Of a DNA stretch of 64,000 bases, positions 1 through 64,000 are shown piece by piece. The translations under genes and the position numbers were made by a program. The DNA comes from an uncultured Gammaproteobacteria bacterium (GTDB lineage: Bacteria; Patescibacteriota; Patescibacteriia; Veblenbacterales; UBA10138). The notes beneath the pieces were generated by a model. That model was not told the origin of the DNA. It did not search any database and saw only the letters and a program-made list of their open reading frames with translations. The stretch lies in assembly GCA_964348825.1 (NCBI GenBank), contig CAYGDX010000002.1:15489-79488 (forward strand). Reading direction: 5' to 3'. Positions within the stretch are counted from its first letter, which is position 1. Each line of letters starts with the position of its first letter.

Positions 1-180
1 TTTTATTTAGTACGCGCGGGGTGGTGCGAAGTTCTAATTTAAATTCACCAAGTGGTAGCTTAAAGGTAATGCTAATAAAAGTACCCGGATCAGGAGTTAA
101 ACTGCCCGCTTCTTCGGCTAGCACTTGATACTGCTTATGGATTTTATCCACAATTTCTTGCCATTTTTCTTGAGTCATAA
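1..180 (-). CDS. hypothetical protein, N-terminal part (gene continues beyond window start)
   Basis: Open frame from ATG at 178-180 running to the window edge (MTQEKWQEIVDKIHKQYQ...). No recognisable motif. Confidence 0.35.
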
Positions 181-265
181 TGTTTTAATTCTTAATTTTC
201 ATTAGAACATTAAATCACTAGAACATAAAAACAAAAAAATAATAAATGTTGTATTGTTCTAATGT

Positions 266-1558
266 TTAAGTGTTTAAGTGTTTTTCATCCAAATACCTTC
301 TTCCCTTCAAACTCTCGGGCATATAACTTTGATCAACAGGACCTTCAAAATCCGGATTATACCGGTAGCCCTTTCCATAATCCAAATCTTTCATTAATTT
401 AGTTGGTGCGTTGCGTAAATGCAGTGGCACTGGCTCATTGATAGTGCGGACTACATCCTCCTTTATTTTACCATAAGCTGAGTACAAAGCGTTAGATTTA
501 GGCGCGCTTGCCAAATAAGCCGTCGCCTGCGCTAGTACAACATTACACTCTGGCATGCCAATTTGATGTGCAGCTTGATAAGCCGCCACCGCTTGAAGTA
601 AAGCATTTGGATCGGCCAACCCCACATCTTCCGAAGCAAAACGAATTAAACGCCTGGCCACATACAAAGGATCTTCACCGGCTTCTAGCATACGTGCCAG
701 CCAATAAAGTGCGGCATCGGCATCGCCCCCGCGCATTGATTTATGAAGTGCAGAGATAATATTGTAATGTTGTTCGCCTGATTTATCATACAAAAGATGG
801 GTGCGCCCTAAACTTTGTTTGATAATATTTTCATTGAGCTCGGCTACGCCATTTTTAAGTTGTGATTTAACCGCGAGCTCTAAAGTATTAAGTGCCACGC
901 GCGCATCACCGTTTGACAAAACGGCGATATGTTCAAGAGCTGAATCAACGCCTGTAACTTTAATATTACCTAAACCCCGCTCTTTATCTTGAAGCGCGCG
1001 CTCTAAAATTAATTTAATATCAGCAACGCTTAATTGCTTGATAACCACCACGCGCGAACGAGAAAGTAACGCCGCAATTACTTCAAAGGAAGGATTTTCA
1101 GTGGTAGCGCCGATTAAGGTAACAATGCCTTTTTCCACACTCGGTAGTAGCGCATCTTGTTGTGATTTACTCCAGCGATGAATTTCATCAATAAAAAGAA
1201 TGGTGCGTTGGTTTTTTAATTTTCTAATATTGAGAGCTTCGCTTATCGCAGTACGCAAATCATCTAAACCACTAGCTACGCCTGAAAGTTCTATAAAATT
1301 TGATTTGGTTAAACGGGCGATGAGTTGCGCTAGTGTGGTTTTGCCACTACCCGGCGGACCCCAAAAAATAAGCGACGGTATTTCATCACTTGTCACCAAA
1401 TTGCGCAGTAAAGTACCCTCGCCTACTACTTCAGCTTGACCCACAAATTCAGACCAATTTTGCGGACGCATTTTGTCTGGAAGCGGTGCCTCGCGACTCA
1501 AGCTATCAGCCAGCGCCGAATCAAATAAATCAGTTGTTTGTGTGGATTTTTTAACCAT
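266..1558 (-). CDS. rarA: replication-associated recombination protein A (AAA+ ATPase RarA/MgsA)
   Basis: 430 aa. Walker A GPPGSGKTT, Walker B ILFIDEIHR, and the conserved MgsA C-terminal region (ALHKSMRGGDADAALYWLARML). Confidence 0.85.
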   Translation of the reverse strand: MVKKSTQTTDLFDSALADSLSREAPLPDKMRPQNWSEFVGQAEVVGEGTLLRNLVTSDEIPSLIFWGPPGSGKTTLAQLIARLTKSNFIELSGVASGLDDLRTAISEALNIRKLKNQRTILFIDEIHRWSKSQQDALLPSVEKGIVTLIGATTENPSFEVIAALLSRSRVVVIKQLSVADIKLILERALQDKERGLGNIKVTGVDSALEHIAVLSNGDARVALNTLELAVKSQLKNGVAELNENIIKQSLGRTHLLYDKSGEQHYNIISALHKSMRGGDADAALYWLARMLEAGEDPLYVARRLIRFASEDVGLADPNALLQAVAAYQAAHQIGMPECNVVLAQATAYLASAPKSNALYSAYGKIKEDVVRTINEPVPLHLRNAPTKLMKDLDYGKGYRYNPDFEGPVDQSYMPESLKGRRYLDEKHLNT

Positions 1559-1672
1559 AATTGCCCCACCATTTTAGCATAAACTGATATTAATTTAAAG
1601 CATCACAAAGTGTCAGCGGTCGCTGACACTTTGTGATGGATAAAATTTTAATTAATTATCTAAAAATCCTAC

Positions 1673-2269
1673 TTAGACCTTCTTTACCATTTCATCAAAA
1701 GTTATTCTTTGATAATCATGCTCTTCAATACCATTTAATTTATAAACTTGATGAGTGGAAAAGCGTTTACCATCTTCTGGTTTTAAACCTAAACTTAGAG
1801 CGGCCGCATTCACTTGCTCCCAAAGCTTCCCTTCAATTTCCAAATAAGGCGGAAGTTTTGGCCAAGTATCAATATCAAATTCTACTTCGCCTTTCATAAA
1901 TCGAACACGGCGATTTTCTTCATAAAATTTTTCTTTTAAACCAATTGCTTCAAGTAGCGCGCCGGTTTGTTCAAAATCGCTTACTACTATTTCCATTTCT
2001 TCCATGCCAGTGTCGGAAGTTGTGCCATCGGAAGTTTGCACTCCTAAACGTCGCTTAAAAGCTAATGTCACTTTATCACCTTCATCACGCAAACGTACCC
2101 ACGAATGCTCGGCCGCTAAACGCAAATCGGGGTAATCAAAAACCCGCCGACGATAAAGCCACTCGCCGACTTTTTGTGCACCGATAGATTTGAGTTTATT
2201 TTCTATCTCAACTGGATTAATATTAAGAAATTTTACTTCAATTTCTTCCATTTTAGCGCCACAAACCAA
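1673..2269 (-). CDS. CYTH-domain protein (CyaB-like class IV adenylyl cyclase/triphosphatase fold)
   Basis: 198 aa. An EIEVKF acidic beta-strand start and an ExE-type motif layout typical of CYTH. The real start is probably the internal Met at MEEIEVKF. Confidence 0.6.
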   Translation of the reverse strand: MVCGAKMEEIEVKFLNINPVEIENKLKSIGAQKVGEWLYRRRVFDYPDLRLAAEHSWVRLRDEGDKVTLAFKRRLGVQTSDGTTSDTGMEEMEIVVSDFEQTGALLEAIGLKEKFYEENRRVRFMKGEVEFDIDTWPKLPPYLEIEGKLWEQVNAAALSLGLKPEDGKRFSTHQVYKLNGIEEHDYQRITFDEMVKKV

Positions 2270-2669
2270 GAATTAAACCAAATGCTACAAAACAAACTAA
2301 TTGGTAACCAGCTTGGATTAAAAATCTAGCCCAAGATACACGGGCTGAATCATTGTTCCACATTGCGCCCGAAGCTATCATCGGCATTATAAAAGCGGCC
2401 CAAATCCAAAGTGATCGTTCTAGACCGCTTACTTTTACCGTATCATTAATAAGATGCGTCAGCACTAAAACCTGAAATAAACAAAGTAAAAATTGTGTAA
2501 TATATAGTTTCCACACATTTTTCATCATTTCTTGGCGACGAGCTTCGTCAACCTTATCCGCACCGGTAATCTCCAACCACTTTTTACCAAACAGTGGCCC
2601 ATACCAAACGGCCCCCAAAATAATTGACAGCACTGCACAAACCAACACGGCCCAATAATTTGTATCCAT
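2253..2669 (-). CDS. small integral membrane protein (DUF1761-like)
   Basis: 138 aa with 4 predicted TM helices. N-terminal WYGPLFGKKW motif. Confidence 0.45.
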   Translation of the reverse strand: MDTNYWAVLVCAVLSIILGAVWYGPLFGKKWLEITGADKVDEARRQEMMKNVWKLYITQFLLCLFQVLVLTHLINDTVKVSGLERSLWIWAAFIMPMIASGAMWNNDSARVSWARFLIQAGYQLVCFVAFGLILGLWR

Positions 2670-2741
2670 AGATAAAAAGTTAATAATTAAATATTAAATT
2701 ACTAGATCATTATACCATAACAACAGTTTAAAATAATATCA

Positions 2742-3425
2742 TCACTTCCCAAACCGGCGCTCGCGGCTTTCGTACCAAGCTAATATTTTATCAAACTCTT
2801 CTTCCTCAAAATCAGGAAAAAGCGTGGATGTAAAATAAAGCTCGGCATACGATAGTTCCCACAACAAAAAATTAGAGATTCTTTGCTCACCTGAGGTTCG
2901 AATCATTAAATCAACCGGTGGCAGATTTTTTGTAGTCATTGCCTGCTTTAAATCATCACTTGTTATTTTAGATAAATCAGCGCCACTGCTTGATAATTTT
3001 TTAATTGCTTTTAGAATTTCCTGTTGCCCGCCATAATTTATACAAGCTACAAAATTTCCAGCCGTGCCATTTTTAGTTTTGGCTTCAGCTTCATTCATTA
3101 CTTTTTGTAAACTTGGGCGCAACTCTTCCCTTTCCCCTACAAAATGCAAACGAATACCATCGCGCACAAACTCGTCTATTTCATTTTTCAAACCAGTTTC
3201 AAGTAAATTAAACAAATAACCAACCTCGGCTTCAGTGCGCTGCCAATTTTCTTTGGAAAATAAATAAAAACTCGCCCACGGTATGCCACGTTTAAAAATC
3301 CAGCGTGCGAGCTCTCTCACTTTTTTATAACCAGCTAAATGACCTTCTAAGGTTGGCAGATTTTGATTTTTAGCCCAACGACGATTACCGTCGACGATGA
3401 TGGCGATGTGTTGTGGTAGGGGCAT
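2742..3425 (-). CDS. uppS: isoprenyl transferase (undecaprenyl-diphosphate synthase)
   Basis: 227 aa. HIAIIVDGNRRWA and the ERRFG C-terminus are UPP synthase signatures. Confidence 0.9.
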   Translation of the reverse strand: MPLPQHIAIIVDGNRRWAKNQNLPTLEGHLAGYKKVRELARWIFKRGIPWASFYLFSKENWQRTEAEVGYLFNLLETGLKNEIDEFVRDGIRLHFVGEREELRPSLQKVMNEAEAKTKNGTAGNFVACINYGGQQEILKAIKKLSSSGADLSKITSDDLKQAMTTKNLPPVDLMIRTSGEQRISNFLLWELSYAELYFTSTLFPDFEEEEFDKILAWYESRERRFGK

Positions 3426-3612
3426 AATTAATAAATAACCACATTAAACGACCATTTCTACTACAATCTGAAATACAATTTCATGTCTTGGTCGGGGCAC
3501 TGGGAATCCCCTGCGGGCCTGGGTTGTGCGGTCTATGACATCGCCCAACCCTTCGCTTCCCACCGCGAGTGAAACTATTCACTCGCTTCACCCCTCATTC
3601 GCTTTGGCTCAT

Positions 3613-3684
3613 TCGGGGCACTGGGAATCGAACCCAGTCTACACGCACCCGAAGCGTGTGTACTACCGGTATACTATGCCCCGA
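3613..3684 (-). tRNA. tRNA-Pro (anticodon CGG)
   Basis: Hand-folded cloverleaf. Acceptor CGGGGCA/TGCCCCG, anticodon stem CACGC/GCGTG with loop TTCGGGT, T-arm CTGGG-TTCGATT-CCCAG. CCA is not encoded. Confidence 0.75.
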
Positions 3685-3955
3685 AGAATTAGCGAGATAA
3701 TATTAACCCAAACCTTAAAAAATGTCTATGCGTATAAAAAATAACTAAATAGACCTAAATGTATAAATCCGAAACTCTAATATCTAAATCCTAAATAAAT
3801 CCAAAATATTTAAATTTCTAATTCCTAATTTCTAAAAATGACTAATATCTAAACTCAAAATCTGAAATTAAATTTTAATTTCTAAATTTTAAACCAATTT
3901 TAAATGACTAAATGTTTTAAAATTAAAAATTTATAATTTAAAATTATCAATTACC

Positions 3956-4552
3956 TTACTTCTTAACTGTGGGCATTATCACAATCTGCGAGACCTCACT
4001 TAAAGTTTTATTATTTTTATCCCACAACCCTGAAACTACTACTTCTGCTCCAACCATCAAATCGGCTGGTAATTTATTTACCCTTTTGTCTAAAATTTTT
4101 GTAGTATCGGAAAATGTAACAATAATCAGACCATTATTTTTATTTTTCAAATTAAATTTATAATTTGTAGCATCTAAATTTTCTATTTTACCGGTAAAAG
4201 TCGCTTTTTTCTTTATGATTGAAAGATTTCTAATTAAACGAGGATTAATAATACTATCGCCCTCTCGCCTACCTTGAATTTGTAAAATATCGCCGATTTT
4301 AAATTCAGACAAATTTGATTTAGCACCCCAGCGCCGAATCAACTTAGTTTTATCGGCTACTTGAACTTGAAATTCTTTATCTTTTACTGCCACAGTTAAA
4401 TTAGTACCATTTATTGCCTTAAGTTCAGCTTTATGCCAAAACATTGGTTTAAAAGATAAACCATTACCAGCTAGTACACTGGATGGTAAAATAATAAGAG
4501 TGATGGCAATTAAAAAAATTTTATGAAAATTACTCATAAACATACCAAGCAT
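3956..4552 (-). CDS. secreted hypothetical protein (signal peptide; DUF5666-like beta-rich)
   Basis: 198 aa. N-terminal hydrophobic signal followed by AG, and lysine-rich. Confidence 0.45.
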   Translation of the reverse strand: MLGMFMSNFHKIFLIAITLIILPSSVLAGNGLSFKPMFWHKAELKAINGTNLTVAVKDKEFQVQVADKTKLIRRWGAKSNLSEFKIGDILQIQGRREGDSIINPRLIRNLSIIKKKATFTGKIENLDATNYKFNLKNKNNGLIIVTFSDTTKILDKRVNKLPADLMVGAEVVVSGLWDKNNKTLSEVSQIVIMPTVKK

Positions 4553-4590
4553 TAATTATTAATTAACTTAATTATATCATAAAATAATAC

Positions 4591-5346
4591 TTAACGCACT
4601 AACTTTTTTAAACCAAAAGCTAGGCCGGAAATTATTACTACTAATAATAGTAAAGCGGCGGCGTAAGATAAAAGTGGTAATAAAAATGTAATCGCGCTCA
4701 TAGTCCAAATTGATAATTGAATACCAATATTTTGACCAAGCAATTGACTAATAAAAACAATTAGAACTATTAGTAAGGATAAGGCGGTAAAACCGGCGGC
4801 AGTATATTTTAAATCATGAGTCGAGGGTGATAAATGCGCCGCGATACAAAAAGTTAAATAAATAAAAACCCAAGTTTGCCAAATAGTAAAATCAAAGACT
4901 TGCCACAAGTTAACTACCCACGTAAACCACGAAGTAAAATAACCAATGATATTTAACCATATTTCACCACTAACATTAAATACCGGTGCGACTGGCGCTT
5001 GAGGTAGCAACATTGTTACCAACCATAAAATAAACGTGCCACCAAGTAGTGGAAATATGGAAATAATAATTAAAGTAATAGGATTGTTAGATGCTTCGTG
5101 CGTAACTGAGCCAAGCACTGTGCCGCCATCTATTTTTTTCGGCCATAAAGAAAAGCCATGCACGCGCGTAAAAGTAATCACGGCGCCTAAGAGATGCGAT
5201 AATTCATGAATTACCACGCCCGGCCACAGTAAAAAATTATAAATTGTTTGTCCAAAAAGCGCGAGTAAAAATTTACTGGCGAGGCGAGATAAATAAAGCA
5301 CAAGCAGAATAGCGATGAGACCAGAAAGGATTGTTGATAAGTTCAT
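4591..5346 (-). CDS. polytopic membrane protein with HExxH motif (putative membrane-embedded zinc metallopeptidase, DUF3267-like)
   Basis: 251 aa. VVIHELSHLLGAV lies inside a TM segment, with about 6 TM helices in total. Confidence 0.45.
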   Translation of the reverse strand: MNLSTILSGLIAILLVLYLSRLASKFLLALFGQTIYNFLLWPGVVIHELSHLLGAVITFTRVHGFSLWPKKIDGGTVLGSVTHEASNNPITLIIISIFPLLGGTFILWLVTMLLPQAPVAPVFNVSGEIWLNIIGYFTSWFTWVVNLWQVFDFTIWQTWVFIYLTFCIAAHLSPSTHDLKYTAAGFTALSLLIVLIVFISQLLGQNIGIQLSIWTMSAITFLLPLLSYAAALLLLVVIISGLAFGLKKLVR

Positions 5347-5382
5347 AGAATTAAATCAAAAATAATTTATCTTAGCTACTTC

Positions 5383-5540
5383 TCTAGAGAAGTAGCGCAA
5401 GAGTCGCCGCCTCGGTCTCCAGGTTTGAACAGTGCTCGTCAAACGAGCTGGCTCAAGCTATGCCGAGCGACCACAAACACGCTTGAGCCGGACGCTCGTT
5501 TGCCTTGCGCTCTGTACAAACCCTACGACAGGGCGGCAAA
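5383..5540. repeat. GC-rich ~150-bp hairpin repeat, copy 1 (family of 4)
   Basis: Shares the core GGTTTGAACAGTGCTCGTCAAACGAGC ... GCTCGTTTG ... CTGTACAAACCCTACGAC with copies at 8703, 48046 (reverse complement) and 61958 (reverse complement). Flanked by the palindrome CTACTTCTCTAGAGAAGTAG. Confidence 0.8.
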
Positions 5541-5606
5541 ACATTAGGAATTGGGATTTCGGATTTATTTAGAGTTTAGATATTAGGATTTAGGATTTTT
5601 TAGAAA

Positions 5607-6593
5607 TTAGTTATTAGTATTTCCAAACAATCTCTTCCCCTCTTCCCAATACTTCTCGCGTCCATCTAATTTCTGTTTCCACCACCACTCCACGCCCCAC
5701 ACAAAGGCCTCGGAAAGTCCGGTGCGACGAGCGAAATTTGTGTGTTCTTCAAACTGTGCCAATGAAAAAGATTTTTGCGCTTCTTGGTAACTTAAATTAT
5801 TTAACCCACTCGGCGCCCACGGCTCCATTTGCAATTCACTAATCACTGTTTTATTTACAAATGGCGAAACCAGCGCGGCTTTGAAACGATAAAAAAATGG
5901 TGACCAGAAGTAACGAAAATACCCTAGTGTTTTATCCCAAGTGACACGGTACATAGTAACGCCTTGCTCATCAGCTAAAATCGATGTTTCAAGCCACGGC
6001 GAAATTTCACCGGAATCAGTCATTAAAATCGGACGCGATGAATCAAGCGATTTTATTAAATCACGTTCTTCTCTCAATAAATGAAAGTTAGGCGTGCCAC
6101 ATTTACCAAAAGCAAATAGAGGTTCATTTTCAAGTTGCCATCTGATGATACTTCGATTAGATTGATAATGCTCTACCACTTTTTTTAGCATTGTTAAATG
6201 ACGCGCCCGCACTTCCCATGGTTTTAAATCAGATAACCAAATTGGGTCGTGACACTCTGGCCAACGCGGTAATTTTCGCCCTACCGCCAAAGTTACTTTA
6301 ATATTTTTTTCAGCCGCAGAATTTATATACCAATCAAGTTCTGAAAAATTAAACTGACCGCTTTGTTGTTCAATATCATTCCAATTGGCTTGCAAACGCA
6401 CTTGTTTAGGATTTAAATCATTTAAAATTCCTTGCCAAACCGTTCTAGCGTCAAGACCTAAATATTCAGCCTGACGCGGCGCAAAAGCCACCACCCACTG
6501 TGGTTCTTTAGTGAATGGCAAATACTGCACTTGCACTGCACCGTAGATTAGTACAGCGGCGATTAGAGATAGAAAAATGTAGAAGTATTTCAT
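5607..6593 (-). CDS. secreted glycoside hydrolase, GH5-like (clan GH-A TIM barrel)
   Basis: 328 aa with a signal peptide. WQLENEP contains the NEP catalytic acid/base motif of GH5-type enzymes. Confidence 0.5.
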   Translation of the reverse strand: MKYFYIFLSLIAAVLIYGAVQVQYLPFTKEPQWVVAFAPRQAEYLGLDARTVWQGILNDLNPKQVRLQANWNDIEQQSGQFNFSELDWYINSAAEKNIKVTLAVGRKLPRWPECHDPIWLSDLKPWEVRARHLTMLKKVVEHYQSNRSIIRWQLENEPLFAFGKCGTPNFHLLREERDLIKSLDSSRPILMTDSGEISPWLETSILADEQGVTMYRVTWDKTLGYFRYFWSPFFYRFKAALVSPFVNKTVISELQMEPWAPSGLNNLSYQEAQKSFSLAQFEEHTNFARRTGLSEAFVWGVEWWWKQKLDGREKYWEEGKRLFGNTNN

Positions 6594-6705
6594 GTTAAAT
6601 TAGTTTTAGTTTCGATCATTAGAACACTTAAACATTAGAACATTATTAATAAAAAACTTTTTGTTCTTATGATCTAGTGATTTAATGTTCTAGTGAAAAC
6701 TCTTA

Positions 6706-7593
6706 CTATCCCATACTCAACAACCACAGCCCGGCGCCGATTAAAATCATAGCTTGAATTTTTTGAAAAAGTACTGCGCGAGAAAATTCTTCTTTTAATA
6801 AAGCGGGATGAAAACGTGATAGTACCGCCGTTAACGCCAATAAAAATACATACTGCACTCCTTGCAAAGCATTAACCAAGCTCACACTTGTTAAACTAAT
6901 CGCATAAGTAATAATAAGCCCTGATAGCGCTCCAGCCGTTTGCCCACCCACCACTAACCATTTAAAACTTTTATGACCAGCTGATAAATCATTTCTTAAT
7001 TCCTTAGTCACGCCAGGCAGTAGTAATAAAAATAATCCCGCACCCGCCGCGCCCAAACGATTCCAAATCAAACTAGAAATAAAATTCGTATGCTCTAAAG
7101 AAAATTTAAGTAAAACCGATGATACAGCAAAGGCAATGGCCGCACCAATTGCTAAAATTAAATTAGCGCCTTTTAAACCACTTTTACCTTGAGTAATTAA
7201 TAATCCACCTAAAACTAATAAAACAAAACTGGCAATTTCATAAATAGACAATCGCTCACCCAAACTAATAAAAGCTAAAATTAAAACAAATAGTGGCGAC
7301 CAACTGCCGATTAAAGCCGGCACGCGCGAGGCCTCAGCTGTTTTCAAAATTGCAAACATTAACCACAACCCAACTGTAAAAATTGCGCCGGAAACTAAAC
7401 CAACTAATAAAACCGGAATCGAAATAAACTCCAATCCAAAAGGCGTAAGCACTAAAACAAATAATCCCAAAATAGAAATCATTACCGTATATACGGCGGG
7501 ATTTTTTATTTGTTTACTGGTTAATAAAATTTTATCAACCGCGATAGCCGTGGCGTTTAAAAAATAGCCAATTGCCGCCCAAAGTAACCACAT
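6706..7593 (-). CDS. EamA/DMT-family transporter
   Basis: 295 aa with 10 TM helices. Duplicated EamA halves with a GERLS motif. Confidence 0.65.
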   Translation of the reverse strand: MWLLWAAIGYFLNATAIAVDKILLTSKQIKNPAVYTVMISILGLFVLVLTPFGLEFISIPVLLVGLVSGAIFTVGLWLMFAILKTAEASRVPALIGSWSPLFVLILAFISLGERLSIYEIASFVLLVLGGLLITQGKSGLKGANLILAIGAAIAFAVSSVLLKFSLEHTNFISSLIWNRLGAAGAGLFLLLLPGVTKELRNDLSAGHKSFKWLVVGGQTAGALSGLIITYAISLTSVSLVNALQGVQYVFLLALTAVLSRFHPALLKEEFSRAVLFQKIQAMILIGAGLWLLSMG

Positions 7594-7679
7594 AATTTAG
7601 TCGTTAGCCACTAGTTCTTAGTTCTTAGCCACTAGTAGTAATACTAGGAACCATTGGCCAGGAACTAGTGGCTAAATTA

Positions 7680-8618
7680 TTATTTAAATATAAAAAACAA
7701 TTGTCCACCCACAAAAATCAAATAAATCAAAAATAAAATTAAACCTTCTACCCGTGTTAATTTTCTACCTGTGGAGCTAAACCAACCAAAAGCCAAAAGT
7801 AATAATAAAGTAAAAAAACCCAACCAAACAAGGTGATTATCTACTATAACAATAAACCCGCGCGGTAGTGCCAAAATACCAAGTACTAAAGAATTACCTA
7901 AAGCACTACCAATTAAATTACCTAAGCTTAATTCTCTCATTTTACGCTTCGTGGCGCGAATGGCTAAGGCAATTTCTGGTAAATTCGTACCCACTGCCAG
8001 AATTATCCAACCCGTAACAACTTGAGTTACCCCAAGTAAATCAGTTAACTCTAAAGAAAATTTTAAAATCAAACGCGCGAGTACTACCACCGCCAAAACG
8101 CCAACTAGTAATAAAGAAATTGTATTGGTTAAAGAACTATTCTCGATTAATATTTCCGGCTGTACTTTTCGACGACTCGTAATAAAACGCCAAGCGAGAA
8201 GTATATAGCCCAAAATTAAAATTATGCCATCAGCCCGCGAAAGATTGCCATCAAAACTTAAAGCCACTGGTAAAATTATAAAAGCACCAACCGCCAAAAA
8301 TTCACTGACATTGAATGAATGTTTAGTTGATAAATCGCCCCGCGCTAAAACGCTAAGCCCTACCACCAACCCAAGGAGTACAATGATTCCACCAGTTAAA
8401 TTACCAAATGATAAAGCGCCATCGCCCTGCGATACAGCTTGTAGGCCGAGCGAAAATTCTGGCAAAGATGTTAAAAGCCCAATCACTAATCCCAAAGTAA
8501 AAATTGGCCACCTAAGGCGCCGCCCAATTTTTTGGGCATTATCAATTACCAAATCCGCCGCCAAACCAATTAAATAAAATAATAGGGCGAGTAAGGCAAT
8601 TAATAATATAATAGACAT
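7680..8618 (-). CDS. Ca2+/Na+ antiporter family (CaCA, YrbG-like)
   Basis: 312 aa. Two alpha-repeat motifs, TSLPEFS and GTNLPEIA (GxSxPE type). Confidence 0.7.
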   Translation of the reverse strand: MSIILLIALLALLFYLIGLAADLVIDNAQKIGRRLRWPIFTLGLVIGLLTSLPEFSLGLQAVSQGDGALSFGNLTGGIIVLLGLVVGLSVLARGDLSTKHSFNVSEFLAVGAFIILPVALSFDGNLSRADGIILILGYILLAWRFITSRRKVQPEILIENSSLTNTISLLLVGVLAVVVLARLILKFSLELTDLLGVTQVVTGWIILAVGTNLPEIALAIRATKRKMRELSLGNLIGSALGNSLVLGILALPRGFIVIVDNHLVWLGFFTLLLLLAFGWFSSTGRKLTRVEGLILFLIYLIFVGGQLFFIFK

Positions 8619-8702
8619 GAGGTAAGTATAGCATGGGATGCGAAGGATGATAATTTTTAAAATCTAAAATAAATCTTAAAATTTTAAATAATATATTTTG
8701 TT

Positions 8703-8860
8703 ACTTCTTTAGTAGAAGTAACCAAGAATCGCAGGCCACAGTCTTCGGGTTTGAACAGTGCTCGTCAAACGAGCTGGTTCAGGCTATGCACAACTACCAC
8801 AGCACGCCCGAACCGGACGCTCGTTTGACTTCCGCTCTGTACAAACCCTACGACGAGGCC
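8703..8860. repeat. GC-rich hairpin repeat, copy 2
   Basis: Same core as copy 1. The flanking palindrome is degenerate (TTACTTCTTTAGTAGAAGTAA). Confidence 0.8.
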
Positions 8861-9007
8861 GCATAACTGCTAATATTTTTTCATTTTACATCGTCATTTT
8901 CCATTTTGATTTTTAAATTTTAAATTAACAAAAATCCCCTGCTGAACAGGAGATTATTGTTCAATTTATGACTTAACAGTGGGCGACCGTTAGTCCTAAA
9001 TTATAGT

Positions 9008-9292
9008 TTACAAAATTGAATCTTTGGCGGCTTTGGCGACACGGAACTTAACCACGGTTTTGGCGGCTATTTTAATAGTTTCGCCAGTGGCCGGATTACG
9101 TCCCATGCGAGCGGCACGGGCTTTCTTCAAGAGTTTACCTAGTCCTGGTACGGTGAACTCACCGACCCGCTTGGTCTCTTTATAAGCCAATGCTACTACC
9201 GCCTCAAGCATTGCTAAAACTTCTTTTCGGCTGTGGCCGGTGGCCTCAGCCAAAGAAGTTAACAACTGTGTTTTTGTCATGCCTTTGGCCAT
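9008..9292 (-). CDS. hup: DNA-binding protein HU
   Basis: 94 aa. MTKTQLLTSLAEATGHSRKEV ... GRNPATGETIKIAAKTVVKFRVAKA matches the HU/IHF fold. Confidence 0.9.
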   Translation of the reverse strand: MAKGMTKTQLLTSLAEATGHSRKEVLAMLEAVVALAYKETKRVGEFTVPGLGKLLKKARAARMGRNPATGETIKIAAKTVVKFRVAKAAKDSIL

Positions 9293-9370
9293 ATTAGTAT
9301 GGGTTAGTTAATTAACAGGGTTTAGTATAGCACAAACCCCAAGAAATGCTAAGCAAATGGTGGATAAGTG

Positions 9371-11938
9371 TCAAGCGGTCTGGCTATGACCAACTGATTT
9401 AATATTAGATTTATGATGACTAAAATATTTATAATAACTAAGTTTAGCCAATTCTGTTATTACCAAATACACCAAAACAATCCCTAAAATAAGGCCTAAA
9501 GTGCCTATTTTAGGCGTGATAAAACCAAACCAGCTTTGACTTATTGGTATGAATGGCAAAATAATAGTGATGATAGTGGCTGAAGCAGTTAACAATATAA
9601 TAATTAAACTCGGCGCTTTTGTACGCCAAAGTGGCAATTTCGTACGTACTGAAAACAGGAAAGCCAGCTCAGTTAAAATACTAGCGATAAACCAATTAGT
9701 TTGAAGAACTTGCGCCCCTTGTCGATAAAATAATCCAAAAAAAATAAAATCAAACACTGTGCTCACTACCCCAATCAAAACTGTAAACAAAGTAATATCG
9801 CGCAAATTATAACTATGCGGCTCGGCTATTTCACTAGCATCAACTGTATCACTCGCTATTGCCATCATTGGAAAATCACTCAATAAATTAAGTAATAATA
9901 ATTGCACTGGTAGCATTGGTAAAAAATCAACCAATAAACTCGCCACCGCCACGGCGTAAAAATTACCAAAATTAGAAGTCATGGTAGCCTTGATGTACTT
10001 TACCGTGTTAGCAAAAACTAAACGGCCTTCTTTAATGCCATCAATTATAACGTGCAAACTTTTTTGAAGTAGCACAATATCAGCCGCCTCACGCGCGATA
10101 TCGGAAGCATCGCTTACCACCATACCAACATTAGCCACTTTAAGTGCGGGCGCGTCGTTGATCCCCTCACCTAAAAACCCAACTGTATATTTTCTTTCTA
10201 AAATTTCTATTAAACGAAATTTTTGTTCTGGGTTCAGCCGCGCAAATACTGAATAATTTTCCGCCGCTCGCCTTTGCTCAAGCGGACTTAACTGCCAAAA
10301 CTGTTCACCAGTTAAAACCTTGCTCGCATCAGACACCAAACCAACTTCCTTGGCCACTGCGCCAGCTACCTCCGCGCTATCACCAGTTAGCATTTTCATT
10401 TTCACACCTAAACTGCCGGCCGTTTTAACAGCTTCGTGGGTTGTGGATTTGATTGGATCCACAAAAGAAACGGCGCCGACCAAACTAAAATCTTTAAGCT
10501 CATTTAATTTATTATCAGCCGGTGCGACTTTTAAATTTTTTTGTGTAATAACCAACACGCGACGTCCCAACACGCCTTGAGCCTTTACCCAAGTATTTAA
10601 TTCTTCCTCTTTTTCAGCCGCACGTTTTGATAATGATTTGATCAGCACTTCAGCCGCGCCACGCCTTACTAATTCAATTTTTTTACCACGCTGCCACACT
10701 GAAGTATGGTATTTAAGATGCGGATCAAATGGAATATCTATCAATCTTTTTAAATCATCAATATCTTTTTTATCTTTTTCTGCTAAAGCGCCCCAAAGCG
10801 ATAAATCAAAAGCATTGTTGCTAGTGACTTGTTTAGATTGAATTGGCGGTGCCACAGCGGCCGCGCGAAACAGTACTTCAGTACGTGACATTTCCGGCGC
10901 GTAAACTTCCGCCAAAGTTAATTTATTTTCCGTTAAAGTGCCAGTTTTATCAGTACAAAGCACTTCAATTCGCCCCAAATCTTCAATCGCCGATAGTCGC
11001 TTCACCACCACTTTATGTTTAGCCAATCGTAAAGCACCGTGGGCTAAAGAAAAGGTGGTAACTACTGGCAACCCTTCCGGAATTACACTAACCGCCAGCG
11101 CTACGGCAAAAATTAATAAATCTGGTAAATTAACACTCGCACCTTTGATAATTAAATTAGCTACCACCACGCCAACTAAAGTTATTAAAGTTAATTTCAG
11201 CACAAACTTACTAAAACGCCCCATATCTTGCGCAAAACTACTACGCCGACTAGTTTCCGAAACCAACTTACTCACTTCACCTAGGGCAGTTTGTGTGCCA
11301 ATATTAATTACTACTCCTTCCGCCCGACCACTTACCACTGTGGTGCCAGTAAAACACAAATTACTACTAGCCCAGATTTCTTTCGGCGGAACTTCTAAAA
11401 CTTCAATTGATTTTATTTGAGGCACGGCTTCACCAGTTAAAACTGATTCATCAATTGTAAAATTATCAACTACTACTAAGCGAACATCAGCGGGAATAAT
11501 ATCGCCGGGTTCGAGTATTATTAAATCACCCGGCACAAGTTCATTGGAATTTATTACCACTTCTGTACCATCACGCAAAACCTGCGAACGGTGTTCTACA
11601 TATTGGCTAAGCAATCGTAAGGCATGCTCAGATTTATATTCTTGATAAAAAGAAAGGGCGGCATTTATTAAAATAAAAGCCGCAATAAATACGCCGTCAA
11701 TCCACTCGCCTAAAAATAAGGCGAGTAACCCAGCCGCCACCAATAAATAAACAAACGGCGATTTAAATTGGCGAATTAAAATTTTTGGCCAAGTAATTTT
11801 TTCACTAGCAACTAAATTTCGACCATAAGTTTGCGCCCGCAAAACCGCCTCATTTGAAGAGATACCACTTTTTAGATTAACTTTAAGTTCACGTGCGACT
11901 TGATCAATACTTTGAGTTGAATATAAACTAAGATCCAT
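9371..11938 (-). CDS. cation-transporting P-type ATPase (P2/P3-type, Mg2+/Ca2+-like)
   Basis: 855 aa. CTDKTGTLTENK phosphorylation motif, TGDS, and [11 protein letters not shown] hinge. Confidence 0.9.
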   Translation of the reverse strand: MDLSLYSTQSIDQVARELKVNLKSGISSNEAVLRAQTYGRNLVASEKITWPKILIRQFKSPFVYLLVAAGLLALFLGEWIDGVFIAAFILINAALSFYQEYKSEHALRLLSQYVEHRSQVLRDGTEVVINSNELVPGDLIILEPGDIIPADVRLVVVDNFTIDESVLTGEAVPQIKSIEVLEVPPKEIWASSNLCFTGTTVVSGRAEGVVINIGTQTALGEVSKLVSETSRRSSFAQDMGRFSKFVLKLTLITLVGVVVANLIIKGASVNLPDLLIFAVALAVSVIPEGLPVVTTFSLAHGALRLAKHKVVVKRLSAIEDLGRIEVLCTDKTGTLTENKLTLAEVYAPEMSRTEVLFRAAAVAPPIQSKQVTSNNAFDLSLWGALAEKDKKDIDDLKRLIDIPFDPHLKYHTSVWQRGKKIELVRRGAAEVLIKSLSKRAAEKEEELNTWVKAQGVLGRRVLVITQKNLKVAPADNKLNELKDFSLVGAVSFVDPIKSTTHEAVKTAGSLGVKMKMLTGDSAEVAGAVAKEVGLVSDASKVLTGEQFWQLSPLEQRRAAENYSVFARLNPEQKFRLIEILERKYTVGFLGEGINDAPALKVANVGMVVSDASDIAREAADIVLLQKSLHVIIDGIKEGRLVFANTVKYIKATMTSNFGNFYAVAVASLLVDFLPMLPVQLLLLNLLSDFPMMAIASDTVDASEIAEPHSYNLRDITLFTVLIGVVSTVFDFIFFGLFYRQGAQVLQTNWFIASILTELAFLFSVRTKLPLWRTKAPSLIIILLTASATIITIILPFIPISQSWFGFITPKIGTLGLILGIVLVYLVITELAKLSYYKYFSHHKSNIKSVGHSQTA

Positions 11939-12290
11939 AAGTATATCTTATACCATCCAAAATAAAAACGCCATGTGATTTATAAATTTCTAATCTCTAT
12001 GAATGACTAAGGCGTTTAAATCCTAAACTCTAAACCCTAAATCCTAAACAAACCCAAAATTCTAAATTCAAATGCTTAAAACTTTTTTAGATTTTAGTCA
12101 TTAGGATTTATTTAGAGTTTAGATATTAGGATTTCGGATTTTTGAGGAATTGACCATCATTCTACTTTGCCCCACTACTTAACAAAAGACTCTTGCTTAC
12201 CAGATTTGACTCCAAACCTCTACCGTATTACGTTTAAAGTAAATAAAATACAAATCAATATTCATCAACAAAATAAAAAGGAATGCAAAA

Positions 12291-15077
12291 ATGACACATC
12301 GTTATTTAACATTTTTTACATCACTTTTAATTATTATTTTAACACTCACCGACACAAAAACTTTAGCGCAAACCACCACACCGTTTTACTATGATCGCTT
12401 TGACACCAATGCTTTCCAATTGGTCGGACAAACCACAACCAGTCGTGATCGCATTCGACTTACGCCCGCCCAAGGTAGTAAAAAAGGTGCTATTTGGGAT
12501 TCAACCAAACAAGTTGTAAGCAAACAATTCACAGTTACTTACAAACTTCAAACTAAATATCAAGATACTAGAACTCGCGGCGCCGATGGTTTGGCTTTTG
12601 TAATTCAAAACGAAAAAATTAATGCCATTGGCTACGATGGCGGTAGTATGGGCATCAACATTACAAATAGTGTGGCTTGGCCTTGGGATACTTACTATAA
12701 TGTTGAATATGGTGATCGTAATCGCTTTCACTTGTGCTTACTTACCCGTGGCACTTTAATCAACAACCCCAACCATACCAACGCAATTTTTACTAGTGGT
12801 AGTTTAGCATCCGCGCCTGATACTAATATTCATTTAATTCGCTTAACCTATAATTACGGCAAAATAAAAATTTATTTTGAAGATACTACGCAGGCGTTGG
12901 GTACGACTTATTTGAATTTAAACACTGAACTAAATTTGGATTCTGGCCGGGCTTGGGTGGGCTTTACTGCCGCCACCGGTGGAATTGGCTGGCAAACTCA
13001 TGATATATTATTTTGGTCGTTTGACACTTTAATCAGGCCTCTTCACGAACCAGTAATCATAATTGGCGGTATTATGACTTCCCCACTTTATGATTCAGAA
13101 GATAGCATACTACTTGCGACTGAAAAAATCTGGGCAGACAAAAATCATTTACTCGTACAGCGTGATGATTTTTTACAAGTACTGGAGCTTGCTTCCGACG
13201 GCATAAATCCAGCCCAAAGTAATTATCAAATTAAATTTCCACCCCTTGCCACTACTCCACAAATTCCCACCTTGCAAAATGAGTTAGCCCGTTTACCATT
13301 ATCAACTTATCAACCCTTAGTTCAAGAACTAACTTTACGTGAAAAATATGTCTTGGATAATGGCGATAGTGATCACGGTGAAATGGAAGATTTATTTATC
13401 TTCACTTATGATTGGCGGAAAAGTGCGCAAGTTAATGCTCAAAGATTAAATTTATTGGTGGATAGCGTAATTAAGTGGACAAATTATAACCAAGTAAAAA
13501 TCGTGGCGCACAGTTTAGGTGGTTTGATTACTAAATCTTATGTGGCAGAGTACGGTAGCGATAAACTATCACGAATTGTATTTACTGGCACACCACATTT
13601 GGGCGCGCCGAAAATGGGTTACGTACTTTTAAGTGGCGACCTGATGGGACTATTGGGGTTCGCTGTAAATCACGAAATGATTAAAAATTTAGCGCGAAAT
13701 TTTCCCAGTGCTTATGAATTATTACCCAGCGCTAATTGGTTTAATTTCAGCGGCAATGGCCAAACTTTGAATTCTAATTTATATGGACAATATTTAATAG
13801 CGTCTCGGCAAACTTTGAGTAATTATCCAGCGACGATGAATTATTTAGTCAGGCGACAATTAAATGATGCCGCGGAATTTAACTCGGCACTAATTAATTC
13901 AGCTATCACTAATCAAAACTCTTGGACCAATGTAAACTTTGGCGCTACGGAAATTTATAATGTAGTAGGTTGTAATTTACCAACACCGGGCAGTATTATT
14001 ATTACTTCAGCAAACACTGTACCAATACTTAATTTAAACGGTGATGGTACGGTACCACTTGGTAGTGCGGAAGGAATTAATGATAATTCACGCGCCACAA
14101 TTTATTTATCTAGTGTAAAACATGATGATTTGTGTGCGAATGAAACTGCTGTAAAAATTATAGCTAAATTATTACGCAAAGTAGCTGACACAGTAACGGC
14201 TGGCTACCCATTGGCAAGTACTGTACCGCCAACTAGTTACGGCATAAATACAACTGCTACGCGAGTTGGTTCGCCAGTACTACTCCACGCTTACGATGCC
14301 GAGAATAACCACACTGGCCCAATTAACGATACAACCTGGGAAGCGCAAATTCCGGGGTCAAGTTTTGTGAGCGGTCCTTTGAACGATCCTGAGGCCAGTA
14401 AAATTATTTTACTACCCGCTGGTCAATCTTATCGCACCACTATTACTAATTTACTTGATACGGTATCTAATTTTGATTTATGGTCGCAAAATAATAGTAG
14501 TAATAACGCACCGCAAATAGCCATCTTTAATAATTTAACTTTAGAGAATGGCTCGTCAGCCGCGCGGAGTGATATAAATGAAACCGCGAGTGATTTGGAA
14601 ATTGATCAAAATGGCGATAATGATTACGAAACGATTATTACACCCATTACCAATTTTTCTAAATTACTTGATTCGGGTTGGAATTTAGTTGCCCTGCCAC
14701 TTAAAACCGGAAATGACAGCTTGCTCTCAATTTTTCCAAGCACTCTGCCTTATGGTTTTAGGTTTAATGGGCAATACATATCGAGTGAACAACTTGATTC
14801 AACTAGTGGTTGGTGGATAAAAATTAAAAATGACAACGCAATTGATTTAATTGGACAAAATTTCGCCTTAGACACAATTAATTTAATTAGTGATTGGAAT
14901 TTAATCGGCATTGGTTCAAAGTCAAAAATCGCTACCGAACTCAACACTCTACCGAACGACTTACTCAACAGCCAGTTCTTTAAATACCAAAATGGTTACT
15001 CACCGACTGACACTTTGTACCCTGGCTTTGGCTACTGGATAAAAGCTAAGCAAGCGGGGCAAATAATCCTGCGTTAA
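12291..15077 (+). CDS. secreted L-type lectin domain / alpha-beta-hydrolase (LCAT/PGAP1-like lipase) fusion protein
   Basis: 928 aa with a signal peptide. N-terminal legume-lectin-like block (RIRLTPAQGSKKGAIW ... ADGLAFVIQ). Central lipase nucleophile-elbow motif VAHSLGGLI followed by FTGTPHLGAP. The C-terminal ~350 aa is unassigned. Confidence 0.65.
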   Translation: MTHRYLTFFTSLLIIILTLTDTKTLAQTTTPFYYDRFDTNAFQLVGQTTTSRDRIRLTPAQGSKKGAIWDSTKQVVSKQFTVTYKLQTKYQDTRTRGADGLAFVIQNEKINAIGYDGGSMGINITNSVAWPWDTYYNVEYGDRNRFHLCLLTRGTLINNPNHTNAIFTSGSLASAPDTNIHLIRLTYNYGKIKIYFEDTTQALGTTYLNLNTELNLDSGRAWVGFTAATGGIGWQTHDILFWSFDTLIRPLHEPVIIIGGIMTSPLYDSEDSILLATEKIWADKNHLLVQRDDFLQVLELASDGINPAQSNYQIKFPPLATTPQIPTLQNELARLPLSTYQPLVQELTLREKYVLDNGDSDHGEMEDLFIFTYDWRKSAQVNAQRLNLLVDSVIKWTNYNQVKIVAHSLGGLITKSYVAEYGSDKLSRIVFTGTPHLGAPKMGYVLLSGDLMGLLGFAVNHEMIKNLARNFPSAYELLPSANWFNFSGNGQTLNSNLYGQYLIASRQTLSNYPATMNYLVRRQLNDAAEFNSALINSAITNQNSWTNVNFGATEIYNVVGCNLPTPGSIIITSANTVPILNLNGDGTVPLGSAEGINDNSRATIYLSSVKHDDLCANETAVKIIAKLLRKVADTVTAGYPLASTVPPTSYGINTTATRVGSPVLLHAYDAENNHTGPINDTTWEAQIPGSSFVSGPLNDPEASKIILLPAGQSYRTTITNLLDTVSNFDLWSQNNSSNNAPQIAIFNNLTLENGSSAARSDINETASDLEIDQNGDNDYETIITPITNFSKLLDSGWNLVALPLKTGNDSLLSIFPSTLPYGFRFNGQYISSEQLDSTSGWWIKIKNDNAIDLIGQNFALDTINLISDWNLIGIGSKSKIATELNTLPNDLLNSQFFKYQNGYSPTDTLYPGFGYWIKAKQAGQIILR

Positions 15078-15097
15078 GTAATAAATAATAACAACGC

Positions 15098-15136
15098 AAA
15101 ACCCGAACAAAATATTTGTTCGGGTTTTTTATTTTT
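15098..15136 (+). terminator. rho-independent terminator
   Basis: AAACCCGAACAAAATATTTGTTCGGGTTT followed by a T-run, immediately after the 12291..15077 CDS. Confidence 0.8.
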
Positions 15137-15217
15137 TAATGATTTGTGACATAGCTGTAAGCTTTTTCGTTTGCTTGCCGCATACACGCTGTTAGGTGAT
15201 GTAAAATTTTGTTTGAA

Positions 15218-15952
15218 TTATTCCATCTTACTTCTCTTCTTTTTCCTATGGTTTGTATTCAAATATTTATCCTCAACGAAATAATTAACAGCATAAATAA
15301 AACAAACTAGTCGCCACCAAAATTTGCTTATTTCTTTATAAGTTAAATTATCTCCAAAGCATATTTGGTGTACGTACTCATGTCTCTTTTCAAATAATGT
15401 TCCTACCTGATTTTTCCAATCTGGCAAATTAACTTTTAAGTGTAATTTTGTAACAGAAAAGAAATTTTTCTCTACCTTATTTAATCTATGTTGATGGTTT
15501 TCAACTTCTTCTAAAAAATTGCATTTCAATAGTTTGGAAAAAAATGAATCAATCGTTGTTAAATTTTCAAAAAGCCGATCAATTCCAATTAATTCGCTAA
15601 TTCTAATCGGCTTTCTTGACTTACGTGTTCTTAAGAGTTGATAAGCTTCCCAGATTGTTATTTTTTCTTCCAACAGTTTTTCTAAACCATCATTATTTTT
15701 AATAATCTTTATGTCAGGAATATTTTTTAGAAGATCTTTGAAATAAACTTCCGCGGCTGTAACTAAATTTATTACGTAATTTTTTCTAGCATTAATTTTT
15801 ATTGTTTTAGTTTTTGATTTTTTTTCGACTAAGTAAACTAGCCCTACAGACTCAGCAACCTTTTTGTAAAAAGTTGTAATTGCCTCAGGGCCTCTCTGTT
15901 TAAAAAAATTTCTTTCCTTTTCGATTTTTTTAAGTGCATCTGATAAATTCAT
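15218..15952 (-). CDS. hypothetical protein with C-terminal Rx4H (HEPN-like) motif; third gene of the candidate defence island
   Basis: 244 aa, AT-rich codon usage. FEKRHEYVHQ fits the HEPN Rx4-6H signature. No other recognisable domain. Confidence 0.4.
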   Translation of the reverse strand: MNLSDALKKIEKERNFFKQRGPEAITTFYKKVAESVGLVYLVEKKSKTKTIKINARKNYVINLVTAAEVYFKDLLKNIPDIKIIKNNDGLEKLLEEKITIWEAYQLLRTRKSRKPIRISELIGIDRLFENLTTIDSFFSKLLKCNFLEEVENHQHRLNKVEKNFFSVTKLHLKVNLPDWKNQVGTLFEKRHEYVHQICFGDNLTYKEISKFWWRLVCFIYAVNYFVEDKYLNTNHRKKKRSKME

Positions 15953-16192
15953 AGTAAAATTTTATGTCACCTAACATCTCGGGATATCTGATGTTTGCCG
16001 TAGCGTAGCGGAGACAAATATGGGTGGAGGCTTTTGTATAAAAGCCGTAACCAGATATGCCGTGTTATATGATGTATGCTTTTCTTTTTGTCTCGCCTCA
16101 GCGAGACCACTTTTCTGTAATGAACAAATTTTATTTTTGTCTTGGCGAAGGGGCAGAGGGGCTGGGGGTGAATGCCCCGAAGCCAAGACTCC

Positions 16193-17677
16193 TTATTTTC
16201 TTTCTAATTGCCACTTGTAAACTCTTTTAAGCTCATAAACAGTTATTTCTTCATTTTCTTCACATTCTCTCCCTAATTGTAATTGGATGTTATTCTTTGT
16301 TTTCCATGGATCCATTGAGCTTTCCAACAAGTCTTTTATTTTTGATTTAAAAATATTCGTTATTTGAACATAATTCTCGTCCGTTTCTTGGTCATCAATT
16401 AATATAACATCCTTGGGCTTCAAAAAGGAGTATTTATCGTTTATTTCATACAATGTATCAAATTGATATTCTTTAAATTTTTTTTTACTTTCTTCGTCCA
16501 AAATTATTTTTTTATCTGTATAGATCTTAGAAAACTTACCTTTCTTGAATGTTTTTGGAAAAATGTTAACTCTCTTATACTCATCTGTTAAATTTATCTC
16601 TTTACCATTTATTTTAAGTATGTTTCTGCAGCCTGAAAAAGGCCCCATATCTCCTAGAAAATCCACATAGAGATGTGGAAAATCACAGTAAGTATCCCCC
16701 TTGTCATCAATTAATGCGATGTCGGAGTATTTTATCAAACAATCAATAGTAAAATGACCTTTGTGTTTTCGTGGCAGAAAGTCCCAAAAATCATCGACGA
16801 GTTCTTTATTATCAGATATTTTTTTTCTCTCATCGTTATTATGCTCTCGTTGCAGATGAATCAAATCTACTTCTTTAGTAAAATCCCATTCTTTTTTTTC
16901 TGTGTCTATGTATGCAAAATATTCATGATTATGACACCATAGGCCTACTGGGTGATGACTAAATGCAACATATTCCTTCCAGCGAGGCTTTGTCTCAAAA
17001 TCTTTGTACTCCCGTTGATATGGATAATTTGTATCTTTAAGATCTCTCACTAAAACTGACTTATAAAATTGATGGCCTTCCCCAACGGTTCTGAATAATT
17101 TATTTTTTATACTTACCGCCGATCTGATTTCTGCTGTTTTGGACTTTCTTTTACTTACCAGTGAAATGCCAAAAAATGTGAAAAGTATCCTGTCATTTTT
17201 TGGTAAATGTAGCATGTCTTCCAGCTCTGCCTTTCCCCATAGATAAAATTCCATTACACCTTTTTCTCTAAGTTCTTTACGGAATATATCATATGATTCT
17301 TTAGAAAAATTAGCAGACGCGGCTAAGATATACCCATATGGCGGATTTTTTGCATCCACATCAGAAAGAATTGATTTTATTTTTTTTGGACCTATTTCTT
17401 TTTCTCTTTTTCCTTGAATCATCCATAAGTTTCCCTCCATAGGATGAATCAGTTCTTCTTCGACATTATTTTCGTTTTCGGAAGTAGAAATTATTTCAGC
17501 TTTTTCATATGCACGAATATCAAACCCACTATCGCTTCCGCTTCTCCCAGTAGCTTCAATATTCTGCCAATCTTTAAAATCATATATTAATTCTCGAATT
17601 AAATCCTCAAAGCGATGGGGGTCTAAATCCTCAAAATGTATGGGGTTGTATGTTCTTGTGATTTTAGCTTTTGCCAT
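16193..17677 (-). CDS. Mrr-type restriction endonuclease (PD-(D/E)xK) N-terminal domain protein with unknown C-terminal domain
   Basis: 494 aa. The N-terminus follows the Mrr_cat profile order: FEDLIRELIYDF ... ATGRSGSDSGFDI ... WMIQGKRE ... YILAASANFSKESYD ... EFYLWGKAELEDML. The C-terminal ~300 aa is unassigned. Confidence 0.6.
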   Translation of the reverse strand: MAKAKITRTYNPIHFEDLDPHRFEDLIRELIYDFKDWQNIEATGRSGSDSGFDIRAYEKAEIISTSENENNVEEELIHPMEGNLWMIQGKREKEIGPKKIKSILSDVDAKNPPYGYILAASANFSKESYDIFRKELREKGVMEFYLWGKAELEDMLHLPKNDRILFTFFGISLVSKRKSKTAEIRSAVSIKNKLFRTVGEGHQFYKSVLVRDLKDTNYPYQREYKDFETKPRWKEYVAFSHHPVGLWCHNHEYFAYIDTEKKEWDFTKEVDLIHLQREHNNDERKKISDNKELVDDFWDFLPRKHKGHFTIDCLIKYSDIALIDDKGDTYCDFPHLYVDFLGDMGPFSGCRNILKINGKEINLTDEYKRVNIFPKTFKKGKFSKIYTDKKIILDEESKKKFKEYQFDTLYEINDKYSFLKPKDVILIDDQETDENYVQITNIFKSKIKDLLESSMDPWKTKNNIQLQLGRECEENEEITVYELKRVYKWQLERK

Positions 17678-17746
17678 ATTTCTTAATTAATTGTGCTTTT
17701 TGGAAAATGTGGAGAGGTGAATGCCCCAAAGTTAAAGCTACTTCTT

Positions 17747-19951
17747 TTATCCTTTAGTGATCTTTTCAAGTTTACACTTCGGACAAGTGTATTTCGAATT
17801 AGTTCTGTCATTTACGCTTGACTGCCACTCATGGGAACAATTTGGGCAATGCCAAGATATTTTAATTCTGGAGCCACAAGTCATTAAATCAGCCGAATAA
17901 CCTTGTTTATCATTTTTTTCTTTGTCCCAATATTTCATTAAAATGGGATATTTTTCTTTTACAGACCCTCGATTTTTTAAGATCGTCTTTTTATAGGTAT
18001 CAGTTGATTTTTTTATACCACATAGCGGGCAACTACTTAAATTTCCTGTGGTTCTGTTTGCAATAGCTGTATTCCAAGAATGACCGCAAGTTTTACAAAT
18101 CCACCAAACTTTAATTTTACTGCCCGAATGAATTGTATAAGGATCAATATCTTTGTTTTTTTGAAAATCCCATTCTTTCATCAATTGCGAATTTTGATTT
18201 GCAATACTTTGACAAAATGGACACGTACCTTCACCTTTGCTTCTACTTTTGATAGTTGCTTCCCATTTGTGTCCTTTTATACATTTCCACCCTACTCGTT
18301 TTGAACTTCCTGGCGGATACTCCGTGGGTTCTTTTTTGTTTACCTCATAATCCCATTCTTTTAATAATTCAGGATGTTTATTTGCGAAAGTTCCAGTCTT
18401 TTTTATTCGTATCCCAGTTGCCCTTTCACTTCTATTGTTATTCATACAAATTGGACAACCATAGCCCTTTCCAGTTCTACTTCCAACAGAAGCTATCCAA
18501 CTATGACCAATTAGACACTTCCAATTAATCTTTAAAGAGCTCCCAGCGGAAATTTTATTAGGACTATATGTGTTCATTTCGTAATCCCATTCTCTTAACA
18601 TTTCTGGATGGCTCTGTGCGAATGAAATTCCCTTTTTTGTCAGCAATGATTTTCTCAAATTATTTCCTGCGTTGTCTCTATAGCAAATAGGGCAACCGGA
18701 GTTTCTTTTATGTCTATTTTTTATTGATGCCTCCCAAATATGTCCAAGTTTACATTTCCAATAAACTTTTTTCTCTGAATTTGCAGTAAACATATCCGGA
18801 GTCAGTGGATTGTTTTTTGCAAAATCCCACTCTTTAGCTAGTTCAGGATTAATAAATAGTAAACTTTCTTTCTCTGTTGGTGCTGGTAATAAAGATAAGG
18901 TTTTTTTGAATTCATTTTCTCCTATTTGAATTCTATCTAAAATATATTTATCAAATTTAAGTTTTGGATTAATTTTAGAAATAATTTTTAATACACCGAT
19001 CACTAAGTCAATATATTGAGTTTTTTTATCGTAGAGAACAACATCACCATCTATTTTGGGTAACAAAGAATCTCTAACTCTAATTAGATAAATATTGTTG
19101 TCCTTAAAAATTTTATGTTTTATTAAATCTCTTTCAAGTTTATTGTCGTGCCAATATGCACCATCGATTTCAATCCCAAAACCGTCATTTTTTAAAAGGA
19201 TGTCACATTCGTACCCTTCAATTTTTGACCTCCATTTAACATTTTTGAAAAGTTTACTCATTTCGCAAAGAATAAACACCTCTAATTTTGATGTTGAAGA
19301 TTTACAAAAAGGACAACCGCTATTATTTCCAGTTCTGTTATATATTTGGGCTTCCCATGTATGCCCAAATTTACATTTCCAAAAAGCATTTAAATTACTA
19401 TTAGGTGAAATATCATTGGGGTCTATTTTATTTTTAGCATAATCCCACTCAGTTAATAATTCTGGATGTTTTTTAAATAGAATTACTCCTGTTTTTTCTA
19501 ATCTAGCCTTCCTTATTCTTGCACCCTGATTTGTCCTAGAACATATAGGGCAACCATCGCCTCTAGATCTTCTTTGTGGGGTAGATTGCCACTCATGATC
19601 TTCTTTACATTTAAACCAAAAAAGTAAATGACTTTTCTCCGAGACACTTTCTGGTCTTAGATTGTTTTTAAAATAATTCCATTCAGATAATAGTTCTGGT
19701 TTTGCTTGAGCAAAAGAGAGTCCTTTCTTTAACTTACTTTTTCTTATATTTTCATTTTTTATTGGACTGTTGCATATTTTGCATCCATTACTTCTAATTC
19801 GACTAAAAAACGATACATGGTACGTATGTTCCTTTTTACATTTCCACCAAATCTTCTTTGTGCTTGTTTTGGATAGAATAGAAGGGTTAATACCAATATT
19901 TTTTGAATGGTCAAAGTCCTTTAAAATTTTTGAAAAATCTTGTTTTTCCAT
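17747..19951 (-). CDS. multi-zinc-ribbon (DUF4379-like W-C-GH-W-GCP-C repeats) protein with central DUF559/Vsr-like endonuclease domain
   Basis: 734 aa. About 10 repeats of the pattern (H)PEL..EWDY.KN ... W.C..GH.W ... GCP.C. A central block, YECDILLKNDGFGIEIDGAYWHDN ... RD ... IRVRD, matches the DUF559/very-short-patch-repair PD-(D/E)xK fold. Confidence 0.6.
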   Translation of the reverse strand: MEKQDFSKILKDFDHSKNIGINPSILSKTSTKKIWWKCKKEHTYHVSFFSRIRSNGCKICNSPIKNENIRKSKLKKGLSFAQAKPELLSEWNYFKNNLRPESVSEKSHLLFWFKCKEDHEWQSTPQRRSRGDGCPICSRTNQGARIRKARLEKTGVILFKKHPELLTEWDYAKNKIDPNDISPNSNLNAFWKCKFGHTWEAQIYNRTGNNSGCPFCKSSTSKLEVFILCEMSKLFKNVKWRSKIEGYECDILLKNDGFGIEIDGAYWHDNKLERDLIKHKIFKDNNIYLIRVRDSLLPKIDGDVVLYDKKTQYIDLVIGVLKIISKINPKLKFDKYILDRIQIGENEFKKTLSLLPAPTEKESLLFINPELAKEWDFAKNNPLTPDMFTANSEKKVYWKCKLGHIWEASIKNRHKRNSGCPICYRDNAGNNLRKSLLTKKGISFAQSHPEMLREWDYEMNTYSPNKISAGSSLKINWKCLIGHSWIASVGSRTGKGYGCPICMNNNRSERATGIRIKKTGTFANKHPELLKEWDYEVNKKEPTEYPPGSSKRVGWKCIKGHKWEATIKSRSKGEGTCPFCQSIANQNSQLMKEWDFQKNKDIDPYTIHSGSKIKVWWICKTCGHSWNTAIANRTTGNLSSCPLCGIKKSTDTYKKTILKNRGSVKEKYPILMKYWDKEKNDKQGYSADLMTCGSRIKISWHCPNCSHEWQSSVNDRTNSKYTCPKCKLEKITKG

Positions 19952-20210
19952 GTTTTTACTTTAAATAAATCGTTTTCGTAGTGGAGCGGAGAAAACACCT
20001 TATACCCCTCTTTAATTAATGAAAAAGAAATTTGAAGATTTTTTAAAATAATCGAGCGATAGCCCAGAAAAGGAATATTCCAGCTAACTCGTTTGTATGC
20101 GAGTAGATTAATGTTTAATGTTATTAAATTATATATTATGCGAATATAAAGTATTGTAAATATAATTTAATTGACTTTAATATAGCATATTTAAGTAAAA
20201 AAAATAACTA

Positions 20211-21215
20211 CTACTTAGGCACTAAATTCGTCGGCTGATCCGAGACAAACCCGTTAATATTTTCCACCGTAGTTTGTAAAATTCGCTCCACCGCCTCGCG
20301 ACTATTAAAAGCAATATGCGGAGTAATAATTACATCATCACGATCAATCAACATATGATTGCGCGCTAAAGTTTCCCAATTACACTTCTCTGGTAACAAC
20401 TTACTCATTAATTCCCTTTCCTCTTTAATTGTACACTCATCTTCCAAAACATCGAGGCCAGCACCTAAGAGAGTTTTGTTTTCTAAGGCCTGAAGTAGTG
20501 CTTTGGTATCTATAATTGCTCCACGCGCAGTATTAATTAAAAATGCACCTTTCTTAAATAATTTAAATTTGGCCTCATTTAAAAGATGATGCGTGGCTTC
20601 CATATATGGTACATGTACGGAGACAATATCAGATTTTGAAAGCAACTCATCCAGTGGTAAGTAAGTAAAACCAATTTTTTCGGCGAGTTCTGGTTTTGGC
20701 ATACTATCATAAACTAAAACATTCATTTGAAAGCCGCGCGCAATTTGTGCTACATTTTGCCCAATTCGCCCACCACCAATTATACCCAAAGTTTTACCCT
20801 GTAAATCAAAACCCATTAAGCCGTGATAATCAAAGATACCTTTTTCAGTACGCTCATAGGCCTGAAATATTTTGCGGGAGAGTGACAAAATTAAAGCAAA
20901 AGTATGCTCCGCCACAGTTCGCTCGCCATAAGCTGGTACATAACTAACGGCAATGCCACGCTTCTCACAAGCCGCTACATCTATATGATTAAAGCCCATT
21001 GAACGAGTGGTAATAAATTTTAAACCTGGTAGTTTGGCGAGCATTAATTCATTAACTTCTGAATAAACAAAAAGCACCAAAGTGTCGTAACCTGCCGCCT
21101 CTTCAATATGCTCTAAATTCAAAGCATGATCATAAAATTTTAATTCATGACCAGATAGTTGAGAAATTAAATAATCTTTTTCAAAATGTTCAACTTCAAA
21201 AATTGCTATTTTCAT
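20211..21215 (-). CDS. D-isomer-specific 2-hydroxyacid dehydrogenase (LdhA/PGDH-like)
   Basis: 334 aa. NAD-binding Rossmann motif GIIGGGRIGQNVA and the catalytic R/E/H arrangement of this family. Confidence 0.75.
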   Translation of the reverse strand: MKIAIFEVEHFEKDYLISQLSGHELKFYDHALNLEHIEEAAGYDTLVLFVYSEVNELMLAKLPGLKFITTRSMGFNHIDVAACEKRGIAVSYVPAYGERTVAEHTFALILSLSRKIFQAYERTEKGIFDYHGLMGFDLQGKTLGIIGGGRIGQNVAQIARGFQMNVLVYDSMPKPELAEKIGFTYLPLDELLSKSDIVSVHVPYMEATHHLLNEAKFKLFKKGAFLINTARGAIIDTKALLQALENKTLLGAGLDVLEDECTIKEERELMSKLLPEKCNWETLARNHMLIDRDDVIITPHIAFNSREAVERILQTTVENINGFVSDQPTNLVPK

Positions 21216-21723
21216 TATATTTTACTTTAATTAAAATTAAACTCACAGCTAAAGCAACTAGGAAAAATGCTGAACCGGCAAAACAAGGGGTGGCAAACGG
21301 ATTAGTCATTAAAAGTCCGGAACATCCTACGCCCGGAGTGCTACCGCGAAACCAAAATGGAATAGCAGTATAAAAAAAGTTGCCCCAAGCAAATAAAGTA
21401 CTCGCAATAAGTAACCAATTTAATCTTGATTGTTGTTTCTTTTGCTCACTTTGATTAACTAAACGCAAAATATAAATTGACCACACAAGCGCCACTACAA
21501 AAGCAAACGCTCCCCAAAAACAAGGTGTGGTCACTGGATTGGGTAGCGCACAATCTTTAATTTTAAACACCGTACCCTCAATACCATAAAACCGAACAAA
21601 ATCAGTGTACACGGTAAACCAAGCAAAAATACTACCACCTAAAAGAATTATTGTTTGCGTGTAAAGAAGTTTTTTGAACATAAAATGATATTTAATTCCC
21701 AAATCCCAAGACTCAATCCCCAA
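21196..21723 (-). CDS. hypothetical membrane protein
   Basis: 175 aa with 4 TM helices. Overlaps the next gene by about 20 nt; the start may be the internal Met (MFKKLLYT). Confidence 0.4.
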   Translation of the reverse strand: MGIESWDLGIKYHFMFKKLLYTQTIILLGGSIFAWFTVYTDFVRFYGIEGTVFKIKDCALPNPVTTPCFWGAFAFVVALVWSIYILRLVNQSEQKKQQSRLNWLLIASTLFAWGNFFYTAIPFWFRGSTPGVGCSGLLMTNPFATPCFAGSAFFLVALAVSLILIKVKYNENSNF

Positions 21724-21886
21724 GTAGCACTAAAACATGGTTACTAAATTTTGGGAATTAGACATTAAGATTTAAGATTTTTAGAAATTATAAATTAATC
21801 ATTAGTGATTTTGTGAGAGATTGCCACGCTCGCCCTTTTAGGCTTCGCTCGCAATGACGTGCTACGTACTAAAAGTTAAAATACTC

Positions 21887-22396
21887 TTACTCCAACCATT
21901 TCCACTTTTTAACCAACCCCAACTCCTTCCACCACTTCCCTAGCCCACACCGTTCACCTGCGCCCGATGCTCCTAATCCAATCAACACTAAAGCATAAAT
22001 AATATGTTCATCAAACAGTGGATTATTTTTTGGTGGTAATGATAATGCACTGTACATCAAAATCATCATCAATGCTCCAATATAACCCGCCAGTCGCATA
22101 GCCACGCCCAAAATAAGTGCTGTGCCAACAAAGGCTAAACCAATCATAAACAACCAATCAATTACTACACTTCCTGAAAGTGCCTTAAAAAATGAAACAC
22201 CCGCACCTGAGGTTGCAAATTGTAAAAATGAGGCAGTTGGCGAAACGCCAACTAACCACGATTTTTCCGCTACTGTCGCAAATCCTAAACCAAATAATTT
22301 ATCTAGAAATGCCCAAAGAAATATAAATCCCAAAACAAAACGTAAAGAAGTCCAAATTTTTTGTTCAGTTGAATACAACATATGGCTACCAAACAT
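21887..22396 (-). CDS. DoxX-family membrane protein
   Basis: 169 aa. RFVLGFIFLWAFLDKLF matches the N-terminal helix of DoxX. Confidence 0.6.
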   Translation of the reverse strand: MFGSHMLYSTEQKIWTSLRFVLGFIFLWAFLDKLFGLGFATVAEKSWLVGVSPTASFLQFATSGAGVSFFKALSGSVVIDWLFMIGLAFVGTALILGVAMRLAGYIGALMMILMYSALSLPPKNNPLFDEHIIYALVLIGLGASGAGERCGLGKWWKELGLVKKWKWLE

Positions 22397-22599
22397 TAAT
22401 TCTGTAAAACTTTTTTTCGTTCTTGATATTCTTTAGCACTAATTTCACCTTTCGCAAAACGTTGACGCAAAATTCTTATTGCTTCACCGCCATCATTTGG
22501 TGTACCACTTTTATTAAACGAATTAAACAAAGCCATTACACCTAAAATTAATAACCCCCAAAACAAAATCATAAAAATAAAACCAAAACCATACATCAT
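22396..22599 (-). CDS. small membrane protein with C-terminal SHOCT domain
   Basis: The C-terminus AKGEISAKEYQERKKVL is a SHOCT signature. The track ORF (to 22659) extends across a perfect palindrome; the start is set here at the internal MMYGFGF. Confidence 0.5.
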   Translation of the reverse strand: MMYGFGFIFMILFWGLLILGVMALFNSFNKSGTPNDGGEAIRILRQRFAKGEISAKEYQERKKVLQN

Positions 22600-22813
22600 A
22601 TTTGAAAATCCTTTATTTCTTTCCAGACCAGAGGTCTGGAAAAATATTAATAATTTCATCCGCCGAAGCCACCGATTAGTTATGGCTGAACAATTTTAAA
22701 TTGTAGACTAATTTTGTTCATTAACTAATATCAGTCGCGGGCGGAGGAGGAAAACCTCCTTTATTTTTCTAAATTTAAAATCTAGAAAAATTTTAATAAT
22801 CTAACATACTTAA

Positions 22814-24997
22814 TTATAGTTTAAATCGTTTGAGACGTAAACTGTTGCTAACGACACTAACACTTGATAAAGCCATCGCACCTGCGGCAATAATCGGATT
22901 TAAAAATCCAAGCGCCGCGAGTGGCACGGCCGCTAAATTATAAACAAAGGCCCAAAATAAATTTTGTTTGATAATCCGAAATGTCTTTTTAGTTAAATAC
23001 AGCGCTTCGAGTACTTTAAGTGGACTGCCTTGCATTAGCACCATACCGCCGGCCTCAATCGCAATATCAGTACCAGTACCCATCGCGAGGCCTAAATCAG
23101 CTTGTACCAAAGCGGGCGCATCATTTATACCATCGCCCACAAAGGCAACTTTTAAATTTTCGGCTTGTATTTTTGCCACTGCCGCGGCCTTCCCTGCTGG
23201 TAAAATTTCAGCTAAGACTTCGGTAATACCAAGTTGCTTGGCAATGGCTTGACCAGTGCGCAAATTATCACCAGTCATCATTACCACCCGAATATTTTTT
23301 TTCTGCAAGGCGGCAATGGTAGCAATTGAATCATTTTTAATGGCATCAGCAATCGCAATCAAGCCCATCAATTTATTATCTTTTGCTACACCCACCACGG
23401 TTTTAGCTTCGGCTTCAAGCTGTCCAGTTGCGCCCTCAACATTCCCCAACACCACACCTTCATTTTTTAACCAACGTAAATTTCCCACTCTGATTTTCTT
23501 ATCACGAAGCAACGCACTTACGCCTTGACCAGAAATATTAATAAAGGATGACACTGTTTCACTTGCCAAATTTAAACTCTCGGCTTTATTTGCTACCGCT
23601 TGTGCTAAAGGATGCTCAGATAATTTTTCTAGAGCGTAGGCTAATTTTAAAACCGCTTCAATTTGGTAATCTGCTTGGGGCACAATATCAGTTACGATTG
23701 GTTTGCCTTGCGTTAAAGTGCCAGTTTTATCAAAAATCACAGCTTGAATTTTACTGCCTCGTTCTAAACTTTCAGCATTTTTAATTAATACACCGCGCTT
23801 TGCGCCAGTGCCAGTTGCCACCATAATAGCAGTTGGTGTGGCCAAACCTAAAGCACACGGACAAGCAATTACCAGTACCGCCACCGCCGACATTAAACCT
23901 TGATTTAAGTCACCGGTTGTAAAATACCAAACCGCTACTGTAGCCGCCGCGATTACCAAAATAATCGGCACAAAAATTCCGGAAATTTTATCAGCCAATT
24001 TTTGAATGGGCGCTTTTTTAGTTTGCGCTTCACTTACTACTTTTACAATTTGCGCCAGTACTGTGCCTTCGCCAACTTTTGTTACGATAATTGTAAGCAC
24101 TCCATTGATATTTAAAGTGGCACCAAAAATTTCATCACCTATTTTCTTACCCACTGGCAAACTTTCACCAGTTAACATTGATTCATCGACACTTGACTCG
24201 CCACTTAACACCTTGCCATCAATTGGAATTTTTTCACCGGGCTTAATTAATAATTTATCACCAATCATAACTTCCTCAATCGGCACTTGTTCTTCCTGAC
24301 CTTGTGCATTTATTCGCCGAGCGGTTTTGGCACCAAGTTCTAATAATTTTTTAATCGCCGCACTGGCTCGCCCCTTACTTTTAGCTTCTAAATAGCGGCC
24401 AAGTAAAATAAAGGCGGTGATAATTGCGCCGGTCTCAAAATATAATTCCATCCCACTATCAAACAATATCCACCAACTATAAAAAAACGCTGCTAAAGTT
24501 CCCAGTGAAATTAGCGTATCCATATTGGCACTAAAGTAGCGTAAACGCTTAAGTAGTCCTAAGTGAAATTCTAAACCAGTAACTATAATTACTACACTTC
24601 CTAAAATTGCTTGTAGCCACAAAGATAAATCGCGCTCCCAAAAATTCCAACCCAATTTAATTTCCGCCATAGCCAACACCGCTACCGGCACAGCTAAAAT
24701 TAAAGCGGTAATGGCTTTGTTTTTAATCGCTAAAATTTCCGCTTCATCTGCCGCATGATTATGCTCATCGTGTTCTCCGTGTTCAGTGTGTACTGCAACC
24801 TTGTAACCATTTTTAATCACTGCTTGATGTAATTCGTGTTCAGAAATTTTTGTATCATCAAATTCCACTTGGGCTTTATTTAAGGCTAAATTCACTACCG
24901 CTTCGGTAACACCCGGTAAACTATTTAGACTTTTTTCATTACGCACTGCACACGAAGCACAATGCATACCTTGAATATTAAAAGTAATTGATTTCAT
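22814..24997 (-). CDS. copA: copper-translocating P-type ATPase
   Basis: 727 aa. N-terminal HMA motif GMHCASC, a CPC motif in TM6 (ACPCALG), DKTGTLT, and GDGINDAP. Confidence 0.9.
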
Positions 24998-25044
24998 ATA
25001 AAAATACTTATTTGCTAATTTCGTTAAATTAACAAATAATAAAA

Positions 25045-25320
25045 TTAGACTCGATTGGATTGCTGGTAAATTTTCACAAGCTCCATGGTGGCAAGTTTTG
25101 CACCATCTTTTTTATGAAATTGATGCGCCACATGAGTTTTTAAATGATTTTCAAGTAACAAGCGTTCTAAACTTTTAAGCGCCTCACGCATGGCGAAAGA
25201 TTGCTCGAGTAGTTTGGTACAATAATCCTCGCGTTCAATGGCGCGGCTCAGGCCATCCAACTGACCTCGAATTATTTTCGCGCGATGAAGTGCACGTTTT
25301 TTGATTTTTTGGTCAACCAT
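25045..25320 (-). CDS. csoR: CsoR/RcnR-family metal-sensing transcriptional repressor
   Basis: 91 aa. [28 protein letters not shown] shows the DUF156 layout with the Cys and His ligand positions. Sits directly upstream of copA, co-directional. Confidence 0.8.
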
Positions 25321-25925
25321 AAATGTTAAGTTAAGAGTAAGAGCAAAGAGTAAGAGTTAATTTTAAATCCGAAGCACTAAATACGAAATCCGAAAATTTA
25401 GAATTTCGATATTCGCCTGCCTGCCGGCGAGGCAGGGATTTGGGATTTTTGTTATATACCCATTACCCCTATATCCTATTATAAGAAATACGACAAAAAT
25501 TGTCAAATGGGGTATCCACTTAAGCAACTAACCGATAATAAATATTAATCCTAGCAACGAGATAGCCGCCACGCCTGAAGCCACTCCAAACCAAAAAGTG
25601 AGTACGGGTGAGGCCTGAAGCCACCAACTCCCCTCATTTGAGGACGTGGGAGTATTATCAAAGTCGGGATCAAAAGTAATATGGGACATAATTAATTAAA
25701 ATCACTAATGACTAATATCTAATTTCTAAAAATCACCAAAACCTAAATCACAATTACTAAAATTAGTTATTAGACATTTTTAGAAATTAGTGATTAGAGA
25801 TTAGAAATTAAAACTCCTCTAAACTCCCGCCTTCCTCCTTCGCCAGAGGCTTCGGAAGGACAAGCCGCGGGAATGACCCCACTTCGCTTTTAGCTACGCG
25901 GGGCAAGCAACTACGCGCTACTAAC

Positions 25926-27563
25926 TTAACTTTTCGCCACCACTACTATCTGCCCTCGGTACATTCCCATTCCACAACTAAAAGTATAGCTCCCCTGTGC
26001 TTCGGGTGTAAAGGTTACTACATTATCATCTGTTGGGCGCAAAAATACTGGTTTCACTCCCAGTCGTGGCGCTTGTAAAACTGTTACGCAACCTTGTGCT
26101 CCGCGCGCATCTATCTCCCACCGCGCTGGCACACCCACTTGCAGTGTAAAAGAATCAGGCGCATAACCACCAGTAAACACTTTCATCTTCATTACTTGCT
26201 CACGACCATTAAAAGTTACATTGGAATCTTGAGCTGAGTCGGCCTGACTGGTTGACCAAAGCGCTGATAATTTTATTGGATAACCTAAAACTGTTAAACC
26301 ATTTTGAATATTCCATAGCCCGAGCACAAGTACAGTAGCACCAGCTAAACTAAAAAACCAATCACCTAATTTACCTTTGAGTGAGCCCGACACAAAACCA
26401 AGGGCGAGTAGTGCTGGTGCGGTACCCAAAGCAAAAACTCCCAAAATAACACCACTAGTTAAAGCGCTGCCAGTTGTTAGCGCATAAAGTTGTAGAGCTT
26501 GCGTAAAACCACAAGGCAAAAAGAAAGTACCGCCACCTAAAACAAACGGCACATACCACTGCGGTTTTCCTTGCGCATCCATTAATTTATGACCAATATT
26601 TTTTGGTAAACGCGGAATTATTCGCTTTAACCATTGGGGCGCTAAATTTAACATTTCAAGTCCCATTACCAACATAAAAATTGCGGCGAGTAGTGTAATT
26701 AAACCAGTTACCCAAGGCGCGGGCGTTAAAATTTTACCAACTAAACCAATCACGGCGCCGAGTAATGTATAACCAACAATCCGCCCCGCAATAAATAATA
26801 GTACCGGTTGGAGTTGACGCAACTTACTCGCATTTTGATATTTAGCGCGAAATGTACCAATCGTAGAAAGCATCAACCCACCAGCTACTGCCAAACAACT
26901 GGAGCTCGCTGCTACCAACCCTAAAATAAATACCGCCATTAAACTAGTAGAATTAATCGCCCCAACCGCCGGACTAAGGAAACCAAGGCGCGATAAAAAT
27001 CGGCCAACTAACAAAACAATTACAAACAAGCCAACTAATTTCCAAAAACTTGGGCGAGTGGAAACTTTATCTGCTTGATTTGATTGTTGATTAATATGAA
27101 GCACTTTGTATTCACTCTCACCTAAAGATTGTTGTAATTCGCTGACTGATAACTCTGCACCACTGCAAGTAATTTTAGCACGGCCAGTACTAGAATTAAC
27201 GCTAACTTTTTCTACGCCCGGAAGCTCGCGCCAACAACGTTCTACTGTCAACTCACAACTCCGACAATGCATACCTTGAATTTGCACCTCAACTACTTGA
27301 TGTGATGGCTGACTTGGAGCTGACGCTGGCACTTCATTTTTCAACACTTCAAAACTTAAATTAAATTCTACAAAAAGTTTATGCAACACTTCGGTGGTAA
27401 TTTCGTGTTCAGAAATTAAACGCACTACATTTTTTCCACGATTAACATCTATTTTTACCACCTTAGGTAAATTACGTAAAATTACTTCTACTTTCGACCA
27501 AACGACATTATCCAACTCCCCATTTAAACGAATTTTCTTAAGATAAATTTGTTCTTGTGACAT
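25926..27563 (-). CDS. HMA-domain / polytopic membrane (CcdA/TauE-like) / C-terminal cupredoxin-like fusion protein (copper handling)
   Basis: 545 aa. HMA motif GMHCRSCELTV, about 8 TM helices, and a C-terminal beta-rich domain ending FSCGMGMYRGQIVV. Confidence 0.55.
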   Translation of the reverse strand: MSQEQIYLKKIRLNGELDNVVWSKVEVILRNLPKVVKIDVNRGKNVVRLISEHEITTEVLHKLFVEFNLSFEVLKNEVPASAPSQPSHQVVEVQIQGMHCRSCELTVERCWRELPGVEKVSVNSSTGRAKITCSGAELSVSELQQSLGESEYKVLHINQQSNQADKVSTRPSFWKLVGLFVIVLLVGRFLSRLGFLSPAVGAINSTSLMAVFILGLVAASSSCLAVAGGLMLSTIGTFRAKYQNASKLRQLQPVLLFIAGRIVGYTLLGAVIGLVGKILTPAPWVTGLITLLAAIFMLVMGLEMLNLAPQWLKRIIPRLPKNIGHKLMDAQGKPQWYVPFVLGGGTFFLPCGFTQALQLYALTTGSALTSGVILGVFALGTAPALLALGFVSGSLKGKLGDWFFSLAGATVLVLGLWNIQNGLTVLGYPIKLSALWSTSQADSAQDSNVTFNGREQVMKMKVFTGGYAPDSFTLQVGVPARWEIDARGAQGCVTVLQAPRLGVKPVFLRPTDDNVVTFTPEAQGSYTFSCGMGMYRGQIVVVAKS

Positions 27564-27641
27564 AGGTAATTACATTTTACAATAAAAAGTAAAATAACAA
27601 AAATACCACGACAAATTAAGCCGTGATTACACTAAAATATC

Positions 27642-28019
27642 TTAAAATAATTTAGGATTGATAATTCCCTGTTTTAAAAATTGCAACAAATATAAATTCG
27701 TAAACAAATCGTAATTTAAAATTTTACGCGCCCTCCATTTAATTCGCCAACTGGATTCTTTACCAAACAATAAACTAATCAAAGAAGTTGTAATTACAGC
27801 CCCAACTACCAAACTAACCAACAAAATTAAATCAAAACGGAATAAATTTTGCCAAGCTTCTAAGTGCGTAAGCGCCGACATTGGGCACATGACTTGCTGA
27901 TTCATACTAAAAGGACAACCCATATTTACGCCGTGATCCATTCCATTCTTACCAAAAACCACTCCAAAACTGGAAAAGAAAAATACTAAAGCTAAAATAA
28001 ACCCCACCCAATAGCGCAT
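27642..28019 (-). CDS. small membrane protein with Cys/Met-rich periplasmic segment (possible metal binding)
   Basis: 125 aa with 2 TM helices. The segment between them reads GCPFSMNQQVMCPM. Confidence 0.4.
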   Translation of the reverse strand: MRYWVGFILALVFFFSSFGVVFGKNGMDHGVNMGCPFSMNQQVMCPMSALTHLEAWQNLFRFDLILLVSLVVGAVITTSLISLLFGKESSWRIKWRARKILNYDLFTNLYLLQFLKQGIINPKLF

Positions 28020-28057
28020 ATGAACAAAATCTACAAATTAATTATTGCCCCTTAAAT

Positions 28058-29146
28058 TTATAACAAGGCATTATGGAATTTATGTACCTTTTTATCAAAT
28101 CCTCTATCCACCCATTTAAAAGCCCATTTTTTCCAATAATCAGATTTTGTACGGTCTTTATTTTCTTTAATCAAATCTTCATCAAAATTTTTCATAATAT
28201 ATTCATAATCAATTTTGGCAGCTTGTAAAACCTCTCCTGAAAATTTTTCACCAAATTTATCTCTTACCTCCATAATACTAGAGGGAATAGCATCTATTTT
28301 TTTAATATTTTCTTGACTTCTAATAATGTCCTCGCCATCATTCATTTCGCCATTTGTTTCATAAAAATCTTGTAATTGTTTAAATTCTGGCAAACCGAGA
28401 ATCTTTTTTTCTAAAGTTCCCGTGATCTTGGAAAGCATTCCTTTATCTTTATGACCCTCATTTAATCTTGCCGCAAAACTTTTTAAATCTTTAGCGGTAG
28501 ATAATTCGCTTAAATAATTTTTATAATGCTCTCCTATTCCTTGAATCTTAGATTTTAAATTACCAACTAAATTATCGTGCTGGGGTTTTAACTTTAAATA
28601 TGCCTTTTCTTGCTTCGCAGAAGCTTCAGCAATTTCATTAATAGTATTAAGTGACTGCTCAATAACTGTATCTAATTCTTTTTTTAGCTCCATTACCTTA
28701 TCAATTTTTTCATTCATGTTTTTAGCATTATCCTTCATTTCCCCTAACACAATTGGATCTTGCTGTGCCTTATCCAACTCTTCATCAATTTTTTTGATAA
28801 TACTTAAAAATTTTTCAGCCTTACTTTGCAACTCTAAATAATGGGCTTTATCTAATTCATCCATTTTATCAACCTTAACATCAGTTCCATAATCAGCCAA
28901 AGCTTCATTAATTTTATCTAAATCCTGAGTCGCTTTTTCTTGACTTTTACGCAATTCAGGAATTGATTTTAGTTTTTCACTAACCCTAATTTTGCGTTTT
29001 TCTTCAAGTTGAGTTAGCAATTTACCTTCATTATTAAGATCTCTATTTAACTCATTAATATCTAACCCTGCTTGTTCTGCTTGATGAATTTCTGGCATAA
29101 AATTTAAGTTAATAATCTTAATTCTAAGATACTCCTTTTGACCCAT
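28058..29146 (-). CDS. coiled-coil hypothetical protein
   Basis: 362 aa. Heptad-rich and K/E-rich, with no catalytic motif. Confidence 0.4.
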   Translation of the reverse strand: MGQKEYLRIKIINLNFMPEIHQAEQAGLDINELNRDLNNEGKLLTQLEEKRKIRVSEKLKSIPELRKSQEKATQDLDKINEALADYGTDVKVDKMDELDKAHYLELQSKAEKFLSIIKKIDEELDKAQQDPIVLGEMKDNAKNMNEKIDKVMELKKELDTVIEQSLNTINEIAEASAKQEKAYLKLKPQHDNLVGNLKSKIQGIGEHYKNYLSELSTAKDLKSFAARLNEGHKDKGMLSKITGTLEKKILGLPEFKQLQDFYETNGEMNDGEDIIRSQENIKKIDAIPSSIMEVRDKFGEKFSGEVLQAAKIDYEYIMKNFDEDLIKENKDRTKSDYWKKWAFKWVDRGFDKKVHKFHNALL

Positions 29147-29277
29147 TTTGACAAATAAAACCAGTCGGGTGGAGAAAACAAAATTTGTGCCTAACCATAT
29201 ATAGAAATGGTTGTGTGGGATGCGCTAATTTTATTTGCCGACTGGTTTAAACTTTTGGTTGGTACAATTTTACTTTT

Positions 29278-29955
29278 TTAATTAATAATAACTTTTTCCA
29301 TTTTAACTTCTGTAATCGGACGATCACTGCCATCAGTTGGAGAACTTGCTATTTTATCCACTACTTCCAAACCACTAGTTACGCGACCAAAAATTGTGTA
29401 GTTGTGTGGCAGTGGTGTATCGGCATGCATAATGAAAAATTGACTGCCATTGGTATTTGGGCCGGCGTTAGCCATAGCGACTGTACCGCGCACGTAACCG
29501 CGCTTATAACTTTCTGTTTCCGAATTTAATTCATCGGCAAAGGCATAACCTGGACCACCACTACCGGTACCAGTTGGATCACCGCCTTGAATCATAAATC
29601 CTTTAATCACGCGGTGGAAAATTAAACCATCATAATAACCTTTACCCGCTAAAGTAACAAAATTCTCCACTGTTTTGGGTGCGTCATTCGGGAATAACTC
29701 TATTACGATTGTGCCTTGATTAGTTTGAATAGTAGCTTGTGACATAGTTTCTGGTTTAATATTATTATCAACCACTGGCGGAAGATTAGTTTCTTCACCG
29801 GCCGGTGGCGGATTATTGTTATTATTTAAATTAATTGGGGTACTTCCATTATCAAAATTTGTAGCTGGACTAGAAATATTGCTAGACGCCCACCAAAAAA
29901 TTAAGGCGACTACAACTACTCCCACCACTAAACCTAAAATAGATTTTGAATTCAT
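29278..29955 (-). CDS. ppiB: peptidyl-prolyl cis-trans isomerase, cyclophilin type, membrane-anchored
   Basis: 225 aa. FHRVIKGFMIQGGDPTGTGSGGPGY is the cyclophilin signature. N-terminal TM helix plus a low-complexity linker. Confidence 0.85.
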   Translation of the reverse strand: MNSKSILGLVVGVVVVALIFWWASSNISSPATNFDNGSTPINLNNNNNPPPAGEETNLPPVVDNNIKPETMSQATIQTNQGTIVIELFPNDAPKTVENFVTLAGKGYYDGLIFHRVIKGFMIQGGDPTGTGSGGPGYAFADELNSETESYKRGYVRGTVAMANAGPNTNGSQFFIMHADTPLPHNYTIFGRVTSGLEVVDKIASSPTDGSDRPITEVKMEKVIIN

Positions 29956-29976
29956 AAATTTAAATAAAAATTAAAA

Positions 29977-30285
29977 TTACTTAATTTCTAATTGTTTTTT
30001 AATATTATTAATATACCCTAACATATCATCATCGTCAAAATCTGTTGTGACTACTAATTTTCTATAACCATCACTTAGTTTTACCTCCGCTAACAATTCC
30101 GACGCTTCTTTTTGTGAATTATTACTCACTATCTCCACTATATCAAGCGCTAAATTATTCAACCGTATTTGACTAGTATTATCCTTTTCGTCACCGTATT
30201 CGATAAAAAGTGTTGCGCTTAATTTATCAGCTATACTTATTTTTAAACTTTGGTTTTCTGATTGTTCTGCATTCATAAAATGCAA
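29977..30285 (-). CDS. hypothetical protein
   Basis: 102 aa ORF. No motif recognised. Confidence 0.3.
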   Translation of the reverse strand: MHFMNAEQSENQSLKISIADKLSATLFIEYGDEKDNTSQIRLNNLALDIVEIVSNNSQKEASELLAEVKLSDGYRKLVVTTDFDDDDMLGYINNIKKQLEIK

Positions 30286-30422
30286 GTTAATAATAAAATT
30301 AAATTATCAAAAATAATTATTCCTCCCATTCTGCTTTTGGTTTATCCTCATTTTCTTTGTATTTAAAATGCTGCTCAACAGCATCTGACAATTCTTTACC
30401 TTTTTTACCACTTGCAAACTCT

Positions 30423-30770
30423 TCATTGAATATAAGCTAATACTTCATCTATTTTATTTATATTAACTTTTTCCAAAGCAACCGCACCAGCTTTAGCATA
30501 ATTAAATTGCGGTTCATAAATAATTTTAAGTATACCATGATTATCTCCTCGATTATCAGATAACAAAAATACTGGCGTACCAGAATCAACTTTAGATTTA
30601 ACAAACGGTATTAATCTTTCTGGAGCTGTGCCAGTAGCAAAAACTTCAAAAACTATAGCATCTGTACCAGTAGTTGCCAATTCCATTTGCTCAATACTAA
30701 GAGTGGGAGTCGCCTTAACGAAACCAATACTGGCTCGCGGTACTTCATGATTTTCTGGATTTATATTCAT
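30423..30770 (-). CDS. hypothetical protein
   Basis: 115 aa ORF. No confident motif. Confidence 0.3.
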   Translation of the reverse strand: MNINPENHEVPRASIGFVKATPTLSIEQMELATTGTDAIVFEVFATGTAPERLIPFVKSKVDSGTPVFLLSDNRGDNHGILKIIYEPQFNYAKAGAVALEKVNINKIDEVLAYIQ

Positions 30771-30807
30771 ATATTTTTACTGTTATTATTATACCAAAAA
30801 CTGTTAA

Positions 30808-31305
30808 TCAAGCAATCTTAACTATTTTATAAATAACCTCTCCCAGAGTTGATTTTATTTTTACTACTTCCCCCACCCTCCGCCCAAGTAACGCTTGTCC
30901 AAGTGGTGAGTGGTGAGAAATAACACCAGTCGCAGGATTGGTTTCAATAGAGCCAAGTATTAAATATTCTTTTTGTTTACCACCGCTTTCCACTATGACT
31001 GTACAACCCAATTCCACTATCAAACTATTTTTTGATTGCTTAATAATTACTGCGCTGTTTAAATATTTTTCTAATTCTAAAATTTTTTGATTAACTGAAC
31101 GTAATTTCCCCTTCGCCATCGCGTAGCCAGCATTTTCCGAAAAATCACCCATTTCCCCGAGTCGCTTAACTTCTAGTGCTAAGCTCGGGTGACTTTTTTT
31201 TAACCTAACCAACTTATCTCTTAATTCGTCAAATTTGCCTTCCGTAAGATTGGGGTCAAGCTCGAGATTAGTATATTTCCCTGCTTTTCTAATTGGTGTT
31301 TGCAT
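30808..31305 (-). CDS. greA: transcription elongation factor GreA
   Basis: C-terminal ISHHSPLGQALLGRRVGEVVKI is the GreA/GreB signature. Start set at the internal Met (MQTPIRK) rather than the longer track ORF. Confidence 0.8.
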   Translation of the reverse strand: MQTPIRKAGKYTNLELDPNLTEGKFDELRDKLVRLKKSHPSLALEVKRLGEMGDFSENAGYAMAKGKLRSVNQKILELEKYLNSAVIIKQSKNSLIVELGCTVIVESGGKQKEYLILGSIETNPATGVISHHSPLGQALLGRRVGEVVKIKSTLGEVIYKIVKIA

Positions 31306-31355
31306 ATAACCATAGTATAGCAAAAAATAAGCAGACATGTGCTACAATATCAAAT

Positions 31356-33101
31356 ATGAAACTATTACTCTCCTATCTTAAAAAATACCGCAAAGTACTG
31401 CTCGGCACTTTGGTGCTGGCTACTATTAACCAAACCTTCTCTTTACTTGACCCGCAAATTTTTCGGCTGATTATTGATGGTTACGCAAGTCGCGCCACTA
31501 CTCTCCCCTTACAACAATTTTTAAGTGGTGTAACCTTACTACTCCTCGCGGCCATGGGAGTGGCTTTTGTATCGCGAGTGGCTAAAAATTTTCAAGATTA
31601 TTATGTAAATGTTATTACCCAAAAAATCGGAGCTGAACTTTATGGCCAAGCTATTACTCATTCTTTAGCCCTACCTTATAGCGTGTTCGAAGATCAACGC
31701 TCCGGTGAAATTTTACAAAAATTACATAAAGCCCGTAGCGATTCGCAAATTTTAATAGCGAGCTTCATCAATATTATTTTTCTGTCGCTCATCGGAATTT
31801 TATTTGTAGTGAGCTACGCTTTTACTGTGCACTGGTCAGTGGGTTTAACTTATTTATTAGTAATACCAATTTTAGGTACTACCACTTTTATAATTTCCCG
31901 CCGCATTAAAAAAGCGCAAGCAATAATTATTGCCGAAACAGCCGAGCTCGCTGGCTCAACCACTGAAACCTTACGCAACGTGGAATTAGTTAAAAGTTTG
32001 GGCTTAGAAAATCAAGAAACTAATCGCCTAAATGAAGTAAATAATTTAATACTGGCGCTAGAACTTAAAAAAGTAAAGCTAATTCGTAAACTAAGTTTTA
32101 TTCAAGGCACGCTTATAAACGCTTTGCGCTCGATTATAATGCTTTTAATGCTCTGGTTGATTTTTAGTCAAATTATTAGCTTAGGGCAATTTTTCACTTT
32201 ACTATTTTATTCATTTTTTATTTTTAATCCATTATCAGAACTAGGTAATGTAGCTTCGCAATACCAAGAAGCTAGGGCGAGTTTAGAAACTTTGGAAACA
32301 ATTTTAAATTTACCCAAAGCGGCAAAACCAACTCAGCCTAAATCCGCTCATCCAATTAAAGAAGTTTCTTTTTCTAAAGTTGATTTTAAATATCCTTCAG
32401 CTGATGTAAATTCTGTAACCGACATAACACTTAAAATAAAAAATGGACAAACTGTTGCACTTGTTGGACCTTCTGGCTCTGGTAAAACTACTTTAATTAA
32501 ATTGATGGTTGGATTATACCAAGCGCAAAGTGGCGCGCTGACAATAAATAATATACCAGCGAGCGAAGTGGATTATGATGATTTGCGGAAGCAGATGGGT
32601 TATGTTTCGCAAGACACTCAACTTTTCGCCGGCACGATTCGTGAAAATTTATTATTTGTACGACCTGAAGCCACCGACGCCGAATGTTTAGAAGCGCTTA
32701 AAAATGCTTCGGCCTTACCAATAATCGAACGGGGTGATAAAGGTTTGAATAGTAAAATTGGCGAGGGTGGTATAAAAATATCAGGCGGTGAACGTCAACG
32801 CCTCGCCATTGCTCGCGCGATTTTACGCCAACCCGAACTAATTATTTTTGATGAAGCCACTTCAGCTTTAGATTCAATTACCGAAAAATCCATTGCTGAA
32901 ACTATTCACGCCATTTCACATTCACAACCTAATCTTATCACGATACTAGTCGCCCATCGCCTCGCCACTGTTATCAAAGCCGATATTATTTATGTATTAG
33001 AAAAAGGTAAACTTGTGGAGCAAGGCAACCACAATGAACTTCTAAAACTAGGCGGCCTCTACACCGCACTCTGGCGCGAACAAGGTGGAGAAAATATATA
33101 A
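31356..33101 (+). CDS. ABC transporter, fused permease/ATP-binding (MsbA-like exporter)
   Basis: 6-TM domain, Walker A GPSGSGKTT, signature LSGGERQRLAIARA, Walker B IIFDEATS. Start set at Met 22 of the track ORF, because the upstream part overlaps greA. Confidence 0.8.
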   Translation: MKLLLSYLKKYRKVLLGTLVLATINQTFSLLDPQIFRLIIDGYASRATTLPLQQFLSGVTLLLLAAMGVAFVSRVAKNFQDYYVNVITQKIGAELYGQAITHSLALPYSVFEDQRSGEILQKLHKARSDSQILIASFINIIFLSLIGILFVVSYAFTVHWSVGLTYLLVIPILGTTTFIISRRIKKAQAIIIAETAELAGSTTETLRNVELVKSLGLENQETNRLNEVNNLILALELKKVKLIRKLSFIQGTLINALRSIIMLLMLWLIFSQIISLGQFFTLLFYSFFIFNPLSELGNVASQYQEARASLETLETILNLPKAAKPTQPKSAHPIKEVSFSKVDFKYPSADVNSVTDITLKIKNGQTVALVGPSGSGKTTLIKLMVGLYQAQSGALTINNIPASEVDYDDLRKQMGYVSQDTQLFAGTIRENLLFVRPEATDAECLEALKNASALPIIERGDKGLNSKIGEGGIKISGGERQRLAIARAILRQPELIIFDEATSALDSITEKSIAETIHAISHSQPNLITILVAHRLATVIKADIIYVLEKGKLVEQGNHNELLKLGGLYTALWREQGGENI

Positions 33102-33231
33102 ACCTTGACAATTTAGCTTGTTTGGAGTTAAATTTATCTATTCTTTAACAAACATTTACAAACCCGATTTAATTAAATCTAGGGAGAACTGTAAATAATA
33201 TATACCAATCAATTTTTAAAAAGGGAAAACC

Positions 33232-35001
33232 ATGATAACTAAATTATATGGACAACACAGTGGACTAAAATTTAAAGATTTAAACACCTTCAAACCATTG
33301 TGTGAACAAGCTGGAGCACGAGTAATTGAAAGTTTGGTTATAGGGGTGAATTACTTTGATAATTTCGTGAAAGAAAATGGACTCAACCCTCAAAGTACTT
33401 TCGAGCAAGCGAGCATCTCAAATATTACCACTGAACTATCAACTATTAATAAAGAGATACTAACTTCTCTGCCCAAAGAACGACCTCTAGCTCTTGCAAT
33501 ACGTTCATCAGAAATTTCTGAAGGTGGCGGTAGTGGTATTTTTGGCACAGAATTCTTAGTTTTACATGACACAAGCAATGCCGAAGAACTTCTCTGGCAA
33601 GCCGAGCTTAAAGTTTACTTGAGCGAATGGTCGCCTGACGCCCAAGCTTTCAGACAAAAACACAATCAACCAATGGGAATGGAAATAATGATCCAGATTT
33701 TACAGGGTCGTAATTTTGGTAATTATTTTGCCCCATTCTTAGCTGGAAGTGCTTATACATCTTACAATGGACAAGCTCTAATCAGAATTACATTCGGACT
33801 CGGCACAAGAGCGGTAAATTCAGACGCTACAGTAATACAAGGCAATGGACTCTTAAAAGATTGGAGCGTTTCATTGCTCAAAACCCAAACTATTGACGCG
33901 CTTAATCTAAACGGAGCAACCAATGGTTTTGAACAAATATCATTACCGAATGATTGGAAGAAATTTCTAACAGCCGAACCAATCTTGGAACTCCAACGTA
34001 TACTCAACTATCTTAGACAAAAAGGTGATTTTTATATTGAATGGTGTATGTCGGATTATTTCGGCTCTGATCTTACCATTCTTCAGATAGCGCCGTTCGA
34101 AGACAAGGAAACAAAGTCACTGAATATTGAATCTACGCCCGGTAAAGAACTGTGTAGTGGTACAGATATTGTTAATCATGGCGAAAAGGAATGTCAAATA
34201 ATTGTTCTGATTGATAATTGGCATAGTGAAAATAGATCGTGGCAACAAATGGTTAATAAACGCTTATCGAACTATGTTCTTATTTTACCGCAGACGGCTT
34301 TTACAAGTATGTCCCGAGAGTTAACAGTATCTTACGCAGATTTTTCTAATGCTAGCGTGCTGATTGAAAGCCAACACACAAATAGTCCAGTTGAAGAATC
34401 CTTACTTAGACAGCAAGGAATATCTGTGATAGATCACACTGAAAATAGAGGTGGTATGCATTTCCAGCAGGTTTGTTCTCGGGAAGATATTTTATTTCTA
34501 GGCGGATTCCTGCGTCGTGAATTATTTGCAAAACATGAACCATTTCTCAGCTACAATCGTGGTGGAGTAAAAATTTACAAAGTACCCACAAAAACAATCA
34601 ACGACACGACTTGTACGAAGGGTACAATTTATATGACTGGTGGATTTTTGTCAGCACCTAAATATTCATTTGAAGATATAAATCGCTTTGCTGAAATACT
34701 TTATGACACAGCTAGCTCAATCGAACGTGAAGCATCAGCCGATGGATCAGATTTAATTAAAAATTTGGTTAATTCTTTCTATACCATACACTTTGCTATT
34801 TTTAATGACGATCTAATAAATTTTGATCCTTTCAAAATTAACTGGGATACAGCTGAAGTAAATCCAGTAGATTTGATTAGCTATATTAATTTAGTTATAG
34901 AAAATGCCGAAATTTATGCCAAGGCTGATTCAGAAGAGTTGATAAGGGAAGGTGGTTTAATTGATTATTTAACTGAGCTGAAAACAAAAATATCAATCTA
35001 A
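33232..35001 (+). CDS. PEP-synthase/pyruvate-phosphate-dikinase N-terminal (PPDK_N, ATP-grasp) domain protein, no phosphohistidine domain
   Basis: 589 aa. LALAIRSSEISEGGGSGIFGTEFLV corresponds to VRSSAtaED..SFAGQ. FGLGTRAVNSD and DFYIEWCMSD ... ILQIAPF match the PPDK_N C-lobe. The C-terminal ~290 aa is unassigned. Confidence 0.55.
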   Translation: MITKLYGQHSGLKFKDLNTFKPLCEQAGARVIESLVIGVNYFDNFVKENGLNPQSTFEQASISNITTELSTINKEILTSLPKERPLALAIRSSEISEGGGSGIFGTEFLVLHDTSNAEELLWQAELKVYLSEWSPDAQAFRQKHNQPMGMEIMIQILQGRNFGNYFAPFLAGSAYTSYNGQALIRITFGLGTRAVNSDATVIQGNGLLKDWSVSLLKTQTIDALNLNGATNGFEQISLPNDWKKFLTAEPILELQRILNYLRQKGDFYIEWCMSDYFGSDLTILQIAPFEDKETKSLNIESTPGKELCSGTDIVNHGEKECQIIVLIDNWHSENRSWQQMVNKRLSNYVLILPQTAFTSMSRELTVSYADFSNASVLIESQHTNSPVEESLLRQQGISVIDHTENRGGMHFQQVCSREDILFLGGFLRRELFAKHEPFLSYNRGGVKIYKVPTKTINDTTCTKGTIYMTGGFLSAPKYSFEDINRFAEILYDTASSIEREASADGSDLIKNLVNSFYTIHFAIFNDDLINFDPFKINWDTAEVNPVDLISYINLVIENAEIYAKADSEELIREGGLIDYLTELKTKISI

Positions 35002-35011
35002 AAATCCATTA

Positions 35012-35048
35012 ACAATGGTTGTCAGAATTATTGACAACCATTTTTTAT
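35012..35048 (+). terminator. rho-independent terminator
   Basis: TGGTTGTCAGAATTATTGACAACCA with a 9-bp stem, followed by TTTTTTATTT. Confidence 0.75.
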
Positions 35049-35182
35049 TTATTAAAAATCACTCACATTAGACCCATCAACAAAACCTTGACAAAAACTA
35101 CAAATCATTTTAACTTGAGGTTAAGTTAAATAACAAAAATTTAAATAAACACTTCATTAACAATCAACCATAAAGAGGTCCT

Positions 35183-36409
35183 ATGGCAAATTCTCTAGGA
35201 TTAATCATTCCACCTGACTCAAAATCATTGCTGGTGCATTACCCTAATGGTAATTACGAAACTTACGGTGGAAATGACAGCAATCTAACTCTAAAAATCA
35301 AAGACGCCAAAATCATACCTTCAATATTACTCAACCCCAACCTTGGTTTTAGTGAAGCGTATATGAACGGTAAAATTGACTATTTTACTCCTGACGGCAA
35401 TCTTGATGAATTAATAAAATTATTTTTTAATTCGAATTTAAAAATAAAAAATAAAATTTTAGCATTGCCAGCTGTTATCGCTTGGTTTTTTAAACATCAA
35501 TGGTCGCTGATAAATAACAATCGAATTCTGTCGCGTAAAAATGTTACCCGGCATTATGATCATCCCAGCGAGCTTTATCAATACATGCTTGACCCTAACC
35601 AAACTGGTAACATTCAATACTCTTGTGCTTTCTTCCCCACTGCTGACTCAACTCTTGTTGAAGCTCAAAATCACAAATCAAAAGTCACGCTTGATAAATT
35701 AAATTTACAACCTGGCGACAAAGTGCTTGATATTGGTTGTGGATTTGGTGGGCTTGGTTTTTATGCCCTCAATAATTATCCTGGTATTACCTACTTTGGC
35801 ATCACCACTTCACCCAAACAATACCAATGGGTAATTCAAAAAATCGCTGAATTAAAAATACAGAATAGATTCTTTATTAAATTATTGGATTGGCGAGATT
35901 TAAGACCAGGTTACATCAATTATCCAAAGGGTTGGCCAGTCAATTTTGATAAAATTGTATCAGTTGGTATGTTTGAACATGTTGGTAAATATCAAAGCCC
36001 AAAATTCTGCCGGCTTTGTTATAAATTACTAAAAAGTGACGGATTATTTTTACTCCACACTATTGTACGATCATCACCGACCTTACTGCCTGATACGTTT
36101 GTTCTCAAATATATTTTCCCGGGCTCAGACATACCAGTTGATTATCGAATAATGGATTGGCTAAGTCGAGCTGAATTTAAACATTTGAGTAATGATCGCT
36201 GGGGTGAACATTACGCTCAAACCTTAATACACTGGCGTAATAATTTTAGAGAGTATTGGATAAAAATAATAGAACCAGCTTTTAGAATAATAAACTCAAA
36301 CAAAGATCCTGCCGTATTTAAACGGATGTGGGAATTATATTTAGCTGGCTCAATTGTTTGTTTTCAAACCAAACATCTAAACCTGGCTCAATTCTTGGTA
36401 AAAAAATAA
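35183..36409 (+). CDS. cfa: cyclopropane-fatty-acyl-phospholipid synthase family SAM-dependent methyltransferase
   Basis: 408 aa. RHYDHPSELYQYMLDPNQTGNIQYSCAFF is the CMAS N-terminal signature. SAM motif I is VLDIGCGFGGL. Confidence 0.8.
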   Translation: MANSLGLIIPPDSKSLLVHYPNGNYETYGGNDSNLTLKIKDAKIIPSILLNPNLGFSEAYMNGKIDYFTPDGNLDELIKLFFNSNLKIKNKILALPAVIAWFFKHQWSLINNNRILSRKNVTRHYDHPSELYQYMLDPNQTGNIQYSCAFFPTADSTLVEAQNHKSKVTLDKLNLQPGDKVLDIGCGFGGLGFYALNNYPGITYFGITTSPKQYQWVIQKIAELKIQNRFFIKLLDWRDLRPGYINYPKGWPVNFDKIVSVGMFEHVGKYQSPKFCRLCYKLLKSDGLFLLHTIVRSSPTLLPDTFVLKYIFPGSDIPVDYRIMDWLSRAEFKHLSNDRWGEHYAQTLIHWRNNFREYWIKIIEPAFRIINSNKDPAVFKRMWELYLAGSIVCFQTKHLNLAQFLVKK

Positions 36410-36428
36410 TGGTGTAATAAAATTTCCA

Positions 36429-36456
36429 AAGCTAATCAGAAATGGTTAGCTTTTTT
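36429..36456 (+). terminator. rho-independent terminator
   Basis: AGCTAATCAGAAATGGTTAGCT followed by TTTTTT, after cfa. Confidence 0.6.
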
Positions 36457-36538
36457 ATATACTTAATAAGAGCAATAATTAAAACAAGATGACCTCCACG
36501 GGCACTACAACGAGAATAGGATTAAAATAAAGAACGGG

Positions 36539-37180
36539 TTAAATAACTAAATGCTTTGAATATCCTAGATCCACTAACTTTTGATAAGTCGTCCAAACTA
36601 CTTCCGGCATTTCTTGTGGTATTTGAAAACCCATATCAGCATACAATTTAATTCTTTGGGTATCCCCTACCATAATATTAATCAACAACTCTTTGGAAAT
36701 AATATCATTAGGATATTTCTCAAAAGTCAGTTGTGGGCCAGTCGTTATGACATCTGATTCTGGCCAAAAATTTTTAAACGTAGCATAGGCCCGACGAAGC
36801 ATATACGGCTTCTGAACTAAAATGACTCTGTTAACAATCACCCCTTTATTCTTAAGTAAAGTTTTGGTGTAAGTAATATTTTCACCTGTGTTGGTAGCTT
36901 CTGACTCGATTAATATTTTCTCTTTAGGTACGCCTAGTTTAATAATTTCTTCGGCAAACACTTCCGCCTCTGACTTATTCCACATCCCCTTAGTTAACAC
37001 ACCAACCTTGCCGGAACAAACTACTAAGGGCGCATAACCTTGAAGAAATAACTCCGCTCCCCGCTCAGCGACCCTAATATCATTACTACACAAAACTAAA
37101 ATAACATCCGCTTGCTTAAGTGGTTGTTCAAATTTATTATAATCCCAAAGTGTTTGAGCTAATTTATCTATATGATTCAT
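36539..37180 (-). CDS. DUF218 (YdcF/ElyC-like) domain protein
   Basis: 213 aa. CSGKVG ... SEAEVFAEE ... ESEATNTGEN matches the DUF218 pattern. Confidence 0.65.
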   Translation of the reverse strand: MNHIDKLAQTLWDYNKFEQPLKQADVILVLCSNDIRVAERGAELFLQGYAPLVVCSGKVGVLTKGMWNKSEAEVFAEEIIKLGVPKEKILIESEATNTGENITYTKTLLKNKGVIVNRVILVQKPYMLRRAYATFKNFWPESDVITTGPQLTFEKYPNDIISKELLINIMVGDTQRIKLYADMGFQIPQEMPEVVWTTYQKLVDLGYSKHLVI

Positions 37181-37185
37181 AATTA

Positions 37186-37569
37186 TTAAACTTTTGCTTT
37201 AAAATCAACTTGATAATCTGGTATGCTCAAAGAAATACCGTATCGTTTAGCCTCATTGTATTGCTCTTGATTCCATATATCAATTAAGAAAACTTTATTC
37301 TGAAAAATTATGTAATGGTGAGCATCGTTTTTAAAATCAGCATACCAAGCACTCCCGTGACTGTAGTCTAAATTCTGGCTTAACTTCTGTGCCACATTAC
37401 TAGCCTGATCTTCGGGTATTTCTACTGTATGTAAGGTCCACTGCTTAAGCCAAGAAGTTTTATGTTTATCGGTAACTAACGATACCTTAGTAAATAAAAT
37501 TTTAAAGTCCTGTACTAAATTTTTATCCGCTAATGATTCTTCTATAATAACACCTTGGTAGTTAGACAT
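37186..37569 (-). CDS. hypothetical protein
   Basis: 127 aa ORF. No motif. Confidence 0.3.
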   Translation of the reverse strand: MSNYQGVIIEESLADKNLVQDFKILFTKVSLVTDKHKTSWLKQWTLHTVEIPEDQASNVAQKLSQNLDYSHGSAWYADFKNDAHHYIIFQNKVFLIDIWNQEQYNEAKRYGISLSIPDYQVDFKAKV

Positions 37570-37576
37570 ATAATTT

Positions 37577-38335
37577 TTATTTTCTAATTAAAGTGATTAA
37601 CTCCTTAAAGTCTGTTGATTTGCAAATTGATTCATAATAAACTCTTTCTTTTTTCTTAAACACTTTATGCGCCCCAGATTTATTTTTTGAAGTGATAACT
37701 CTAAATTTATCATTAATAATTTCCAGCGCACTAAAATCATCAAGTGCCACAGCAACCCCCGGTGTTTTTTTCATCAAATTAATTAGACCCACCCTTCTAC
37801 TTTGTTCTCTAAGGTGGTGTGGACTAACAGTCAAATTTACCAAGCCCAACCCCCGTACCCGCATGTAGTCCTTACTTTTACCCTTTTGAAAAAGACGTGA
37901 ATCACTTAAGCCATACCTAAACCAACAAATCGCACCCGCACTTAAACCTGACATAACTTTCCCCCTATTATACGCTTGCCTTAATAATTTATCAATACCA
38001 AAGCGTCGCCAAATTTGCATCATCTTCATAGTGTTTCCCCCACCAACATAAATTATATCTGCCCCAAGTATTTTTCGCGCTATAACTCTTTGTGATAAAA
38101 ATTCTTTCACTACACAAAGAGAATCAAAATAACAACCCAGCCTAACTGAAAAATGCTTTTTAGCGAGATCAATATATGTTTTAGAATCTTTACTCGCAGT
38201 GGGTATAAATAAAAATTTAGGATGCTTCTTACCTGACAATCTAATAATTTCCTTATCAATCGATGTGGTTTCTATTTGATAACCCTTCCGTCCAATCTCA
38301 CCACCACCAATCCCAATAATTTTACGAATAGGCAT
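37577..38335 (-). CDS. peptidase S51 family (dipeptidase E / cyanophycinase-like)
   Basis: 252 aa. IIYVGGGNT ... VMSGLSAGAICW places the Ser nucleophile in the SAGA context. Confidence 0.7.
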   Translation of the reverse strand: MPIRKIIGIGGGEIGRKGYQIETTSIDKEIIRLSGKKHPKFLFIPTASKDSKTYIDLAKKHFSVRLGCYFDSLCVVKEFLSQRVIARKILGADIIYVGGGNTMKMMQIWRRFGIDKLLRQAYNRGKVMSGLSAGAICWFRYGLSDSRLFQKGKSKDYMRVRGLGLVNLTVSPHHLREQSRRVGLINLMKKTPGVAVALDDFSALEIINDKFRVITSKNKSGAHKVFKKKERVYYESICKSTDFKELITLIRK

Positions 38336-38377
38336 ATAACAACTTAAAGGCTCGATAAAATTTTTTATATCATTAAC

Positions 38378-38947
38378 TTATAATTTTAACCCTGTCTGAG
38401 ACGACTCATTTAATTTATTATCAATAATTTTATAATACTTACTTACCCCAACTGCGGGTGGAGTCGAAAATGGATCATCTGACCTACGCTCAGCATAATT
38501 TACAATAATTAAATCATTTCTAAATTCCGTAGTTTGTGGCGCAATACGATCACCAATTAATAAAGCATTAGTGCCAATGAATTTGTCACCACTACTTACT
38601 AATGCCGCCAAATAATAAAACGTGCCACTACCGCCACTGATTTGGGTAAGCAAAAAAACGATATCTTTTATACCATCGTTATTAAAATCTCCTACTACAT
38701 CATTGCCAAAATATTGCGTAATTTTTTTAGATGCCCCATTGGTAGTTATCTCCTTCTCATTATAACCGCTTTTAAGCGTAATTTGTTCCCCGTCAATCAA
38801 ATAAGTGCTATTTTTTACATCTGTCTCGCTTATAGTATGAATATTTCCATCATCAACTGCGAAATTAAATTTATAAATTACCAAGCCAAATATAATAAAA
38901 ATCACCACTCCGATGGCAACACTAAAAAAAATTATAAGCTTATTCAT
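38378..38947 (-). CDS. secreted hypothetical protein (FG-GAP-like DFNNDGIKD motif)
   Basis: 189 aa with an N-terminal TM/signal helix. Confidence 0.4.
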   Translation of the reverse strand: MNKLIIFFSVAIGVVIFIIFGLVIYKFNFAVDDGNIHTISETDVKNSTYLIDGEQITLKSGYNEKEITTNGASKKITQYFGNDVVGDFNNDGIKDIVFLLTQISGGSGTFYYLAALVSSGDKFIGTNALLIGDRIAPQTTEFRNDLIIVNYAERRSDDPFSTPPAVGVSKYYKIIDNKLNESSQTGLKL

Positions 38948-39021
38948 AATTTTATAATAACAAAAAAACGCTTTAAAAGCGATTTTTATACAAATAACAT
39001 ATAAATCATTTTAAATCTATA

Positions 39022-39807
39022 TTAAGACAAAACATTAACCAACGCACGTTGAATAATTTTATTATTGCAAGCAATAAATGTTGGAACATTTTCATTTATC
39101 AATTTATCACCTTTAAAATCAACTACTAAAGCCCCCGCCTCTTTGGCAATCAACCTACCGGCTAAATAATCGTATTTATTATTATGATCACTAACCACCG
39201 CTTCAATTTTACCAGACGCTAATAAACAAAAATCAAAAGCTGGTGACCAACAACTTAAAAACCTTTTTATTTTTATACCACGCATTTGTTTTACGACCAC
39301 TATTTCACGTGAATAAGCTACCCCATAACTACAAGAATAAGCTACGGTGGCATGATTAATATCGTGAACAGAATTAACAGATAATTTTTTACTCCCAAGA
39401 TATGCGCCATGATTTATCTCGGCACAGTACATCTGTTTTAAAAAAGGTTGATATACAACAGAATGAGTTGTAATATTATTTTCTTGCAAAGCTATGGCTA
39501 CGGAAAAGTTAGGTATTCCAATAACAAAATTATTTGTGCCGTCAAGCGGATCAATAGTAAATGTATAACTAGATTTTTTATTTATTAAACCACATTCTTC
39601 GGAAAAAATATTATAATCGGGGAATTCTTTTTCTAATATACTTATTATTGCCCGTTCCGAACCAATATCGGCTTTAGTAAAAAAATCTGATGCTGTTGAT
39701 TTTTGGACTGATTGCAACCCCTTACCAAAATATTTTTGCACTACAAAACCTCCGGCTCTAGCCGCTTTAATCATCTTCTTTGTAATGACTGACTTATATC
39801 TCAACAT
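39022..39807 (-). CDS. inositol monophosphatase family protein (SuhB/CysQ-like)
   Basis: 261 aa. FTIDPLDGTNNF and the WSPAFD-type second motif. Confidence 0.8.
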   Translation of the reverse strand: MLRYKSVITKKMIKAARAGGFVVQKYFGKGLQSVQKSTASDFFTKADIGSERAIISILEKEFPDYNIFSEECGLINKKSSYTFTIDPLDGTNNFVIGIPNFSVAIALQENNITTHSVVYQPFLKQMYCAEINHGAYLGSKKLSVNSVHDINHATVAYSCSYGVAYSREIVVVKQMRGIKIKRFLSCWSPAFDFCLLASGKIEAVVSDHNNKYDYLAGRLIAKEAGALVVDFKGDKLINENVPTFIACNNKIIQRALVNVLS

Positions 39808-39918
39808 AATAATATTATAACATAAAAATATCTAAAGCTATCCACTTTTAAATCGACTCTTTGATTCCTCCTTATTTTTATATCAAAGGAAAAAATCCCA
39901 CCATAAAGGTGAGATACT

Positions 39919-40106
39919 TTGCCTTGGCAGGGGGTGAAGGAATCCTCTTCCCCCAAAATTTAGCAACGCTTTAGCGTAAGCTAAATTTTTCCTCCAAAAC
40001 CCGGGTGTTTAAAAATCTAAAGCAGTTTAGATTTTTAAACTACCCTTCGATTCCTACCTTCACCACATTCAAGAAAAGAGCGCTTCCAAAAATCGGAACC
40101 GCTCTT
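39919..40106. repeat. tRNA-3'-end-linked repeat unit 1 (starts with 21-nt copy of the tRNA-Trp 3' end)
   Basis: TTGGCAGGGGGTGAAGGAATC, then CTCTTCCCCCAAAATTTAGCAACGC and onward. It matches the 62886..63010 element next to tRNA-Lys at roughly 90%. Confidence 0.75.
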
Positions 40107-40286
40107 TTCTGGCAGGGGGTGAAGGAATCCTCTTCCCCCGTCGTGCTCGAAGACTCGCACTCCTCCGCCAGAACCCGGCGCCCGTTGCGACTGCCACTAG
40201 GCAGTCGGTCGGGTCGCCTTCGATTCCTCTGCCATCTCTACATACCAAGATAAATCACCCCACCGTGAAGGTGAGGTGATTTATCT
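40107..40286. repeat. tRNA-3'-end-linked repeat unit 2 with ~95-nt GC-rich structured insert
   Basis: Starts with the same 20-nt tRNA-Trp 3'-end copy followed by CTCTTCCCCC. It then diverges into a roughly 65% GC segment (40135..40235) that contains the perfect hairpin CGACTGCC-ACTA-GGCAGTCG. Confidence 0.7.
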
Positions 40287-40360
40287 TGGCAGGGGGTGAA
40301 GGAATCGAACCCACGCTAGAGGTTTTGGAGACCCCTGTACTACCATTATACTAACCCCCC
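40287..40360 (-). tRNA. tRNA-Trp (anticodon CCA), CCA encoded
   Basis: Hand-folded. Acceptor GGGGGGT/ACCCCCT, anticodon stem GGGGT/ACCTC with loop CTCCAAA, T-loop TTCGATT. The T-stem has one mismatch. Confidence 0.7.
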
Positions 40361-40374
40361 ATAAGTAGGCGCAC

Positions 40375-40530
40375 CTACTTCGTTTCTTTATGCATCGCGT
40401 GCTTCTTGCACCATTCACAATGTTTTTTCAATTCCAAACGTGTTTTCACTTTCTTCTTATTACGGAAGGTGTGATAATTGATGCGGTGACAAGCACTGCA
40501 TTCCATTTTTATAAGATTATCTTGAGACAT
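40375..40530 (-). CDS. rpmG: 50S ribosomal protein L33
   Basis: 51 aa, below the ORF-track cutoff. MSQDNLIKMECSACHRINYHTFRNKKKVKTRLELKKHCEWCKKHAMHKETK has the C4 zinc ribbon and typical L33 spacing. Confidence 0.85.
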   Translation of the reverse strand: MSQDNLIKMECSACHRINYHTFRNKKKVKTRLELKKHCEWCKKHAMHKETK

Positions 40531-40584
40531 AATATTAGAAATAATAAATAATAAAAATCATTATTACAAGCTTCGGTTTTTACA

Positions 40585-40660
40585 TGGAGCCGATGGTCGG
40601 GTTCGAACCGACGACCTACGGTTTACAAAACCGTTGCTCTACCAGCTGAGCTACATCGGC
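40585..40660 (-). tRNA. tRNA-Thr (anticodon UGU)
   Basis: GCCGATGTAGCTCAGCTGGTAGAGCAACGGTTTTGTAAACCGT ... GGTTCGAACCCGACCATCGGCTCCA, cloverleaf folded by hand. Confidence 0.85.
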
Positions 40661-40661
40661 G

Positions 40662-40749
40662 TGGTGGGTGGGATAGGATTCGAACCTATGAAGCCACGAG
40701 GGCAACTGGTTTACAGCCAGTCACGTTTGACCACTTCGTTACCCACCCC
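40662..40749 (-). tRNA. tRNA-Tyr (anticodon GUA), long variable arm
   Basis: GGGGTGGGTAACGAAGTGGTCAAACGTGACTGGCTGTAAACCAGTT ... GGTTCGAATCCTATCCCACCCACCA. Confidence 0.8.
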
Positions 40750-40775
40750 TACAAAAACATAATTTCTCCACCCTG

Positions 40776-40848
40776 AGCCGTTGATCGGAATTGAACCGAT
40801 GACCTACTCCTTACCATGGAGTTGCTCTACCAGCTGAGCTACAACGGC
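40776..40848 (-). tRNA. tRNA-Thr (anticodon GGU)
   Basis: GCCGTTGTAGCTCAGCTGGTAGAGCAACTCCATGGTAAGGAGT ... GGTTCAATTCCGATCAACGGCT. Confidence 0.8.
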
Positions 40849-40875
40849 TCAAGGGGGACAAAAAATAATTACACT

Positions 40876-41781
40876 TTATTTAATAGACAATTTAATAGAC
40901 ATTTTTTTGTTTCTTTGGCGATTTGTTAAAGCTCGAATCGCTTGCGCAAAATCTGCTATTTTTTGATTATCTGGATTAGTATCTTTTAACCTATTTAAAG
41001 CTTCCTGTGCTTCAATTAGGTGCCCATTTACTATACTGAGTTCAATAAAAAAGTCAAGTACTTTTGGATTATTTGGCTCGAGCGCGCGTGCCGCTGTCAT
41101 TTGTACTAAAGCACCCTCACTATCACCCAAATCTTCCAAAACATGGGCTAGCTCTAATCTTATTTCCAATGAATTATTAAATACTAAACTCTGCTCAAAA
41201 GCTGCGCGCGCTTCATTTAACAATCCTTGCCCCAAATTCGCTCGAGCTAAATTAAGATAAGCTGAGTTATCACCCTTAGTTATTAAATACTCAAGCACCT
41301 CGCGCGCTGGTTCAAAATCACGCTTCGCTAAATAAACTTCAGCTAAACTTTGGTAAAATTCTAAACGACTGGGCTCTTTAGCAATCGCATCAAGTAGATA
41401 CTGCTCGCTTGATTCATAATTACCCGCCTTAAGTGCCTTAATTGACTTTGATTTTAATTCGGTAGCCGCTACTTGGGGCGACAATTTATGTTCAATTTCC
41501 GCCACTAATTTATTTTCCAACCCTTGCCAATATTTATTGGCATTTGGTTTAGTTATTTTTGATACTGGGGTAGAAATTTTTTTGGTTAGGGTTTGTACAA
41601 AACTACGTGCACTACGCATTAAACGCATTTGAACTAATTTGTGTTTAACTTCTTGCTGGTTAATATCGACTACCAACTTAGGATTAATCAATTTTAAAAT
41701 TGACCACTTGCGCCATAATAACCCAAGTAGGCCTAATATTCCGAGCCAAAATAAAATACCTAAAATCAAATCTAATCCCAT
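40876..41781 (-). CDS. TPR-repeat protein with N-terminal membrane anchor
   Basis: 301 aa. N-terminal TM helix, then 4-5 TPR-like repeats (AEVYLAKRDFEPAREVLE ...). Confidence 0.5.
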   Translation of the reverse strand: MGLDLILGILFWLGILGLLGLLWRKWSILKLINPKLVVDINQQEVKHKLVQMRLMRSARSFVQTLTKKISTPVSKITKPNANKYWQGLENKLVAEIEHKLSPQVAATELKSKSIKALKAGNYESSEQYLLDAIAKEPSRLEFYQSLAEVYLAKRDFEPAREVLEYLITKGDNSAYLNLARANLGQGLLNEARAAFEQSLVFNNSLEIRLELAHVLEDLGDSEGALVQMTAARALEPNNPKVLDFFIELSIVNGHLIEAQEALNRLKDTNPDNQKIADFAQAIRALTNRQRNKKMSIKLSIK

Positions 41782-41782
41782 A

Positions 41783-42634
41783 TTAATTTACTGATTTGAT
41801 TTTTTTAGTTACTAATTTCGCAATTTTTTCAATTATCGGTAACATAATCACCCGTGGATCATATTCATTTTTTTGAATTTGTAACTGCTCGTGTAATCCA
41901 CCCAAATAAGCTAAACGAATTTCAGTATCAATATTAGCCACTGTAGCGCCTAGCGATTTAGCTTTTTTCAATTGTTCAACCGGTACACCAGAAGCACCAT
42001 GCAAAACCAAGGGCAAACAACATAATTTATGAATCGCTTCTAAACGCTCAAAATCAATGGTTGGTAATTTATGAAAAATTTTGGCTGGACCGTGCAAGGT
42101 GCCAACCGCCACTGCCAAACTATCCACACCAGTTAACTTTACAAATTCTTGGGCTTGTTTGGGATCGGTCATTAAATCAGCCGCGGCGTGCAAAGTTTTA
42201 AAATTTTTATCAGGTTGTAGTGCGCCCACCTCACCTTGTACTATCACATTATGCTTGTGGGCTAGTGCTACCACTTTTTTAGTTAATGCTATATTAGCTT
42301 TATATGGTAAAGCTGAACCATCAATCATCACTGAAGAAAATCCAGCTTGAATTGCACGAGCTACTACTTCAAAACTATGGCCATGATCCAAATGCATCGC
42401 AAGTGGCGCAGTAATACTTTTATCCTGCACAATTGATTCGATAGTGGCCACAATTGTTTTAAGGCCAAGATAATTTATAGTTTTTTCACTCACTTCAAAT
42501 AAAGCTGTGGCCTTAGCTGCTGTTACCCCACGCGCAATTGCCCAAGTGGTTTCGGCGTTAATGGTATTAAAAGCAAAAATTAACTTTTTTTGATTGTAGG
42601 CCTGATTTATAATTTTACGAGCGTGAAGTAACAT
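41783..42634 (-). CDS. fba: fructose-bisphosphate aldolase, class II
   Basis: 283 aa. LAMHLDHGHS zinc-binding motif and LVLHGASG. Confidence 0.85.
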   Translation of the reverse strand: MLLHARKIINQAYNQKKLIFAFNTINAETTWAIARGVTAAKATALFEVSEKTINYLGLKTIVATIESIVQDKSITAPLAMHLDHGHSFEVVARAIQAGFSSVMIDGSALPYKANIALTKKVVALAHKHNVIVQGEVGALQPDKNFKTLHAAADLMTDPKQAQEFVKLTGVDSLAVAVGTLHGPAKIFHKLPTIDFERLEAIHKLCCLPLVLHGASGVPVEQLKKAKSLGATVANIDTEIRLAYLGGLHEQLQIQKNEYDPRVIMLPIIEKIAKLVTKKIKSVN

Positions 42635-42643
42635 AAGAATAAG

Positions 42644-43411
42644 CTAAATTTGTTTTAATAATGAAATAAAACGTTTGGCTTCCAAACTAGCGCCACCTAC
42701 CAACACGCCATTAATTGGCGGAACATCATGCACAAAAGAATCGATATTTGTTAAATCTACACTACCACCATAAATAATTTTTATTTGACTATCGACTGTT
42801 TTTTTAGAGAAATGATCAAGTAGCGCCCGATTTATTACTTGTGCTGTATGCTGAGCTTCCACGGGCTCTACTGCCTGCCCTGAACCAATCACCCACACTG
42901 GCTCATAAGCAATAATTAATTTTTGAGCTCCAGATAATGTTAAACCATCGAGCGCTTGATTAACTTGCCTAGCCACTACCATATCTTTTTGCCCTATTTG
43001 GCGCTGGGCAAATGTTTCACCTACACATAATACTGGTACCATATTGGCCGCTACCACTCCAGCTACTTTTTGTTGAATCATTACATCACTCTCACCAAAA
43101 TATTGCCGTCGTTCAGAATGACCCACAATTACATAGCCCACACCCAGCTCTTTTAAAACTTCGGGCGATACTTCACCAGTGTAGGGGCCAGTACTTTTCC
43201 AAAACACATCTTGTGCACCTAAAATAACACCGGAGCGTTTTATTACCTCGGCCACAGCTTGAAGCGCTGGAAAGCTCGGCGCTAAAACCAACTCAAAACT
43301 ATTTTTAAATTTTTTATATTCTTTAACCAACTGTTTCGCTGTAAGCGTACTATCTTTGATAGACAAGTTCATTTTCCAGTTGGCGATTATGAGTGGATAT
43401 TTTTTGAACAT
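42644..43411 (-). CDS. tpiA: triosephosphate isomerase
   Basis: 255 aa. IIANWKMN, GHSERR, AYEPVWVIGSG. Confidence 0.9.
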   Translation of the reverse strand: MFKKYPLIIANWKMNLSIKDSTLTAKQLVKEYKKFKNSFELVLAPSFPALQAVAEVIKRSGVILGAQDVFWKSTGPYTGEVSPEVLKELGVGYVIVGHSERRQYFGESDVMIQQKVAGVVAANMVPVLCVGETFAQRQIGQKDMVVARQVNQALDGLTLSGAQKLIIAYEPVWVIGSGQAVEPVEAQHTAQVINRALLDHFSKKTVDSQIKIIYGGSVDLTNIDSFVHDVPPINGVLVGGASLEAKRFISLLKQI

Positions 43412-43611
43412 AAAAATATAAATTTCTAATTTCTAATCACTAATTTCTAAAAATAACTAAATTGTTTAAATCCTAAACTCTAAATCTTATTCATCAGAAC
43501 ACTAGAACATTCAAACATTAGAACATTATTAATAAAAAACTTTTCTGTTTTTATGTTCTAGTGTTCTGATGTTCTAATGAAAAACTCTTACTCTTACTTA
43601 ATAATTCTACC

Positions 43612-44595
43612 TCATTCTCTCTGGCCTAGCCAATTCAAAACTTTATTAACATCTTCTACTCGGCTGGAAGCTTCAGGCGCGTTTAAAAGCGCTACAATAT
43701 ACTCTTTATTATTTTTAAATTTAATTTGAAAAACTATACTACTCCCCGCTTCTTCCAAATAACCTGTTTTACTCGCTACTACTGTATATTTATTAGACGG
43801 ACTTATTACCAAGCGATTGGTATTTTTAATTGTATGCCACTCACCACTACCAGTTTTAAATTTTATTTGTGGCAGACCTGACAATTTTTTAAGCAATGGA
43901 TTACGCCAAACATTTTGGGCGAGACGCGCAATTTCGTAAGCTGTGCCAGTATTATCGGCCAACAATCCAGTGGCATCGGCAAAATGAGTTGATTTAAACT
44001 CCAACTCATCAGCTTTTTGATTCATTAAGCGAATAAATTCAGTTGGGTCATAAACTGATGCTTCTGCTAGTGCGGCCATTGCATTATTAGCTGAACCAAC
44101 TAAACCGGAGGATAATAAATCATAAATTTTTACTGGCTCGCCGTCTTTGACCCGCAAATAACTAATACTATCACCACGGGCTCGATAATACTTTAATAAT
44201 TCGCTGTTACTTGAGGCGGTCATTTTAAATTGATTTTGCAAAGGAAAATCTTGATCAATTACCAAACGCGCTGTCATTAATTTTGTTAAACTGGCCAGTG
44301 GTAATTCTAAATCTGGTTCTAATTCACCTATCACCTGCCCACTTGGTAGTTCTAAAACTACGGCGGCCAAGCTAGCTAATTCTAATTCTTCTAATTTATA
44401 CGGTGCAGTAAATTCATCATAAAATAAATAATTATCCGCTGATAAAACATTCACGGTTTGATGAATAATTCCCGGCCAAAAAGTAAATAAAATCGCCAAA
44501 ACTACAGCTGCTTGCCAAAGTTCTGATTTAAATATATTAGCTTGAAGTTTGGGCCAGAATTCTTTCCAAATTGGCATGTTGAATAAGTTCTTCAT
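43612..44595 (-). CDS. D-alanyl-D-alanine carboxypeptidase (peptidase S11, PBP5-like)
   Basis: 327 aa. SxxK motif LASLTKLMTA, SGN-like and KTG (SKTGY) motifs, and an N-terminal TM helix. Confidence 0.75.
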   Translation of the reverse strand: MKNLFNMPIWKEFWPKLQANIFKSELWQAAVVLAILFTFWPGIIHQTVNVLSADNYLFYDEFTAPYKLEELELASLAAVVLELPSGQVIGELEPDLELPLASLTKLMTARLVIDQDFPLQNQFKMTASSNSELLKYYRARGDSISYLRVKDGEPVKIYDLLSSGLVGSANNAMAALAEASVYDPTEFIRLMNQKADELEFKSTHFADATGLLADNTGTAYEIARLAQNVWRNPLLKKLSGLPQIKFKTGSGEWHTIKNTNRLVISPSNKYTVVASKTGYLEEAGSSIVFQIKFKNNKEYIVALLNAPEASSRVEDVNKVLNWLGQRE

Positions 44596-45094
44596 ATTGA
44601 GGCAGTTCCTTAATATCTTTAAGCCCTAAGTATCTTATAAAATCCATGGTTACTTTGTACTTTGGCATAGTGTTAGATGATTCTTCAGTTTCAACTAGCC
44701 CGCGAATTAGTAAATTACGCAAAATCAAAGCACAATTCACGCCCCTGATTTGTTCGAGCTCGGGCTTAGTAAGTGGTCCACGATAAGCCACTACCGATAA
44801 AGCTTCTAATTGCGGACGAGTGAGTTCGCCTAATTCTTCTTTTTTTAAAAACTGACGCACTAAATTGGCTTGCTCGGGTGCAGTAGCTAAAACTGCTTCT
44901 CGGTCGTGAATTAAAACTACTAATCCACTTCCAGTAGTTTCATAACGTGATTTTAATTGTTTGAGACCTTCTTCTACCTCGACTGATTTCACTTCACAAA
45001 GTTCTGCCAAACGCTTTAAACCAATCGGCTTACCAGCGGCGAAGAGGACGACCTCTAATTTTTTGATTAAATCTGATGTTTGATTATTAGACAT
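44537..45094 (-). CDS. scpB: segregation and condensation protein B
   Basis: 185 aa with two winged-helix repeats (VVAYRGPLTKPELEQIRGVN). Confidence 0.8.
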   Translation of the reverse strand: MSNNQTSDLIKKLEVVLFAAGKPIGLKRLAELCEVKSVEVEEGLKQLKSRYETTGSGLVVLIHDREAVLATAPEQANLVRQFLKKEELGELTRPQLEALSVVAYRGPLTKPELEQIRGVNCALILRNLLIRGLVETEESSNTMPKYKVTMDFIRYLGLKDIKELPQYEELIQHANLERILAQTSS

Positions 45095-45265
45095 AATAAT
45101 TTAAATTCTAGACTCTAAATCTAAAACAAATCATAAATTCAAATGTTTTAAATTTTTTGAATTTTTGCCATTGGAATTTATTTAGGATTTAGATATTAGG
45201 ATTTCGGATTTTTTGGTTCTAGATTCCCGCCTCCGCGGGAATGACGACTTCTAATAATTATACTC

Positions 45266-45994
45266 TTACCCTAAGCTCTTACTCTTGCTAATACTTATTT
45301 CCTCAAACAACCCATTTTGCTCCACACTCACTTCTTTTTGTTTCACAAGTTCAAGTAGCGCGAGAAACGACACTATCATTTCGGTTTTATCTTTGGCCTT
45401 GGTTTTTAAATGTTGCCAAGTGAGGCCGGCGTGATCTTTTATAAAATTCCTTAGGTGCTCAATTTTTTCTTTAAGTGAAATAGCTTTTTGTAAAGTAATT
45501 TGCGGTAATTTGATAATTGGTTCTAAAATTGCCAAAATTTTACGGAAAGCTTGCTCTAGAATAGAAATATCTAAACCAGACGGTGGTGGTGAAAAACGTT
45601 TTAATTCCTCTAAAATAATTGGTTTTTCCCGAATATATTCAATTTGTCCCTGCCGCCATAGTTTATCAATTTTTTGTCCAGCTTCCAAATAAGCTTTAAA
45701 TAATTTCAATTGTTCTTGTAGTTCAATGGCTTCTTCCTCACCACCTAAGGATATTCCTGGCAAAAGTAAACGTGATTTTATAAGTAGTAATTTAGCGGCG
45801 ACGACTAACCAATCTGCCACTTCCGCCGGATTTAATTCTTCTACCTGCGCTAAATATTTTAAATATTGATCACACACTTGTGCCAAAGACACTTCCGATA
45901 TATCAAGCTCCTCCTGCTCAATTAGCTGGAGGAGTAAATCCATTGGGCCTTGAAATTTTTCTAGTTTAATTTGGTACACGACAAAAAGAGTCAA
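45266..45994 (-). CDS. scpA: segregation and condensation protein A
   Basis: 242 aa. The KLEKFQGPMDLLLQLIEQEELDI N-terminus is the ScpA signature. Confidence 0.85.
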   Translation of the reverse strand: MTLFVVYQIKLEKFQGPMDLLLQLIEQEELDISEVSLAQVCDQYLKYLAQVEELNPAEVADWLVVAAKLLLIKSRLLLPGISLGGEEEAIELQEQLKLFKAYLEAGQKIDKLWRQGQIEYIREKPIILEELKRFSPPPSGLDISILEQAFRKILAILEPIIKLPQITLQKAISLKEKIEHLRNFIKDHAGLTWQHLKTKAKDKTEMIVSFLALLELVKQKEVSVEQNGLFEEISISKSKSLG

Positions 45995-46018
45995 AAGTAA
46001 AAATCAGAACTAATTTTT

Positions 46019-46492
46019 TTATTTTTTCTTTTTTGCAAATACGGCCAAGGTGCCTTCCACCACTTTTAACAAATCCTTGGTTTTGATGTGAAGTGATTGT
46101 TCAAAACTACCAGCTTGCGCCACCACTTTTTGCGCTTTCATTACCGCCTTATCAACGTAAACAGGAATTTTGTGAAGTGGACCATGAAAAGCGGAAAGCG
46201 CGCCCGGTTTTATTTTAAATAATTTTACCATTACATTTTCACGATCAATATCCACTATTTTCGCGCCCAATACTTTTTTCAAAATTTTAAAATCTACTTG
46301 ATGTGAAGCTGGTAGTACCAAAAGCACATGACCTTTATCTACTTTAACCACTAAAGTTTTAGCGACTTCGGTTAATTTCTTTTTTAAAGTTTGCGCCAAA
46401 TCATAAGTCGTAAATACTTTTTTGTGTTCTAAAATATCGTGCTTAATTTTATTTTTCTTAAGAAAATTAGTAACCTTAGCTGGAATTTTCAT
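46019..46492 (-). CDS. YbaK/ProX-type aminoacyl-tRNA deacylase domain protein
   Basis: GHVLLVLPASHQVDFKILKKVLG ... SAFHG matches YbaK. Start set at the internal Met (MKIPAKV); the longer track ORF would overlap the next gene. Confidence 0.6.
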   Translation of the reverse strand: MKIPAKVTNFLKKNKIKHDILEHKKVFTTYDLAQTLKKKLTEVAKTLVVKVDKGHVLLVLPASHQVDFKILKKVLGAKIVDIDRENVMVKLFKIKPGALSAFHGPLHKIPVYVDKAVMKAQKVVAQAGSFEQSLHIKTKDLLKVVEGTLAVFAKKKK

Positions 46493-46514
46493 ATTAAATA
46501 AATAAATTATTAAA

Positions 46515-46778
46515 CTACTGTTGCACACTATTAAACCACTCTGTAACCGGTAATCCAATTGCCGATAGTAAAAATAAAACCAAAGCCGCAATCAGCACAA
46601 TAATAATTACTCGTAAAACTACATGGGTTACCACTTTTAAAATTAAAAGGCCAACAAAAATTAATACTAATCCCAAAACCCATGATGGTATAACTACACC
46701 AAACGGCAAGGTGATATTATCGCCAGCCAGTTCGCCGATTGAACTTAGCCAACCAAATATTGTATCTATGATAGACAT
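46515..46778 (-). CDS. small membrane protein (2 TM)
   Basis: 87 aa and hydrophobic. Confidence 0.35.
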   Translation of the reverse strand: MSIIDTIFGWLSSIGELAGDNITLPFGVVIPSWVLGLVLIFVGLLILKVVTHVVLRVIIIVLIAALVLFLLSAIGLPVTEWFNSVQQ

Positions 46779-46894
46779 AAAAATTTTTTTAGTTAATAAA
46801 GTTTAATTTATGACATTAGATCACTAGAACACTAGATCATTAAAACAAAAAAATTTTATTAATTAATTTTCTAATGTTGAAGTGTTCTAATGTT

Positions 46895-47212
46895 TTAATG
46901 ACAACTCTTACTAACCCTCAATGGCAACTTTTGTTGCTCGCCAAGTAAGCGACGAGTAGTGCGACGACCAATCACAGTTAACTTTACCTCTTTAATATAC
47001 CATTTTTGCGGCGTTCTTACACCATAACCAGTAAGCAACCCTTTATTAATTAAACTTTCTAAACTTTTAGTAATAATATTCACTAAATCACCATCCTTGG
47101 ACTTTAATTTTTGATCATCATAAAAGTGCACAAAAATATCCCTCTTGATAACCTTCGGCGGTATTCCATAACACGCCTTTAAAATATATTTTTGTAATGG
47201 CGACAAGCGCAT
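46895..47212 (-). CDS. hypothetical protein
   Basis: 105 aa and basic. No motif. Confidence 0.3.
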   Translation of the reverse strand: MRLSPLQKYILKACYGIPPKVIKRDIFVHFYDDQKLKSKDGDLVNIITKSLESLINKGLLTGYGVRTPQKWYIKEVKLTVIGRRTTRRLLGEQQKLPLRVSKSCH

Positions 47213-47319
47213 GATAAAAATTCAAAAGTAAAAAGTAAAAACTCAAAACTTTTGATTTTTGTTTTTTAAATTTTAAATCTGTAATTCTACACCATACTCC
47301 CTACACGCTACACCCTAAA

Positions 47320-47982
47320 CTACAACAACTTCGTTTCATTAATCACAATCTCAAGCTTATACCCCAACTTCGCGGCCGCGTGCCGACAATACGCCATACG
47401 CTCGGAAAAAATTTCAAAATATTCCATAATTGGCGAGTGCTCGGTATCAATCATCAATTTCAAAGCAATAATTTTGTTTTTATTATCCACTGTTAATTCA
47501 TTACTCGTTACGGCATAATTTACGCGGTCATGAATATCTTGGCTTAAATTAGATGGCCTAGTATCAAACACGCGCGACTGCCGCACATCTGATTTATCGG
47601 CAATCACGAGACAAGCCACAATTGGGCCAGGAATAGTAATATCTTCTTTATCGTGATCAGCAATCGCTTGCATAATAGTAGCTACTTCGGCGGGATCGGC
47701 TTGGGTAGAAAATACCTGCCCAAAAAGCAGTGCTCCCCAATAATGGTGTTGCGTGCGACCTAAAAAATTTCCCATATCGTGGCACCACCCGGCAATAGCC
47801 GCCAGCTCTTGTTCTGATTCCGACAAACCAATTGATTGCGCGAGTTCACGAGCGCGGCTGGCCACAATTTCCGAATGACTAGTGCCGTGGTCGGTATAAC
47901 CAATCTGCTGGGCATAAATTTCCGTTTGACGAATGTACTCAGAGATGAGCGGATTAGATTTAACTTGTTCTAAAGTAAGCAT
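47320..47982 (-). CDS. HD-domain phosphohydrolase
   Basis: 220 aa. H..H ... CHDMGN ... D in the HD-motif arrangement. Confidence 0.7.
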   Translation of the reverse strand: MLTLEQVKSNPLISEYIRQTEIYAQQIGYTDHGTSHSEIVASRARELAQSIGLSESEQELAAIAGWCHDMGNFLGRTQHHYWGALLFGQVFSTQADPAEVATIMQAIADHDKEDITIPGPIVACLVIADKSDVRQSRVFDTRPSNLSQDIHDRVNYAVTSNELTVDNKNKIIALKLMIDTEHSPIMEYFEIFSERMAYCRHAAAKLGYKLEIVINETKLL

Positions 47983-48045
47983 GGCAAATAAATTAAAATG
48001 TAAAAATCAAAATGCAAAATGACAATGTAAAATGAAAAATTAACC

Positions 48046-48212
48046 GTCGTGCAACCCTGTCGGAAAGTTAGCGCAGAGCGGAAGTCAAACGAGCGTCCGG
48101 TCAGGCCGTGTTTGTGGTCGCTGTGCATAGGCCTGACCAGCGAGTTTGACGAGCACTGCCTAACTTGGAGACAAAGGTTGCGACTCTTGCACTACTTCTC
48201 TAGAGAAGTAGA
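48046..48212. repeat. GC-rich hairpin repeat, copy 3 (reverse orientation)
   Basis: Its reverse complement aligns to copy 1 and includes the CTACTTCTCTAGAGAAGTAG palindrome. The internal stem carries compensatory changes (GGTCAGGCC/GGCCTGACC against GGCTCAAGC/GCTTGAGCC). Confidence 0.8.
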
Positions 48213-48232
48213 AAAAATAAATAAATTTTAAA

Positions 48233-49651
48233 CTAACTACCAATTTTTATCCCCAACTCATCCAATTGTTCCTTAGCAACTTCCGATGGTGCGCCCATTA
48301 AAGGATCGCGTACATCGCCCGTGAGCGGGAAAGCAATTACTTCGCGAATATTTTTTTCACCACACAAAATAGAAACCAAGCGATCAAGGCCAGGTGCGAT
48401 TCCACCATGCGGTGGCACACCGTACTCAAAAGCCTCTATCAAATGACTAAATTGTTGTTTTTGCTCAGCTGAAAAACCGATTAAATCCCAAATTTTTTCC
48501 TGCACCCGTGGATCGTAAATCCGCAAACTCCCGCCACCCACTTCCAAACCATTAAGCACTAAATCATGTTGATATGCTTTCGCACTACCCGGATCAGTTT
48601 CAAGCAACGGCAAATCTTCTTCTTTTGGCCGAGTGAACATATGGTGTGAAGGAGCCCATTCACTCTTGCCTGAACCATGAAAAAAGTCATCTTTGGATTG
48701 TTTGTTAAATAATGGAAAATCAATCACCCAAGCAAAGGCGAGTTCTTGGGGATCATTTTTATCTCGCCTTAAATCTGGTTTATCAACACCATACTTAGTC
48801 ATAACTTCAGCGTGTTTTAAACGTGGCCAAGGTGAAAATGTAAAATGTTTCTCAGGAAATAATTTTTTTACCATGCTTACAAACATATCTTCAGTTAAAT
48901 CCAAAATTTCGGCCTGCGACATAAAAGACATTTCCATATCTATTTGATAAAATTCGCCCGGGGATCGGTCAGCCCGTGCATCTTCATCGCGAAAACACGG
49001 CGCAATTTGGAAATATCTTTCAAACCCTGCCACCATCAGCAACTGTTTATATTGTTGTGGGCTTTGCGGTAGGGCAAAAAACTTTCCTTTGTGCACCCGA
49101 CTAGGCACCAAATAATCACGCGCACCTTCAGGCGTGGATTTAGAAAGCATTGGTGTTTGAATGTAAGTAAAATCGTGATCATTTAAATAATCAACTACAA
49201 AACGAATTATACTCGAACGTGATTTCATATTTTTTGCCATTCTAGTGTGCCGTAAATCAAGGTAACGATATTTAAGCCGTAGTTCTTCCGCCGCTTGCCG
49301 TTCTTCATTTTCAATTTCAAAGGGTGGAGTTTTAGCTTGGCTTAAAATTTCTACTTTTGAGGCTAAAATTTCTACACCACCAGTTGCCAAACCAGGATTC
49401 TCGCGCCCCGCATCACGCTTTTGCACCTTGCCGGTAATTGCCACCACAAATTCTGGCCGCATATCTTTGGCGGCTTGGAGCGATGCTTCGTCAACATTGC
49501 TGGGCGCGATAACTACTTGCATGAGTCCGCTACGATCCCGCAAATCAATAAAAACCATTTTGCCTAAATTGCGGCGCACGTGTACCCAACCAGAAAGCAA
49601 AACTTCCTCGCCTATTTTATTAACCGATTCACTAATAAAAATTCGTGACAT
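48233..49651 (-). CDS. aspS: aspartyl-tRNA synthetase (bacterial type, lacking GAD insertion)
   Basis: 472 aa. N-terminal OB fold and class II motifs (FRDEDARADRSPGEFYQID; SHHMFTRP; GGSLRI; GLDRLV). Confidence 0.8.
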   Translation of the reverse strand: MSRIFISESVNKIGEEVLLSGWVHVRRNLGKMVFIDLRDRSGLMQVVIAPSNVDEASLQAAKDMRPEFVVAITGKVQKRDAGRENPGLATGGVEILASKVEILSQAKTPPFEIENEERQAAEELRLKYRYLDLRHTRMAKNMKSRSSIIRFVVDYLNDHDFTYIQTPMLSKSTPEGARDYLVPSRVHKGKFFALPQSPQQYKQLLMVAGFERYFQIAPCFRDEDARADRSPGEFYQIDMEMSFMSQAEILDLTEDMFVSMVKKLFPEKHFTFSPWPRLKHAEVMTKYGVDKPDLRRDKNDPQELAFAWVIDFPLFNKQSKDDFFHGSGKSEWAPSHHMFTRPKEEDLPLLETDPGSAKAYQHDLVLNGLEVGGGSLRIYDPRVQEKIWDLIGFSAEQKQQFSHLIEAFEYGVPPHGGIAPGLDRLVSILCGEKNIREVIAFPLTGDVRDPLMGAPSEVAKEQLDELGIKIGS

Positions 49652-49917
49652 AATATAACCAATAAAAAATTACTACCCCGAATATCATTCCACACTATCG
49701 GGAATGAACATTCGGAATTTAAATATAAATAAATGTAAATTAAAAACTATTTTACTGGTGTGGCCGCTGGAATTTGACTAATAACATTGGGCTGTTCCAA
49801 AATTTTCAAAGCTGAAATGCCACCCGCCACGATGGTAACAGACACTATGAGCATCCAAGCCATAAAACTGTTAACGTAAAATTGTTTGACCGTTCTCATA
49901 AAATTTATGATTAATTA

Positions 49918-51246
49918 TTAAGGTCTTAAACGATTAATTAATCTGGGGAATGGAATACTCTCGCGCACGTGTTTTAAACCGCACAACCAAGTAACAATTC
50001 GTTCTAAACCATAACCAAACCCCGAATGTGGTACCGAGCCAAAGCGACGAGTATCTAAATACCATTCAAATTCTTTAATTGGTAATTTATGTTCTTTCAT
50101 TCGCTCAATGAGCATTTCTAAATTATCCTCGCGCTGACTGCCACCAATAATTTCGCCATAACCCTCAGGCGCGAGTAAATCGGCATTCAAAACACGACTT
50201 GAATCCTCAGGATCGCGCTTCATATAAAATGCCTTCACCGCGCTTGGATACTTTTCCACAAAAATCGGCTTGTCATACATTTGCGTTAAAGTTGTTTCGT
50301 CATCGGCACCTAAATCATCCATGGCACCAATATCGCTCCCCCTTTCTTTCAAAAGACGAACTGCCTCAGCGTGAGTGATTCTATAAAATGGTGGCTTAAT
50401 ATTTTGTAGTGGCACAACATCACGTTCTAAAATTTTTAGTTCCGCCGCATTTTTAGCTAAAACTTGAGCCACAATAAAACTAATTAAATTTTCCTGGATG
50501 ACCAAGTTTTCCGCGTGCTCCACAAAAGCGGCTTCGGCGTCCATCATCCAAAATTCGGTTAAGTGCCTTCTAGTTTTGGATTTCTCAGCCCGAAATACTG
50601 GCCCAAAATCAAATACGCGTCCAAACGAAGCAATCGCTGCTTCTAAATAAAGTTGACCAGATTGTGTAAGATACGCTGGTTCATCGAAATAATCAATTTT
50701 AAAAAGTTCAGTTGTGCCTTCACAAGAAGTCGGTGTAAGAATCGGTGAATCAATTTTAATAAAATTCTCATTATTTAAAAATTCGTACGTGGCATTGATA
50801 ATGGTATTACGCACCCGTTGAATCGCCCACTGCCGTGAGGAGCGAAGCCAAAGATGACGGTTATCCAACAGAAAATCTGGACCATGTTCTTTTTTACCAA
50901 TCGGATATTCAATTGATTTACTAATTAATTTAACTGCGGAAGCATGAAGTTCATATTCATCTTTTTTAGGGTGTTTGGCTACTAGACCAGTTACTTCTAC
51001 CGCTGATTCAAGAGTTAGCTCTCCGCAAACCTGCAAACTCGCCTCACCCGCGCTTTTACCCTCTACTACAATAGATACGAAACCAGCACCATCGCGTAGT
51101 TCCAAAAACCAAATCTTACCCGAAGACCTAAAATTCGCTACCCAACCTTTAAGGGTAACTACTTCGCCAATACTTTCCGCTAATTTGTTTGATAAAATAT
51201 CCATAATATACTTAGATAATTTAACATTTTTCTGCAATTTCCGCAA
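49918..51246 (-). CDS. asnS: asparaginyl-tRNA synthetase or archaeal-type (type 2) AspRS
   Basis: 442 aa with an OB fold. FRAEKSKTRRHLTEFWMMDAE and GSVPHSGFGYGLERIV are class IIb motifs. Sequence alone does not settle Asn versus Asp specificity. Confidence 0.7.
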   Translation of the reverse strand: MRKLQKNVKLSKYIMDILSNKLAESIGEVVTLKGWVANFRSSGKIWFLELRDGAGFVSIVVEGKSAGEASLQVCGELTLESAVEVTGLVAKHPKKDEYELHASAVKLISKSIEYPIGKKEHGPDFLLDNRHLWLRSSRQWAIQRVRNTIINATYEFLNNENFIKIDSPILTPTSCEGTTELFKIDYFDEPAYLTQSGQLYLEAAIASFGRVFDFGPVFRAEKSKTRRHLTEFWMMDAEAAFVEHAENLVIQENLISFIVAQVLAKNAAELKILERDVVPLQNIKPPFYRITHAEAVRLLKERGSDIGAMDDLGADDETTLTQMYDKPIFVEKYPSAVKAFYMKRDPEDSSRVLNADLLAPEGYGEIIGGSQREDNLEMLIERMKEHKLPIKEFEWYLDTRRFGSVPHSGFGYGLERIVTWLCGLKHVRESIPFPRLINRLRP

Positions 51247-51328
51247 ACTTTTAAAACACAGATGAAATAATCACCCCCTTGAACTGTATTATACTCTATG
51301 CTAATGTAGTACGCGTAACTTTACATTT

Positions 51329-52231
51329 ATGCTAAAACCATCACAACCATACCAAATATCATTAAGTGAAATAATTGGCCTAACTTATTTAGTGCTGATT
51401 TTACTAGCCGCCGGCCTAGGTATTTTTGTTTACTGGGGCGGATTAAATATAAAATTCCTTGGCCCAATTTTACTAGGCGGACTGATATTTAGCGTGCTTT
51501 ACTTTTTGTTTATTAAAAAATATCACTGGCGCGATAGTTTACGGCATCTCATTTATTTTGCAGGCATAGCTTGGCCACTCCTTTTACTCGCTTTTAACTA
51601 CGTTAACTTGCGAGTTTGGAAAACACCCGGTATTACCCTGCTTGATAATGTTTTAATGAATATTGATAAATCTATTTTTGGTGGCACAAATATTCACGCG
51701 ACTCTAGGCCAATTTAATTTACCCACTTTAGAATTTTGGCTAGCTTTCTCCTACTTGGCATTTTTTGGTTTTTATGTAATTACACCCCTAGTTTTGTACG
51801 ATAAAGATAATCAACGTGCAACGCGTGATATAGTATTATCAATAACTTTAATTTCTTATTTATCTTTTATCTGGTATCATTTTTGGCCCGCCGCTGGTCC
51901 GTGGCGATTTTTTAGCGGTGATTATGCCACAACCCTTGGTACACCAATTAGTCAATTTTTAACTGCCATTGTACAAAAATATGGTAATGGAGTAGATGCT
52001 CTGCCCAGCTTACATGCTGGCATAACAGCAATTTTTATGTATTATTTGTATAAGTACAATCGACGATTTTTTTGGTGGACACTACCGATTTTAGCCAGCG
52101 TGTATCCAGCCACGATTTATTTACGCTTCCATTATGTAACCGATATCATTGCTGGCGTAGTAGTTGCCGCACTTGTACTTTGGCTCACGCCAAAATTAAA
52201 TGATTGGTGGTTCGACGAAAAATCATCCTAA
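51329..52231 (+). CDS. PAP2-family membrane phosphatase
   Basis: 300 aa, polytopic. PSLHAG (a PSGH-like motif) and RFHYVTD (SRx5Hx3D). Confidence 0.6.
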   Translation: MLKPSQPYQISLSEIIGLTYLVLILLAAGLGIFVYWGGLNIKFLGPILLGGLIFSVLYFLFIKKYHWRDSLRHLIYFAGIAWPLLLLAFNYVNLRVWKTPGITLLDNVLMNIDKSIFGGTNIHATLGQFNLPTLEFWLAFSYLAFFGFYVITPLVLYDKDNQRATRDIVLSITLISYLSFIWYHFWPAAGPWRFFSGDYATTLGTPISQFLTAIVQKYGNGVDALPSLHAGITAIFMYYLYKYNRRFFWWTLPILASVYPATIYLRFHYVTDIIAGVVVAALVLWLTPKLNDWWFDEKSS

Positions 52232-52349
52232 ATAAATTTAAATTCACCCCGTCACAAATACCGTACGGCCGCACAGTTTTTGTGACGGTAAAATAAAAAG
52301 ATCGACTTATTAGCCGATCTTTTGTTATTTTATTTAACAAAATTTTCCG

Positions 52350-52739
52350 TTACTCTTGCGGTGATGCTTCAAATTCAATTTCAATCAAAGCCCCGAAAGG
52401 CAAACCGGCTACCCCGAAGGTTTTTCTTCTTGGCTTAATAAGAACATCTTTGAATGCTTCGGCGTAAATTTCATTGACAACAGTGTAATCATCCATTGAT
52501 TTTAACATTATTGTCACGCCGAATACATCGTTGAGAGACAATCGACACTCTTCAAGATACTTTTTCATTTTAGCAATAATTTGCCGGGTTTGCTCAGATA
52601 CATCAATTGAAATTAGTTTTTTGTCATTACCAATGTTTGGCAAGGTTCCGGAAAAATAATTTATATCACCAAGTTTCACACAAACTGAGTATGGTAATTG
52701 TGAATTTTGGTCAATTGATAAAGGACAAGTTTTATTCAT
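52350..52739 (-). CDS. RidA/YjgF/TdcF-family protein
   Basis: 129 aa. The C-terminal GLPFGALIEIEFEA is typical of the RidA family. Bracketed by direct copies of a hairpin repeat. Confidence 0.6.
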   Translation of the reverse strand: MNKTCPLSIDQNSQLPYSVCVKLGDINYFSGTLPNIGNDKKLISIDVSEQTRQIIAKMKKYLEECRLSLNDVFGVTIMLKSMDDYTVVNEIYAEAFKDVLIKPRRKTFGVAGLPFGALIEIEFEASPQE

Positions 52740-52962
52740 ATCGTTAAACCTCTTGTTAAATTAAATTTTAATTTTTGATTATTTTGAATTATTTTTATTT
52801 TACCTTAACAAAATATTATACCTAAATGATAAAAAAGTCAACACCTTAAAATCCACTACCAAAACTTACCCAAATAACAACCAATCTTAATCTGATTTAA
52901 ATTTACCCCGTCACAAATATTTCGCGGCCGCTGACAGTTTGTGATGAAAAAAATTAACTTAA

Positions 52963-53589
52963 TTATTTACCAAAAAACTTTTTAAACAATCGCCCAAGCT
53001 GTTGTCTTTTTTTATTATCACTTAAAAAATGAATAGCCGACGGAGCAACTGAGATTACAATAATTAAACCAACAATCGGTATTAGGTATTTATCCGCATT
53101 GGGAACCACGCTACCTAAAAAATATCCGAGCAATGTAATTCCTACAGCCCAAAGTAATCCGCCAGTTAAATTAAATAACAAAAAAGTTGGATAATGCATT
53201 TCACCAATACCAGCTAATATTGGTGCGAGTGTGCGAATACCGGGAATAAAACGCGCTAAGATAATTGCCTTACCACCATGTTTTTCATAAAACAATCGTG
53301 CTCGTTCAATATTTTCCGGATTAAAAATCAATGATTCTGGTTTACTAAAAAATCTTCTCCCTACCCTGCGACCAAAAGTGTAACCCACGCTATCGCCCAC
53401 TACTGCCGCCGTAAAACACAAAAATACCAAGGCGGCAATATTAAAAATACCTTGCGATGCTAAAAATCCGGCTGTGAAAAGTAAACTATCTCCGGGAAAA
53501 AACACCCCGATCAAAAGCCCTGATTCAGCAAAAATGATCAAGGTAATGCCAATATAACCTGAGGCGATAATTAGTTCTTGGAAGTTCAT
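52963..53589 (-). CDS. DedA-family membrane protein
   Basis: 208 aa. FFPGDSLLFTAG and RFIPGIRTLAPILAG motifs. Confidence 0.75.
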   Translation of the reverse strand: MNFQELIIASGYIGITLIIFAESGLLIGVFFPGDSLLFTAGFLASQGIFNIAALVFLCFTAAVVGDSVGYTFGRRVGRRFFSKPESLIFNPENIERARLFYEKHGGKAIILARFIPGIRTLAPILAGIGEMHYPTFLLFNLTGGLLWAVGITLLGYFLGSVVPNADKYLIPIVGLIIVISVAPSAIHFLSDNKKRQQLGRLFKKFFGK

Positions 53590-53772
53590 ACCCAGAATAT
53601 CAACTTCGCTCCGCCTAACTTAGACAAGCGTTGGTTGAAGATTTAATAATTAAATTATGATTAAAATTAGAAAACATAGTAAGAGTATTATTTAGGCGGA
53701 AATAAGCTTAAGCGAAGTTGTATTACTGGGCATACCTTTATATACTAGCAAAAAATATTAGTTTTGACTTAA

Positions 53773-54483
53773 ATGCCATTGGGATTTAAGCTTAATTTAG
53801 CTATGATACAAATTAAACGATTATTTATCTTTTTACTCGGTCTTGATGTTTTGGTGATATTCTTACACCAAACGCTTGGGGATAAACATTTATTTTTTAA
53901 TTTAGATGCCGAACAAAATCTGGCCGCCTTAATTGGTGGTTTTGAACTTTTAATTATTTCTGCATTAAGTTTACTAATTTGGTTTTTATTTAATAAAATT
54001 AGAGAGACAAAAATTAAATACTGGCCGTGGATTGCCCTAACCTTAATCACTAGTGGGCTCGCGGTTGATGATATGCTAGCACTACACGAACGAGTTACTT
54101 TTATAATAAACAAAATTACCGAAATTGGTAACAACACAGGTCAATCTTTTAATTGGTTACTTTATTACATACCACTAATTTTAATGGCGCTAATTATTTT
54201 TAGTTTAATCATTAAACAAATTTGGTTAGAGCAAAAATCCGCCGCTTATTATTTTATAGCCGGAGTAACGGCTTGGCTTTTAAGTTTAGGGAGCGAACTA
54301 ATCGGCCGCACGCTAATTTTAGCGCCAACTATAAATGTTCCACTTTACCATTCATTAATTATTGCGGAGGAAGCACTAGAACTTGTTGGCGCTTCGTTAA
54401 TTATCATCGCCTGCGCTACCTTGCTACAAAATATTTACAAAAAACACGTGGTAATAAAAAACCATCACTCAATTATTGTTTAA
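53773..54483 (+). CDS. hypothetical membrane protein
   Basis: 236 aa with 6 TM helices. Preferred over the overlapping minus-strand ORF, which has poor hydropathy and composition. Confidence 0.4.
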   Translation: MPLGFKLNLAMIQIKRLFIFLLGLDVLVIFLHQTLGDKHLFFNLDAEQNLAALIGGFELLIISALSLLIWFLFNKIRETKIKYWPWIALTLITSGLAVDDMLALHERVTFIINKITEIGNNTGQSFNWLLYYIPLILMALIIFSLIIKQIWLEQKSAAYYFIAGVTAWLLSLGSELIGRTLILAPTINVPLYHSLIIAEEALELVGASLIIIACATLLQNIYKKHVVIKNHHSIIV

Positions 54484-54549
54484 TAAAAAAGTGACGGCAT
54501 AACTATACTCGCTGAATTAATAATACCAGAATATTTACTGGCATTGTTT

Positions 54550-54867
54550 TTATTTTTTTAACAAATCATTGAATTGACGTAATCTGCTGTCTGATAAACA
54601 AATACCAACATCGTCTCCGGTTTTAGCCGATTCAACCTCAACACCATCCTTCTCGATGCGAATTATATTATCAGTAATAATCGGGCCGGCTAATATTTTA
54701 ATTTGTTGACCAACATTAACAATACCATCTGTTACCTTAACCAGCATGATGGTACCGTGTTTAGTGTTACATCTATCTTTTGCTTTCGAAGAACTAAATA
54801 TTCTAGTAACTTCTAATACAAATCCGTCACCAGCGATTGTTGTGAGAACTGAAGAATTTGTTTCCAT
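54550..54867 (-). CDS. hypothetical small beta-barrel protein (EF-Tu domain-2-like?)
   Basis: 105 aa. GDDVGICL resembles translation-factor beta-barrel domain II. Weak. Confidence 0.3.
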   Translation of the reverse strand: METNSSVLTTIAGDGFVLEVTRIFSSSKAKDRCNTKHGTIMLVKVTDGIVNVGQQIKILAGPIITDNIIRIEKDGVEVESAKTGDDVGICLSDSRLRQFNDLLKK

Positions 54868-55007
54868 AATGATTCCTTTTTTAAAGTTTTTTTTAATGTG
54901 ATTTGTGATTATTTAATTTATTTATTTTACTTTGTATTATTTTATTATACTTAATATTTTTTGTCAACACATTGTCAATACTTTTAATTTTCTATACTTC
55001 CACTCAG

Positions 55008-55080
55008 CTCCCTCGCCAGGACTTGAACCTGGAACCTCTCCGTTAACAGCGGAGCGTTCTACCAATTGAACTACAAGGGA
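55008..55080 (-). tRNA. tRNA-Asn (anticodon GUU)
   Basis: TCCCTTGTAGTTCAATTGGTAGAACGCTCCGCTGTTAACGGAG ... GGTTCAAGTCCTGGCGAGGGAG. Confidence 0.8.
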
Positions 55081-55368
55081 ACAAAATGGAAGTATAAACG
55101 AAAACCAGCCCCGTGATCCGCCGGTTGGCGGAGGGACTGGTTTTAAAATACAAGAAAATCACCAATCCCTAGGGCTGGTTATTATTGTTATTCAAAGTGG
55201 AAACAAATCGCTTCAACATAAGTAATTTAAGTATAGATCATTGATAAATTTCCGTCAAACTTACATTTGACAAAACCTACCAAAAGCGTAAGATTGTAGG
55301 CAAATAAACCTCAAATAAAAATAATCTAAAATCACAAAATCAAAACCACAAAATAAAGGATCAACTAA

Positions 55369-56373
55369 ATGAAACTGTTACTTAAAATATCTTGGCTGTG
55401 GTTGTTAATTATAACCACTACCTTACTCCCCATACCATCTGTGGCGCAATTTTTCAGGGCAATGCCAGTCAGCACTGTTGAACAAAAAGATACTTGGTTC
55501 GACGAGATGCTACAAAATTATCAAATTTCCTACAAACAACAGCATACTGGTAATTTTGAGCAAGCGGCAATTACTGGTTCTAAATCAGCACGCCACATAC
55601 CACTCGCCATAACTGATTTCAATCGCTATCTTGGTTTGCTGTTAAAACGCGAATCAGATGGTGAAAAAAATTGGGCTGAACAATTAAATTTTACCTTTAA
55701 AGCGCTTAATCAATTTTTAGAAAATGGTAAAGTTGTTGATCACCCTTTCCAAACCTACCTACAATTTGTTTTCACCGAACAGGGCAAAATACTCCGACAA
55801 AATGGTTTAGACACTGCGGAGTTCAATCCAGATATACCTGAATATTTAGCTATAATTGAAAACAACCAGTCAGAAATGTTTAACAATTACCCATGGCTGA
55901 ACCGCGATCCAAATTATGAAGCAAAAATAGTTATTATCTCTCCGCCCAATTTATTTACGGAAAATGAAGACAATGACTATCTGCCAAATATGCTAATTGA
56001 TTATCAAAAAAAGATTATCAATAATCAGGATCAAGCGGCGCGAGTAATAGCTAAAAAAATCGGTAACGATTATTTGGAAACATACTGCATTAGCACTTAC
56101 CTAACAAATGACGACTCCGCCAAAAATTGGTTAAAATCAAGTATTAAATGGTTTGGGCTAGCTGGGTTAAAGGTTGATGATATTAATTTACGACTTCGTA
56201 AAGCCAGCCAATTTATGGAATATGACAGCACTTGGCCCGAAGACGATTATTGTCTTAAAACCATGTGTAGGCGTCTTCAAATATTATACAGTAAAGAATA
56301 TTTGAATGATGAAAAAAACTCTCTCCGAATGGACTTATTACTGCGAGAAGTTAGTATTGTACAAAATAATTAA
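55369..56373 (+). CDS. secreted hypothetical protein
   Basis: 334 aa with a signal peptide (LLIITTTLLPIPSVAQ). No motif. Confidence 0.45.
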   Translation: MKLLLKISWLWLLIITTTLLPIPSVAQFFRAMPVSTVEQKDTWFDEMLQNYQISYKQQHTGNFEQAAITGSKSARHIPLAITDFNRYLGLLLKRESDGEKNWAEQLNFTFKALNQFLENGKVVDHPFQTYLQFVFTEQGKILRQNGLDTAEFNPDIPEYLAIIENNQSEMFNNYPWLNRDPNYEAKIVIISPPNLFTENEDNDYLPNMLIDYQKKIINNQDQAARVIAKKIGNDYLETYCISTYLTNDDSAKNWLKSSIKWFGLAGLKVDDINLRLRKASQFMEYDSTWPEDDYCLKTMCRRLQILYSKEYLNDEKNSLRMDLLLREVSIVQNN

Positions 56374-56390
56374 TGAATTTATCGTGATTT

Positions 56391-56425
56391 AAAAAGACGA
56401 TGCAAAAGCATCGTCTTATTTTTTT
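56391..56425 (+). terminator. rho-independent terminator
   Basis: AAAAAGACGATGCAAAAGCATCGTCTT followed by ATTTTTTT. Confidence 0.8.
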
Positions 56426-56450
56426 ATCAACTTACACAAAAATGATAAAT

Positions 56451-57269
56451 CTATCTTAATTTATAATTCAAATTTATTTCCATTATCACTTCCGAAGTGC
56501 CCGTAGGCAAAGTTGGCAAACTGCCAGCCCCCATACCTGCGCCACCCTTACCATCGTAAATACCGATTGGTGGATTACCTGGCGCTTGAATAATATTTTC
56601 CCACCAACCCACTACTTCGCCTAAATCAACATCAGTCGCTTTAGCTAGCGCCTCGGCCCGCGATTTAGCATCGGCTACCGCTTTGAGGCGCGCCTCTTGT
56701 TTTAAGTCCGACAAATTATCAACTTCAAAAGTAATGCCGGCTACTTGATTGGCGCCAGCCTTGGTCGCTTCTGCAATTACTTTTGAAACAGCTTCAGAAT
56801 TATCTTTTAATTTTCTTACTTTAACTGTTAATTGCTGACTAGCACTATAACCAACCGCAATTGATACGCCGTCTTTAAAATCATATTGCGGATTTAAATT
56901 ATAATTTTGGGTTTGAATATCTTCGGCTGGAATTCCCGCGAGCTTAACTGCCTTAACAACTTGTGTCATTCGATCATTTAATTGCTTTAAAGCACTCTCA
57001 GCTGAAAATTGCTTGGTTAAATCCACCCCTAAAGTTACTACCGCAATATCGGGCTGATAAGATACCTTGCCTTGACCAGTCACACTCACCTGCCACTGTG
57101 GCTGATTCACTATTCGATCGCGTATAATTGCTACAATAACAATAGTAGCCAATAGCACATAACCCACTAAACGAATAATAGTTTTAGGATTATGCCAACT
57201 TGGTGTGCAGCAGGATTTGATTTGATCCGCATCAACGGATTGATTATGATTTGAACAATTTTGACACAT
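56451..57269 (-). CDS. SIMPL-domain (DUF541) protein, membrane-anchored
   Basis: 272 aa. VSVTGQGKVSYQPDIAVVTLGV and the C-terminal EVDNLSDLKQEARLKAVADAKSRAEALA pattern. Confidence 0.65.
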   Translation of the reverse strand: MCQNCSNHNQSVDADQIKSCCTPSWHNPKTIIRLVGYVLLATIVIVAIIRDRIVNQPQWQVSVTGQGKVSYQPDIAVVTLGVDLTKQFSAESALKQLNDRMTQVVKAVKLAGIPAEDIQTQNYNLNPQYDFKDGVSIAVGYSASQQLTVKVRKLKDNSEAVSKVIAEATKAGANQVAGITFEVDNLSDLKQEARLKAVADAKSRAEALAKATDVDLGEVVGWWENIIQAPGNPPIGIYDGKGGAGMGAGSLPTLPTGTSEVIMEINLNYKLR

Positions 57270-57532
57270 AAGTGTAAGAAAAAATAATTATTAACGTTAT
57301 AGTAAATGAATGGAGATGAAATTTTACTCTGACTATGGTAGTATACTAGAGAAAGGACCAATAGTCAAACAAATCAAAATTGTTAAATGTCTAATTTCTA
57401 ATAACTAATTTCTAAAAAATTCCAAATCCTAATATCTAAATTTAGAAATTTAAATTTTTAGACATTAGAAATTAGTCATTAGTTATTTTCAACAACTCTT
57501 ATTAAATATTTTATTATTTATTTTAAACCCCT

Positions 57533-58318
57533 ATGGATCTCTCATCTATGTCTCCTACTTCCAAACTTTGGCTGGTAGGTATATTCGTTCTCGCGCTCGG
57601 TGCTTTTGGCTTTAACCAATTGTTTCAAGCTGGCGTGAGTTATAAAAATTTTACCCACTGGCAAAAGCCGGGTAACATTAGTGATACTATTACCGTTACC
57701 GGCGAAGGTAAGGTAACTGCAGTACCTGATATTGGCTTAATTTCCTTCTCGGTTGAAAATAGAGGTGCAAATGTAACTTCCGTACAAACCGAAGGTACTA
57801 AAAAAATGAATGAAATAATCAACTATCTTAAAGCCCAAGATATTGATAAAAAAGATATTCGCACAGTGCAGTATAATTTAAATCCAATTTATACCTATGA
57901 ACAAGCGACTGGTAAACAAAAATTTGACGGTTATCAACTTTCTCAAAGTGTAGAAGTAAAAATGAGAAACTTGGAAAAAATTGGCGCCATTATTGCTGGT
58001 GCCAGCGAGAAAGGTGCCAATCAAATTGGACAATTAACCTTCTCAGTTGACGAACCTGAACAATACCAACAACAAGCCAGAATTGAAGCTATTGCCAAAG
58101 CCAAAGCCAAAGCCGAAGCTATGGCTCGTGCCGCCGGAATTAGCTTAGGTAAGGTAAAATCTTTTTCCGAAAATATAAATTCACCGATGAATTATCCAAT
58201 GATGTACGCTCGCGACGCAGTTGGCACTTTTGGAGCCGAAAAAGCCCCTGCCCCACAAGTTGAAGCTGGCTCACAAGAAGTGGTGGTAAATGTAAGTTTA
58301 AGTTTTGAAATAAACTAG
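57533..58318 (+). CDS. SIMPL-domain (DUF541) protein, paralog, divergent from previous
   Basis: 261 aa. ITVTGEGKVTAVPDIGLISFSV ... QQQARIEAIAKAKAKAEAMA. Confidence 0.65.
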   Translation: MDLSSMSPTSKLWLVGIFVLALGAFGFNQLFQAGVSYKNFTHWQKPGNISDTITVTGEGKVTAVPDIGLISFSVENRGANVTSVQTEGTKKMNEIINYLKAQDIDKKDIRTVQYNLNPIYTYEQATGKQKFDGYQLSQSVEVKMRNLEKIGAIIAGASEKGANQIGQLTFSVDEPEQYQQQARIEAIAKAKAKAEAMARAAGISLGKVKSFSENINSPMNYPMMYARDAVGTFGAEKAPAPQVEAGSQEVVVNVSLSFEIN

Positions 58319-58420
58319 CCACTAGAACACTTCATCATTAAAGCATTAAAACACTTAACCACTGAACATCAAATAACCCCGCACTCATTTGAGTACGGGG
58401 TTAAATTTAACTCCTAAAAA

Positions 58421-59146
58421 CTAATTATTTTTTAACTGGAATCCAAATTTTACCAACATCTTCAGTTTTTCTTTACTAATTGGAAATTCAAAAATTTTAT
58501 GTTCAATATATAATTTTATCTCCCCATAAAATTTCTCTCCCAATAAATCTTTATTATGTTCAATGGCAGATAATTTTGAAGGTAATTGATTTGTTTGAAG
58601 AGTATATATCGAACGCAATATATTAATAAGTAAATGATAGAGTGATTTAAAGTCAGTGGCACCATCAATTTTTACGGCATCTTCCTTAAGCATACCTAAA
58701 ACCGCTTCTCTAAGCTCTTCTTTGGTAACATGTAACCCTAATTCATTAATCGGTTTTCCTATAATTACTAAACCGTATTCTATAAGACAAACAATATTAT
58801 CTGCTGATAAATTACACGGCCCACTATAAAAATTACCATTACTAATTCCAGCACAATGACTTGAAAGGTAATTTTTTTGAAGCATTTTTAAATCAACATA
58901 TTCACCTTCTAGTTTATAGCCAATATCAGAGCTCAATAATTTTTCGTGTAGAACTTTTAATTCTTGCATCTCTTGTTCAACAACCGGGGTTTTAATAATT
59001 ACCAAAAAGTCTATATCACTGGTTACAGTATCCCAATTTCCCATTGCTAAAGAACCAAAAATATAAAATCCAATGAAATTATCTTTCAAAACCGAAGAGA
59101 CTTGCTCGGCAAACTTTTTAATTTCTTCATTTGTTTTTTCATCCAT
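58421..59146 (-). CDS. nucleotidyltransferase-domain protein (ANT/Lnu-like antibiotic nucleotidyltransferase architecture)
   Basis: 241 aa. GFYIFGSLAMGNWDTVTSDIDFLVI is the Pol-beta-type NTase motif (GS ... D.D), followed by a helical C-domain. Confidence 0.5.
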   Translation of the reverse strand: MDEKTNEEIKKFAEQVSSVLKDNFIGFYIFGSLAMGNWDTVTSDIDFLVIIKTPVVEQEMQELKVLHEKLLSSDIGYKLEGEYVDLKMLQKNYLSSHCAGISNGNFYSGPCNLSADNIVCLIEYGLVIIGKPINELGLHVTKEELREAVLGMLKEDAVKIDGATDFKSLYHLLINILRSIYTLQTNQLPSKLSAIEHNKDLLGEKFYGEIKLYIEHKIFEFPISKEKLKMLVKFGFQLKNN

Positions 59147-59166
59147 ATAAATATTGATACTATTTT

Positions 59167-61854
59167 CTACTGACTAACCACTAAACTTCCCTGCATTTTT
59201 TTAACTAATGCCAGTACCGGATACACGGTTAAAGCGGTTGCACTAACTAATAGCCAATCAAATAGTGAGAGTGAGACAATACCCAGCCAACCTTGAAAAG
59301 TCGGTACGGCCATTAAAATCAGTAATAAAATCATCTCTAAAACTATTGACCAATTGAGCCATTTATTATTAAACAAAGAACCGCTCTGTGAACCATGTGG
59401 TCGACGGAAACTATAAGCTTTTACAAAATGGATTAAAATTGTAGAAACAAAAGCTATTGTCATAGCATGAAGTAAAGAGTACTCAGTTATTATCAAACCA
59501 ATAAACAAAGATAAACTTATAATTGTTGACCAAGCTGCGCCGATAAGCATTAACCAAATTGTAGGGCGATCTAAAATCTGTTTGCGTTTGGAATTGACTA
59601 CTTGTTTCATAACATTATTTTCTGCTGGATCAACCGCCAGAGCCAGCGCTGGCGCGCCATCAGTTACTAAATTAATAAATAATAATTGCACAGCCGAAAG
59701 TGGTAAGGGAAAACCCAAAAGCACAGCACCAACTACCAAACCAATCTCACCAATATTAGACGACAAAAGATAAGTTAAATATTTTTTTATATTACTGTAA
59801 ATTACTCGCCCCTCTTCCACGCCGGCTACAATTGAAGCAAAATTATCATCAGTTAAAGTTACGGCCGCGGCTTCACGCGTAACATCGGTACCGGTAATAC
59901 CCATAGCGAGGCCCACATCGGCTCGTTTTAAGGCAGGGGCGTCGTTCACGCCATCACCAGTCATTGCTACAATAAACCCGCGTTTTTGCCACGCTTCAAC
60001 CACCCGCAATTTATGAGTGGGAGATACGCGCGCATAAATTTCAATTTTATCAACTTGATTAAATAATTCTTCGTCACTCATTGCGTCAAGTTCAACACCT
60101 GTTATTATTTGCCCACCATCTATTAAGCCCAATTCACGACCAATACTTTCAGCGGTAATCGGATGGTCGCCCGTAATCATCACTGGTTTTATGCCAGCCG
60201 TACGACAAACTTCAATCGCCGCTTTTACTTCAGGACGCGCCGGATCAATCATACCAACTAATCCTAAAAATACCATTCCTTTTTCGGCTTGATTAATATC
60301 GGCTTCATTTTTCTTTTCCGCTATACCCATTACACGAAGTCCGCGCTTCGCTAATTTTTGTGCAACTTGTAAAATATTATCTCTAACATCATCAGTCAAA
60401 ACCACCTCGCCGTTTATACTTAACCATTTGTCACAGGCCTTTAAAATAATTTCCGGCGCACCTTTAGTGCTCGCTAAAAATCCAACCGAAGTTTTGTGTA
60501 AAGTTGTCATTCGTTTACTTTCGGAAGTAAACGGAATTTCTGACTGCCGTGGATATTCTTGATCTAAAAATTCTTTAAGTAATCCAAATTTAGCGCCAGC
60601 TACTACCAAAGCACCCTCGGTTGGATCACCTTTAATAATAAAACTGCCTTGTTCTTCCACTAATTTAGCATCCGAACAAAGTACCGCGACTTGCAACATC
60701 TCTCGTAAAATCGGATCAGCGGTTAAAGTTTTACCACTATCATCCATAAATGCGCCTTTGGGCTCATAACCCACTCCACCAACTTTTATCTCACGACCAT
60801 CACACCACAAAGCAGACACTGTCATTTCATTGCGAGTGAGTGTACCGGTTTTATCAGTACAAATTACTTGTACACCACCCAAGGCCTCCACCGCTGGTAA
60901 ATGCCGTACCAAAACATTTCGCTTCACCATACGTTGTACGCCGAGTGCTAAAGAAATTGTTACCACCGCTGGTAGGGCTTCGGGCACCGCCGCCACAGCT
61001 AAGGCAATACCAAAAATTAAAGAATCGAATATTTCACGACCTTGCCAAAAACCCAAAACCACCATAATAGCAATTACCACCAAGCTAGCTTGCCCCAGGC
61101 GCGTACTTAATTTGTTTAATGATTTTTGAAGCGGAGTAATACTAACTTCCACTCGTGTTAACATATCGGCAATTTTACCAAATTCAGTTTTATTACCAGT
61201 GGCAACTACACAAGCGAGTCCCCTACCATAAGTAATAATTGTGCCAGCTAACACCAAATTTTGTTTGTCACCCAAAGAAATATTTTCGGCTAAAGTATTG
61301 ATATGTTTTTCGACTGGCACTGATTCACCAGTAAGCGAGGCCTCGTCGGCTTTTAAACTAAACGACTCTACCACCCGAGCATCGGCTGGCACTTTATCGC
61401 CGGCTGTTAAAACTATAATATCACCGGGCACTGCTTCAGCCGCTTTAATTTTTGTTTCTTGAGAAGCGCGAATTACCGTGGCAGTTGGCGCCGCCATTTC
61501 ACCTAAAGCTTCTAGTGATTTTTCAGCGCGCCACTCTTGAATAAAGCCCAGTAAAATAGAAAGAAACACGATAATAGCAATCGCTACCGCCTCGGTGGTG
61601 TGACCAAGTAAACCCGAAACCAAAGCCGCCGCCAGAAGTAGTAAAACTAAAACACTTTTAAATTGCTGAATAAAAATTTTAAAAGCTGAAGTTTTATTTT
61701 TAAATTGTAAAATATTGGGACCGTACTTAGTTAAGCGCGCTGCTACCTCTTCACTACTCAACCCTTGTGGGCTAGTGGATAAAATATCAAAAACCTGCGG
61801 CACTGTTAAAGTGTGCCATTTATTATCTATAGTTGTGGGGGTGCTGTTGGACAT
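59167..61854 (-). CDS. cation-transporting P-type ATPase, P2-type (Ca2+-ATPase-like)
   Basis: 895 aa. PEALP TM4 motif, ICTDKTGTLT, TGDHP, GDGVNDAPALK. Confidence 0.9.
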   Translation of the reverse strand: MSNSTPTTIDNKWHTLTVPQVFDILSTSPQGLSSEEVAARLTKYGPNILQFKNKTSAFKIFIQQFKSVLVLLLLAAALVSGLLGHTTEAVAIAIIVFLSILLGFIQEWRAEKSLEALGEMAAPTATVIRASQETKIKAAEAVPGDIIVLTAGDKVPADARVVESFSLKADEASLTGESVPVEKHINTLAENISLGDKQNLVLAGTIITYGRGLACVVATGNKTEFGKIADMLTRVEVSITPLQKSLNKLSTRLGQASLVVIAIMVVLGFWQGREIFDSLIFGIALAVAAVPEALPAVVTISLALGVQRMVKRNVLVRHLPAVEALGGVQVICTDKTGTLTRNEMTVSALWCDGREIKVGGVGYEPKGAFMDDSGKTLTADPILREMLQVAVLCSDAKLVEEQGSFIIKGDPTEGALVVAGAKFGLLKEFLDQEYPRQSEIPFTSESKRMTTLHKTSVGFLASTKGAPEIILKACDKWLSINGEVVLTDDVRDNILQVAQKLAKRGLRVMGIAEKKNEADINQAEKGMVFLGLVGMIDPARPEVKAAIEVCRTAGIKPVMITGDHPITAESIGRELGLIDGGQIITGVELDAMSDEELFNQVDKIEIYARVSPTHKLRVVEAWQKRGFIVAMTGDGVNDAPALKRADVGLAMGITGTDVTREAAAVTLTDDNFASIVAGVEEGRVIYSNIKKYLTYLLSSNIGEIGLVVGAVLLGFPLPLSAVQLLFINLVTDGAPALALAVDPAENNVMKQVVNSKRKQILDRPTIWLMLIGAAWSTIISLSLFIGLIITEYSLLHAMTIAFVSTILIHFVKAYSFRRPHGSQSGSLFNNKWLNWSIVLEMILLLILMAVPTFQGWLGIVSLSLFDWLLVSATALTVYPVLALVKKMQGSLVVSQ

Positions 61855-61957
61855 AATTATTATTATCGAAAACTACTTAATAAAATCTAATAATTTAAAA
61901 TTTAAATATCAAAATGAAAAATGACAAATCAAAATTTAAAAAGAAACTGTGGAACCG

Positions 61958-62107
61958 TGCCGCCCTGTCGTAGGGTTTGTACAGCGCGCCTGTCTGCCGG
62001 TAGGCAGGGAATCAAACGAGCTTTAGGTCAAGCCGTGTTGTGGTCGCTGTGTATAGGCCTGACCAGATCGTTTGACGAGCACTGTTCAAACCCTATACCT
62101 GCGCGGC
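61958..62107. repeat. GC-rich hairpin repeat, copy 4 (reverse orientation, with ~25-nt insertion)
   Basis: TAGGGTTTGTACAG ... CTGTTCAAACCCTATA terminal inverted ends. The internal insertion CGCCTGTCTGCCGGTAGGCAGGGA resembles the motif upstream of csoR. Confidence 0.75.
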
Positions 62108-62335
62108 GATTTTGTGTTACTTTATAAAAAGTAACAAAATTATAAATATGATTTTAATTTTGATTTAATAAAATCTCACGCCCGACCAATATTCGTCTTC
62201 CTTCCCCTACCCGGCGGGTGAAACGGCACGGCTTTAAAACGCTTCACACCTTCCGCCTGCCGCACTTTAAACGACGATGGCGTACGATACCGCGTTACTT
62301 TACGAATAGTTTTTGATGAATTATCACGCATATTT

Positions 62336-62842
62336 TTATTGATTAATAGTTTTTAAATAATAACGTATTACTTTATCTTGCCCATTGCGAAAATTTGATG
62401 GTTTTAAATTTTTAGCTTTAACAAAATGACACTCATACCATCTTTTACCTTTTTTCTTAGGATCACTATCTTGATGTCGCCAAACCTTGTCTACATTAAT
62501 AGATTTGATTGGCTGACAAATAAAATAAATTTGGCAATCAGTGTAATTTATTTTGGGGGCTTGATATATATTTAGCATCAATGGTCGCACCACTCTAACA
62601 TTCAACCCAGTTTCTTCCTTGATTTCGCGCATTACATTATTTTCTACTGAACCACTGGTTACTCCGCCACGAGTCCACTCTAAATATTTTTCTCTCCTAT
62701 TGCCATAAATCCGCTGATAAACCAAAACATATAAATCATTACCTTTCTTAATTTCCACTACTCCACCTATCTTAAGCTCAAAATTATTAGCTAGCTGATA
62801 ATACAAATTCTGCTTCATAGTTTGATTATAACTAAAAAACAA
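62336..62842 (-). CDS. NUDIX hydrolase
   Basis: 168 aa. Nudix box GGVTSGSVENNVMREIKEETGL. Confidence 0.7.
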   Translation of the reverse strand: MFFSYNQTMKQNLYYQLANNFELKIGGVVEIKKGNDLYVLVYQRIYGNRREKYLEWTRGGVTSGSVENNVMREIKEETGLNVRVVRPLMLNIYQAPKINYTDCQIYFICQPIKSINVDKVWRHQDSDPKKKGKRWYECHFVKAKNLKPSNFRNGQDKVIRYYLKTINQ

Positions 62843-62885
62843 AAAAACAGCGAATTGAAGCTGTTTTGTGTACTTTTTAATGGTG

Positions 62886-63010
62886 GGAACGGTGGGGATC
62901 CTCTTCCCCCAAAATTTAGCAACGCTTTAACGTAAGCTAAATTTTTCCTCCAGATCCTGGGTGTTTAAAAACCTAAAGCAGTTTAGGTTTTTAAACTACC
63001 CTTCGATCCC
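62886..63010. repeat. tRNA-3'-end-linked repeat (tRNA-Lys version)
   Basis: Starts with GGTGGGAACGGTGGGGATC, a copy of the tRNA-Lys 3' end. It continues with CTCTTCCCCCAAAATTTAGCAACGCTTTAACGTAAGC ... and the 15-bp-stem hairpin GTTTAAAAACCTAAAGCAGTTTAGGTTTTTAAAC. Confidence 0.75.
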
Positions 63011-63057
63011 TTTTGAATAAAAATTAGAGAGTATCTTAAAATTAAGATACTCTCTAA

Positions 63058-63133
63058 TGGTGGGAACGGTGGGGATCGAACCCACGACAAACGGCTTAAA
63101 AGGCCGCTGCTCTACCGACTGAGCTACGTTCCC
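63058..63133 (-). tRNA. tRNA-Lys (anticodon UUU), CCA encoded
   Basis: GGGAACGTAGCTCAGTCGGTAGAGCAGCGGCCTTTTAAGCCGT ... GGTTCGATCCCCACCGTTCCCACCA. Followed by a 16-bp perfect hairpin (63026..63057). Confidence 0.85.
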
Positions 63134-63303
63134 AGAACAAGCACTTATGTAAATATAACCTAGATATTTGTTTTAAAATTTAGACCTACTTCCTGTCCGC
63201 CGTAGTTACAACGAAGGCGGAAGCTACGTTCCCAAAACAACCAATAATTAAGCAATAAATAAGATACTACCTAACAATAAATGATTTTAAACTATTTTCC
63301 TAA

Positions 63304-63810
63304 TTATTTCAAGTCCAATAACTTAAATAGCAACTCCCGCGCGGTTTCAACGTCCGCCAGCGCCCGATGCGCCGTGGATTGCGGGATGTTGAAATGTTTG
63401 GCTAAATACCCCAGCGCGTAGCTCGCGATATTAACTTTTTGCCGTGCCAATTCTAAAGTATCAAGCAAAGGATTAGTTAAAGCGGGTAATCCTAAATCAC
63501 GCAAATGCTTATTGATAAAACCTAAATCAAATTTAATATTATGCGCCACCAAAGTCGCACCTTCACTAAATAAAACAAACGACGGTATTACTTCAATTAG
63601 TGACTTACCTTCTTTTTTAATTATTTCATTGGAAATGCCGTGCACCGCCGCGGCACCCGCCTCCACCGAGCGCCCCGGATTCACAATTGTATCAAAACTT
63701 TCTATTACATCCCTACCGCGTACGCGCTGTGCCGCGAGCTCCACAATGGCGTGACCATCCTCTGGTTTTAAACCGGTGGTCTCCACATCAAAAATTACAA
63801 AGTCAGTCAT
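63304..63810 (-). CDS. dnaQ: DEDDh 3'-5' exonuclease (DNA polymerase III epsilon-like)
   Basis: 168 aa. Exo I motif FVIFDVETTGL, Exo II LVAHNIKFDLGFI, Exo III H ... ALADV. Confidence 0.75.
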   Translation of the reverse strand: MTDFVIFDVETTGLKPEDGHAIVELAAQRVRGRDVIESFDTIVNPGRSVEAGAAAVHGISNEIIKKEGKSLIEVIPSFVLFSEGATLVAHNIKFDLGFINKHLRDLGLPALTNPLLDTLELARQKVNIASYALGYLAKHFNIPQSTAHRALADVETARELLFKLLDLK

Positions 63811-64000
63811 AATAAATTTTTACTTCTAACCGTATCTGATTCGTATTTATCAAAATCTTCCTTACTTACATTTAGCTCAATAAACACTATATCAGTTAAG
63901 GCTTTAAATGAATGGTAAATATAAGGAGGTATCTCAATTTTAATACCAGATTCAACTATATACTTCTCTTCTACGCCGCTACTAAGATCTTTTAAATACA
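63807..64000 (-). CDS. hypothetical protein, C-terminal part (gene starts beyond window end)
   Basis: Open frame to the window edge. Its stop overlaps the dnaQ start (ATGA). Confidence 0.35.
   Translation of the reverse strand, partial: YLKDLSSGVEEKYIVESGIKIEIPPYIYHSFKALTDIVFIELNVSKEDFDKYESDTVRSKNLL

Follow-up and report, generated by a model that had tools for sequence, protein, structure and literature searches.

The window analysed here, a 64-kb stretch (64,000 nt) of an AT-rich Patescibacteria genome, carries genes that lie almost exclusively on the minus strand, and its GC skew is uniform. Its spacers hold four copies of a non-coding, GC-rich intergenic element of ~170 nt, termed F1 in the following, which consists of a small hairpin and a long rod and occurs at unrelated loci. 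The limits of the element were set by a covariance model from seven copies, with scores of 147 to 186 bits in the window:

5374-5542, plus strand: F1 copy 1, covariance-model match of 186 bits, antisense to the flanking genes
5375-5396, plus strand: 5' hairpin of copy 1
5397-5405, plus strand: linker of copy 1, GCAAGAGTC
5406-5537, plus strand: rod of copy 1
5450-5458/5481-5489, plus strand: central stem at the rod apex of copy 1
5459-5480, plus strand: conserved loop at the rod apex of copy 1
8699-8867, plus strand: F1 copy 2, covariance-model match of 175.5 bits, antisense, 5' hairpin at 8700-8722
48046-48213, minus strand: F1 copy 3, covariance-model match of 175 bits, sense, 5' hairpin at 48211-48192
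61954-62136, minus strand: F1 copy 4, covariance-model match of 146.9 bits, sense, 5' hairpin at 62135-62116
62007-61989, minus strand: optional extra helix of copy 4, CTGCCTACCGGCAGACAGG, in the 3' arm and at the same position in the copy on the related contig L053

Copy 2 is located between the terminator of the HU gene and the promoter region of the Na/Ca exchanger, copy 3 between the AspRS stop codon on one side and an HD-domain gene on the other, and copy 4 upstream of a P-type ATPase. The genes next to F1 (encoding a glycosyl-hydrolase-like protein, the Na/Ca exchanger, HU, AspRS, the HD-domain protein, the P-type ATPase and a NUDIX protein) are unrelated to each other, and all 10 F1 loci known from this and other genomes are intergenic. 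The notion of a conserved UTR of paralogous genes, which the preliminary description had named as a refutation, fails because the flanking genes are unrelated. The four copies listed in that description are real: the window contains the invariant 15-mer core CAGTGCTCGTCAAAC exactly four times and shuffled sequences never do, and all copies fold better than shuffles. Their elevated GC content was equally borne out (52-57% versus 37% for the window). The positions given for them were right, the extents too short, as the element reaches from the 5' hairpin to the outer helix of the rod; the 5' hairpin of copy 4 had been missed because this copy was cut at position 62107.

In the 5' to 3' direction, F1 comprises a conserved hairpin, the linker GCAAGAGUC and an imperfect rod of ~135 nt, and the total length ranges from 168 to 209 nt. 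The stem ACUUCU/AGAAGU of the 5' hairpin is conserved and extended by two to three covarying pairs, and it is kept under varying loops (CUAG, UUAU, UUAGU, UUAAU). The rod is built from an outer helix GCCGCC/GGCGGC, which marks the 3' limit of the element, two 3x3 internal loops, a helix with a conserved A.A mismatch and an inner helix, and its tip is a hypervariable apical stem of 9-10 bp under a conserved terminal loop of 22-23 nt (CUAUGCACAGCGACCACAACACG). F1 is non-coding, since the copies share no open reading frame and differ by indels of 1 nt and of 19-20 nt. Two sequence details of the preliminary description had to be corrected. The outer ends GGGTTTGAACAG...CTGTACAAACCC, thought to be common to all copies, are replaced in copy 3 by AAGTTAGGCAG...CTGCGCTAACTT, a fully compensated variant and therefore a further instance of covariation, and the palindrome CTACTTCTCTAGAGAAGTAG, ascribed to three copies, is present in its exact form only in copies 1 and 3, with the variants GTTACTTCTTTAGTAGAAGTAAC and GTTACTTTTTATAAAGTAAC of this hairpin in copies 2 and 4.

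The covariance model and the wider search that had been proposed for F1 added six copies in four other Patescibacteria assemblies and upheld the pairing, and the sampling, still small, now comprises 10 copies and ~300 kb of related DNA. A scan of one-genome-per-species contigs with the 15-mer identified true copies on L051, L053 and L056, all from MAG H52-bin160_1, the other matches being mostly due to chance. AspRS homologues served as a ladder of relatives whose contigs were searched for F1, and a copy was located at L125:10702-10871 in a relative with an 83% identical AspRS. The translated reverse frames of F1, searched against 5.8 billion proteins, matched one spurious called 'protein', P0121, which led to contig L137 with an F1 copy at 2534-2701 (69% GC) and a longer, branched relative of ~235 nt at 250-482 on the minus strand, here designated F1b. 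The latter has the 5' hairpin, linker and outer helix in common with F1, as well as the 3' sequence CCGACAGGGUGGCA; its interior is different and has a tetraloop in place of the conserved apical loop. Finally, an exact-match query with the HU protein led to the region of copies 1 and 2 in GCA_964360795.1, whose AspRS is 96% identical. The genomes that harbor F1 have GC contents of 37% and about 51%.

Searches of reference collections placed F1 in no known family. Only tRNAs reached the Rfam gathering score in the window, and nothing relevant was found with copy 1 and the L137 and L125 copies at E <= 10; known Rfam families (riboswitch, ribozyme, sRNA, omega/HEARO-type RNA) can hence be discarded for lack of a covariance-model match, as can 6S and SRP RNA, for which copy number and turnover are also unfitting. 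No F1 match was present in phage and plasmid records (blastn) or, in three scans, among the IMG/VR viral contigs; a gapped-pattern scan of JGI metagenomes gave a single chance match, and the literature searched for F1 sequences and Patescibacteria repeats yielded nothing relevant. Degraded or partial copies were absent from ~400 kb searched at E <= 1-10.

F1 is unusually rich in covariation for a repeat. Shuffled sequence folds far less well than any window copy; copy 1 reaches -77 kcal/mol (z = -5.35), and its opposite strand folds equally well (z = -5.18). In a model-fitted alignment of nine copies, 28 of 49 pairs are changed on both sides and 95% of the cells are paired. None of 500 shuffles reached this, and controls with slid partners gave 31-42% pairing with 1-7 both-side-changed pairs. 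A MAFFT alignment of 10 copies evaluated with RNAalifold, which is independent of the model, recovered the same structure with 28 of 46 pairs compensated. Copy 3, e.g., has GGGUUUG.ACAG/CUGU.CAAACCC swapped for AAGUUAG.GCAG/CUGC.CUAACUU and the outer GCCGCC/GGCGGC for GCAACC/GGUUGC, and in the L125 and L137 copies nearly all stems are replaced. The central stems had been quoted correctly for copy 1 (GGCTCAAGC/GCTTGAGCC) and copy 3 (GGTCAGGCC/GGCCTGACC); copy 2 has one A.C mismatch in this stem and copy 4 one G.U pair. The unpaired parts behave differently from the stems: the apical loop, the linker, the mismatches and the junctions UGCUCG, CCGGACG, CUUCCGC and CGACAGGG are constant across copies, and the A.A mismatch, the 3x3 internal loops and the apical loop are conserved in all of them while the stems vary. 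Counts of G.U versus A.C (13 versus 5, with 7 of the 13 G.U from one pair) pick out neither strand.

An extra GC-rich helix of 19-20 nt occurs at two fixed junctions, in the 5' arm of the L051 and L053 copies and in the 3' arm of copy 4 and the L053 copy. It was never found outside F1, and at this 3'-arm junction F1b carries another hairpin; it is therefore regarded as an optional helix and not as a nested, independently mobile mini-palindrome. A pseudoknot between loop and junction (GGUC/GACC) was rejected, as the pairing is not conserved in the L125 or L137 copy. The same applies to the 5' hairpin as an operator in double-stranded DNA, whose centre of symmetry is lost with the loops UUAU and UUAGU; a stem that is kept under a changing loop rather fits a folded strand.

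Orthologous spacers have gained or lost F1 between genomes that share 96% AspRS identity, and two of three comparable sites are empty in close relatives:

Copy 3 site (AspRS-HD spacer): 250 nt with F1 in the window genome; 161 nt of unrelated AT-rich sequence without F1 in the 96% relative; 15 nt in the relative with an 88% identical AspRS and 3 nt in the 83% one; no F1 in the 80% relatives
Copy 1 site: 175 nt without F1 in the 96% relative, with the second arm of an AT-rich palindrome in the place of F1
Copy 2 site: F1 kept in the 96% relative (L140:4119-4285), where one pair has changed in a compensated manner
L125 site (tRNA-edit gene/scpA): filled in L125, 6 nt past the stop codon and 15 nt before the next start; empty in the orthologous window spacer at 45994-46019 (24 nt); unrelated spacer sequence in the 96% relative, in which the covariance model finds no F1

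In several relatives with an AspRS identity of 80-88%, the ~21 kb that surround the same genes likewise contain no F1. Contigs from independent short-read (Logan) assemblies of the same organism break within the element: L131 and L132 stop 32 nt inside copy 3 and L142 within copy 2, as expected for a repeat. The empty orthologous sites, the reciprocal filled site and the contig breaks together characterize F1 as a dynamic dispersed repeat. Clean insertion junctions were not recovered because the whole spacer differs between filled and empty sites.

Other differences between the relatives were seen in the same region. The P-type ATPase-HU spacer measures ~960 nt and contains a 96-aa ORF in the 96% relative (L140:2732-3695) versus 78 nt in the window (9293-9370), i.e., another spacer-level indel between near-identical lineages. 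The syntenic region of relatives carries inserted genes for '23S rRNA intervening-sequence proteins' (PF05635) and ORFs with PDDEXK_5 and GIY-YIG domains (L121:7099-7455, L121:15325-15711 and L145:10626-10994), which look like further small mobile or selfish genes of the lineage.

With respect to the neighbouring genes, copies 1 and 2 are antisense and copies 3, 4, L051, L053, L056, L125, L137 and F1b are sense (8/10 loci), a bias that is not significant (one-sided binomial of about 0.055). In the sense copies, the 5' hairpin generally starts 6-50 nt past the upstream stop codon; that of copy 4 lies 200 nt past the NUDIX stop or 40 nt past a doubtful 51-aa ORF. The genes downstream of F1 are unrelated (HD-domain protein, P-type ATPase, ScpA, FemAB and unknowns), which, together with the two antisense copies, argues against a cis-regulatory leader or riboswitch. 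Copy 2 adjoins a separate canonical terminator and lies behind it, which makes its co-transcription improbable; it is conserved nonetheless, with a compensated change. A terminator scan came up empty at copy 3 and reported just one site at copy 1, internal and spurious, and no U tract abuts the rod, as an intrinsic terminator would require. The orientation independence favoured in the preliminary description was not established: the bias toward the sense strand and the strand asymmetry of the conserved terminal and internal loops mean that a strand-specific role is not disfavoured.

Several copies are bordered by AT-rich sequence. One type, tail A, was found in the window next to copies 2, 3 and 4 only:

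8868..8927, plus strand: tail A of copy 2, AT-rich and promoter-like (TTGTCA-17-TAMATT type), conserved core at 8894-8923
47987..48045, minus strand: tail A of copy 3, running up to the start codon of the HD gene
61891..61953, minus strand: tail A of copy 4

Tail A is probably a separate module, since L145, which lacks F1, has a comparable sequence ahead of its HD gene. Tail B, beside copy 1, belongs to an independent AT-rich palindrome that is found elsewhere and of which it forms one arm, and neither tail is counted as a part of F1. Several copies have a TAnnnT-like motif 4-7 nt ahead of their 5' hairpin; in copy 4, for instance, it reads TATAAT.

The spacers of the window contain additional repeats. 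A second AT-rich palindromic family of ~90 nt, with arms CATTAGAACA/TGTTCTAATG around an A/T-rich centre, has four intergenic copies (196-282, 6614-6707, 43492-43592, 46814-46901). AT-rich heptamer-like repeats (TTAGGAT, TTAGAAA, CTAAATC) form long inverted arrays, often between divergent genes, at 3760-3900, 5558-5608, 12000-12160, 25698-25812, 43400-43490, 45100-45215 and 57383-57520; they show 75-93% identity to MAG H52-bin160_1, in which no conserved gene order was seen. Small GC-rich hairpins ATTCCCGC...GCGGGAATGAC occur in spacers at 25820-25925, 45215-45245, 21850-21890 and L056:925-955, and the GC-rich islands 25820-25925 (65% GC) and 16133-16192 have no Rfam match. A 117-nt repeat at 39939-40055 and 62895-63011 (minus strand; regions 39925-40140 and 62883-63011), with copies that are 93% identical, sits just downstream of tRNA-Trp and tRNA-Lys. 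At its end, each copy duplicates the 3' end of the neighbouring tRNA (CCTTCACCCCCTGCCA twice after tRNA-Trp, CCACCGTTCCCACCA after tRNA-Lys), and the repeat looks like an att-type duplication by a tRNA-gene-integrating element or a tRNA-derived repeat.

The preliminary description had favoured a REP- or MITE-like DNA element and suggested looking for target-site duplications at the edges. A convincing candidate exists only at copy 4, outside the conserved sequence:

62165..62176, minus strand: upstream member of the 12-nt direct repeat AGATTTTATTAA, flank of copy 4
61877..61888, minus strand: downstream member of AGATTTTATTAA, flank of copy 4

The pair brackets a 276-nt unit of leader, F1 and tail A; it is the longest flanking direct repeat and was matched or exceeded in 1 of 300 shuffles. 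The direct repeats at copies 2 and 3 overlap conserved tail sequence, and six other copies have none. Size (168-209 nt), lack of coding capacity, dispersal of four copies over 64 kb and the filled versus empty sites (copies 1 and 3 and the L125 site) agree with a MITE. Membership in this class was nevertheless not established: no transposase domain was detected in 20 window ORFs scanned, the flanking repeat is confined to copy 4, and no clear terminal inverted repeats surround the whole unit, whose rod arms are complementary from GCCGCC to GGCGGC while the 5' hairpin and the linker lie outside without a 3' counterpart. A REP assignment did not hold either, as F1 exceeds the length of a REP about fivefold and lacks a conserved GTAG tag. 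The REP/REPIN-RAYT system is further contradicted by the variable hairpin ends (CTAC, TTAC, CCAC, TCAC) and the absence of a Y1 transposase among the ORFs scanned. Integron attC sites were dismissed because the arms GGGTTTGAACAG/CTGTACAAACCC do not fit RYYYAAC/GTTRRRY, core motifs occur only by chance in copy 3, and the copies lie 3-40 kb apart, in both orientations, between housekeeping genes. A PATE derived from IS200/IS605 is incompatible with a hairpin motif that is present once per element, never alone, and has unconserved bases upstream; neither TnpA nor TnpB was seen among the window ORFs scanned.

The closest parallels are provided by other dispersed hairpin repeats. Bacterial MITE-like repeats measure less than 200 bp and include internal segments that are optional; their transcripts contain long stem-loops, they can influence mRNA processing or stability, and ERIC in particular is transcribed together with adjacent genes and has an effect on mRNA stability (PMC2229807). 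Like F1, the 127-bp imperfect palindromes of ERIC/IRU in enterobacteria are non-coding and intergenic, form a long imperfect stem-loop, occur in either orientation, have insertions at fixed internal sites and vary in presence between related genomes. F1 differs in the lack of sequence similarity, the host phylum, the extra conserved 5' hairpin outside the palindrome and the large conserved apical loop, and the TA-flanked short terminal inverted repeats and target-site duplications of ERIC were not found in it. Correia/NEMIS elements of Neisseria (100-160 bp) resemble F1 in their short and long variants that are due to an internal segment; their transcript stem-loop is a proposed RNase III substrate, and some copies have outward promoters, to which tail A beside three F1 copies may be a parallel. 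F1 does not consistently show either the 24-bp terminal inverted repeats or the TA duplication of Correia elements (PMC2229807), and its pairing persists although the copies of a single genome are far more diverged (71-83%). RPEs of Rickettsia are hairpin-forming repeats of small, reduced, AT-rich genomes whose mobility mechanism is unknown (PMC2229807); F1 is likewise a hairpin-forming repeat in such a genome, but RPEs often insert in frame into genes, in contrast to the exclusively intergenic F1.

Further parallels are offered by attC sites, REPs and the GC clusters of yeast mitochondrial DNA. The latter are hairpin-forming sequences of 30-60 bp that are GC-rich relative to their genome; they share this enrichment with F1 but are much shorter. 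attC sites (e.g., the Vibrio VCRs of about 120 nt) are imperfect palindromes of similar length with a structure that is more conserved than the sequence, and they act as a folded single strand in which conserved unpaired bases matter; F1 lacks their cassette array, uniform orientation, intI gene and RYYYAAC/GTTRRRY core sites and has housekeeping flanks. REP/BIME-REPIN sequences are, like F1, GC-rich dispersed extragenic palindromes, and REPs can stabilise upstream mRNA. REPs are 20-40 nt long with a GTAG or CGTC tag (PMC3733652), whereas F1 has ~170 nt, no conserved tag and no RAYT among the ORFs scanned.

Taken together, we hold with moderate confidence that F1 is an ERIC/Correia/RPE-like family of structured mobile repeats, GC-rich, intergenic and not described before, which belongs to a Patescibacteria lineage and acts mainly as a transcript. 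F1 fits a family that is new in sequence, architecture and host and of a general kind that is known from ERIC, Correia and RPE. Its active form would be a folded single strand, because the double-stranded sequence of the stems varies freely while the pairing is kept. The acting strand would most likely be a transcript, co-transcribed as a 3'-UTR or intercistronic structure, in view of the 8/10 sense loci and the start shortly past the upstream stop codon. Such a transcript may provide a stable stem-loop or a processing signal by which adjacent mRNAs are protected or kept apart. F1 might spread via a trans-acting enzyme or by recombination between co-resident genomes. The antisense copies 1 and 2, the second of them behind a terminator, bring a recombination site at the DNA level and an independently transcribed sRNA into play.

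Under a rival reading, the F1 loci would encode a functional small RNA, be it a ribozyme, a guide-like RNA or the RNA component of a ribonucleoprotein; each copy would be maintained individually, and changes in copy number would stem from duplication and loss of genes instead of selfish mobility. The invariant loops and junctions amid freely covarying stems and the optional helix at fixed junctions, with another sequence in F1b, are typical of functional RNAs, and F1 is conserved in genomes that differ in GC content (37% versus about 51%) and down to 83% AspRS identity. Copy 2, kept at the same locus in two lineages with a substitution compensated in situ, and the TAnnnT-like motifs before several 5' hairpins agree with it as well. 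We nonetheless consider it unlikely, given the failure of even relaxed Rfam searches (E <= 10), the lack of a 3'-end terminator and of a consistent promoter, the absence of F1 around the same genes in several 80-88% relatives, and the difference at two of three sites at 96% AspRS identity, which is unusual for a housekeeping RNA. Within the window, no target is complementary to the conserved loop. It is conceivable, if doubtful, that F1 represents a Patescibacteria-specific new class of functional structured RNA whose hairpin and loops bind or catalyse and in which the RNA or a partner enzyme mediates mobility; the partner may be a ribonucleoprotein, or the RNA may belong to an RNA-guided or self-processing mobile system.

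We give similarly little credence to a function at the DNA level, with F1 as an extruded single-stranded hairpin that is the substrate of a recombinase or HUH/tyrosine enzyme by which it is moved. The conserved loops and mismatches would then be recognition features of the enzyme, as in attC, REP/RAYT and IS200/IS605 ends, and by analogy the conserved mismatches and bulges of F1 may correspond to the extrahelical bases of attC sites. Both orientations within one replichore, the equally good folding of both strands (z = -5.35 and -5.18), the absence of a strand bias in wobble pairs and the presence/absence polymorphism are compatible with such a substrate. It is contradicted by the lack of an integrase, RAYT or TnpA among the window ORFs checked, by attC R'/R'' cores that occur only by chance in copy 3 without a cassette array, and by the missing GTAG tag. 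Furthermore, the 5' hairpin has no similar 3' partner, unlike IS200/IS605 ends, no target sequence is conserved beside F1, and phage, plasmid and viral collections contain no matches.

The preliminary description had equated the covariation with selection on structure; the many compensatory changes are real, but selection is not the sole reading, as the rate of change at the copy-2 locus points to other contributors. The comparison, which rests on a single orthologous pair, revealed differences at 13 of 169 positions of the element versus 4 of 220 in the flanking non-coding spacers (Fisher p = 0.006), i.e., the element differs ~four times more than the adjacent spacer. The changes are clustered and partly match variants in other copies: one apical-stem pair is fully compensated (U-A to C-G), the outer helix is remodelled, a mismatch is repaired or created, and two loop changes correspond to a variant of other copies. 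This excess suggests that gene conversion between copies or hairpin-associated or -templated mutation contributed, and some of the 'compensation' may accordingly have arisen in single events. Gene conversion among F1 copies thus probably feeds a fast, structure-preserving divergence. Structure under selection is still the likeliest reading of the covariation, since the persistence of asymmetric loops and mismatches in all lineages requires selection for a particular fold. That F1 is merely a decaying selfish palindrome without function, with a covariation produced mechanically by arm-to-arm template switching and gene conversion, would account for the pattern at copy 2 but is very improbable, because arm homogenisation would erase the A.A mismatch, the 3x3 loops and the 22-23-nt apical loop that persist across distant genomes, because the 5' hairpin and linker are conserved though outside the palindrome, and because no degraded or partial copies turned up.

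Patescibacteria have very small, gene-dense genomes that are thought to be poor in repetitive DNA. The turnover of F1 between near-identical lineages indicates that their intergenic DNA is more dynamic than assumed, and the element stays folded across lineages of very different base composition. F1 probably accounts for recurring breaks when these bacteria are assembled from short-read metagenomes, and it offers a marker for strain-level tracking. With 28 covarying pairs and a covariance model at hand, it is a well-defined candidate for a new RNA- or ssDNA-based mechanism of mobility or mRNA processing.

Follow-up and report, generated by a model that had tools for sequence, protein, structure and literature searches.

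A predicted secreted protein of Patescibacteria that joins an L-type lectin domain to an LCAT/LPLA2-type hydrolase

The window, by which is meant the whole 64-kb stretch of DNA that was analysed, contains on its plus strand an open reading frame with an ATG start (positions 12291..15077) whose 928-amino acid product, here called the lectin-lipase, consists of five parts: a signal peptide, an L-type lectin domain, an LCAT/LPLA2-type hydrolase, a beta-sandwich and a tandem repeat (Table 1). These coordinates are exactly those given in an earlier sequence-only reading of the locus, and all four of the motifs which that reading quoted are found in the translated frame: RIRLTPAQGSKKGAIW at residues 54-69, YQDTRTRGADGLAFVIQNE at 90-108, VAHSLGGLI at 405-413 and FTGTPHLGAP at 431-440. 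The gene was also described there as one of very few on the plus strand and as having a strong terminator of its own: in numbers, 8 of the 48 credible open reading frames of at least 150 amino acids in the window lie on that strand, and a hairpin followed by a T-run begins 21 nt past the stop codon. A tblastn search of the window found no paralog of the lectin-lipase.

Table 1. Features of the lectin-lipase gene and its flanks, in window coordinates.
Feature	Position	Strand	Basis or remark
Palindromic 'CTAAA'-rich repeat element, ~130 bp	12010..12145	.	Intergenic, in the promoter region from which the P-type ATPase and lectin-lipase genes diverge
Shine-Dalgarno-like AAGGA	12278..12282	+	8 nt 5' of the ATG; direct sequence reading
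Signal peptide, aa 1-26	12291..12368	+	Sequence features; predicted cleavage after T-L-A26, before Q27
L-type (legume-like) lectin domain, aa ~30-247	12378..13031	+	Pfam, PDB sequence/profile matches, Foldseek, family alignment
LCAT/LPLA2-family alpha/beta hydrolase, aa ~252-635, including family-specific insertions	13044..14195	+	PF02450, LPLA2 profile alignment, Foldseek
Putative catalytic nucleophile Ser408 codon	13512..13514	+	Homolog conservation, LPLA2 alignment
Putative catalytic Asp585 codon	14043..14045	+	Homolog conservation, LPLA2 alignment
Putative catalytic His611 codon	14121..14123	+	Homolog conservation, LPLA2 alignment
Beta-sandwich domain, aa ~645-785	14223..14645	+	Accompanies the hydrolase in most listed bacterial family members
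Tandem ~68-aa beta module, aa 790-858 and 859-928	14658..15074	+	Signature GWNL...G(Y/W)W(I/V)K
Hairpin terminator between convergent genes	15098..15128	.	14-bp stem with 5 G-C pairs; T-run follows on the + strand

The repeat element in the divergent promoter region carries inverted repeats of 25 nt with 88% complementarity, gives an RNA fold of -29 kcal/mol (z = -2.15), and recurs as a near-identical copy at 45094-45210 and as partial copies at 3755-3880 and 43411-43500; its TAAATCCTAAAC motif has 9 matches against 1.05 expected. The element may be a regulatory or mobile intergenic repeat, and whether it belongs to the lectin-lipase gene is uncertain. Genes for a P-type cation ATPase and a Na+/Ca2+ exchanger adjoin the lectin-lipase gene, and a functional link between these transporters and a Ca2+-dependent lectin was considered and set aside as a probable coincidence; in the L003 context a P-type ATPase gene is likewise found two genes off, but in the L004, L007 and L085 contexts it is not. 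The window also encodes a cyclopropane-fatty-acyl-phospholipid synthase, an enzyme which modifies pre-formed phospholipids, and a neighbouring inserted island contains a restriction-endonuclease-like gene with a weak PADLOC match (PDC-M58A, 8e-6).

The organism is an ultra-small groundwater bacterium. The proteins encoded on either side of the gene fall into clusters, at 90% identity or more, with proteins of 'Patescibacteria group bacterium', and the AspRS is closest to those of Patescibacteria and Ca. Falkowbacteria; by these comparisons the organism is a member of the Patescibacteria (CPR) whose closest named relative is Ca. Falkowbacteria. The sequence-only reading had attached particular interest to the gene in the event that its bearer is an episymbiont, and the flanking proteins and AspRS bear this out at the level of the phylum, from which the episymbiosis of the lineage itself is assumed.

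The signal peptide which had been proposed for the lectin-lipase agrees with the N-terminal sequence features, and the N-termini of its homologs are equivalent and end in A-Q; in the structure model this region is a lone low-confidence helix (residues 4-18). Sec-type secretion is supported by these N-terminal features, which are the sole basis of the prediction, while an extracellular location is also suggested by the type IX secretion system (T9SS) sorting domains of the nearest relatives. The whole protein contains three cysteines (Cys149, Cys561 and Cys615), and it has no LPXTG motif or other recognised anchor.

The two main domain assignments of the sequence-only reading, a ConA-like L-type lectin fold and an LCAT-type lipase, survived profile, PDB-sequence and fold tests. 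For the lectin domain, the matches to PF00139 Lectin_legB (E 7.9e-12, 45.7 bits, cut-off 26.3) and PF03388 (32.3 bits, cut-off 24) lie above the family cut-offs, and the match to PF18483 (E 2.5e-21, 77.0 bits) lies narrowly below its cut-off of 78.3. The lectin family profile matches 117 PDB lectin sequences at E <= 1e-5, aligns over their full length with both pea lectin (E 4e-19) and the legume-lectin domain of M. jannaschii (E 2.8e-22), and the model of the domain (pLDDT ~85) superimposes in Foldseek with a TM score of 0.79 on 7elv and of 0.65-0.75 on pea lectin, soybean agglutinin (SBA), ERGIC-53 and VIP36.

At the level of sequence, the N-terminal lectin domain retains both the sugar-binding residues and the Ca2+ site of legume lectins. 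The predicted sugar-binding residues D99 (preceded by A98), G117/G118 and N137, which are invariant in all five full-length homologs, align with the D81, G99 and N125 motifs of pea lectin; the predicted Ca2+ ligands D133, Y135, N137 and D142 correspond to D121, F123 (carbonyl), N125 and D129 in the same protein, and H147 is kept in alignment with H136. The Mn2+-site Glu (E119 in pea lectin) is present in at least 90% of aligned relatives, but the window protein and its 94% homolog have a proline (P131) in its place; the window protein keeps D133, D142 and H147, and its sugar binding may be altered or weakened by this replacement. L-lectins of the ERGIC-53/VIP36 type are also without the transition-metal (Mn2+) site, so the site is a hallmark of legume lectins as a subgroup and not of the superfamily as a whole.

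The hydrolase matches PF02450 LCAT above its cut-off (E 1.7e-14, 54.3 bits, cut-off 21), as do all of the full-length homologs, and its profile can be aligned with human LPLA2 from residue 5 to residue 377 of a chain of 380 (E 4e-15). The domain contains the motifs PVIIIGG in the oxyanion-hole region, YDWR (373-376), AHSLGG (Ser408), GDGTVP (Asp585) and His611, of which Ser408, Asp585 and His611 are in register with VAHSMG, GDGTV and EH of LPLA2 and are conserved in 69 homologs at frequencies of 0.99, 1.0 and 0.97, respectively. The alignment covers the sequence stretches that correspond to the membrane-binding and cap insertions of LPLA2, a correspondence which is to be read at the level of chain superposition. 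The best structural matches in Foldseek are LPLA2 and LCAT, over whole chains (TM 0.66-0.71, ~420 columns); a full-length sequence alignment that includes the Asp and His motifs is obtained for LPLA2 only, LCAT being matched by sequence in its N-terminal half. These alignments show a complete hydrolase of the LCAT/LPLA2 type with an intact Ser408-Asp585-His611 triad.

Two details of the earlier description of the hydrolase require correction. The nucleophile elbow, which had been written in one place as GHSLGG, is A-H-S-L-G-G, and of the designation "LCAT/PGAP1-like" the LCAT part names the correct family while the PGAP1 part corresponds to a sub-threshold match within the same clan (PF07819, 16.7 bits against a cut-off of 24.3), confined to 43 residues around the elbow. 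Identification with a type VI secretion system (T6SS) lipase effector of the Tle3 type (PF24322, E 0.1, 12.5 bits against a cut-off of 27) was rejected, there being also no immunity or secretion genes as neighbours, and so was identification with the PHA depolymerase PhaZ7 (NCBIfam NF050060, E 0.042, 13 bits against a cut-off of 450).

Beyond the hydrolase, the sequence-only reading had described about 350 residues of unknown beta-rich sequence; this part is indeed uncharacterised, but it is ~290 residues long (aa ~640-928) and forms two separate domains. For the C-terminal 289 residues, no family emerged when 17 homologs were scanned against Pfam, a profile search of the PDB yielded no match better than E 0.45, and Foldseek against the PDB yielded none below E 0.08. 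The internal repeat score of the tandem module is 67, compared with 25.6 +/- 5.2 in shuffled sequences. Seventeen of the fetched proteins contain the module, which has conserved columns; where it occurs in Ignavibacteriales, a T9SS sorting domain comes after it. A search with the tandem repeat alone against an index of 5.8 billion proteins gave zero matches and missed even the cluster of the protein itself, and the distribution of the repeat was taken from an exhaustive representative search and local phmmer. The 'GW' wall-binding modules of Listeria and Staphylococcus were considered as an identity for the repeat and rejected for want of a Pfam match. The module is possibly a binding or retention domain.

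The full architecture is found in about eight sequence clusters, of which all that can be placed belong to Patescibacteria; 185,579 species genomes contain a single match and the JGI metagenomes another, and the architecture is therefore too rare to be a general CPR solution. The core formed by the lipase and the beta-sandwich, in contrast, has 10,858 representatives at E <= 1e-3 and constitutes, as judged from sequence comparison, a very large uncharacterised family with interchangeable N-terminal binding domains, which include L-lectin, LamG, Kelch, FG-GAP, TIG, VWA, CUB and beta-helix domains. The L-lectin, for its part, is fused elsewhere and independently to GDSL and PGAP1-like hydrolases. 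Literature searches found nothing directly relevant on bacterial LCAT-like enzymes or an archaeal legume lectin.

Since the nearest relatives are of the Ignavibacteria type and end in a T9SS sorting domain, horizontal acquisition is suggested: the gene probably came from a donor of the Ignavibacteria/Bacteroidota type, with subsequent loss of the sorting domain. The lectin-lipase gives no match to PF18962 (Por_Secre_tail) and has no NxPNPF motif, its C-terminus being the tandem repeat. The direction of transfer is tentative because the phylogeny is a single neighbour-joining tree without bootstrap. Comparison with a sister strain gives a dN/dS of 0.11, which indicates purifying selection, and reveals a mosaic in which the 5' part that encodes the lectin is ~99-100% identical against a genome background of ~90%; the lectin-encoding part appears to have recombined recently.

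Patescibacteria, or CPR, account for much of the diversity of bacteria and are mostly without fatty-acid and phospholipid synthesis. We think it somewhat probable that the lectin-lipase is a glycan-targeted, Sec-secreted modular interfacial phospholipase/acyltransferase (lipid esterase) of these bacteria, which releases fatty acids and lysolipids for uptake by the producer. The lectin would dock the exported protein on a glycan-covered surface, which could be the envelope of a neighbour or host, an S-layer or exopolysaccharide, or membrane debris; the LPLA2-like domain would engage the lipid interface and take acyl chains off glycerophospholipids, by phospholipase A or lysophospholipase activity or possibly by transacylation; and the producer would be able to take up the free fatty acids and lysolipids thus released. 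Host-lipid harvesting is a plausible role, and delivery to glycosylated host membranes, as proposed in the sequence-only reading, may be part of it. CPR bacteria are generally without lipid synthesis and are enriched in lysolipids, for which lipidomics indicates an origin in other cells, possibly by way of phospholipase A (PMC7242380), and acquired lysophospholipase genes have been described in Patescibacteria (PMC12455944). A conserved operon partner for lipid uptake, such as a transporter or an acyl-activating enzyme, was looked for in six genomic contexts and not found; the six fall into three unrelated arrangements, with flanking genes on the opposite strand in most. In a more specific version of the proposal, which we hold to be doubtful, the lectin would read a particular glycan of a host or neighbour, the LPLA2-like domain would strip acyl chains or make lysolipids that feed a lipid-auxotrophic CPR membrane, and recombination of the lectin would track host specificity, the host being perhaps a cell of the Ignavibacteria/Bacteroidota type, the apparent source group of the gene.

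The target is the sole difference between harvesting from other cells and another possible but less probable function with which it overlaps heavily, that of an unspecialised extracellular lipase or esterase that acts on detrital lipids, in which the lectin serves as a CBM-like tether to biofilm matrix, exopolysaccharide or particulate organic matter and no specific host is involved. The great size of the core family, its many N-terminal binding domains and the lack of conserved symbiosis-specific neighbours favour such a function, as does the occurrence of the core in free-living Ignavibacteria, Bacteroidota and others, from which it would follow that the extracellular role is a general one and does not depend on a host. 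LCAT/LPLA2 enzymes are, however, interfacial and act on phospholipids rather than being bulk triglyceride lipases, and the near-identity of the lectin part in strains which differ by ~10% elsewhere suggests that the recognition module matters, whatever the target it recognises. It is very improbable that the substrate is not a lipid at all, the enzyme being a PHA depolymerase or carbohydrate esterase and its likeness to LCAT only that of the common alpha/beta-hydrolase core: the weak matches to PhaZ7 and, in the region of the nucleophile elbow, to small lipases (for PhaZ7 a profile E of 1.4e-5 over ~50 residues, in addition to the NCBIfam match far below its cut-off) must be set against a whole-length alignment with Asp and His motifs that only LPLA2 provides.

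A lytic or antagonistic effector, whose phospholipase would damage the membranes of prey or competitors as Tle-type lipase toxins do and for which lipid harvest would be secondary, is unlikely. The predicted secretion, the targeting domain and the apparently intact phospholipase-type active site would all suit such an effector, and Vampirococcus, a CPR bacterium that is a predator, has been noted to carry phospholipase genes (as cited in PMC12455944), but no immunity or secretion-system genes adjoin the gene in the six contexts, the Tle3 profile is insignificant, and export is apparently by the ordinary Sec route. Still less likely is a self-directed envelope enzyme that would bind the cell-wall glycopolymers of its own cell through the lectin, the C-terminal repeats or both, and remodel its own membrane lipids by producing lysolipids or by acyl transfer to an acceptor. 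Enzymes of the LCAT family are acyltransferases as well, and the C-terminal repeat could be a wall-binding module, although it matches neither Pfam GW nor any other such module. The lysolipid-rich membranes of CPR bacteria (PMC7242380) would also fit a self-directed enzyme, but in the T9SS-bearing relatives surface anchoring is the task of the C-terminal sorting domain, so the variable N-terminal domain is likely to be the outward-facing targeting part, and the characterised bacterial surface L-type lectins of SraP, YwfG and Aap/SasG/Pls bind foreign glycans and surfaces (PMC9999234).

For the question of where the CPR membrane comes from, the combination of a lectin with an LPLA2-type enzyme offers a concrete candidate that can be expressed and assayed; host-recognition-guided harvesting, if true, would be a first concrete molecular route of CPR lipid acquisition. 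The lectin domain could be used as a probe for the partner organism, and the analysis brings to light a very large family of LCAT-like proteins of bacteria, uncharacterised and apparently secreted, with swappable targeting domains and two conserved domains without detected fold relatives. With a rare architecture and an inferred function, the protein is a good lead rather than a solved mechanism.

Among known systems, the lectin domain has the same fold as pea lectin (2bqp), soybean agglutinin, ConA and the M. jannaschii domain 7elv (TM up to 0.79), and shares with legume lectins and 7elv the Ala-Asp pair, the GGxxG loop, the DTxxN...D...H metal/sugar loop and the GFTAATG strand. It differs from legume lectins in that they are free oligomeric proteins, whereas it is one domain within an enzyme, and in the replacement of the Mn2+-site Glu by Pro, AWPWDTYYN standing in place of the legume-type AxEFDTxxN. 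The Gram-positive surface adhesins SraP, YwfG and Aap/SasG/Pls likewise are extracellular proteins of bacteria and present an L-type lectin module to the outside (structural matches 4m00 and 7yl5/7yl6; sequence match 7yl4), but they are non-enzymatic, wall-anchored and borne on long repeat stalks, while the window protein carries a predicted catalytic lipase.

The hydrolase has in common with LPLA2 (PLA2G15) and LCAT the PVxxxPG N-terminal strand, YDWR, the (A/G)HSxG elbow, the GDGTV Asp motif and the catalytic His, at ~18% identity. Unlike these animal enzymes, it belongs to a bacterial protein with predicted Sec secretion, is followed by an extra beta-sandwich, and is fused to a lectin and a novel C-terminal repeat; it has no equivalent of the two cysteines that LPLA2 carries in the aligned N-terminal insertion, the lid-loop disulfide being a mark of the animal enzymes as a subgroup rather than of the Pfam family. 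B. subtilis LipA/EstA and PhaZ7 resemble the hydrolase only locally, in the A-H-S-x-G-G elbow with its flanking strand and helix (profile E ~1e-11 to 1e-5 over ~55 residues), and are without the LCAT-type insertions and the GDGTV motif. The T9SS-sorted LCAT-like proteins of Ignavibacteria and Bacteroidota (among them P0116, P0121, P0132 and locus L010) share the core of lipase, beta-sandwich and tandem GWNL/GYW module at 33-41% identity, and they too have an N-terminal binding domain, which is Kelch, FG-GAP/TIG or LamG rather than L-lectin; they end in a Por_Secre_tail sorting domain, which the Patescibacteria clade is without.

An ATG-initiated ORF at 12291..15077 on the plus strand of the window encodes a 928-aa protein which joins an L-type lectin domain to an LCAT/LPLA2-type hydrolase and two further C-terminal domains. 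The sequence-only reading of this DNA, which described a secreted fusion of an L-type lectin with an LCAT/PGAP1-like lipase, was right about the ORF, about every motif it quoted and about the domains; that reading is sharpened in the present work by the hydrolase family, the triad, the two C-terminal domains and the Patescibacteria source. The lectin-lipase gene stands locally alone on the plus strand, with both neighbours on the minus strand (of the window's 48 credible ORFs that reach 150 aa or more, 8 are on this strand), and no paralog of it lies within the 64-kb window. Its product has predicted features of an extracellular type: the first 26 residues have the make-up of a putative signal peptide, homologs share equivalent N-termini, and the segment appears in the structure model as a lone helix of low confidence.

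Coordinates of features of the lectin-lipase gene and its product, and identity of gene segments and surroundings to the sister strain
Feature	Position	Strand	Remarks
Shine-Dalgarno-like AAGGA	8 nt 5' of start	+	read from sequence
Hairpin terminator	15098-15128		14-bp stem and T-run; 21 nt past stop codon, between convergent genes
Putative signal peptide	aa 1-26		basic n-region, 15-residue hydrophobic core, T-L-A ahead of Q27
L-type lectin domain	aa ~30-247		Pfam, profile alignment, fold match
LCAT/LPLA2-type hydrolase	aa ~252-635		PF02450, profile alignment, structure
Beta-sandwich	aa ~645-785		confident structure model
Tandem repeat	aa 790-858 and 859-928		signature GWNL...G(Y/W)W(I/V)K
Signal peptide, lectin, first third of lipase	12258-13457		97-100% identity
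150-nt block around Ser408	13458-13607		73% identity
Segment of gene	13608-13757		80% identity
Gene up to next block	13758-14807		about 87-93% identity
Segment of gene	14808-14957		100% identity
Flanking genes (genome background)			83-93% identity
Three genes missing from sister strain	15218-19951	-	244-aa protein; 494-aa Mrr_cat-like restriction endonuclease; 734-aa DUF4379 zinc-ribbon repeat protein

The L-type lectin domain is borne out by family, profile and fold comparisons. Lectin_legB (E 7.9e-12) and Lectin_leg-like both exceed their Pfam cut-offs, and Lectin_L-type_dom reaches E 2.5e-21 yet falls 1.3 bits under its own; a profile of 13 relatives aligns pea lectin over its entire length (E 4e-19) and the M. 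jannaschii legume-lectin domain likewise (E 2.8e-22), while the AlphaFold model (pLDDT about 85) matches 7elv, pea lectin, soybean agglutinin, ERGIC-53 and VIP36 with TM 0.65-0.79. With pea-lectin numbering checked against the printed profile alignment, and with the roles of its residues taken from established legume-lectin knowledge, the sugar-binding D81, G99 and N125 correspond to D99, G117/118 and N137, the Ca2+ residues D121, F123, N125 and D129 to D133, Y135, N137 and D142, and H136 to H147, so that the predicted sugar- and Ca2+-binding residues are intact. The Mn2+-site Glu (pea lectin E119), which is kept in at least 90% of aligned relatives, is by contrast Pro131 in this protein and in its 94% homolog.

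The hydrolase scores 54.3 bits against PF02450, for which the cut-off is 21, and a 15-sequence profile aligns with human LPLA2 (E 4e-15) over residues 5-377 of a 380-residue chain, with LCAT next (6e-14). AHSLGG with Ser408 falls on VAHSMG of LPLA2 and GDGTVP with Asp585 on GDGTV, His611 lines up with its catalytic His, and the complete chains of LPLA2 and LCAT are the best structural matches to the whole model (TM 0.66-0.71, ~420 columns). The predicted triad Ser408/Asp585/His611 is thus intact in the alignment, and its positions are conserved among 69 homologs (Ser 0.99, Asp 1.0, His 0.97), in all of which YDWR 373-376 is invariant. The LCAT half of the earlier LCAT/PGAP1-like label stands and the PGAP1 half does not; the likeness to PGAP1, as to B. 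subtilis LipA, PhaZ7 and Tle3, is only local, at the elbow. Unlike the animal enzymes, the protein does not have the lid-loop cysteines.

The C-terminal part resolves into two novel domains. Most of the bacterial family members listed have the beta-sandwich together with the hydrolase, and in Pfam and PDB it resembles nothing closer than generic sandwiches; the tandem repeat, for which no known relative was found, has a self-alignment score of 67 against 25.6 +/- 5.2 in shuffles and is present in 17 of the fetched proteins.

Comparison with the sister strain shows that the lectin-lipase gene is under purifying selection (dN/dS 0.11). Its divergence is a mosaic when window 12258-15077 is set against 449-3268 of the sister-strain locus L005, most of the part 3' of the Ser408 block lying at the level of the genome background, and because the synonymous sites of the lectin-encoding part are near-identical (dS 0.012 against about 0.4), the pattern points to recent intragenic recombination of that part.

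The DNA comes from a Patescibacteria bacterium: proteins encoded nearby share clusters, at 90% identity or above, with proteins named "Patescibacteria group bacterium", and the AspRS has 74-80% identity to sequences from Patescibacteria and Ca. Falkowbacteria. Two adjoining class-II (D/K/N-type) aminoacyl-tRNA synthetase genes (48233-51246; 472 and 442 aa) were observed, the first AspRS-like from homolog names. The identical lectin-lipase occurs on two contigs (196 kb and 353 kb), and the 94% homolog in the sister genome and in a 0.2-um groundwater sample (record "Hain_H52..."). In a neighbour-joining tree without support values, a tail-less, mostly lectin-bearing clade is nested within sequences that carry the T9SS sorting domain, which suggests that the gene was transferred from an Ignavibacteria/Bacteroidota-type donor and that the sorting domain was then lost; this reading is tentative because of the missing support values. 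Bacteroidota have been reported as frequent gene donors to Patescibacteria (PMC12455944).

The six genomic contexts of the gene fall into three arrangements, with no partner gene conserved across all six. Loci L004, L007 and L085 form a second syntenic lineage: divergently upstream, L007 and L085 carry a VirD4/TrwB-like ATPase (annotated in L007, with an ORF of equal size in L085), an uncharacterised 461-aa protein and a 375-aa protein with Sigma70_r4 and HARE-HTH, whereas L004 begins at its own Sigma70_r4 plus HARE-HTH gene. Downstream come DnaX in L004 and L007 and, in L085, an ORF of matching size. Directly upstream of the window gene, region 7680-11938 contains genes for an 855-aa P-type cation ATPase (Cation_ATPase_N/C type), for HU and for a member of the Na+/Ca2+ exchanger family; another ATPase of this type is found at 59167-61854, a similar one lies two genes from the homolog in locus L003, and any tie of these genes to the Ca2+-dependent lectin is speculative. 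Downstream, where the sister strain has a 2-hydroxyacid dehydrogenase gene directly after the lectin-lipase gene, the three additional genes have a low GC (0.32-0.34), the restriction endonuclease has a weak PADLOC match (PDC-M58A, 8e-6), and the block is probably an inserted defence-type island.

Elsewhere in the window, a dispersed, "CTAAA"-rich and partly palindromic intergenic repeat of ~130 bp (12010-12145, 45094-45210, 3755-3880, 43411-43500), of which the sister strain has one copy at another locus (L005 10284-10387), may be an element resembling REPs or MITEs, or alternatively a shared regulatory site; the 12-mer TAAATCCTAAAC occurs 9 times with at most one mismatch against 1.05 expected. 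A copper/heavy-metal cluster (22814-27563), with an HMA-type P-type ATPase and a 545-aa HMA-DsbD-cupredoxin fusion, is kept in the sister strain, and two SIMPL/DUF541 paralogs (272 and 261 aa) lie in divergent orientation at 56451-58318.

The lectin domain would dock the enzyme onto a glycan-bearing surface, at whose interface the LPLA2-like domain would hydrolyse or transacylate membrane glycerolipids, and the freed fatty acids or lysolipids would serve a producer cell that is probably unable to make its own. CPR cells are lysolipid-enriched and without lipid synthesis, and their lysolipids may come from phospholipase A acting on other cells (PMC7242380). Also encoded in the window are a PAP2 phosphatase and a cyclopropane-fatty-acyl-phospholipid synthase (CMAS, E 6e-70); the synthase modifies lipids and occurs here in a phylum that is usually unable to make fatty acids. 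The synthase gene is one of three co-oriented plus-strand genes at 31293-36409, with an ABC exporter (ABC_membrane and ABC_tran) and a 589-aa PPDK_N-like protein; near the L004 homolog, too, there is a small gene that matches CMAS weakly. The protein might instead be a generalist detrital lipase, a lytic effector, an envelope enzyme directed at the producer itself or a non-lipid esterase, and the harvesting of host lipids by the lectin-lipase is an attractive and testable, if unproven, hypothesis.

The protein is a new architecture assembled from component families already known. The full architecture was found at one locus among 185,579 species genomes scanned and at no fewer than one locus in JGI metagenomes, and full-length lectin-bearing relatives (P0002, P0003, P0004, the L007 protein P0117 and that of L085) have 35-38% identity; P0115, P0118 and P0119 have the core in common, without the T9SS tail. 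The lipase-sandwich core has a great many representatives (10,858 at E <= 1e-3, 385 at 1e-30), in which it is preceded by LamG, Kelch, FG-GAP, TIG, VWA, CUB or beta-helix domains and often followed by a T9SS sorting domain; its taxon-labelled examples are Ignavibacteriaceae and Ignavibacteriales, and one Ignavibacteriales protein has the order sandwich, tandem repeat, T9SS tail. In other organisms L-type lectins have been fused independently to GDSL esterases (P0035, P0044) and, in P0013, to a PGAP1-like hydrolase of another kind, so that joining a lectin to an acyl-hydrolase is a design that recurs.

Follow-up and report, generated by a model that had tools for sequence, protein, structure and literature searches.

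A low-GC block of three nuclease-type genes as a probable remnant of an integron-like cassette array in a Patescibacteria genome

Introduction

Three adjacent, co-directional genes for nuclease-type proteins may look like one uncharacterised defence system. Here, we asked whether this holds for a 5.07-kb low-GC block within a 64-kb stretch of DNA (the window) from a Patescibacteria (CPR) genome, or whether the genes came together in another way. The answer that we favour comes largely from the sequences between the genes.

Results

A low-GC block absent from two related genomes

The block carries g1 (17747-19951), g2 (16193-17677) and g3 (15218-15952), all on the minus strand and exactly where the first-pass annotation had placed its three open reading frames. 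As that annotation had described, it lies between a terminated gene and a dehydrogenase: beyond g3 is a lectin/LCAT gene (12291-15077), convergent to the block, with a bidirectional terminator hairpin at 15098-15128, and beyond g1 is a 2-hydroxyacid dehydrogenase gene (20211-21215) with its stop codon at 20211. A relative of this dehydrogenase in the same 90%-identity cluster is named as Patescibacteria at NCBI. The GC content of the block is 0.319, compared with 0.371 in the remainder of the window and 0.330 in the lowest of any other 5.07-kb segment of the 64 kb, and GC3 is 0.23-0.27 in the island genes against 0.30-0.32 in the flanking genes. The annotated drop in GC and the AT-richer codon usage were thereby borne out, and the view that the block is foreign to its surroundings is supported.

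In two related genomes (L046 and L047), the block is absent at the same site and the dehydrogenase and lectin genes are adjacent, indicating that the island is an indel relative to these genomes. Since nucleotide homology to them (~90.5%) stops at 15138 and 20247, the annotated limits of 15150-20210 were judged accurate to ~10 nt. No target-site duplications were found at the island edges, and a survey of ORFs and domains revealed no methyltransferase, ATPase or helicase gene within the block, as the annotation had also noted. The spacer between g1 and g2 is 69 nt long (17678-17746), and that between g2 and g3 is 240 nt long (15953-16192), GC-rich (0.446) and strongly structured (z = -4.15). 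Both had been singled out as unusual at first reading, without being taken for recombination sites.

Three proteins with nuclease-type domains

The g1 product (734 aa) has a Vsr/DUF559-like PD-(D/E)xK nuclease core at residues ~220-345, flanked by three N-terminal and five C-terminal DUF4379 treble-clef zinc units (profile match, E = 1e-132). The annotated nuclease core was retained, while the ~10 zinc-ribbon repeats proposed around it were reduced to eight units. PF18741 matched 28 of 38 homologues and DUF559 (PF04480) matched 8 of 38; g1 itself gave a weak match to PF18741 (E = 0.007), and E224, D250, E261, G264, H268, R291 and R293 were invariant among the 38, which supports the predicted central nuclease domain at the family level. 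A structure model of the core (pLDDT 91.5) matched I-Bth0305I (3r3p, prob 1.00) and Vsr (1cw0, prob 0.99) in Foldseek, with a DUF559 protein also among the best matches. By its alpha-beta-beta-beta-alpha-beta core of PD-(D/E)xK type and its conserved acidic and His residues, g1 groups with Vsr/DUF559-like endonucleases carrying DUF4379 repeats, and we read it as an autonomous, putative DNA endonuclease of Vsr-like type with a zinc-ribbon array. It is like I-Bth0305I, Vsr, DUF559 and MTES_1575-type nucleases in core fold and invariant catalytic-type residues, but it does not sit in an intron or intein as I-Bth0305I does, and it has no mismatch-repair context beside it, unlike Vsr with its Dcm partner. 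PADLOC gave no match for g1, and its nearest relatives are solitary genes.

The g2 product (494 aa) joins an N-terminal Mrr-like nuclease to a C-terminal region of ~300 aa with a PUA/ASCH-like fold, in line with the annotated Mrr-type N-domain and ~300-aa C-domain. The Mrr_cat match exceeds the Pfam gathering cut-off, and D53 and Q88-x-K90 of this PD-(D/E/Q)xK domain are invariant. Thus, g2 is a predicted type IV (modification-dependent) restriction endonuclease, which we read as an Mrr-like nuclease guided by a putative PUA/ASCH-like reader of modified bases. It shares with Mrr and the MspJI/AspBHI type IV enzymes a PD-(D/Q)xK Mrr-like nuclease and a PUA-like (ASCH/EVE/SRA-type) beta-barrel, and like type IV enzymes it is a solitary, widely transferred gene with no cognate methyltransferase. 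However, the nuclease precedes the putative reader in g2 while the order is reversed in MspJI and AspBHI, and its C-region, which has no Pfam model, is larger than one PUA domain. The single PADLOC match was to the candidate family PDC-M58A (8e-6).

The g3 product (244 aa) is a stand-alone HEPN protein of RiboL-PSP type with a conserved Rx4H motif (RHEYVH), the motif on which the annotation had based its HEPN-like call. It matched HEPN_RiboL-PSP (PF18735) across 150 positions at 23.6 bits, under the Pfam gathering cut-off of 28.4; the profile matched 5 of 6 family members (best, 4e-8), and RHE[YFIV][VI]H was kept in 5 of 5 full-length members. Motif and profile together place g3 in the HEPN superfamily, RiboL-PSP family, and we read it as a putative HEPN RNase of abortive-infection or toxin type. 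Like other PF18735 proteins it retains Rx4H; it differs from them in its score under the cut-off and in that no antitoxin or other partner gene recurs beside its family members. PADLOC gave no match. Relatives of g3 are solitary genes; one (P0122, locus L043) is located in a classic defence island, and another is placed after the apparent 3' end of a type I restriction R-subunit gene.

An attC-like element in co-oriented arrays

The structured g2-g3 spacer contains an element, here called E, that occurs widely in metagenomes. A single exact 17-mer from the core served to collect the E loci, which therefore represent a narrow sub-family sample. The scan returned at least 120 metagenome loci, and ~98 of 131 matches carry the whole element. 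E is 108-134 nt long, inside the attC size range, and forms a three-way junction with an invariant core; AAC and GTT were invariant in 22 seed copies. The fold had 94% standard pairs, compared with 25-43% in slid controls, and 10 compensatory pairs, and its score was reached by none of 500 shuffles. When 68 E-bearing loci were searched with a covariance model, 161 copies were identified in 66 of them, with 2-7 copies per locus in 41 loci at a median spacing of 855 bp. No locus among the 66 had copies on both strands (P ~1e-26), and 73 of the 79 ORFs upstream of an E ran in the same direction as the element. E is thus a structured AAC/GTT site, co-oriented with an ORF and repeated in arrays, as expected for cassettes.

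The 3' box of one E was the reverse complement of the 5' box of the next E in 40 of 80 adjacent pairs, while the two boxes of a single site were complementary in 10 of 147 cases and random pairs in 7.9%. Pairing of the box after GTT with the R'' of the downstream cassette is the signature that would be left by a crossover at G|TT. The complementarity is not seen in all pairs. The cargo of the arrays is highly diverse (136 flanking proteins in 118 clusters) and rich in type I, II, IIG, III and IV REases, MTases, GmrSD and Mrr, and no transposase recurs in it. The junction of E is invariant in sequence (GCCTCCACCCATATTTG), which is unusual among attC sites and could point to an RNA or protein-binding role besides, or instead of, recombination. 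E is thus widespread and, in these respects, behaves as attC sites of integrons do.

A short tyrosine recombinase linked to the arrays

At seven loci, a tyrosine recombinase of ~270 aa lies directly upstream of, and divergent from, the E array. Its best NCBIfam models were NF040815, 'tyrosine recombinase/integron integrase' (203-234 bits, cut-off 220), and TIGR02249, which it matched in two stretches at 208-224 bits, under the cut-off of 265. When aligned to what we take to be the IntI1 sequence, the array recombinase showed a gap of ~42 aa, and the IntI-specific additional domain around patch III was not found in the array recombinases. This domain is reported, with Messier and Roy (2001) as the source, to be needed for attC recombination (PMC9668308). 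One of the array recombinases is named as Patescibacteria at NCBI. An attI-type junction, GTT followed by a box, was present at the predicted place in 4 of 6 loci. The divergent recombinase together with an attI-like site occurs in the 7 related loci, whereas the window has an attI-like site alone.

Parts of the array in the window

All parts of the window array lie on the minus strand. The attI-like region (20088-20210, site 20088-20144) carries a distal TTCGCATA box (20137-20144) and a proximal CTCGCATA box (20096-20103), followed by AAACGA|GTT, of which the GTT is at 20086-20088. It aligns with the intergenic regions that separate recombinase from first cassette in six complete platforms, as well as with the sequence preceding the L050 homologue of g1, and its junction is near-identical to that of L065. 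When the 64-kb window was probed by tblastn, no recombinase was found, either upstream of this region or elsewhere.

Cassette 1 (17716-20087) starts at G|TT with an AGCT box (20082-20085) and a start inverted repeat (~20021-20088) that has an inverted match after the g1 homologue of L053. Within it lie a 5' hairpin element and g1, and a truncated 3' element closes it; the homology of the cassette to L050-L052 runs from 20102 to 17716 at 77.7%. The 5' hairpin element (19971-19999, GGTGTTTTCTCCGC...GAAAACG) is a generic cassette part, possibly a promoter or 5'-UTR element: its exact pattern recurs in L003 and in L008, the latter showing a compensatory hairpin, and it was found in 44 loci at <=2 mismatches. 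At the g1-g2 junction (17678-17748), a degenerate 3' element copy (17716-17748, GGGGCATTCACC) is joined to the apparent distal half of a 5' element (TCTCCAC...). The 3' element copy belongs to a 33-nt direct repeat (D6, 79%) whose motif occurs only twice in the window. This junction may be a deletion scar that fused two cassettes. The AGCT box of the first cassette does not match the ATAT 5' box of the next site, E1, a mismatch that would fit such a fusion of cassettes 1 and 2.

After g2 follows a 3' hairpin element (16139-16189, GTCTTGGC...GGGGCATTCACCCCC...GCCAAGAC), another generic cassette part, found in 67 loci and kept after g2 homologues (L003, L008) and g1 homologues (L050, L053) alike. 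The end inverted repeat before E (16064-16137) is the reverse complement of cassette-start sequences, with an inverted match to L050 5873-5943 (78%). E1 (15967-16075) is an intact attC-like site, a three-way junction of 109 nt scoring 118.1 bits against covariance model R1 (E = 3.6e-25), with AAC adjoining its 5' box, GTT at 15973-15975 and the 3' box AGGT at 15969-15972. Cassette 3 (15139-15974) holds g3 and has no 5' element, and it is therefore probably promoterless. A 21-nt inverted repeat (I4, 90%; 15956-15976 and 15190-15210) brackets g3, and across the gene the 3' box of E1 is the reverse complement of an ACCT box (15194-15197). The latter lies in E2 (15154-15214, ACATC-ACCT-AACAGCGTGTATGCGG...), a degenerate terminal attC-like remnant with an 82% match to the 5' half of an E copy of L050; its score against R1 (11.6 bits, E = 2.9) is not significant alone. 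The window thus contains one intact E and one remnant.

Discussion

The first-pass annotation had proposed a candidate uncharacterised defence locus, which could mean that g1-g3 are one co-functioning system, an operon encoding a HEPN RNase along with two nucleases, one of zinc-ribbon and one of Mrr-like type. The genes lie close together in one direction, every one has nuclease-type domains, and their gain or loss with respect to L046 and L047 was joint; moreover, co-transcription is possible because no canonical terminator follows g1 or g2. However, among 40 independent genome loci of g2 homologues, none had a g1- or g3-like gene within 10 kb, and unbiased clustering of the neighbours revealed no conserved partner of g2. 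The three genes did not co-occur in these genomes nor in the loci of g1 and g3 relatives, so that the syntenic triads that the annotation had suggested looking for were not seen there; it had itself named such a lack of co-conservation as evidence against a single system. Further, an intact recombination site lies between g2 and g3, the sequence that follows g2 in the window directly trails the g1 homologue in L050-L052, and g2 stands alone in L003 and L008 with the same 5' and 3' elements as in the window. No PADLOC multi-gene model was matched by g1-g3, and the annotation was right that the set maps to no named anti-phage system. We therefore consider a single system very improbable, and the three genes are better described as independent cassettes, which presumably arrived separately since, within the island, g2 and g3 are parted by an attC-like site and g1 and g2 meet at a fused junction. 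Each can be read as an autonomous single-gene nuclease module. What stands of the earlier proposal is a foreign block with nuclease-type domains typical of defence genes, upheld by Pfam profiles for g2 itself and at the family level for the g1 nuclease and g3, and with a defence association, g2 and g3 relatives being found among R-M genes, recombinases and, once, in a classic defence island.

We consider it probable that the island is an integrase-less, decaying cassette-array remnant of an integron-like gene-capture platform, because it keeps an attI-like site without a recombinase and shows the features of E arrays. The layout would be an attI-like site followed by three formerly separate cassettes. 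A typical cassette of the platform opens with an inverted repeat, which a 5' hairpin may follow; a single ORF comes next, then a 3' hairpin, a second inverted repeat towards the cassette end and finally E. Capture of the three cassettes would have been the work of an Xer/IntI-like recombinase, through attI x E recombination in which the strands cross over at G|TT. A later deletion may have removed the E that separated g1 from g2, joining a 3' element to a 5' element, and with decay of the terminal E and loss of the recombinase gene the array would now be frozen. An ordinary horizontally acquired defence islet, in which E and the hairpins are REP-like, terminator or 3'-UTR RNA elements common in the lineage, would agree with the position of E 3' of co-oriented ORFs, its invariant junction, its stable folding as RNA and the lack of a recombinase in the window. 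We find this unlikely, since it predicts neither the cassette-wise reverse-complement boxes (40/80 versus 7.9%) nor the GTT+box junction beside a divergent tyrosine recombinase, nor the extreme cargo diversity with strict co-orientation, and E matches no Rfam family. The ~70-nt inverted repeats bracketing the g1-type unit and the 21-nt repeat around g3 might instead suggest MITE- or PATE-like transposons, non-autonomous elements ending in inverted repeats, with nuclease genes as passengers and a transposase acting in trans to move them. A circularised cassette with a long attC stem would, however, give precisely such repeats, and the units are not scattered but lie head to tail, in arrays that have a tyrosine recombinase; with neither target-site duplications at the island edges nor a recurring transposase in the cargo, we consider transposition very improbable.

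For annotators, the three adjacent nuclease genes here should not be treated as a new multi-gene defence system. Beyond the window, the spacers led to a widespread attC-like element served by a recombinase without a domain deemed essential and diagnostic for integron integrases. It is conceivable, at somewhat short of an even chance, that E-type arrays are a previously undescribed integron-like capture system of Patescibacteria/CPR, with a short Xer/IntI-like recombinase able to work in the absence of the IntI-specific domain, attC-like sites built as composite three-way junctions with an invariant core and long inverted repeats, cassettes often with their own 5' expression element, and cargo of mainly restriction and other nuclease genes; ultra-small bacteria poor in CRISPR would exchange defence genes through it, and the window would hold a decayed example. 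The literature searched yielded no description of this platform. IntegronFinder-type pipelines need the IntI-specific domain (PMC9668308), so that they would miss such platforms or at best call them CALINs; a survey of the aquifer defensome kept complete integrons only (PMC12259885). If confirmed, the platform would extend the known range of integron-like systems to CPR bacteria and provide a case in nature for testing if recombination of structured sites really needs the IntI-specific domain. Its arrays would be a large reservoir of single-gene restriction and defence candidates, easily mined because E serves as a sequence tag.

Comparison with integrons and Xer modules

The platform resembles classical integrons (above all CALINs and those sedentary chromosomal integrons whose attC sites are homogeneous, such as the Vibrio VCRs) in its co-oriented one-ORF cassettes, each with an imperfect palindromic AAC...GTT site whose post-GTT part belongs to the next cassette, and in the divergent tyrosine recombinase and attI-like site that head the array. 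The highly diverse cargo, including R-M and defence genes, is likewise known from integrons (bioRxiv 10.1101/2024.07.02.601719; PMC10661359). Among integrons, the window copy has its counterpart in CALIN-type remnants, attC clusters without integrase. In contrast to integrons, the platform recombinase is only ~270 aa long, without the IntI-specific additional domain, and its sites fold into a three-way junction whose 17-nt core is invariant, extended by ~70-nt cassette-end inverted repeats. Many platform cassettes carry a conserved 5' hairpin element and may thus be self-expressed. Large cassettes are possible (g1 is 2.2 kb, and some cargo exceeds 1000 aa), and the host lineage is Patescibacteria. 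Compared with Xer recombinases (XerA/XerC/XerD), the array recombinase lies at or over the cut-off of the XerA-type NCBIfam model. The pdif modules of Acinetobacter plasmids are, like platform cassettes, discrete gene modules bounded by recombinase sites. However, dif/pdif sites are 28-bp duplexes while platform sites are structured and ~110 nt long, and pdif modules are bounded by inverted site pairs rather than forming long co-oriented arrays beside a dedicated recombinase.

Composition and borders of the island

The three ORFs that the first-pass annotation placed in an AT-rich block were recovered with exactly the same coordinates and strand: g1 (17747-19951, 734 aa), g2 (16193-17677, 494 aa) and g3 (15218-15952, 244 aa), all on the minus strand. 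The island is flanked on one side by a 2-hydroxyacid dehydrogenase gene (20211-21215), and on the other by a bidirectional terminator hairpin (15098-15128) and a plus-strand lectin/LCAT gene (12291-15077) convergent to the island genes. Its low GC and AT-rich codon usage were borne out: GC is 0.319 against 0.371 in the rest of the window, the minimum of all other 5.07-kb windows in the 64 kb being 0.330, and GC3 is 0.23-0.27 in the island genes versus 0.30-0.32 in the flanking genes. Via a protein sharing at least 90% identity with the dehydrogenase we reached two empty-site contigs of related genomes, L046 (GCA_964360795.1) and L047, in which the dehydrogenase and lectin genes are neighbours with a gap of 142 bp. 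Nucleotide homology of the window to both contigs (~90.5%) ends at 15138 and 20247, in agreement with the limits proposed earlier; these breaks and the adjacent flank genes indicate that the block is a true 5.07-kb presence/absence polymorphism.

At the dehydrogenase border, the last ~12 codons (20211-20246, minus strand) diverge in nucleotides from the empty-site genomes (…FVSDQPTNLVPK in the window, …FTSGKFVNLVPKV in the empty-site genomes), while the remainder of the gene is ~90% identical; an insertion or deletion event may have remodelled this 3′ end. The empty site carries its own terminator hairpin, which the window lacks. No tRNA gene was found near the island, which ruled out tRNA-linked integration. 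Sigma-70 promoter scans scored the real sequence no better than shuffles; terminator-like sites numbered 9 versus a shuffled mean of 4.2 (about twofold), the only strong one being the flanking hairpin. NCBI names of a dehydrogenase relative from the same cluster and of the nearest g2 relative assign the host to Patescibacteria, on the strength of a few source names. A copper/metal-resistance-like cluster adjoins the island (22814-27563, minus strand), with a P-type ATPase carrying an HMA domain (22814-24997), a CsoR-like repressor and an HMA/cupredoxin/DsbD protein (25926-27563), and is kept in L046. The 928-aa lectin/LCAT product, ~90% conserved in L046 and L047, joins a legume-type lectin domain to an LCAT-like lipase domain, which is an unusual architecture for a CPR bacterium.

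Predicted functions of the three proteins

The functions of g1, g2 and g3 are predictions from folds and motifs. The g1 protein contains eight DUF4379 treble-clef units (E = 1e-132), of which three precede and five follow a unique core with the DUF559/Vsr pattern (...ECDIL...GIEIDGAYWH...LIRVRD). E224, D250, E261, G264, H268, R291 and R293 are invariant in 38 homologues, and PF18741 (REase_MTES_1575) matched 28 of these 38 family members and DUF559 matched 8. An AlphaFold model of the core (pLDDT 91.5) found its best fold matches in the Vsr-like homing endonuclease I-Bth0305I (prob 1.00), Vsr (prob 0.99, TM 0.57) and a DUF559 protein.

The Mrr_cat domain of g2 scored over the Pfam cut-off, D53 and Q88-x-K90 are invariant in 60 sequences, and a Foldseek comparison agreed weakly. 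On these motifs and folds, we read g2 as a predicted type IV restriction enzyme with an unusual domain order, the nuclease coming first. At three g2-family loci (L005 1004-3385, L019 5507-7915 and L006 2817-4415), the gene directly upstream of the g2 homologue is an N6-adenine methyltransferase or type IIG-like gene; a modification enzyme may be the partner of some members of the g2 clade, which sits awkwardly with g2 as a purely modification-dependent (type IV) enzyme. For g3, the match to HEPN_RiboL-PSP (23.6 bits) falls just under the cut-off of 28.4; the model matches 5 of 6 g3 family members (best 4e-8) and the Rx4H motif is conserved. A g3 profile search returned 336 cluster representatives, nearly all stand-alone proteins of ~230 aa.

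The earlier domain calls (DUF559/Vsr-like core, Mrr, Rx4H HEPN) were thus essentially right, apart from the eight zinc-binding units having been counted as about ten zinc ribbons. PDB sequence searches with the g1 core, g2 and g3 gave no match, and PADLOC and NCBIfam searches of the three proteins gave no system-level or equivalog match.

The three genes do not travel together

The first-pass annotation had read the three genes as one defence system, and we compared their homologues elsewhere. The g2 family is large, with more than 1200 matches, and shows 50-87% identity across Patescibacteria, Deltaproteobacteria, Nitrospirota, Bacteroidota, Betaproteobacteria and one Asgard archaeon, a signature of horizontal transfer. 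At 40 independent genome loci, no g1- or g3-like gene occurred near the g2 homologue (tblastn, 10-kb flanks), and clustering of 502 neighbouring ORFs revealed no conserved partner; the only recurrent neighbours were N6-methyltransferases (3 loci), serine recombinases (5 loci) and HTH proteins. One g2 homologue (L003) is solitary in a housekeeping context, with an H+-pyrophosphatase gene on one side and the gene for ribosomal protein L25 on the other. The closest relatives of g1 (66-73% identity) are likewise solitary. A word-indexed search found five relatives of g3, one of which (P0122, locus L043) sits in a clear defence island, and another adjoins an SLFN-like helicase gene; a test for this helicase as a recurrent partner was negative, and no partner recurs among the g3 relatives. 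The L043 island (1-18063) is dense, with type I R-M (HsdR/M/S), a metallo-beta-lactamase-fold protein, GmrSD, IS110, the HEPN gene, a 331-aa gene without assignment, and an OLD-TOPRIM/AAA gene beside a reverse transcriptase, a retron-like or AbiA-like pair.

At the loci compared, homologues of g1, g2 and g3 were never found together, an outcome that the first-pass annotation had named as speaking against its triad. A single novel three-gene defence system is therefore not supported, and no compared locus holds a conserved triad. The defence-type character of each single gene stands.

Structured elements in the spacers

The intergenic spacers had been called unusual, and they are: both begin with GGGGCATTCACC, part of a 33-nt direct repeat on either side of g2; a 21-nt inverted repeat (90%) brackets g3 exactly; and the 240-nt spacer folds far above shuffles (z = -4.15). 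Rfam searches of the spacers (gathering thresholds over the whole window; E<=1 over the island) gave no match, the sole hit in these searches being a chance SraC on the flanking terminator, and the 240-nt spacer had no match in plasmid and phage collections. Homology to three related loci (L050-L052) covers 20102 to 17716 of the window (upstream region, g1 and first repeat copy) and then jumps to 16199-16015, in the g2-g3 spacer. A 5′ hairpin element, GGTRTTTTMTCCRC, precedes g1 in the window and the g2 homologues in L003 and L008, with a compensatory variant in L008, and the 3′ hairpin of the window also follows these two homologues. Both elements are generic, the 5′ hairpin occurring in 44 loci and the 3′ hairpin in 67 with at most 2 mismatches. 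In L003 (9941-11560) and L008 (6708-8287), the g2 homologues carry cassette-type 5′ and 3′ hairpins, and E, the attC-like element described below, is absent within 10 kb; units of cassette origin seem to survive, or to spread, beyond the arrays.

Downstream of the 3′ hairpin lies E, a structured element with the invariant core GCCTCCACCCATATTTG. Scanning metagenome contigs with the 17-mer core recruited at least 120 loci, a narrow sample since one exact 17-mer defined it; E is complete in ~98 of the 131 matches listed, in size classes of 108-110 and 128-134 nt. It folds as a three-way junction with an 11-bp P1 showing several compensatory variants, a P2 hairpin and a variable-length P3 hairpin. 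AAC...GTT closes the junction, and next to these triplets stand variable boxes of 4 nt and the conserved ACATC / GAAAT. Across 22 diverse copies, 94% of pairs were standard versus 25-43% in slid controls; 10 pairs changed on both sides, and the observed covariation score was reached by 0/500 shuffles. A hammerhead or other ribozyme was rejected, as the core motifs do not fit and Rfam was negative.

A covariance model of E (R1) found one intact copy in the window (E1, 15967-16075, 118 bits) and gave a non-significant 11.6 bits at 15154-15202 on the remnant after g3. It detected no E in the 40 g2-family genomes or around the g3 relatives; E is therefore specific to a lineage or platform and not to a gene. 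Three loci (L165, L153 and L136) carry GC-rich palindromic insertions in P3, and the L093 region 3005-3117 holds an internally deleted 88-nt E without the 3′ strand of P1; such sites tolerate P3 changes and can decay, like the terminal remnant of the window. A minimal hairpin between convergent genes at 58366-58408 (plus strand) has ends copying those of E (ACATCAAATAAC...GGTTAAAT; R1 13.7 bits, E = 0.93), and may be either a terminator that resembles E by chance or a secondary recombination site in minimal form.

Co-oriented arrays of E, some headed by a tyrosine recombinase

R1 identified 161 copies of E in 66 of the 68 E-bearing loci searched. Two to seven copies were present in 41 of these 66, with a median spacing of 855 bp, and no locus mixed copies of the two strands (P about 1e-26); the ORF preceding E was co-oriented with it in 73/79 cases. 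The cargo is extremely diverse (136 proteins in 118 clusters), with many restriction enzymes (types I, II, IIG, III and IV), methyltransferases and GmrSD and Mrr proteins; NUDIX and GNAT proteins are also present. One set of 4-nt boxes occurs on both sides of E as reverse complements, shuffled between partner sites. In 40/80 adjacent pairs, the box after GTT of one E was exactly reverse-complementary to the one that precedes AAC in the next, compared with 10/147 for a site's own boxes and 7.9% for random pairs. This is what crossover at G|TT predicts, and such crossover would also account for the inverted repeat that brackets g3 (GTT-AGGT...ACCT-AAC). The alternative readings of g3, as a segment that can invert or as a transposon bounded by TIRs, were rejected once the boxes proved complementary cassette by cassette. 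The remaining half of the pairs could reflect missed or decayed intermediate sites or 1-nt changes.

In 7 E loci, a full-length tyrosine recombinase lies directly upstream of the array in divergent orientation (tblastn, with an IntI1 sequence used as a probe only). These proteins scored 203-234 bits against NF040815 ('site-specific tyrosine recombinase/integron integrase'; cut-off 220), which together with the integron-integrase subfamily TIGR02249 is nearest to them among curated models; one is NCBI MFA5075988.1, from a Patescibacteria MAG. The gap between recombinase and first cassette contained the predicted GTT+RC(first 5′ box) junction in 4/6 loci, in a conserved context with two TCGCATA boxes. 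The left edge of the window (20040-20215) aligns to these recombinase-proximal regions and is nearly identical to locus L065 at the junction, and the island therefore begins with an attI-like site; a truncated E at 20088-20103 was dropped in favour of this alignment. The dehydrogenase gene stands where the arrays have the recombinase. At L050 (~8780-8870, minus strand), a candidate tRNA gene lies on the opposite strand just downstream of a g1-homologue cassette that has both E and an attI-like site; modules of attI plus cassette that lack an integrase may move, or be inserted, close to tRNA genes. Judged from these sequence patterns, as is everything on recombination here, E would behave like an integron attC site.

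Reconstruction of the island

Read from its left edge, the island would comprise the attI-like site (20088-20210, by the same alignment), followed by cassette 1, which starts at G|TT (20086-20088) with box AGCT and a start inverted repeat and continues with the 5′ hairpin (19971-19999), g1 and a truncated 3′ element (17716-17748). The g1-g2 junction, GGGGCATTCACC|TCTCCAC..., looks like a 3′ element to which the distal half of a 5′ element has been fused. The 3′ element of one cassette may have been joined in this way to the 5′ element of the next. Such a fusion would explain why no E separates g1 from g2, why the 33-nt direct repeat exists, and why the AGCT start box and the ATAT 5′ box of E1 do not match; L050, by contrast, has matching ATAT boxes. 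After g2 come the 3′ hairpin (16139-16189), the end inverted repeat (16064-16137) and E1; cassette 3 is g3, with its 5′ element absent, and ends in a decayed E copy, E2 (15154-15214), before the island end at 15139. We consider it likely that three independent nuclease cassettes make up the locus, in an array that has decayed and lacks an integrase.

Comparison with integrons

Taken alone, a decayed array is ordinary, and integron cassettes with defence and R-M genes are already known (bioRxiv 10.1101/2024.07.02.601719; PMC10661359). Its value is that it exposes an integron-like CPR platform that is apparently undescribed and deserves follow-up: the literature searched contained no account of integrons or families of attC sites from Patescibacteria/CPR, and a groundwater defensome survey including CPR MAGs kept complete IntegronFinder integrons only (PMC12259885). 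The layout of the E platform matches that of integrons, and the window corresponds to a CALIN-type remnant, a cluster of attC sites without integrase. However, the IntI-specific additional domain, a defining integron feature treated as diagnostic and necessary and required by IntegronFinder (PMC9668308), is absent from the E-array recombinases, which show a gap of ~42 aa against an IntI1 sequence. The match to the integron-integrase subfamily model TIGR02249, which is under its cut-off (208-224 bits against 265) and split in two stretches, points the same way independently. Unlike typical attC sites, E folds into a branched structure with an invariant junction and is flanked by long inverted repeats; a conserved 5′ element is present in many E cassettes, in contrast to integron cassettes. 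Given the missing domain and these differences from typical attC sites, we describe the platform as working like an integron but do not class it among integrons in the strict sense.

Follow-up and report, generated by a model that had tools for sequence, protein, structure and literature searches.

Integrons capture genes at attC sites (59-base elements), and these sites and their cassette arrays, especially the sequence-conserved repeats of sedentary chromosomal integrons such as the Vibrio cholerae VCRs, are the described elements closest to the locus examined here. An attC site is an imperfect palindrome that follows each ORF and carries outer R'' (RYYYAAC) and R' (GTTRRRY) boxes with conserved AAC and GTT, within which inner L''/L' repeats pair to give a bulged hairpin of about 57-141 nt with a variable central part. 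Extrahelical bases on the R''-L'' arm set strand choice, and attC sites are conserved in structure but not in sequence across hosts. The crossover falls at G|TT, and a cassette's first bases are complementary to its own R'' rather than to that of the upstream site. The arrays are co-oriented, and they lie divergent from the gene of IntI, a tyrosine recombinase with an additional domain around patch III, with a primary site (attI) in between. Integron integrases are thought to have evolved from Xer-like enzymes by gaining the I2 helix, which lets them recombine folded single strands (PMC4792948; PMC7790495). Xer recombinases act on dif, a duplex site of ~28-31 bp in which two ~11-bp arms flank a 6-8-bp centre, located at the replication terminus at the GC-skew switch. 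Xer/dif recombination is exploited by IMEXs such as CTX/TLC and by Acinetobacter pdif modules, and in the single-recombinase systems XerS/difSL and XerH/difH the dif site lies next to the xer gene.

The element under study is a 240-nt spacer (15953-16192) in an island of three minus-strand genes within the window, the whole 64-kb stretch of DNA that was analysed. The original prediction described the spacer as GC-rich, hairpin-bearing and non-coding, with a 15-mer that is repeated after two stop codons, and each of these features is confirmed at its place. The spacer is 44.6% GC, compared with 27.9% for gene 3, 32.3% for gene 2, 32.2% for the island and 36.7% for the window, in which 8% of 240-nt windows are at least as GC-rich; it is therefore GC-rich relative to the island but only moderately so relative to the genome. 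The hairpins are GGCTTTT-GTAT-AAAAGCC (16029-16046), GTCTCGC-CTCA-GCGAGAC (16090-16107) and GTCTTGGC...GCCAAGAC (16139-16189), and both strands fold better than shuffled sequence (z = -4.2 and -3.9). The sequence GGGGCATTCACC occurs exactly twice in 64 kb, at 16167-16178 and 17716-17727 on the minus strand, against about 0.17 matches expected by chance. Each copy starts 12-20 nt after the stop codon of gene 2 or gene 1, and the similarity between the copies extends to 26 of 33 nt.

The interpretation of these features in the original prediction is only partly supported. The spacer is a real, structured, strongly conserved non-coding element, two of its parts show compensatory base changes, and the repeated 15-mer is not due to chance. 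However, the proposed meaning, a processing or attenuation signal or a small-RNA component of the three-gene system, is not supported. The comparisons below indicate that the spacer does not belong to this gene trio and is instead the conserved tail and inferred recombination site of a mobile gene cassette. The features of the cluster, all on the minus strand, are as follows.

20077..20104 (-), dif-like platform site at the head of the cluster (the attI analogue), with left arm ACTCGCATACA, 6-nt centre AACGAG and right arm TTAGCTGGAAT; a second TTCGCATAA box lies at 20134-20145.
19955..20088 (-), generic cassette 5' leader upstream of gene 1, with the R' arm GTTAGCTGGAATATTCCTTTTCT (20066-20088), a small hairpin (20053-20065), the G-rich motif AAGAGGGGTATAAGGTG (19996-20012) and the hairpin GTTTTC-TCCGCTCCACTAC-GAAAAC (19972-19996), which gives a weak match to positions 58-82 of the site covariance model described below.
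17747..19951 (-), gene 1 (734 aa), eight DUF4379 treble-clef zinc-finger repeats plus a weak MTES_1575 endonuclease-like core, cargo of the first cassette.
17711..17746 (-), truncated 36-nt copy of the generic cassette tail after gene 1, holding the second copy of the 15-mer (17716-17730) and marking the fusion point of two former cassettes.
16193..17677 (-), gene 2 (494 aa), an Mrr-type PD-(D/E)xK nuclease N-terminal domain plus an unknown C-terminal domain, cargo of the second cassette.
16139..16197 (-), start of the tail, AATAAGGAG (overlapping the gene 2 stop codon) followed by hairpin 1 (16139-16189), whose loop is the conserved C-rich sequence TTCACCCCCAGCCCCTC; it contains the first copy of the 15-mer.
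16064..16138 (-), inverted-repeat arms of the cassette 3' end: arm a (16108-16138), variable hairpin 2 GTCTCGC-TGAG-GCGAGAC (16090-16107), and arm b AAAAAGAAAAGCATACATCATATAAC (16064-16089), which ends in the R''-like box ATATAAC.
15964..16075 (-), inferred core recombination site (the attC analogue): ACATC-ATA-TAAC, then A, stem CGGCATATCTG (16052-16062), invariant GTTAC (16047-16051), hairpin GGCTTTTATACAAAAGCC (16029-16046), invariant TCCACCCATA (16019-16028), hairpin TTTGTC..GGCAAA (15994-16018), stem CAGATATCCCG (15980-15990), AGAT, and finally G|TTAGGTGACAT, with the inferred crossover between 15975 and 15974.
15953..15975 (-), start of the gene 3 cassette, the R' arm GTTAGGTGACATAAAATTTT, then ACT, then the ATG.
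15218..15952 (-), gene 3 (244 aa), a weak RiboL-PSP HEPN match, cargo of the last cassette.
15168..15210 (-), end of the gene 3 cassette, the R'' arm AAAATTTTACATCACCTAAC (15191-15210) followed by a truncated site AGCGTGTATGCGGCAAGCAAACG (15168-15190), in which the closing half of the stem is missing.

A comparison of the genes with their homologues reveals that genes 2 and 3 are not a conserved pair, which rejects the possibility that the spacer is their private element. Gene 2 has more than 1200 homologues at 50-87% identity, under labels from Patescibacteria to Deltaproteobacteria and Asgard archaea, whereas gene 3 has only six, and the neighbourhoods of both differ from one locus to the next. 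A PADLOC search gives only a weak PDC-M58A match for gene 2 and none for genes 1 and 3. In a Patescibacteria MAG (locus L005; loci of the comparison set are designated by L numbers), the gene 2 homologue is 87% identical in protein and is followed by about 205 nt that are about 98% identical to the spacer, with the identity ending just before the start region of gene 3. The non-coding DNA is therefore better conserved than the gene.

The 64 nt that begin at the stop codon of gene 2, AATAAGGAG plus hairpin 1, recur about 120 nt upstream of the site in some 55 loci, none of which (L085 onward) gives a gene 2 match in the same tblastn search. In L131, L153, L171 and L163 the full ~235-nt module follows ORFs of 460, 207 and 824 aa or, in one case, a gene on the opposite strand, at 95-98% identity and at varying distances from the stop codon; one of these loci is labelled Nanoarchaeota. 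These observations also bear on the possibility that the spacer encodes a small Pro-rich protein or a read-through extension of gene 2. ORFs of 71 aa (minus strand) and 66 aa (plus strand) cross the spacer, the 71-codon ORF (15971-16186) continues in the frame of gene 2 straight after its TAA stop, and the frame stays open through hairpin 1 in several homologous tails. However, a 1-nt indel in the loop of hairpin H3 shifts the frame between the window and L005, loops carry further indels, the same DNA follows unrelated genes at different offsets and phases, and substitutions are compensatory in stems rather than synonymous. The spacer is therefore non-coding, and the coding reading is effectively refuted.

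To examine the distribution of the element, 185,579 species genomes were scanned with the motif GTTAC-N13-19-TCCACCCATATT-N1-3-CTCC, taken from the part of the spacer next to gene 3. The scan returns 102 loci, in 102 species genomes, against an estimated 6 or so expected by chance. Most are Patescibacteria (Magasanik-, Sacchari-, Peregrini-, Uhr-, Buchanan- and Falkowbacteria, Peribacteria and Paceibacterota), and a few carry DPANN, Methanoregula or other bacterial labels, some of which may be binning errors. A scan of viral contigs finds one copy, at the end of a contig. The consensus site is about 110 nt, ACATC-NNN-TAAC-A-CGGCATATCTG-GTTAC-GGCTTTTATACAAAAGCC-TCCACCCATATTTGCC-TCCGCTACGCTAC-GGCAAACAT-CAGATATGCCG-AAAC-GTT|R-NNN-GAAAT, and sequence identity stops right after GTT. 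In 75 sites, AAC (columns 11-13) and GTT (columns 104-106) are invariant, whereas the remaining box positions fit the R'' and R' consensus only partly; the window has ATATAAC ... GTTAGGT.

Mapping of the changes onto the proposed fold supports a three-way junction closed by an 11-bp stem. On the 75 sites the structure is 90.7% paired, compared with 26-41% when the partners are slid, 19 pairs have changed on both sides, and none of 500 shuffles reaches the observed values. The 11-bp stem itself is 95% paired, with 6 pairs changed on both sides, and RNAalifold recovers the same three helices. Two variants covary, in that CGGCA/TGCCG goes with TTTGCC/GGCAAA and GCGTA/TACGC goes with TTTTGC/GCAAAA. 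Total length is 100-140 nt, and short simple-hairpin variants also exist (L015, L014, L018). Hairpin 1 is a 17-bp stem with the conserved C-rich loop TTCACCCCYnARCCCCTCT; in 43 sequences that follow different genes it is 85% paired, compared with 32-51% in slid controls, with ten pairs changed on both sides. Hairpin 2 shows a compensatory change, GTTCCGC/GCGGAAC, in L171 and L012.

The folding of both strands, the compensatory changes, the invariant loops and junction strands, the start of hairpin 1 right after stop codons, and the match of the plus-strand hairpin at 16090-16107 to a terminator pattern could also be explained if the element is mainly a functional RNA, either a 3'-UTR structure (terminator, stabiliser or processing signal) or a small RNA transcribed with each cassette, in which case its placement would reflect transcription-unit boundaries. 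This explanation is considered unlikely. An Rfam search of the window at gathering thresholds returns only tRNAs, and at E <= 10 nothing matches in the spacer, with nothing overlapping 15000-20200 except chance-level hits at E >= 0.3 (Rfam holds no attC family). G:T and A:C mismatches are equally frequent in the paired columns, 17 vs 21 in the site and 17 vs 20 in hairpin 1, which fits selection on a DNA palindrome and does not fit selection on one RNA strand, although the symmetric counts do not indicate which DNA strand folds. In the sense orientation hairpin 1 is followed by an A-rich run rather than a U-run. Moreover, an RNA role explains neither the break in identity at G|TT nor the complementarity of each cassette's own ends, the dif-like platform site or the tight divergent linkage to a recombinase gene, all of which are described below. 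An additional RNA-level role for hairpin 1, for example as a 3' end structure, is not excluded and could coexist with recombination.

The cassette boundaries are apparent from 75 metagenomic gene 2 loci, a subset of which keeps the tail and also carries an inverted copy of part of it about 80-150 nt upstream of the gene. This inverted copy, GTTATATGAAATATGCTTTTCTTTTT...CACTTTTCTATAATGAACAAATTTTATTT, opens the gene 2 cassettes in L005, L011, L012, L014, L015, L017 and L019-L021. In at least eight loci the shared sequence starts exactly at G|TTATATG (G|TTATATGAAATATGCTTTTCTTTTT), while the upstream flanks are all different. Gene 3 is framed exactly by its own 21-nt inverted repeat, TGTTAGGTGAYRTAAAATTTT (19 of 21 nt, with the distal arm at 15190-15210), and after the distal arm comes ...TAAC-A-GCGTGTATGCGG, which also opens the short-hairpin site variants in L018, L015 and L014. 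The 5' leaders are generic as well: an R' arm, a small hairpin, the motif AGAGGGGnATAAGG, and a hairpin whose loop TCCGCTnCGCTAC repeats the loop of the third helix of the site. Leaders homologous to that upstream of gene 1 precede unrelated first cassettes in L005, L088, L100, L112, L169, L175 and L091.

The four bases after GTT at a cassette's start are fully complementary to the R'' box at the end of the same cassette in 21 of 54 cassettes, whereas the two halves of a single site are so in only 11 of 130 cases, which is the argument that historically placed the integron crossover at G|TT. In the window, the gene 1 + gene 2 unit starts with an AGCT-type R' arm but ends with an ATAT-type R'' arm and is therefore a fusion of two cassettes; the truncated tail after gene 1 is what remains of that gene's own tail, which explains the second copy of the 15-mer. 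The ends of the gene 3 cassette match each other (AGGT/ACCT).

A profile of the site finds two or more sites in 45 loci, in 44 of which all sites are on one strand; the median spacing is 1345 nt, and the longest ORF between sites is on the same strand in 60 of 65 intervals. A covariance model of the site (R1) gives 199 hits in 88 loci. In the window, R1 scores the site at 15964-16075 at 125.5 bits (E = 1e-31), and searches for further copies with blastn, nhmmer and an unfiltered covariance-model search return no second full site, the other hits being noise at E >= 0.2. The cargo is diverse, usually a single ORF between sites: an alpha/beta-hydrolase, a racemase, Fic, D-Ala-D-Ala ligase (Ddl), a DNA methyltransferase, GNAT, LD-carboxypeptidase, a 2H phosphoesterase, RibD_C, a protease, SDR, a glycosyltransferase and unknowns.

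A 273-aa tyrosine recombinase lies at the head of the L005 array. Homologues occur in 15 site loci, and in 13 they are upstream of and divergent from the array. As an independent test, four further homologues were chosen only by protein similarity and the size of their contigs, one of them from a complete 1.0-Mb genome; all four have adjacent, divergent arrays of 2-6 sites interleaved with minus-strand ORFs. Between the recombinase gene and the first cassette, 11 of 12 loci carry a site of fixed 11-6-11 geometry, nTTCGCATAnA-AACGAG-TTAnnnGAAAT (also written TTCGCATAnA-N5-GTTAnnnGAAAT), located 60-195 nt from the start codon and often with a second TTCGCATAA box upstream. The window has the same site at 20077-20104, but a tblastn search finds no recombinase gene within the 64 kb. 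GC skew is uniformly negative across the window, so the idea that this site is the chromosomal dif at the terminus is not supported.

A REP/MITE-like selfish repeat, a non-autonomous element with terminal inverted repeats that spreads by transposition or gene conversion and accumulates in intergenic regions, with no connection to the neighbouring recombinase, was also considered. Cassette ends carry long imperfect inverted repeats of 21 to ~75 nt or more, copies are nearly identical across distant genomes, and chimeric sites suggest gene conversion between copies; the 75-nt inverted repeats around gene 2 could be read as the ends of a transposon. However, no target-site duplications flank the inverted repeats, no transposase is encoded, the junction module travels with the upstream cassette, the sites are co-oriented with the ORFs and with one another in 44 of 45 loci, and the arrays begin at a specific dif-like site beside a recombinase gene in every case examined. 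Additionally, the single copy in the 64-kb window shows that the element is not dispersed. This explanation is therefore very unlikely.

The best NCBIfam match of the recombinase is TIGR02249, integron integrase, at 217 bits against a curated cutoff of 265, followed by the archaeal XerA/integron-integrase model. On scores alone, without a phylogeny, the best PDB match is archaeal XerA (4a8e, 138 bits), over the full length, with IntI4 (VchIntIA, 2a3v) at 127 bits, and all NCBIfam Xer and IntI models score below their cutoffs. The alignment to VchIntIA is in two pieces and includes a shared C-terminal SPL, but 20 residues stand where VchIntIA has 63 (residues 178-240), which indicates that the IntI additional domain is absent. 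The family has thousands of ~270-aa members in Patescibacteria, named XerD, tyrosine recombinase or 'integron integrase', and probably corresponds to the 'Cand' Xer-like subgroup of Smyshlyaev et al., found only in candidate phyla (bioRxiv 10.1101/542381).

Taken together, the spacer is best explained, with good though not complete confidence, as the generic 3' boundary module of a mobile gene cassette. It comprises a ~125-nt tail, in which a hairpin with a conserved C-rich loop is followed by inverted-repeat arms that mirror the cassette's own 5' leader, and a ~110-nt recombination site that folds as a three-way junction flanked by ...TAAC and GTTA... boxes. In this view, cassettes have the form TTAnnnGAAAT-leader-ORF-tail-site-G and would be inserted and excised by the ~270-aa Xer/IntI-like tyrosine recombinase, with the crossover at G|TT between the cassette-borne site and the dif-like platform site, and repeated insertion would build co-oriented arrays. 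The window holds an orphan cluster: the platform site, gene 1 with a truncated tail fused to gene 2 with a full tail and the only complete site, and gene 3 with a truncated site. The conservation, the structure, the arrays, the linkage to the recombinase and the cassette boundaries are established by comparison, whereas catalysis of the exchange by this recombinase, action of the site as folded single-stranded DNA, and the strand used are inferred, as all of the evidence is comparative. Because the recombinase lacks the IntI-specific domain and scores below the integron-integrase cutoff, it could be the housekeeping Xer enzyme, with the arrays merely sitting beside its gene. The invariance of the unpaired GTTAC and TCCACCCATATT is unusual for attC sites and could reflect an RNA or protein-binding role unrelated to recombination.

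Literature searches for integrons or attC sites in CPR bacteria (Patescibacteria), and for the motif itself, found no description, and the supplements of the archaeal-integron paper do not contain the motif. It is about as likely as not that the spacer belongs to a previously undescribed gene-capture system of CPR bacteria, possibly shared with DPANN archaea, in which a short Xer-type recombinase without the I2 domain works on a dif-like platform site and on sequence-conserved three-way junctions of about 110 nt, and each cassette also carries a standard leader and tail; such a system could be a living intermediate between Xer/dif recombination and integrons, or an independent reinvention of the integron. 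A natural system of this kind would make the transition from Xer-like enzymes to integron integrases directly testable. It would also reveal a main route of horizontal gene flow in CPR bacteria, which have ~1-Mb genomes and few recognised mobile elements, and could explain why identical cassettes appear under bacterial and archaeal labels, as with the Mrr-like gene 2, which is 50-87% identical across phyla. In practice, model R1 or the 112-nt consensus gives a simple marker for finding accessory and defence cargo in CPR metagenomes, and the standard leader, tail and site could serve as parts for genetic tools in these organisms.

In comparison with REP/BIME and MITE-type intergenic palindromic repeats, the sites are likewise short, structured, highly similar and associated with inverted repeats, but they are strictly co-oriented (44 of 45 multi-site loci), tied to one locus beside a recombinase gene, and have a defined crossover point without target duplications. 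In comparison with Xer/dif systems, the platform site shares the 11-6-11 geometry, its arms (TTCGCATAA.. / TTAnnTGAAAT) resemble those of E. coli dif (GGTGCGCATAA / TTATGTTAAAT), it lies beside the recombinase gene as in XerS/difSL, and integrated elements are separated by directly repeated sites, whereas pdif modules are bounded by inverted ones. However, the cassette-borne sites are ~110-nt folded structures rather than 28-31-bp duplex sites, the cargo is single genes rather than phages or islands, and the platform site in the window is not at a GC-skew switch. In comparison with integrons, including the VCR arrays, the imperfect palindromic sites of ~60-140 nt that follow each ORF, the outer AAC and GTT boxes, the paired inner region, the G|TT crossover, the complementarity of a cassette's own ends, the co-oriented arrays of diverse single-ORF accessory cargo, and the divergent tyrosine recombinase gene with a distinct platform site before the first cassette are shared. 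The platform thus works like an integron by comparison, but it lacks two defining features of one, the IntI additional domain and the conservation of attC in structure only. The differences are that the recombinase is ~270 aa and lacks the I2 domain; that the site sequence, including unpaired nucleotides, is nearly invariant across many genera (mean column identity of 87% across sites from about 75 species genomes) and has a three-way junction at its centre; that the unpaired asymmetry is reversed, with 1 nt (A) between R'' and L'' and 4 nt (AAAC) between L' and R'; that the cassettes carry ~190-nt conserved leaders and ~125-nt conserved tails and so may not be promoterless; that the platform site looks like dif rather than attI; and that the hosts are CPR bacteria and possibly DPANN archaea.

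The features of the window considered in this part are as follows.

15190-15210 and 15956-15976, a 21-nt inverted repeat (19 of 21 nt)
15971-16186, minus strand, a 71-codon ORF
16193-17677, gene 2 (494 aa)
17747-19951, gene 1 (734 aa)
40290-40848, minus strand, a cluster of four tRNA genes
3613, 55008 and 63061, three further tRNA genes

The 494-aa protein encoded by gene 2 contains an Mrr-type nuclease domain and an unknown C-terminal domain. More than 1200 homologues at 50-87% identity are found under labels from Patescibacteria, Deltaproteobacteria, Nitrospirota and Asgard archaea, and outside CPR the gene is often located in defence islands, for example next to CBASS. Its only PADLOC match is a weak one to PDC-M58A, and the protein looks like a candidate stand-alone defence nuclease under rapid horizontal transfer. 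The 71-codon ORF continues in the reading frame of gene 2 straight after its TAA stop, and the frame remains open through hairpin 1 in several homologous tails. However, this ORF is judged to be non-coding because of indels and because the same tail follows unrelated genes. The 734-aa protein encoded by gene 1 is made of eight DUF4379 treble-clef zinc-finger repeats around a weak Vsr/MTES_1575-like endonuclease core.

The 21-nt inverted repeat frames gene 3 exactly, and it proved to be the matched R'/R'' arms of a minimal cassette with almost no leader or tail. The closest homologue of gene 3 (59% identity), at positions 3266-4559 of locus L007, is located in a defence island next to an IS110-family transposase, GmrSD and an OLD/reverse-transcriptase pair, and no cassette site is present there.

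Near-identical sites are also carried by MAGs labelled as archaeal, namely the loci L114 (Pacearchaeota), L153 (Nanoarchaeota), L090 (Altarchaeum) and L143 (Methanoregula), of which L114 additionally carries the recombinase and the platform site. This distribution reflects either cross-domain sharing or mis-binned CPR contigs. Additionally, one full site with the gene 2-type arm is present at positions 10684-10795 of locus L187 (IMG/VR UViG_3300001336_000172), at the very end of a 10.8-kb contig that is classed as viral.

In the site alignment A1, the sites of loci L091, L093, L138 and L147 are chimeric in that the left half of the closing stem is of one variant (CGGCA) and the right half is of the other (TACGC), which breaks the pairing and suggests that exchange or gene conversion takes place inside the site and not only at G|TT. 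In the sites of L097, L121, L123, L140, L174 and L179, GC-rich mini-hairpins of 15-35 nt (for example, CTGCCTGCCGGCAGGCAG) are inserted in the loop TCCGCTACGCTAC of the third helix, and the same loop in a cassette leader, that of L100, carries one as well; this loop seems to be a hotspot for small insertions. Short variants of the site, of about 60 nt, are observed in L015 (4540-4600), L014 (3670-3730) and L018 (3577-3640), in which a simple 10-bp hairpin (GCGTRTATGC...GCATACACGC) replaces the three-way junction between ...TAAC-A and AAAC-GTTA, and these short variants resemble ordinary attC sites more closely.
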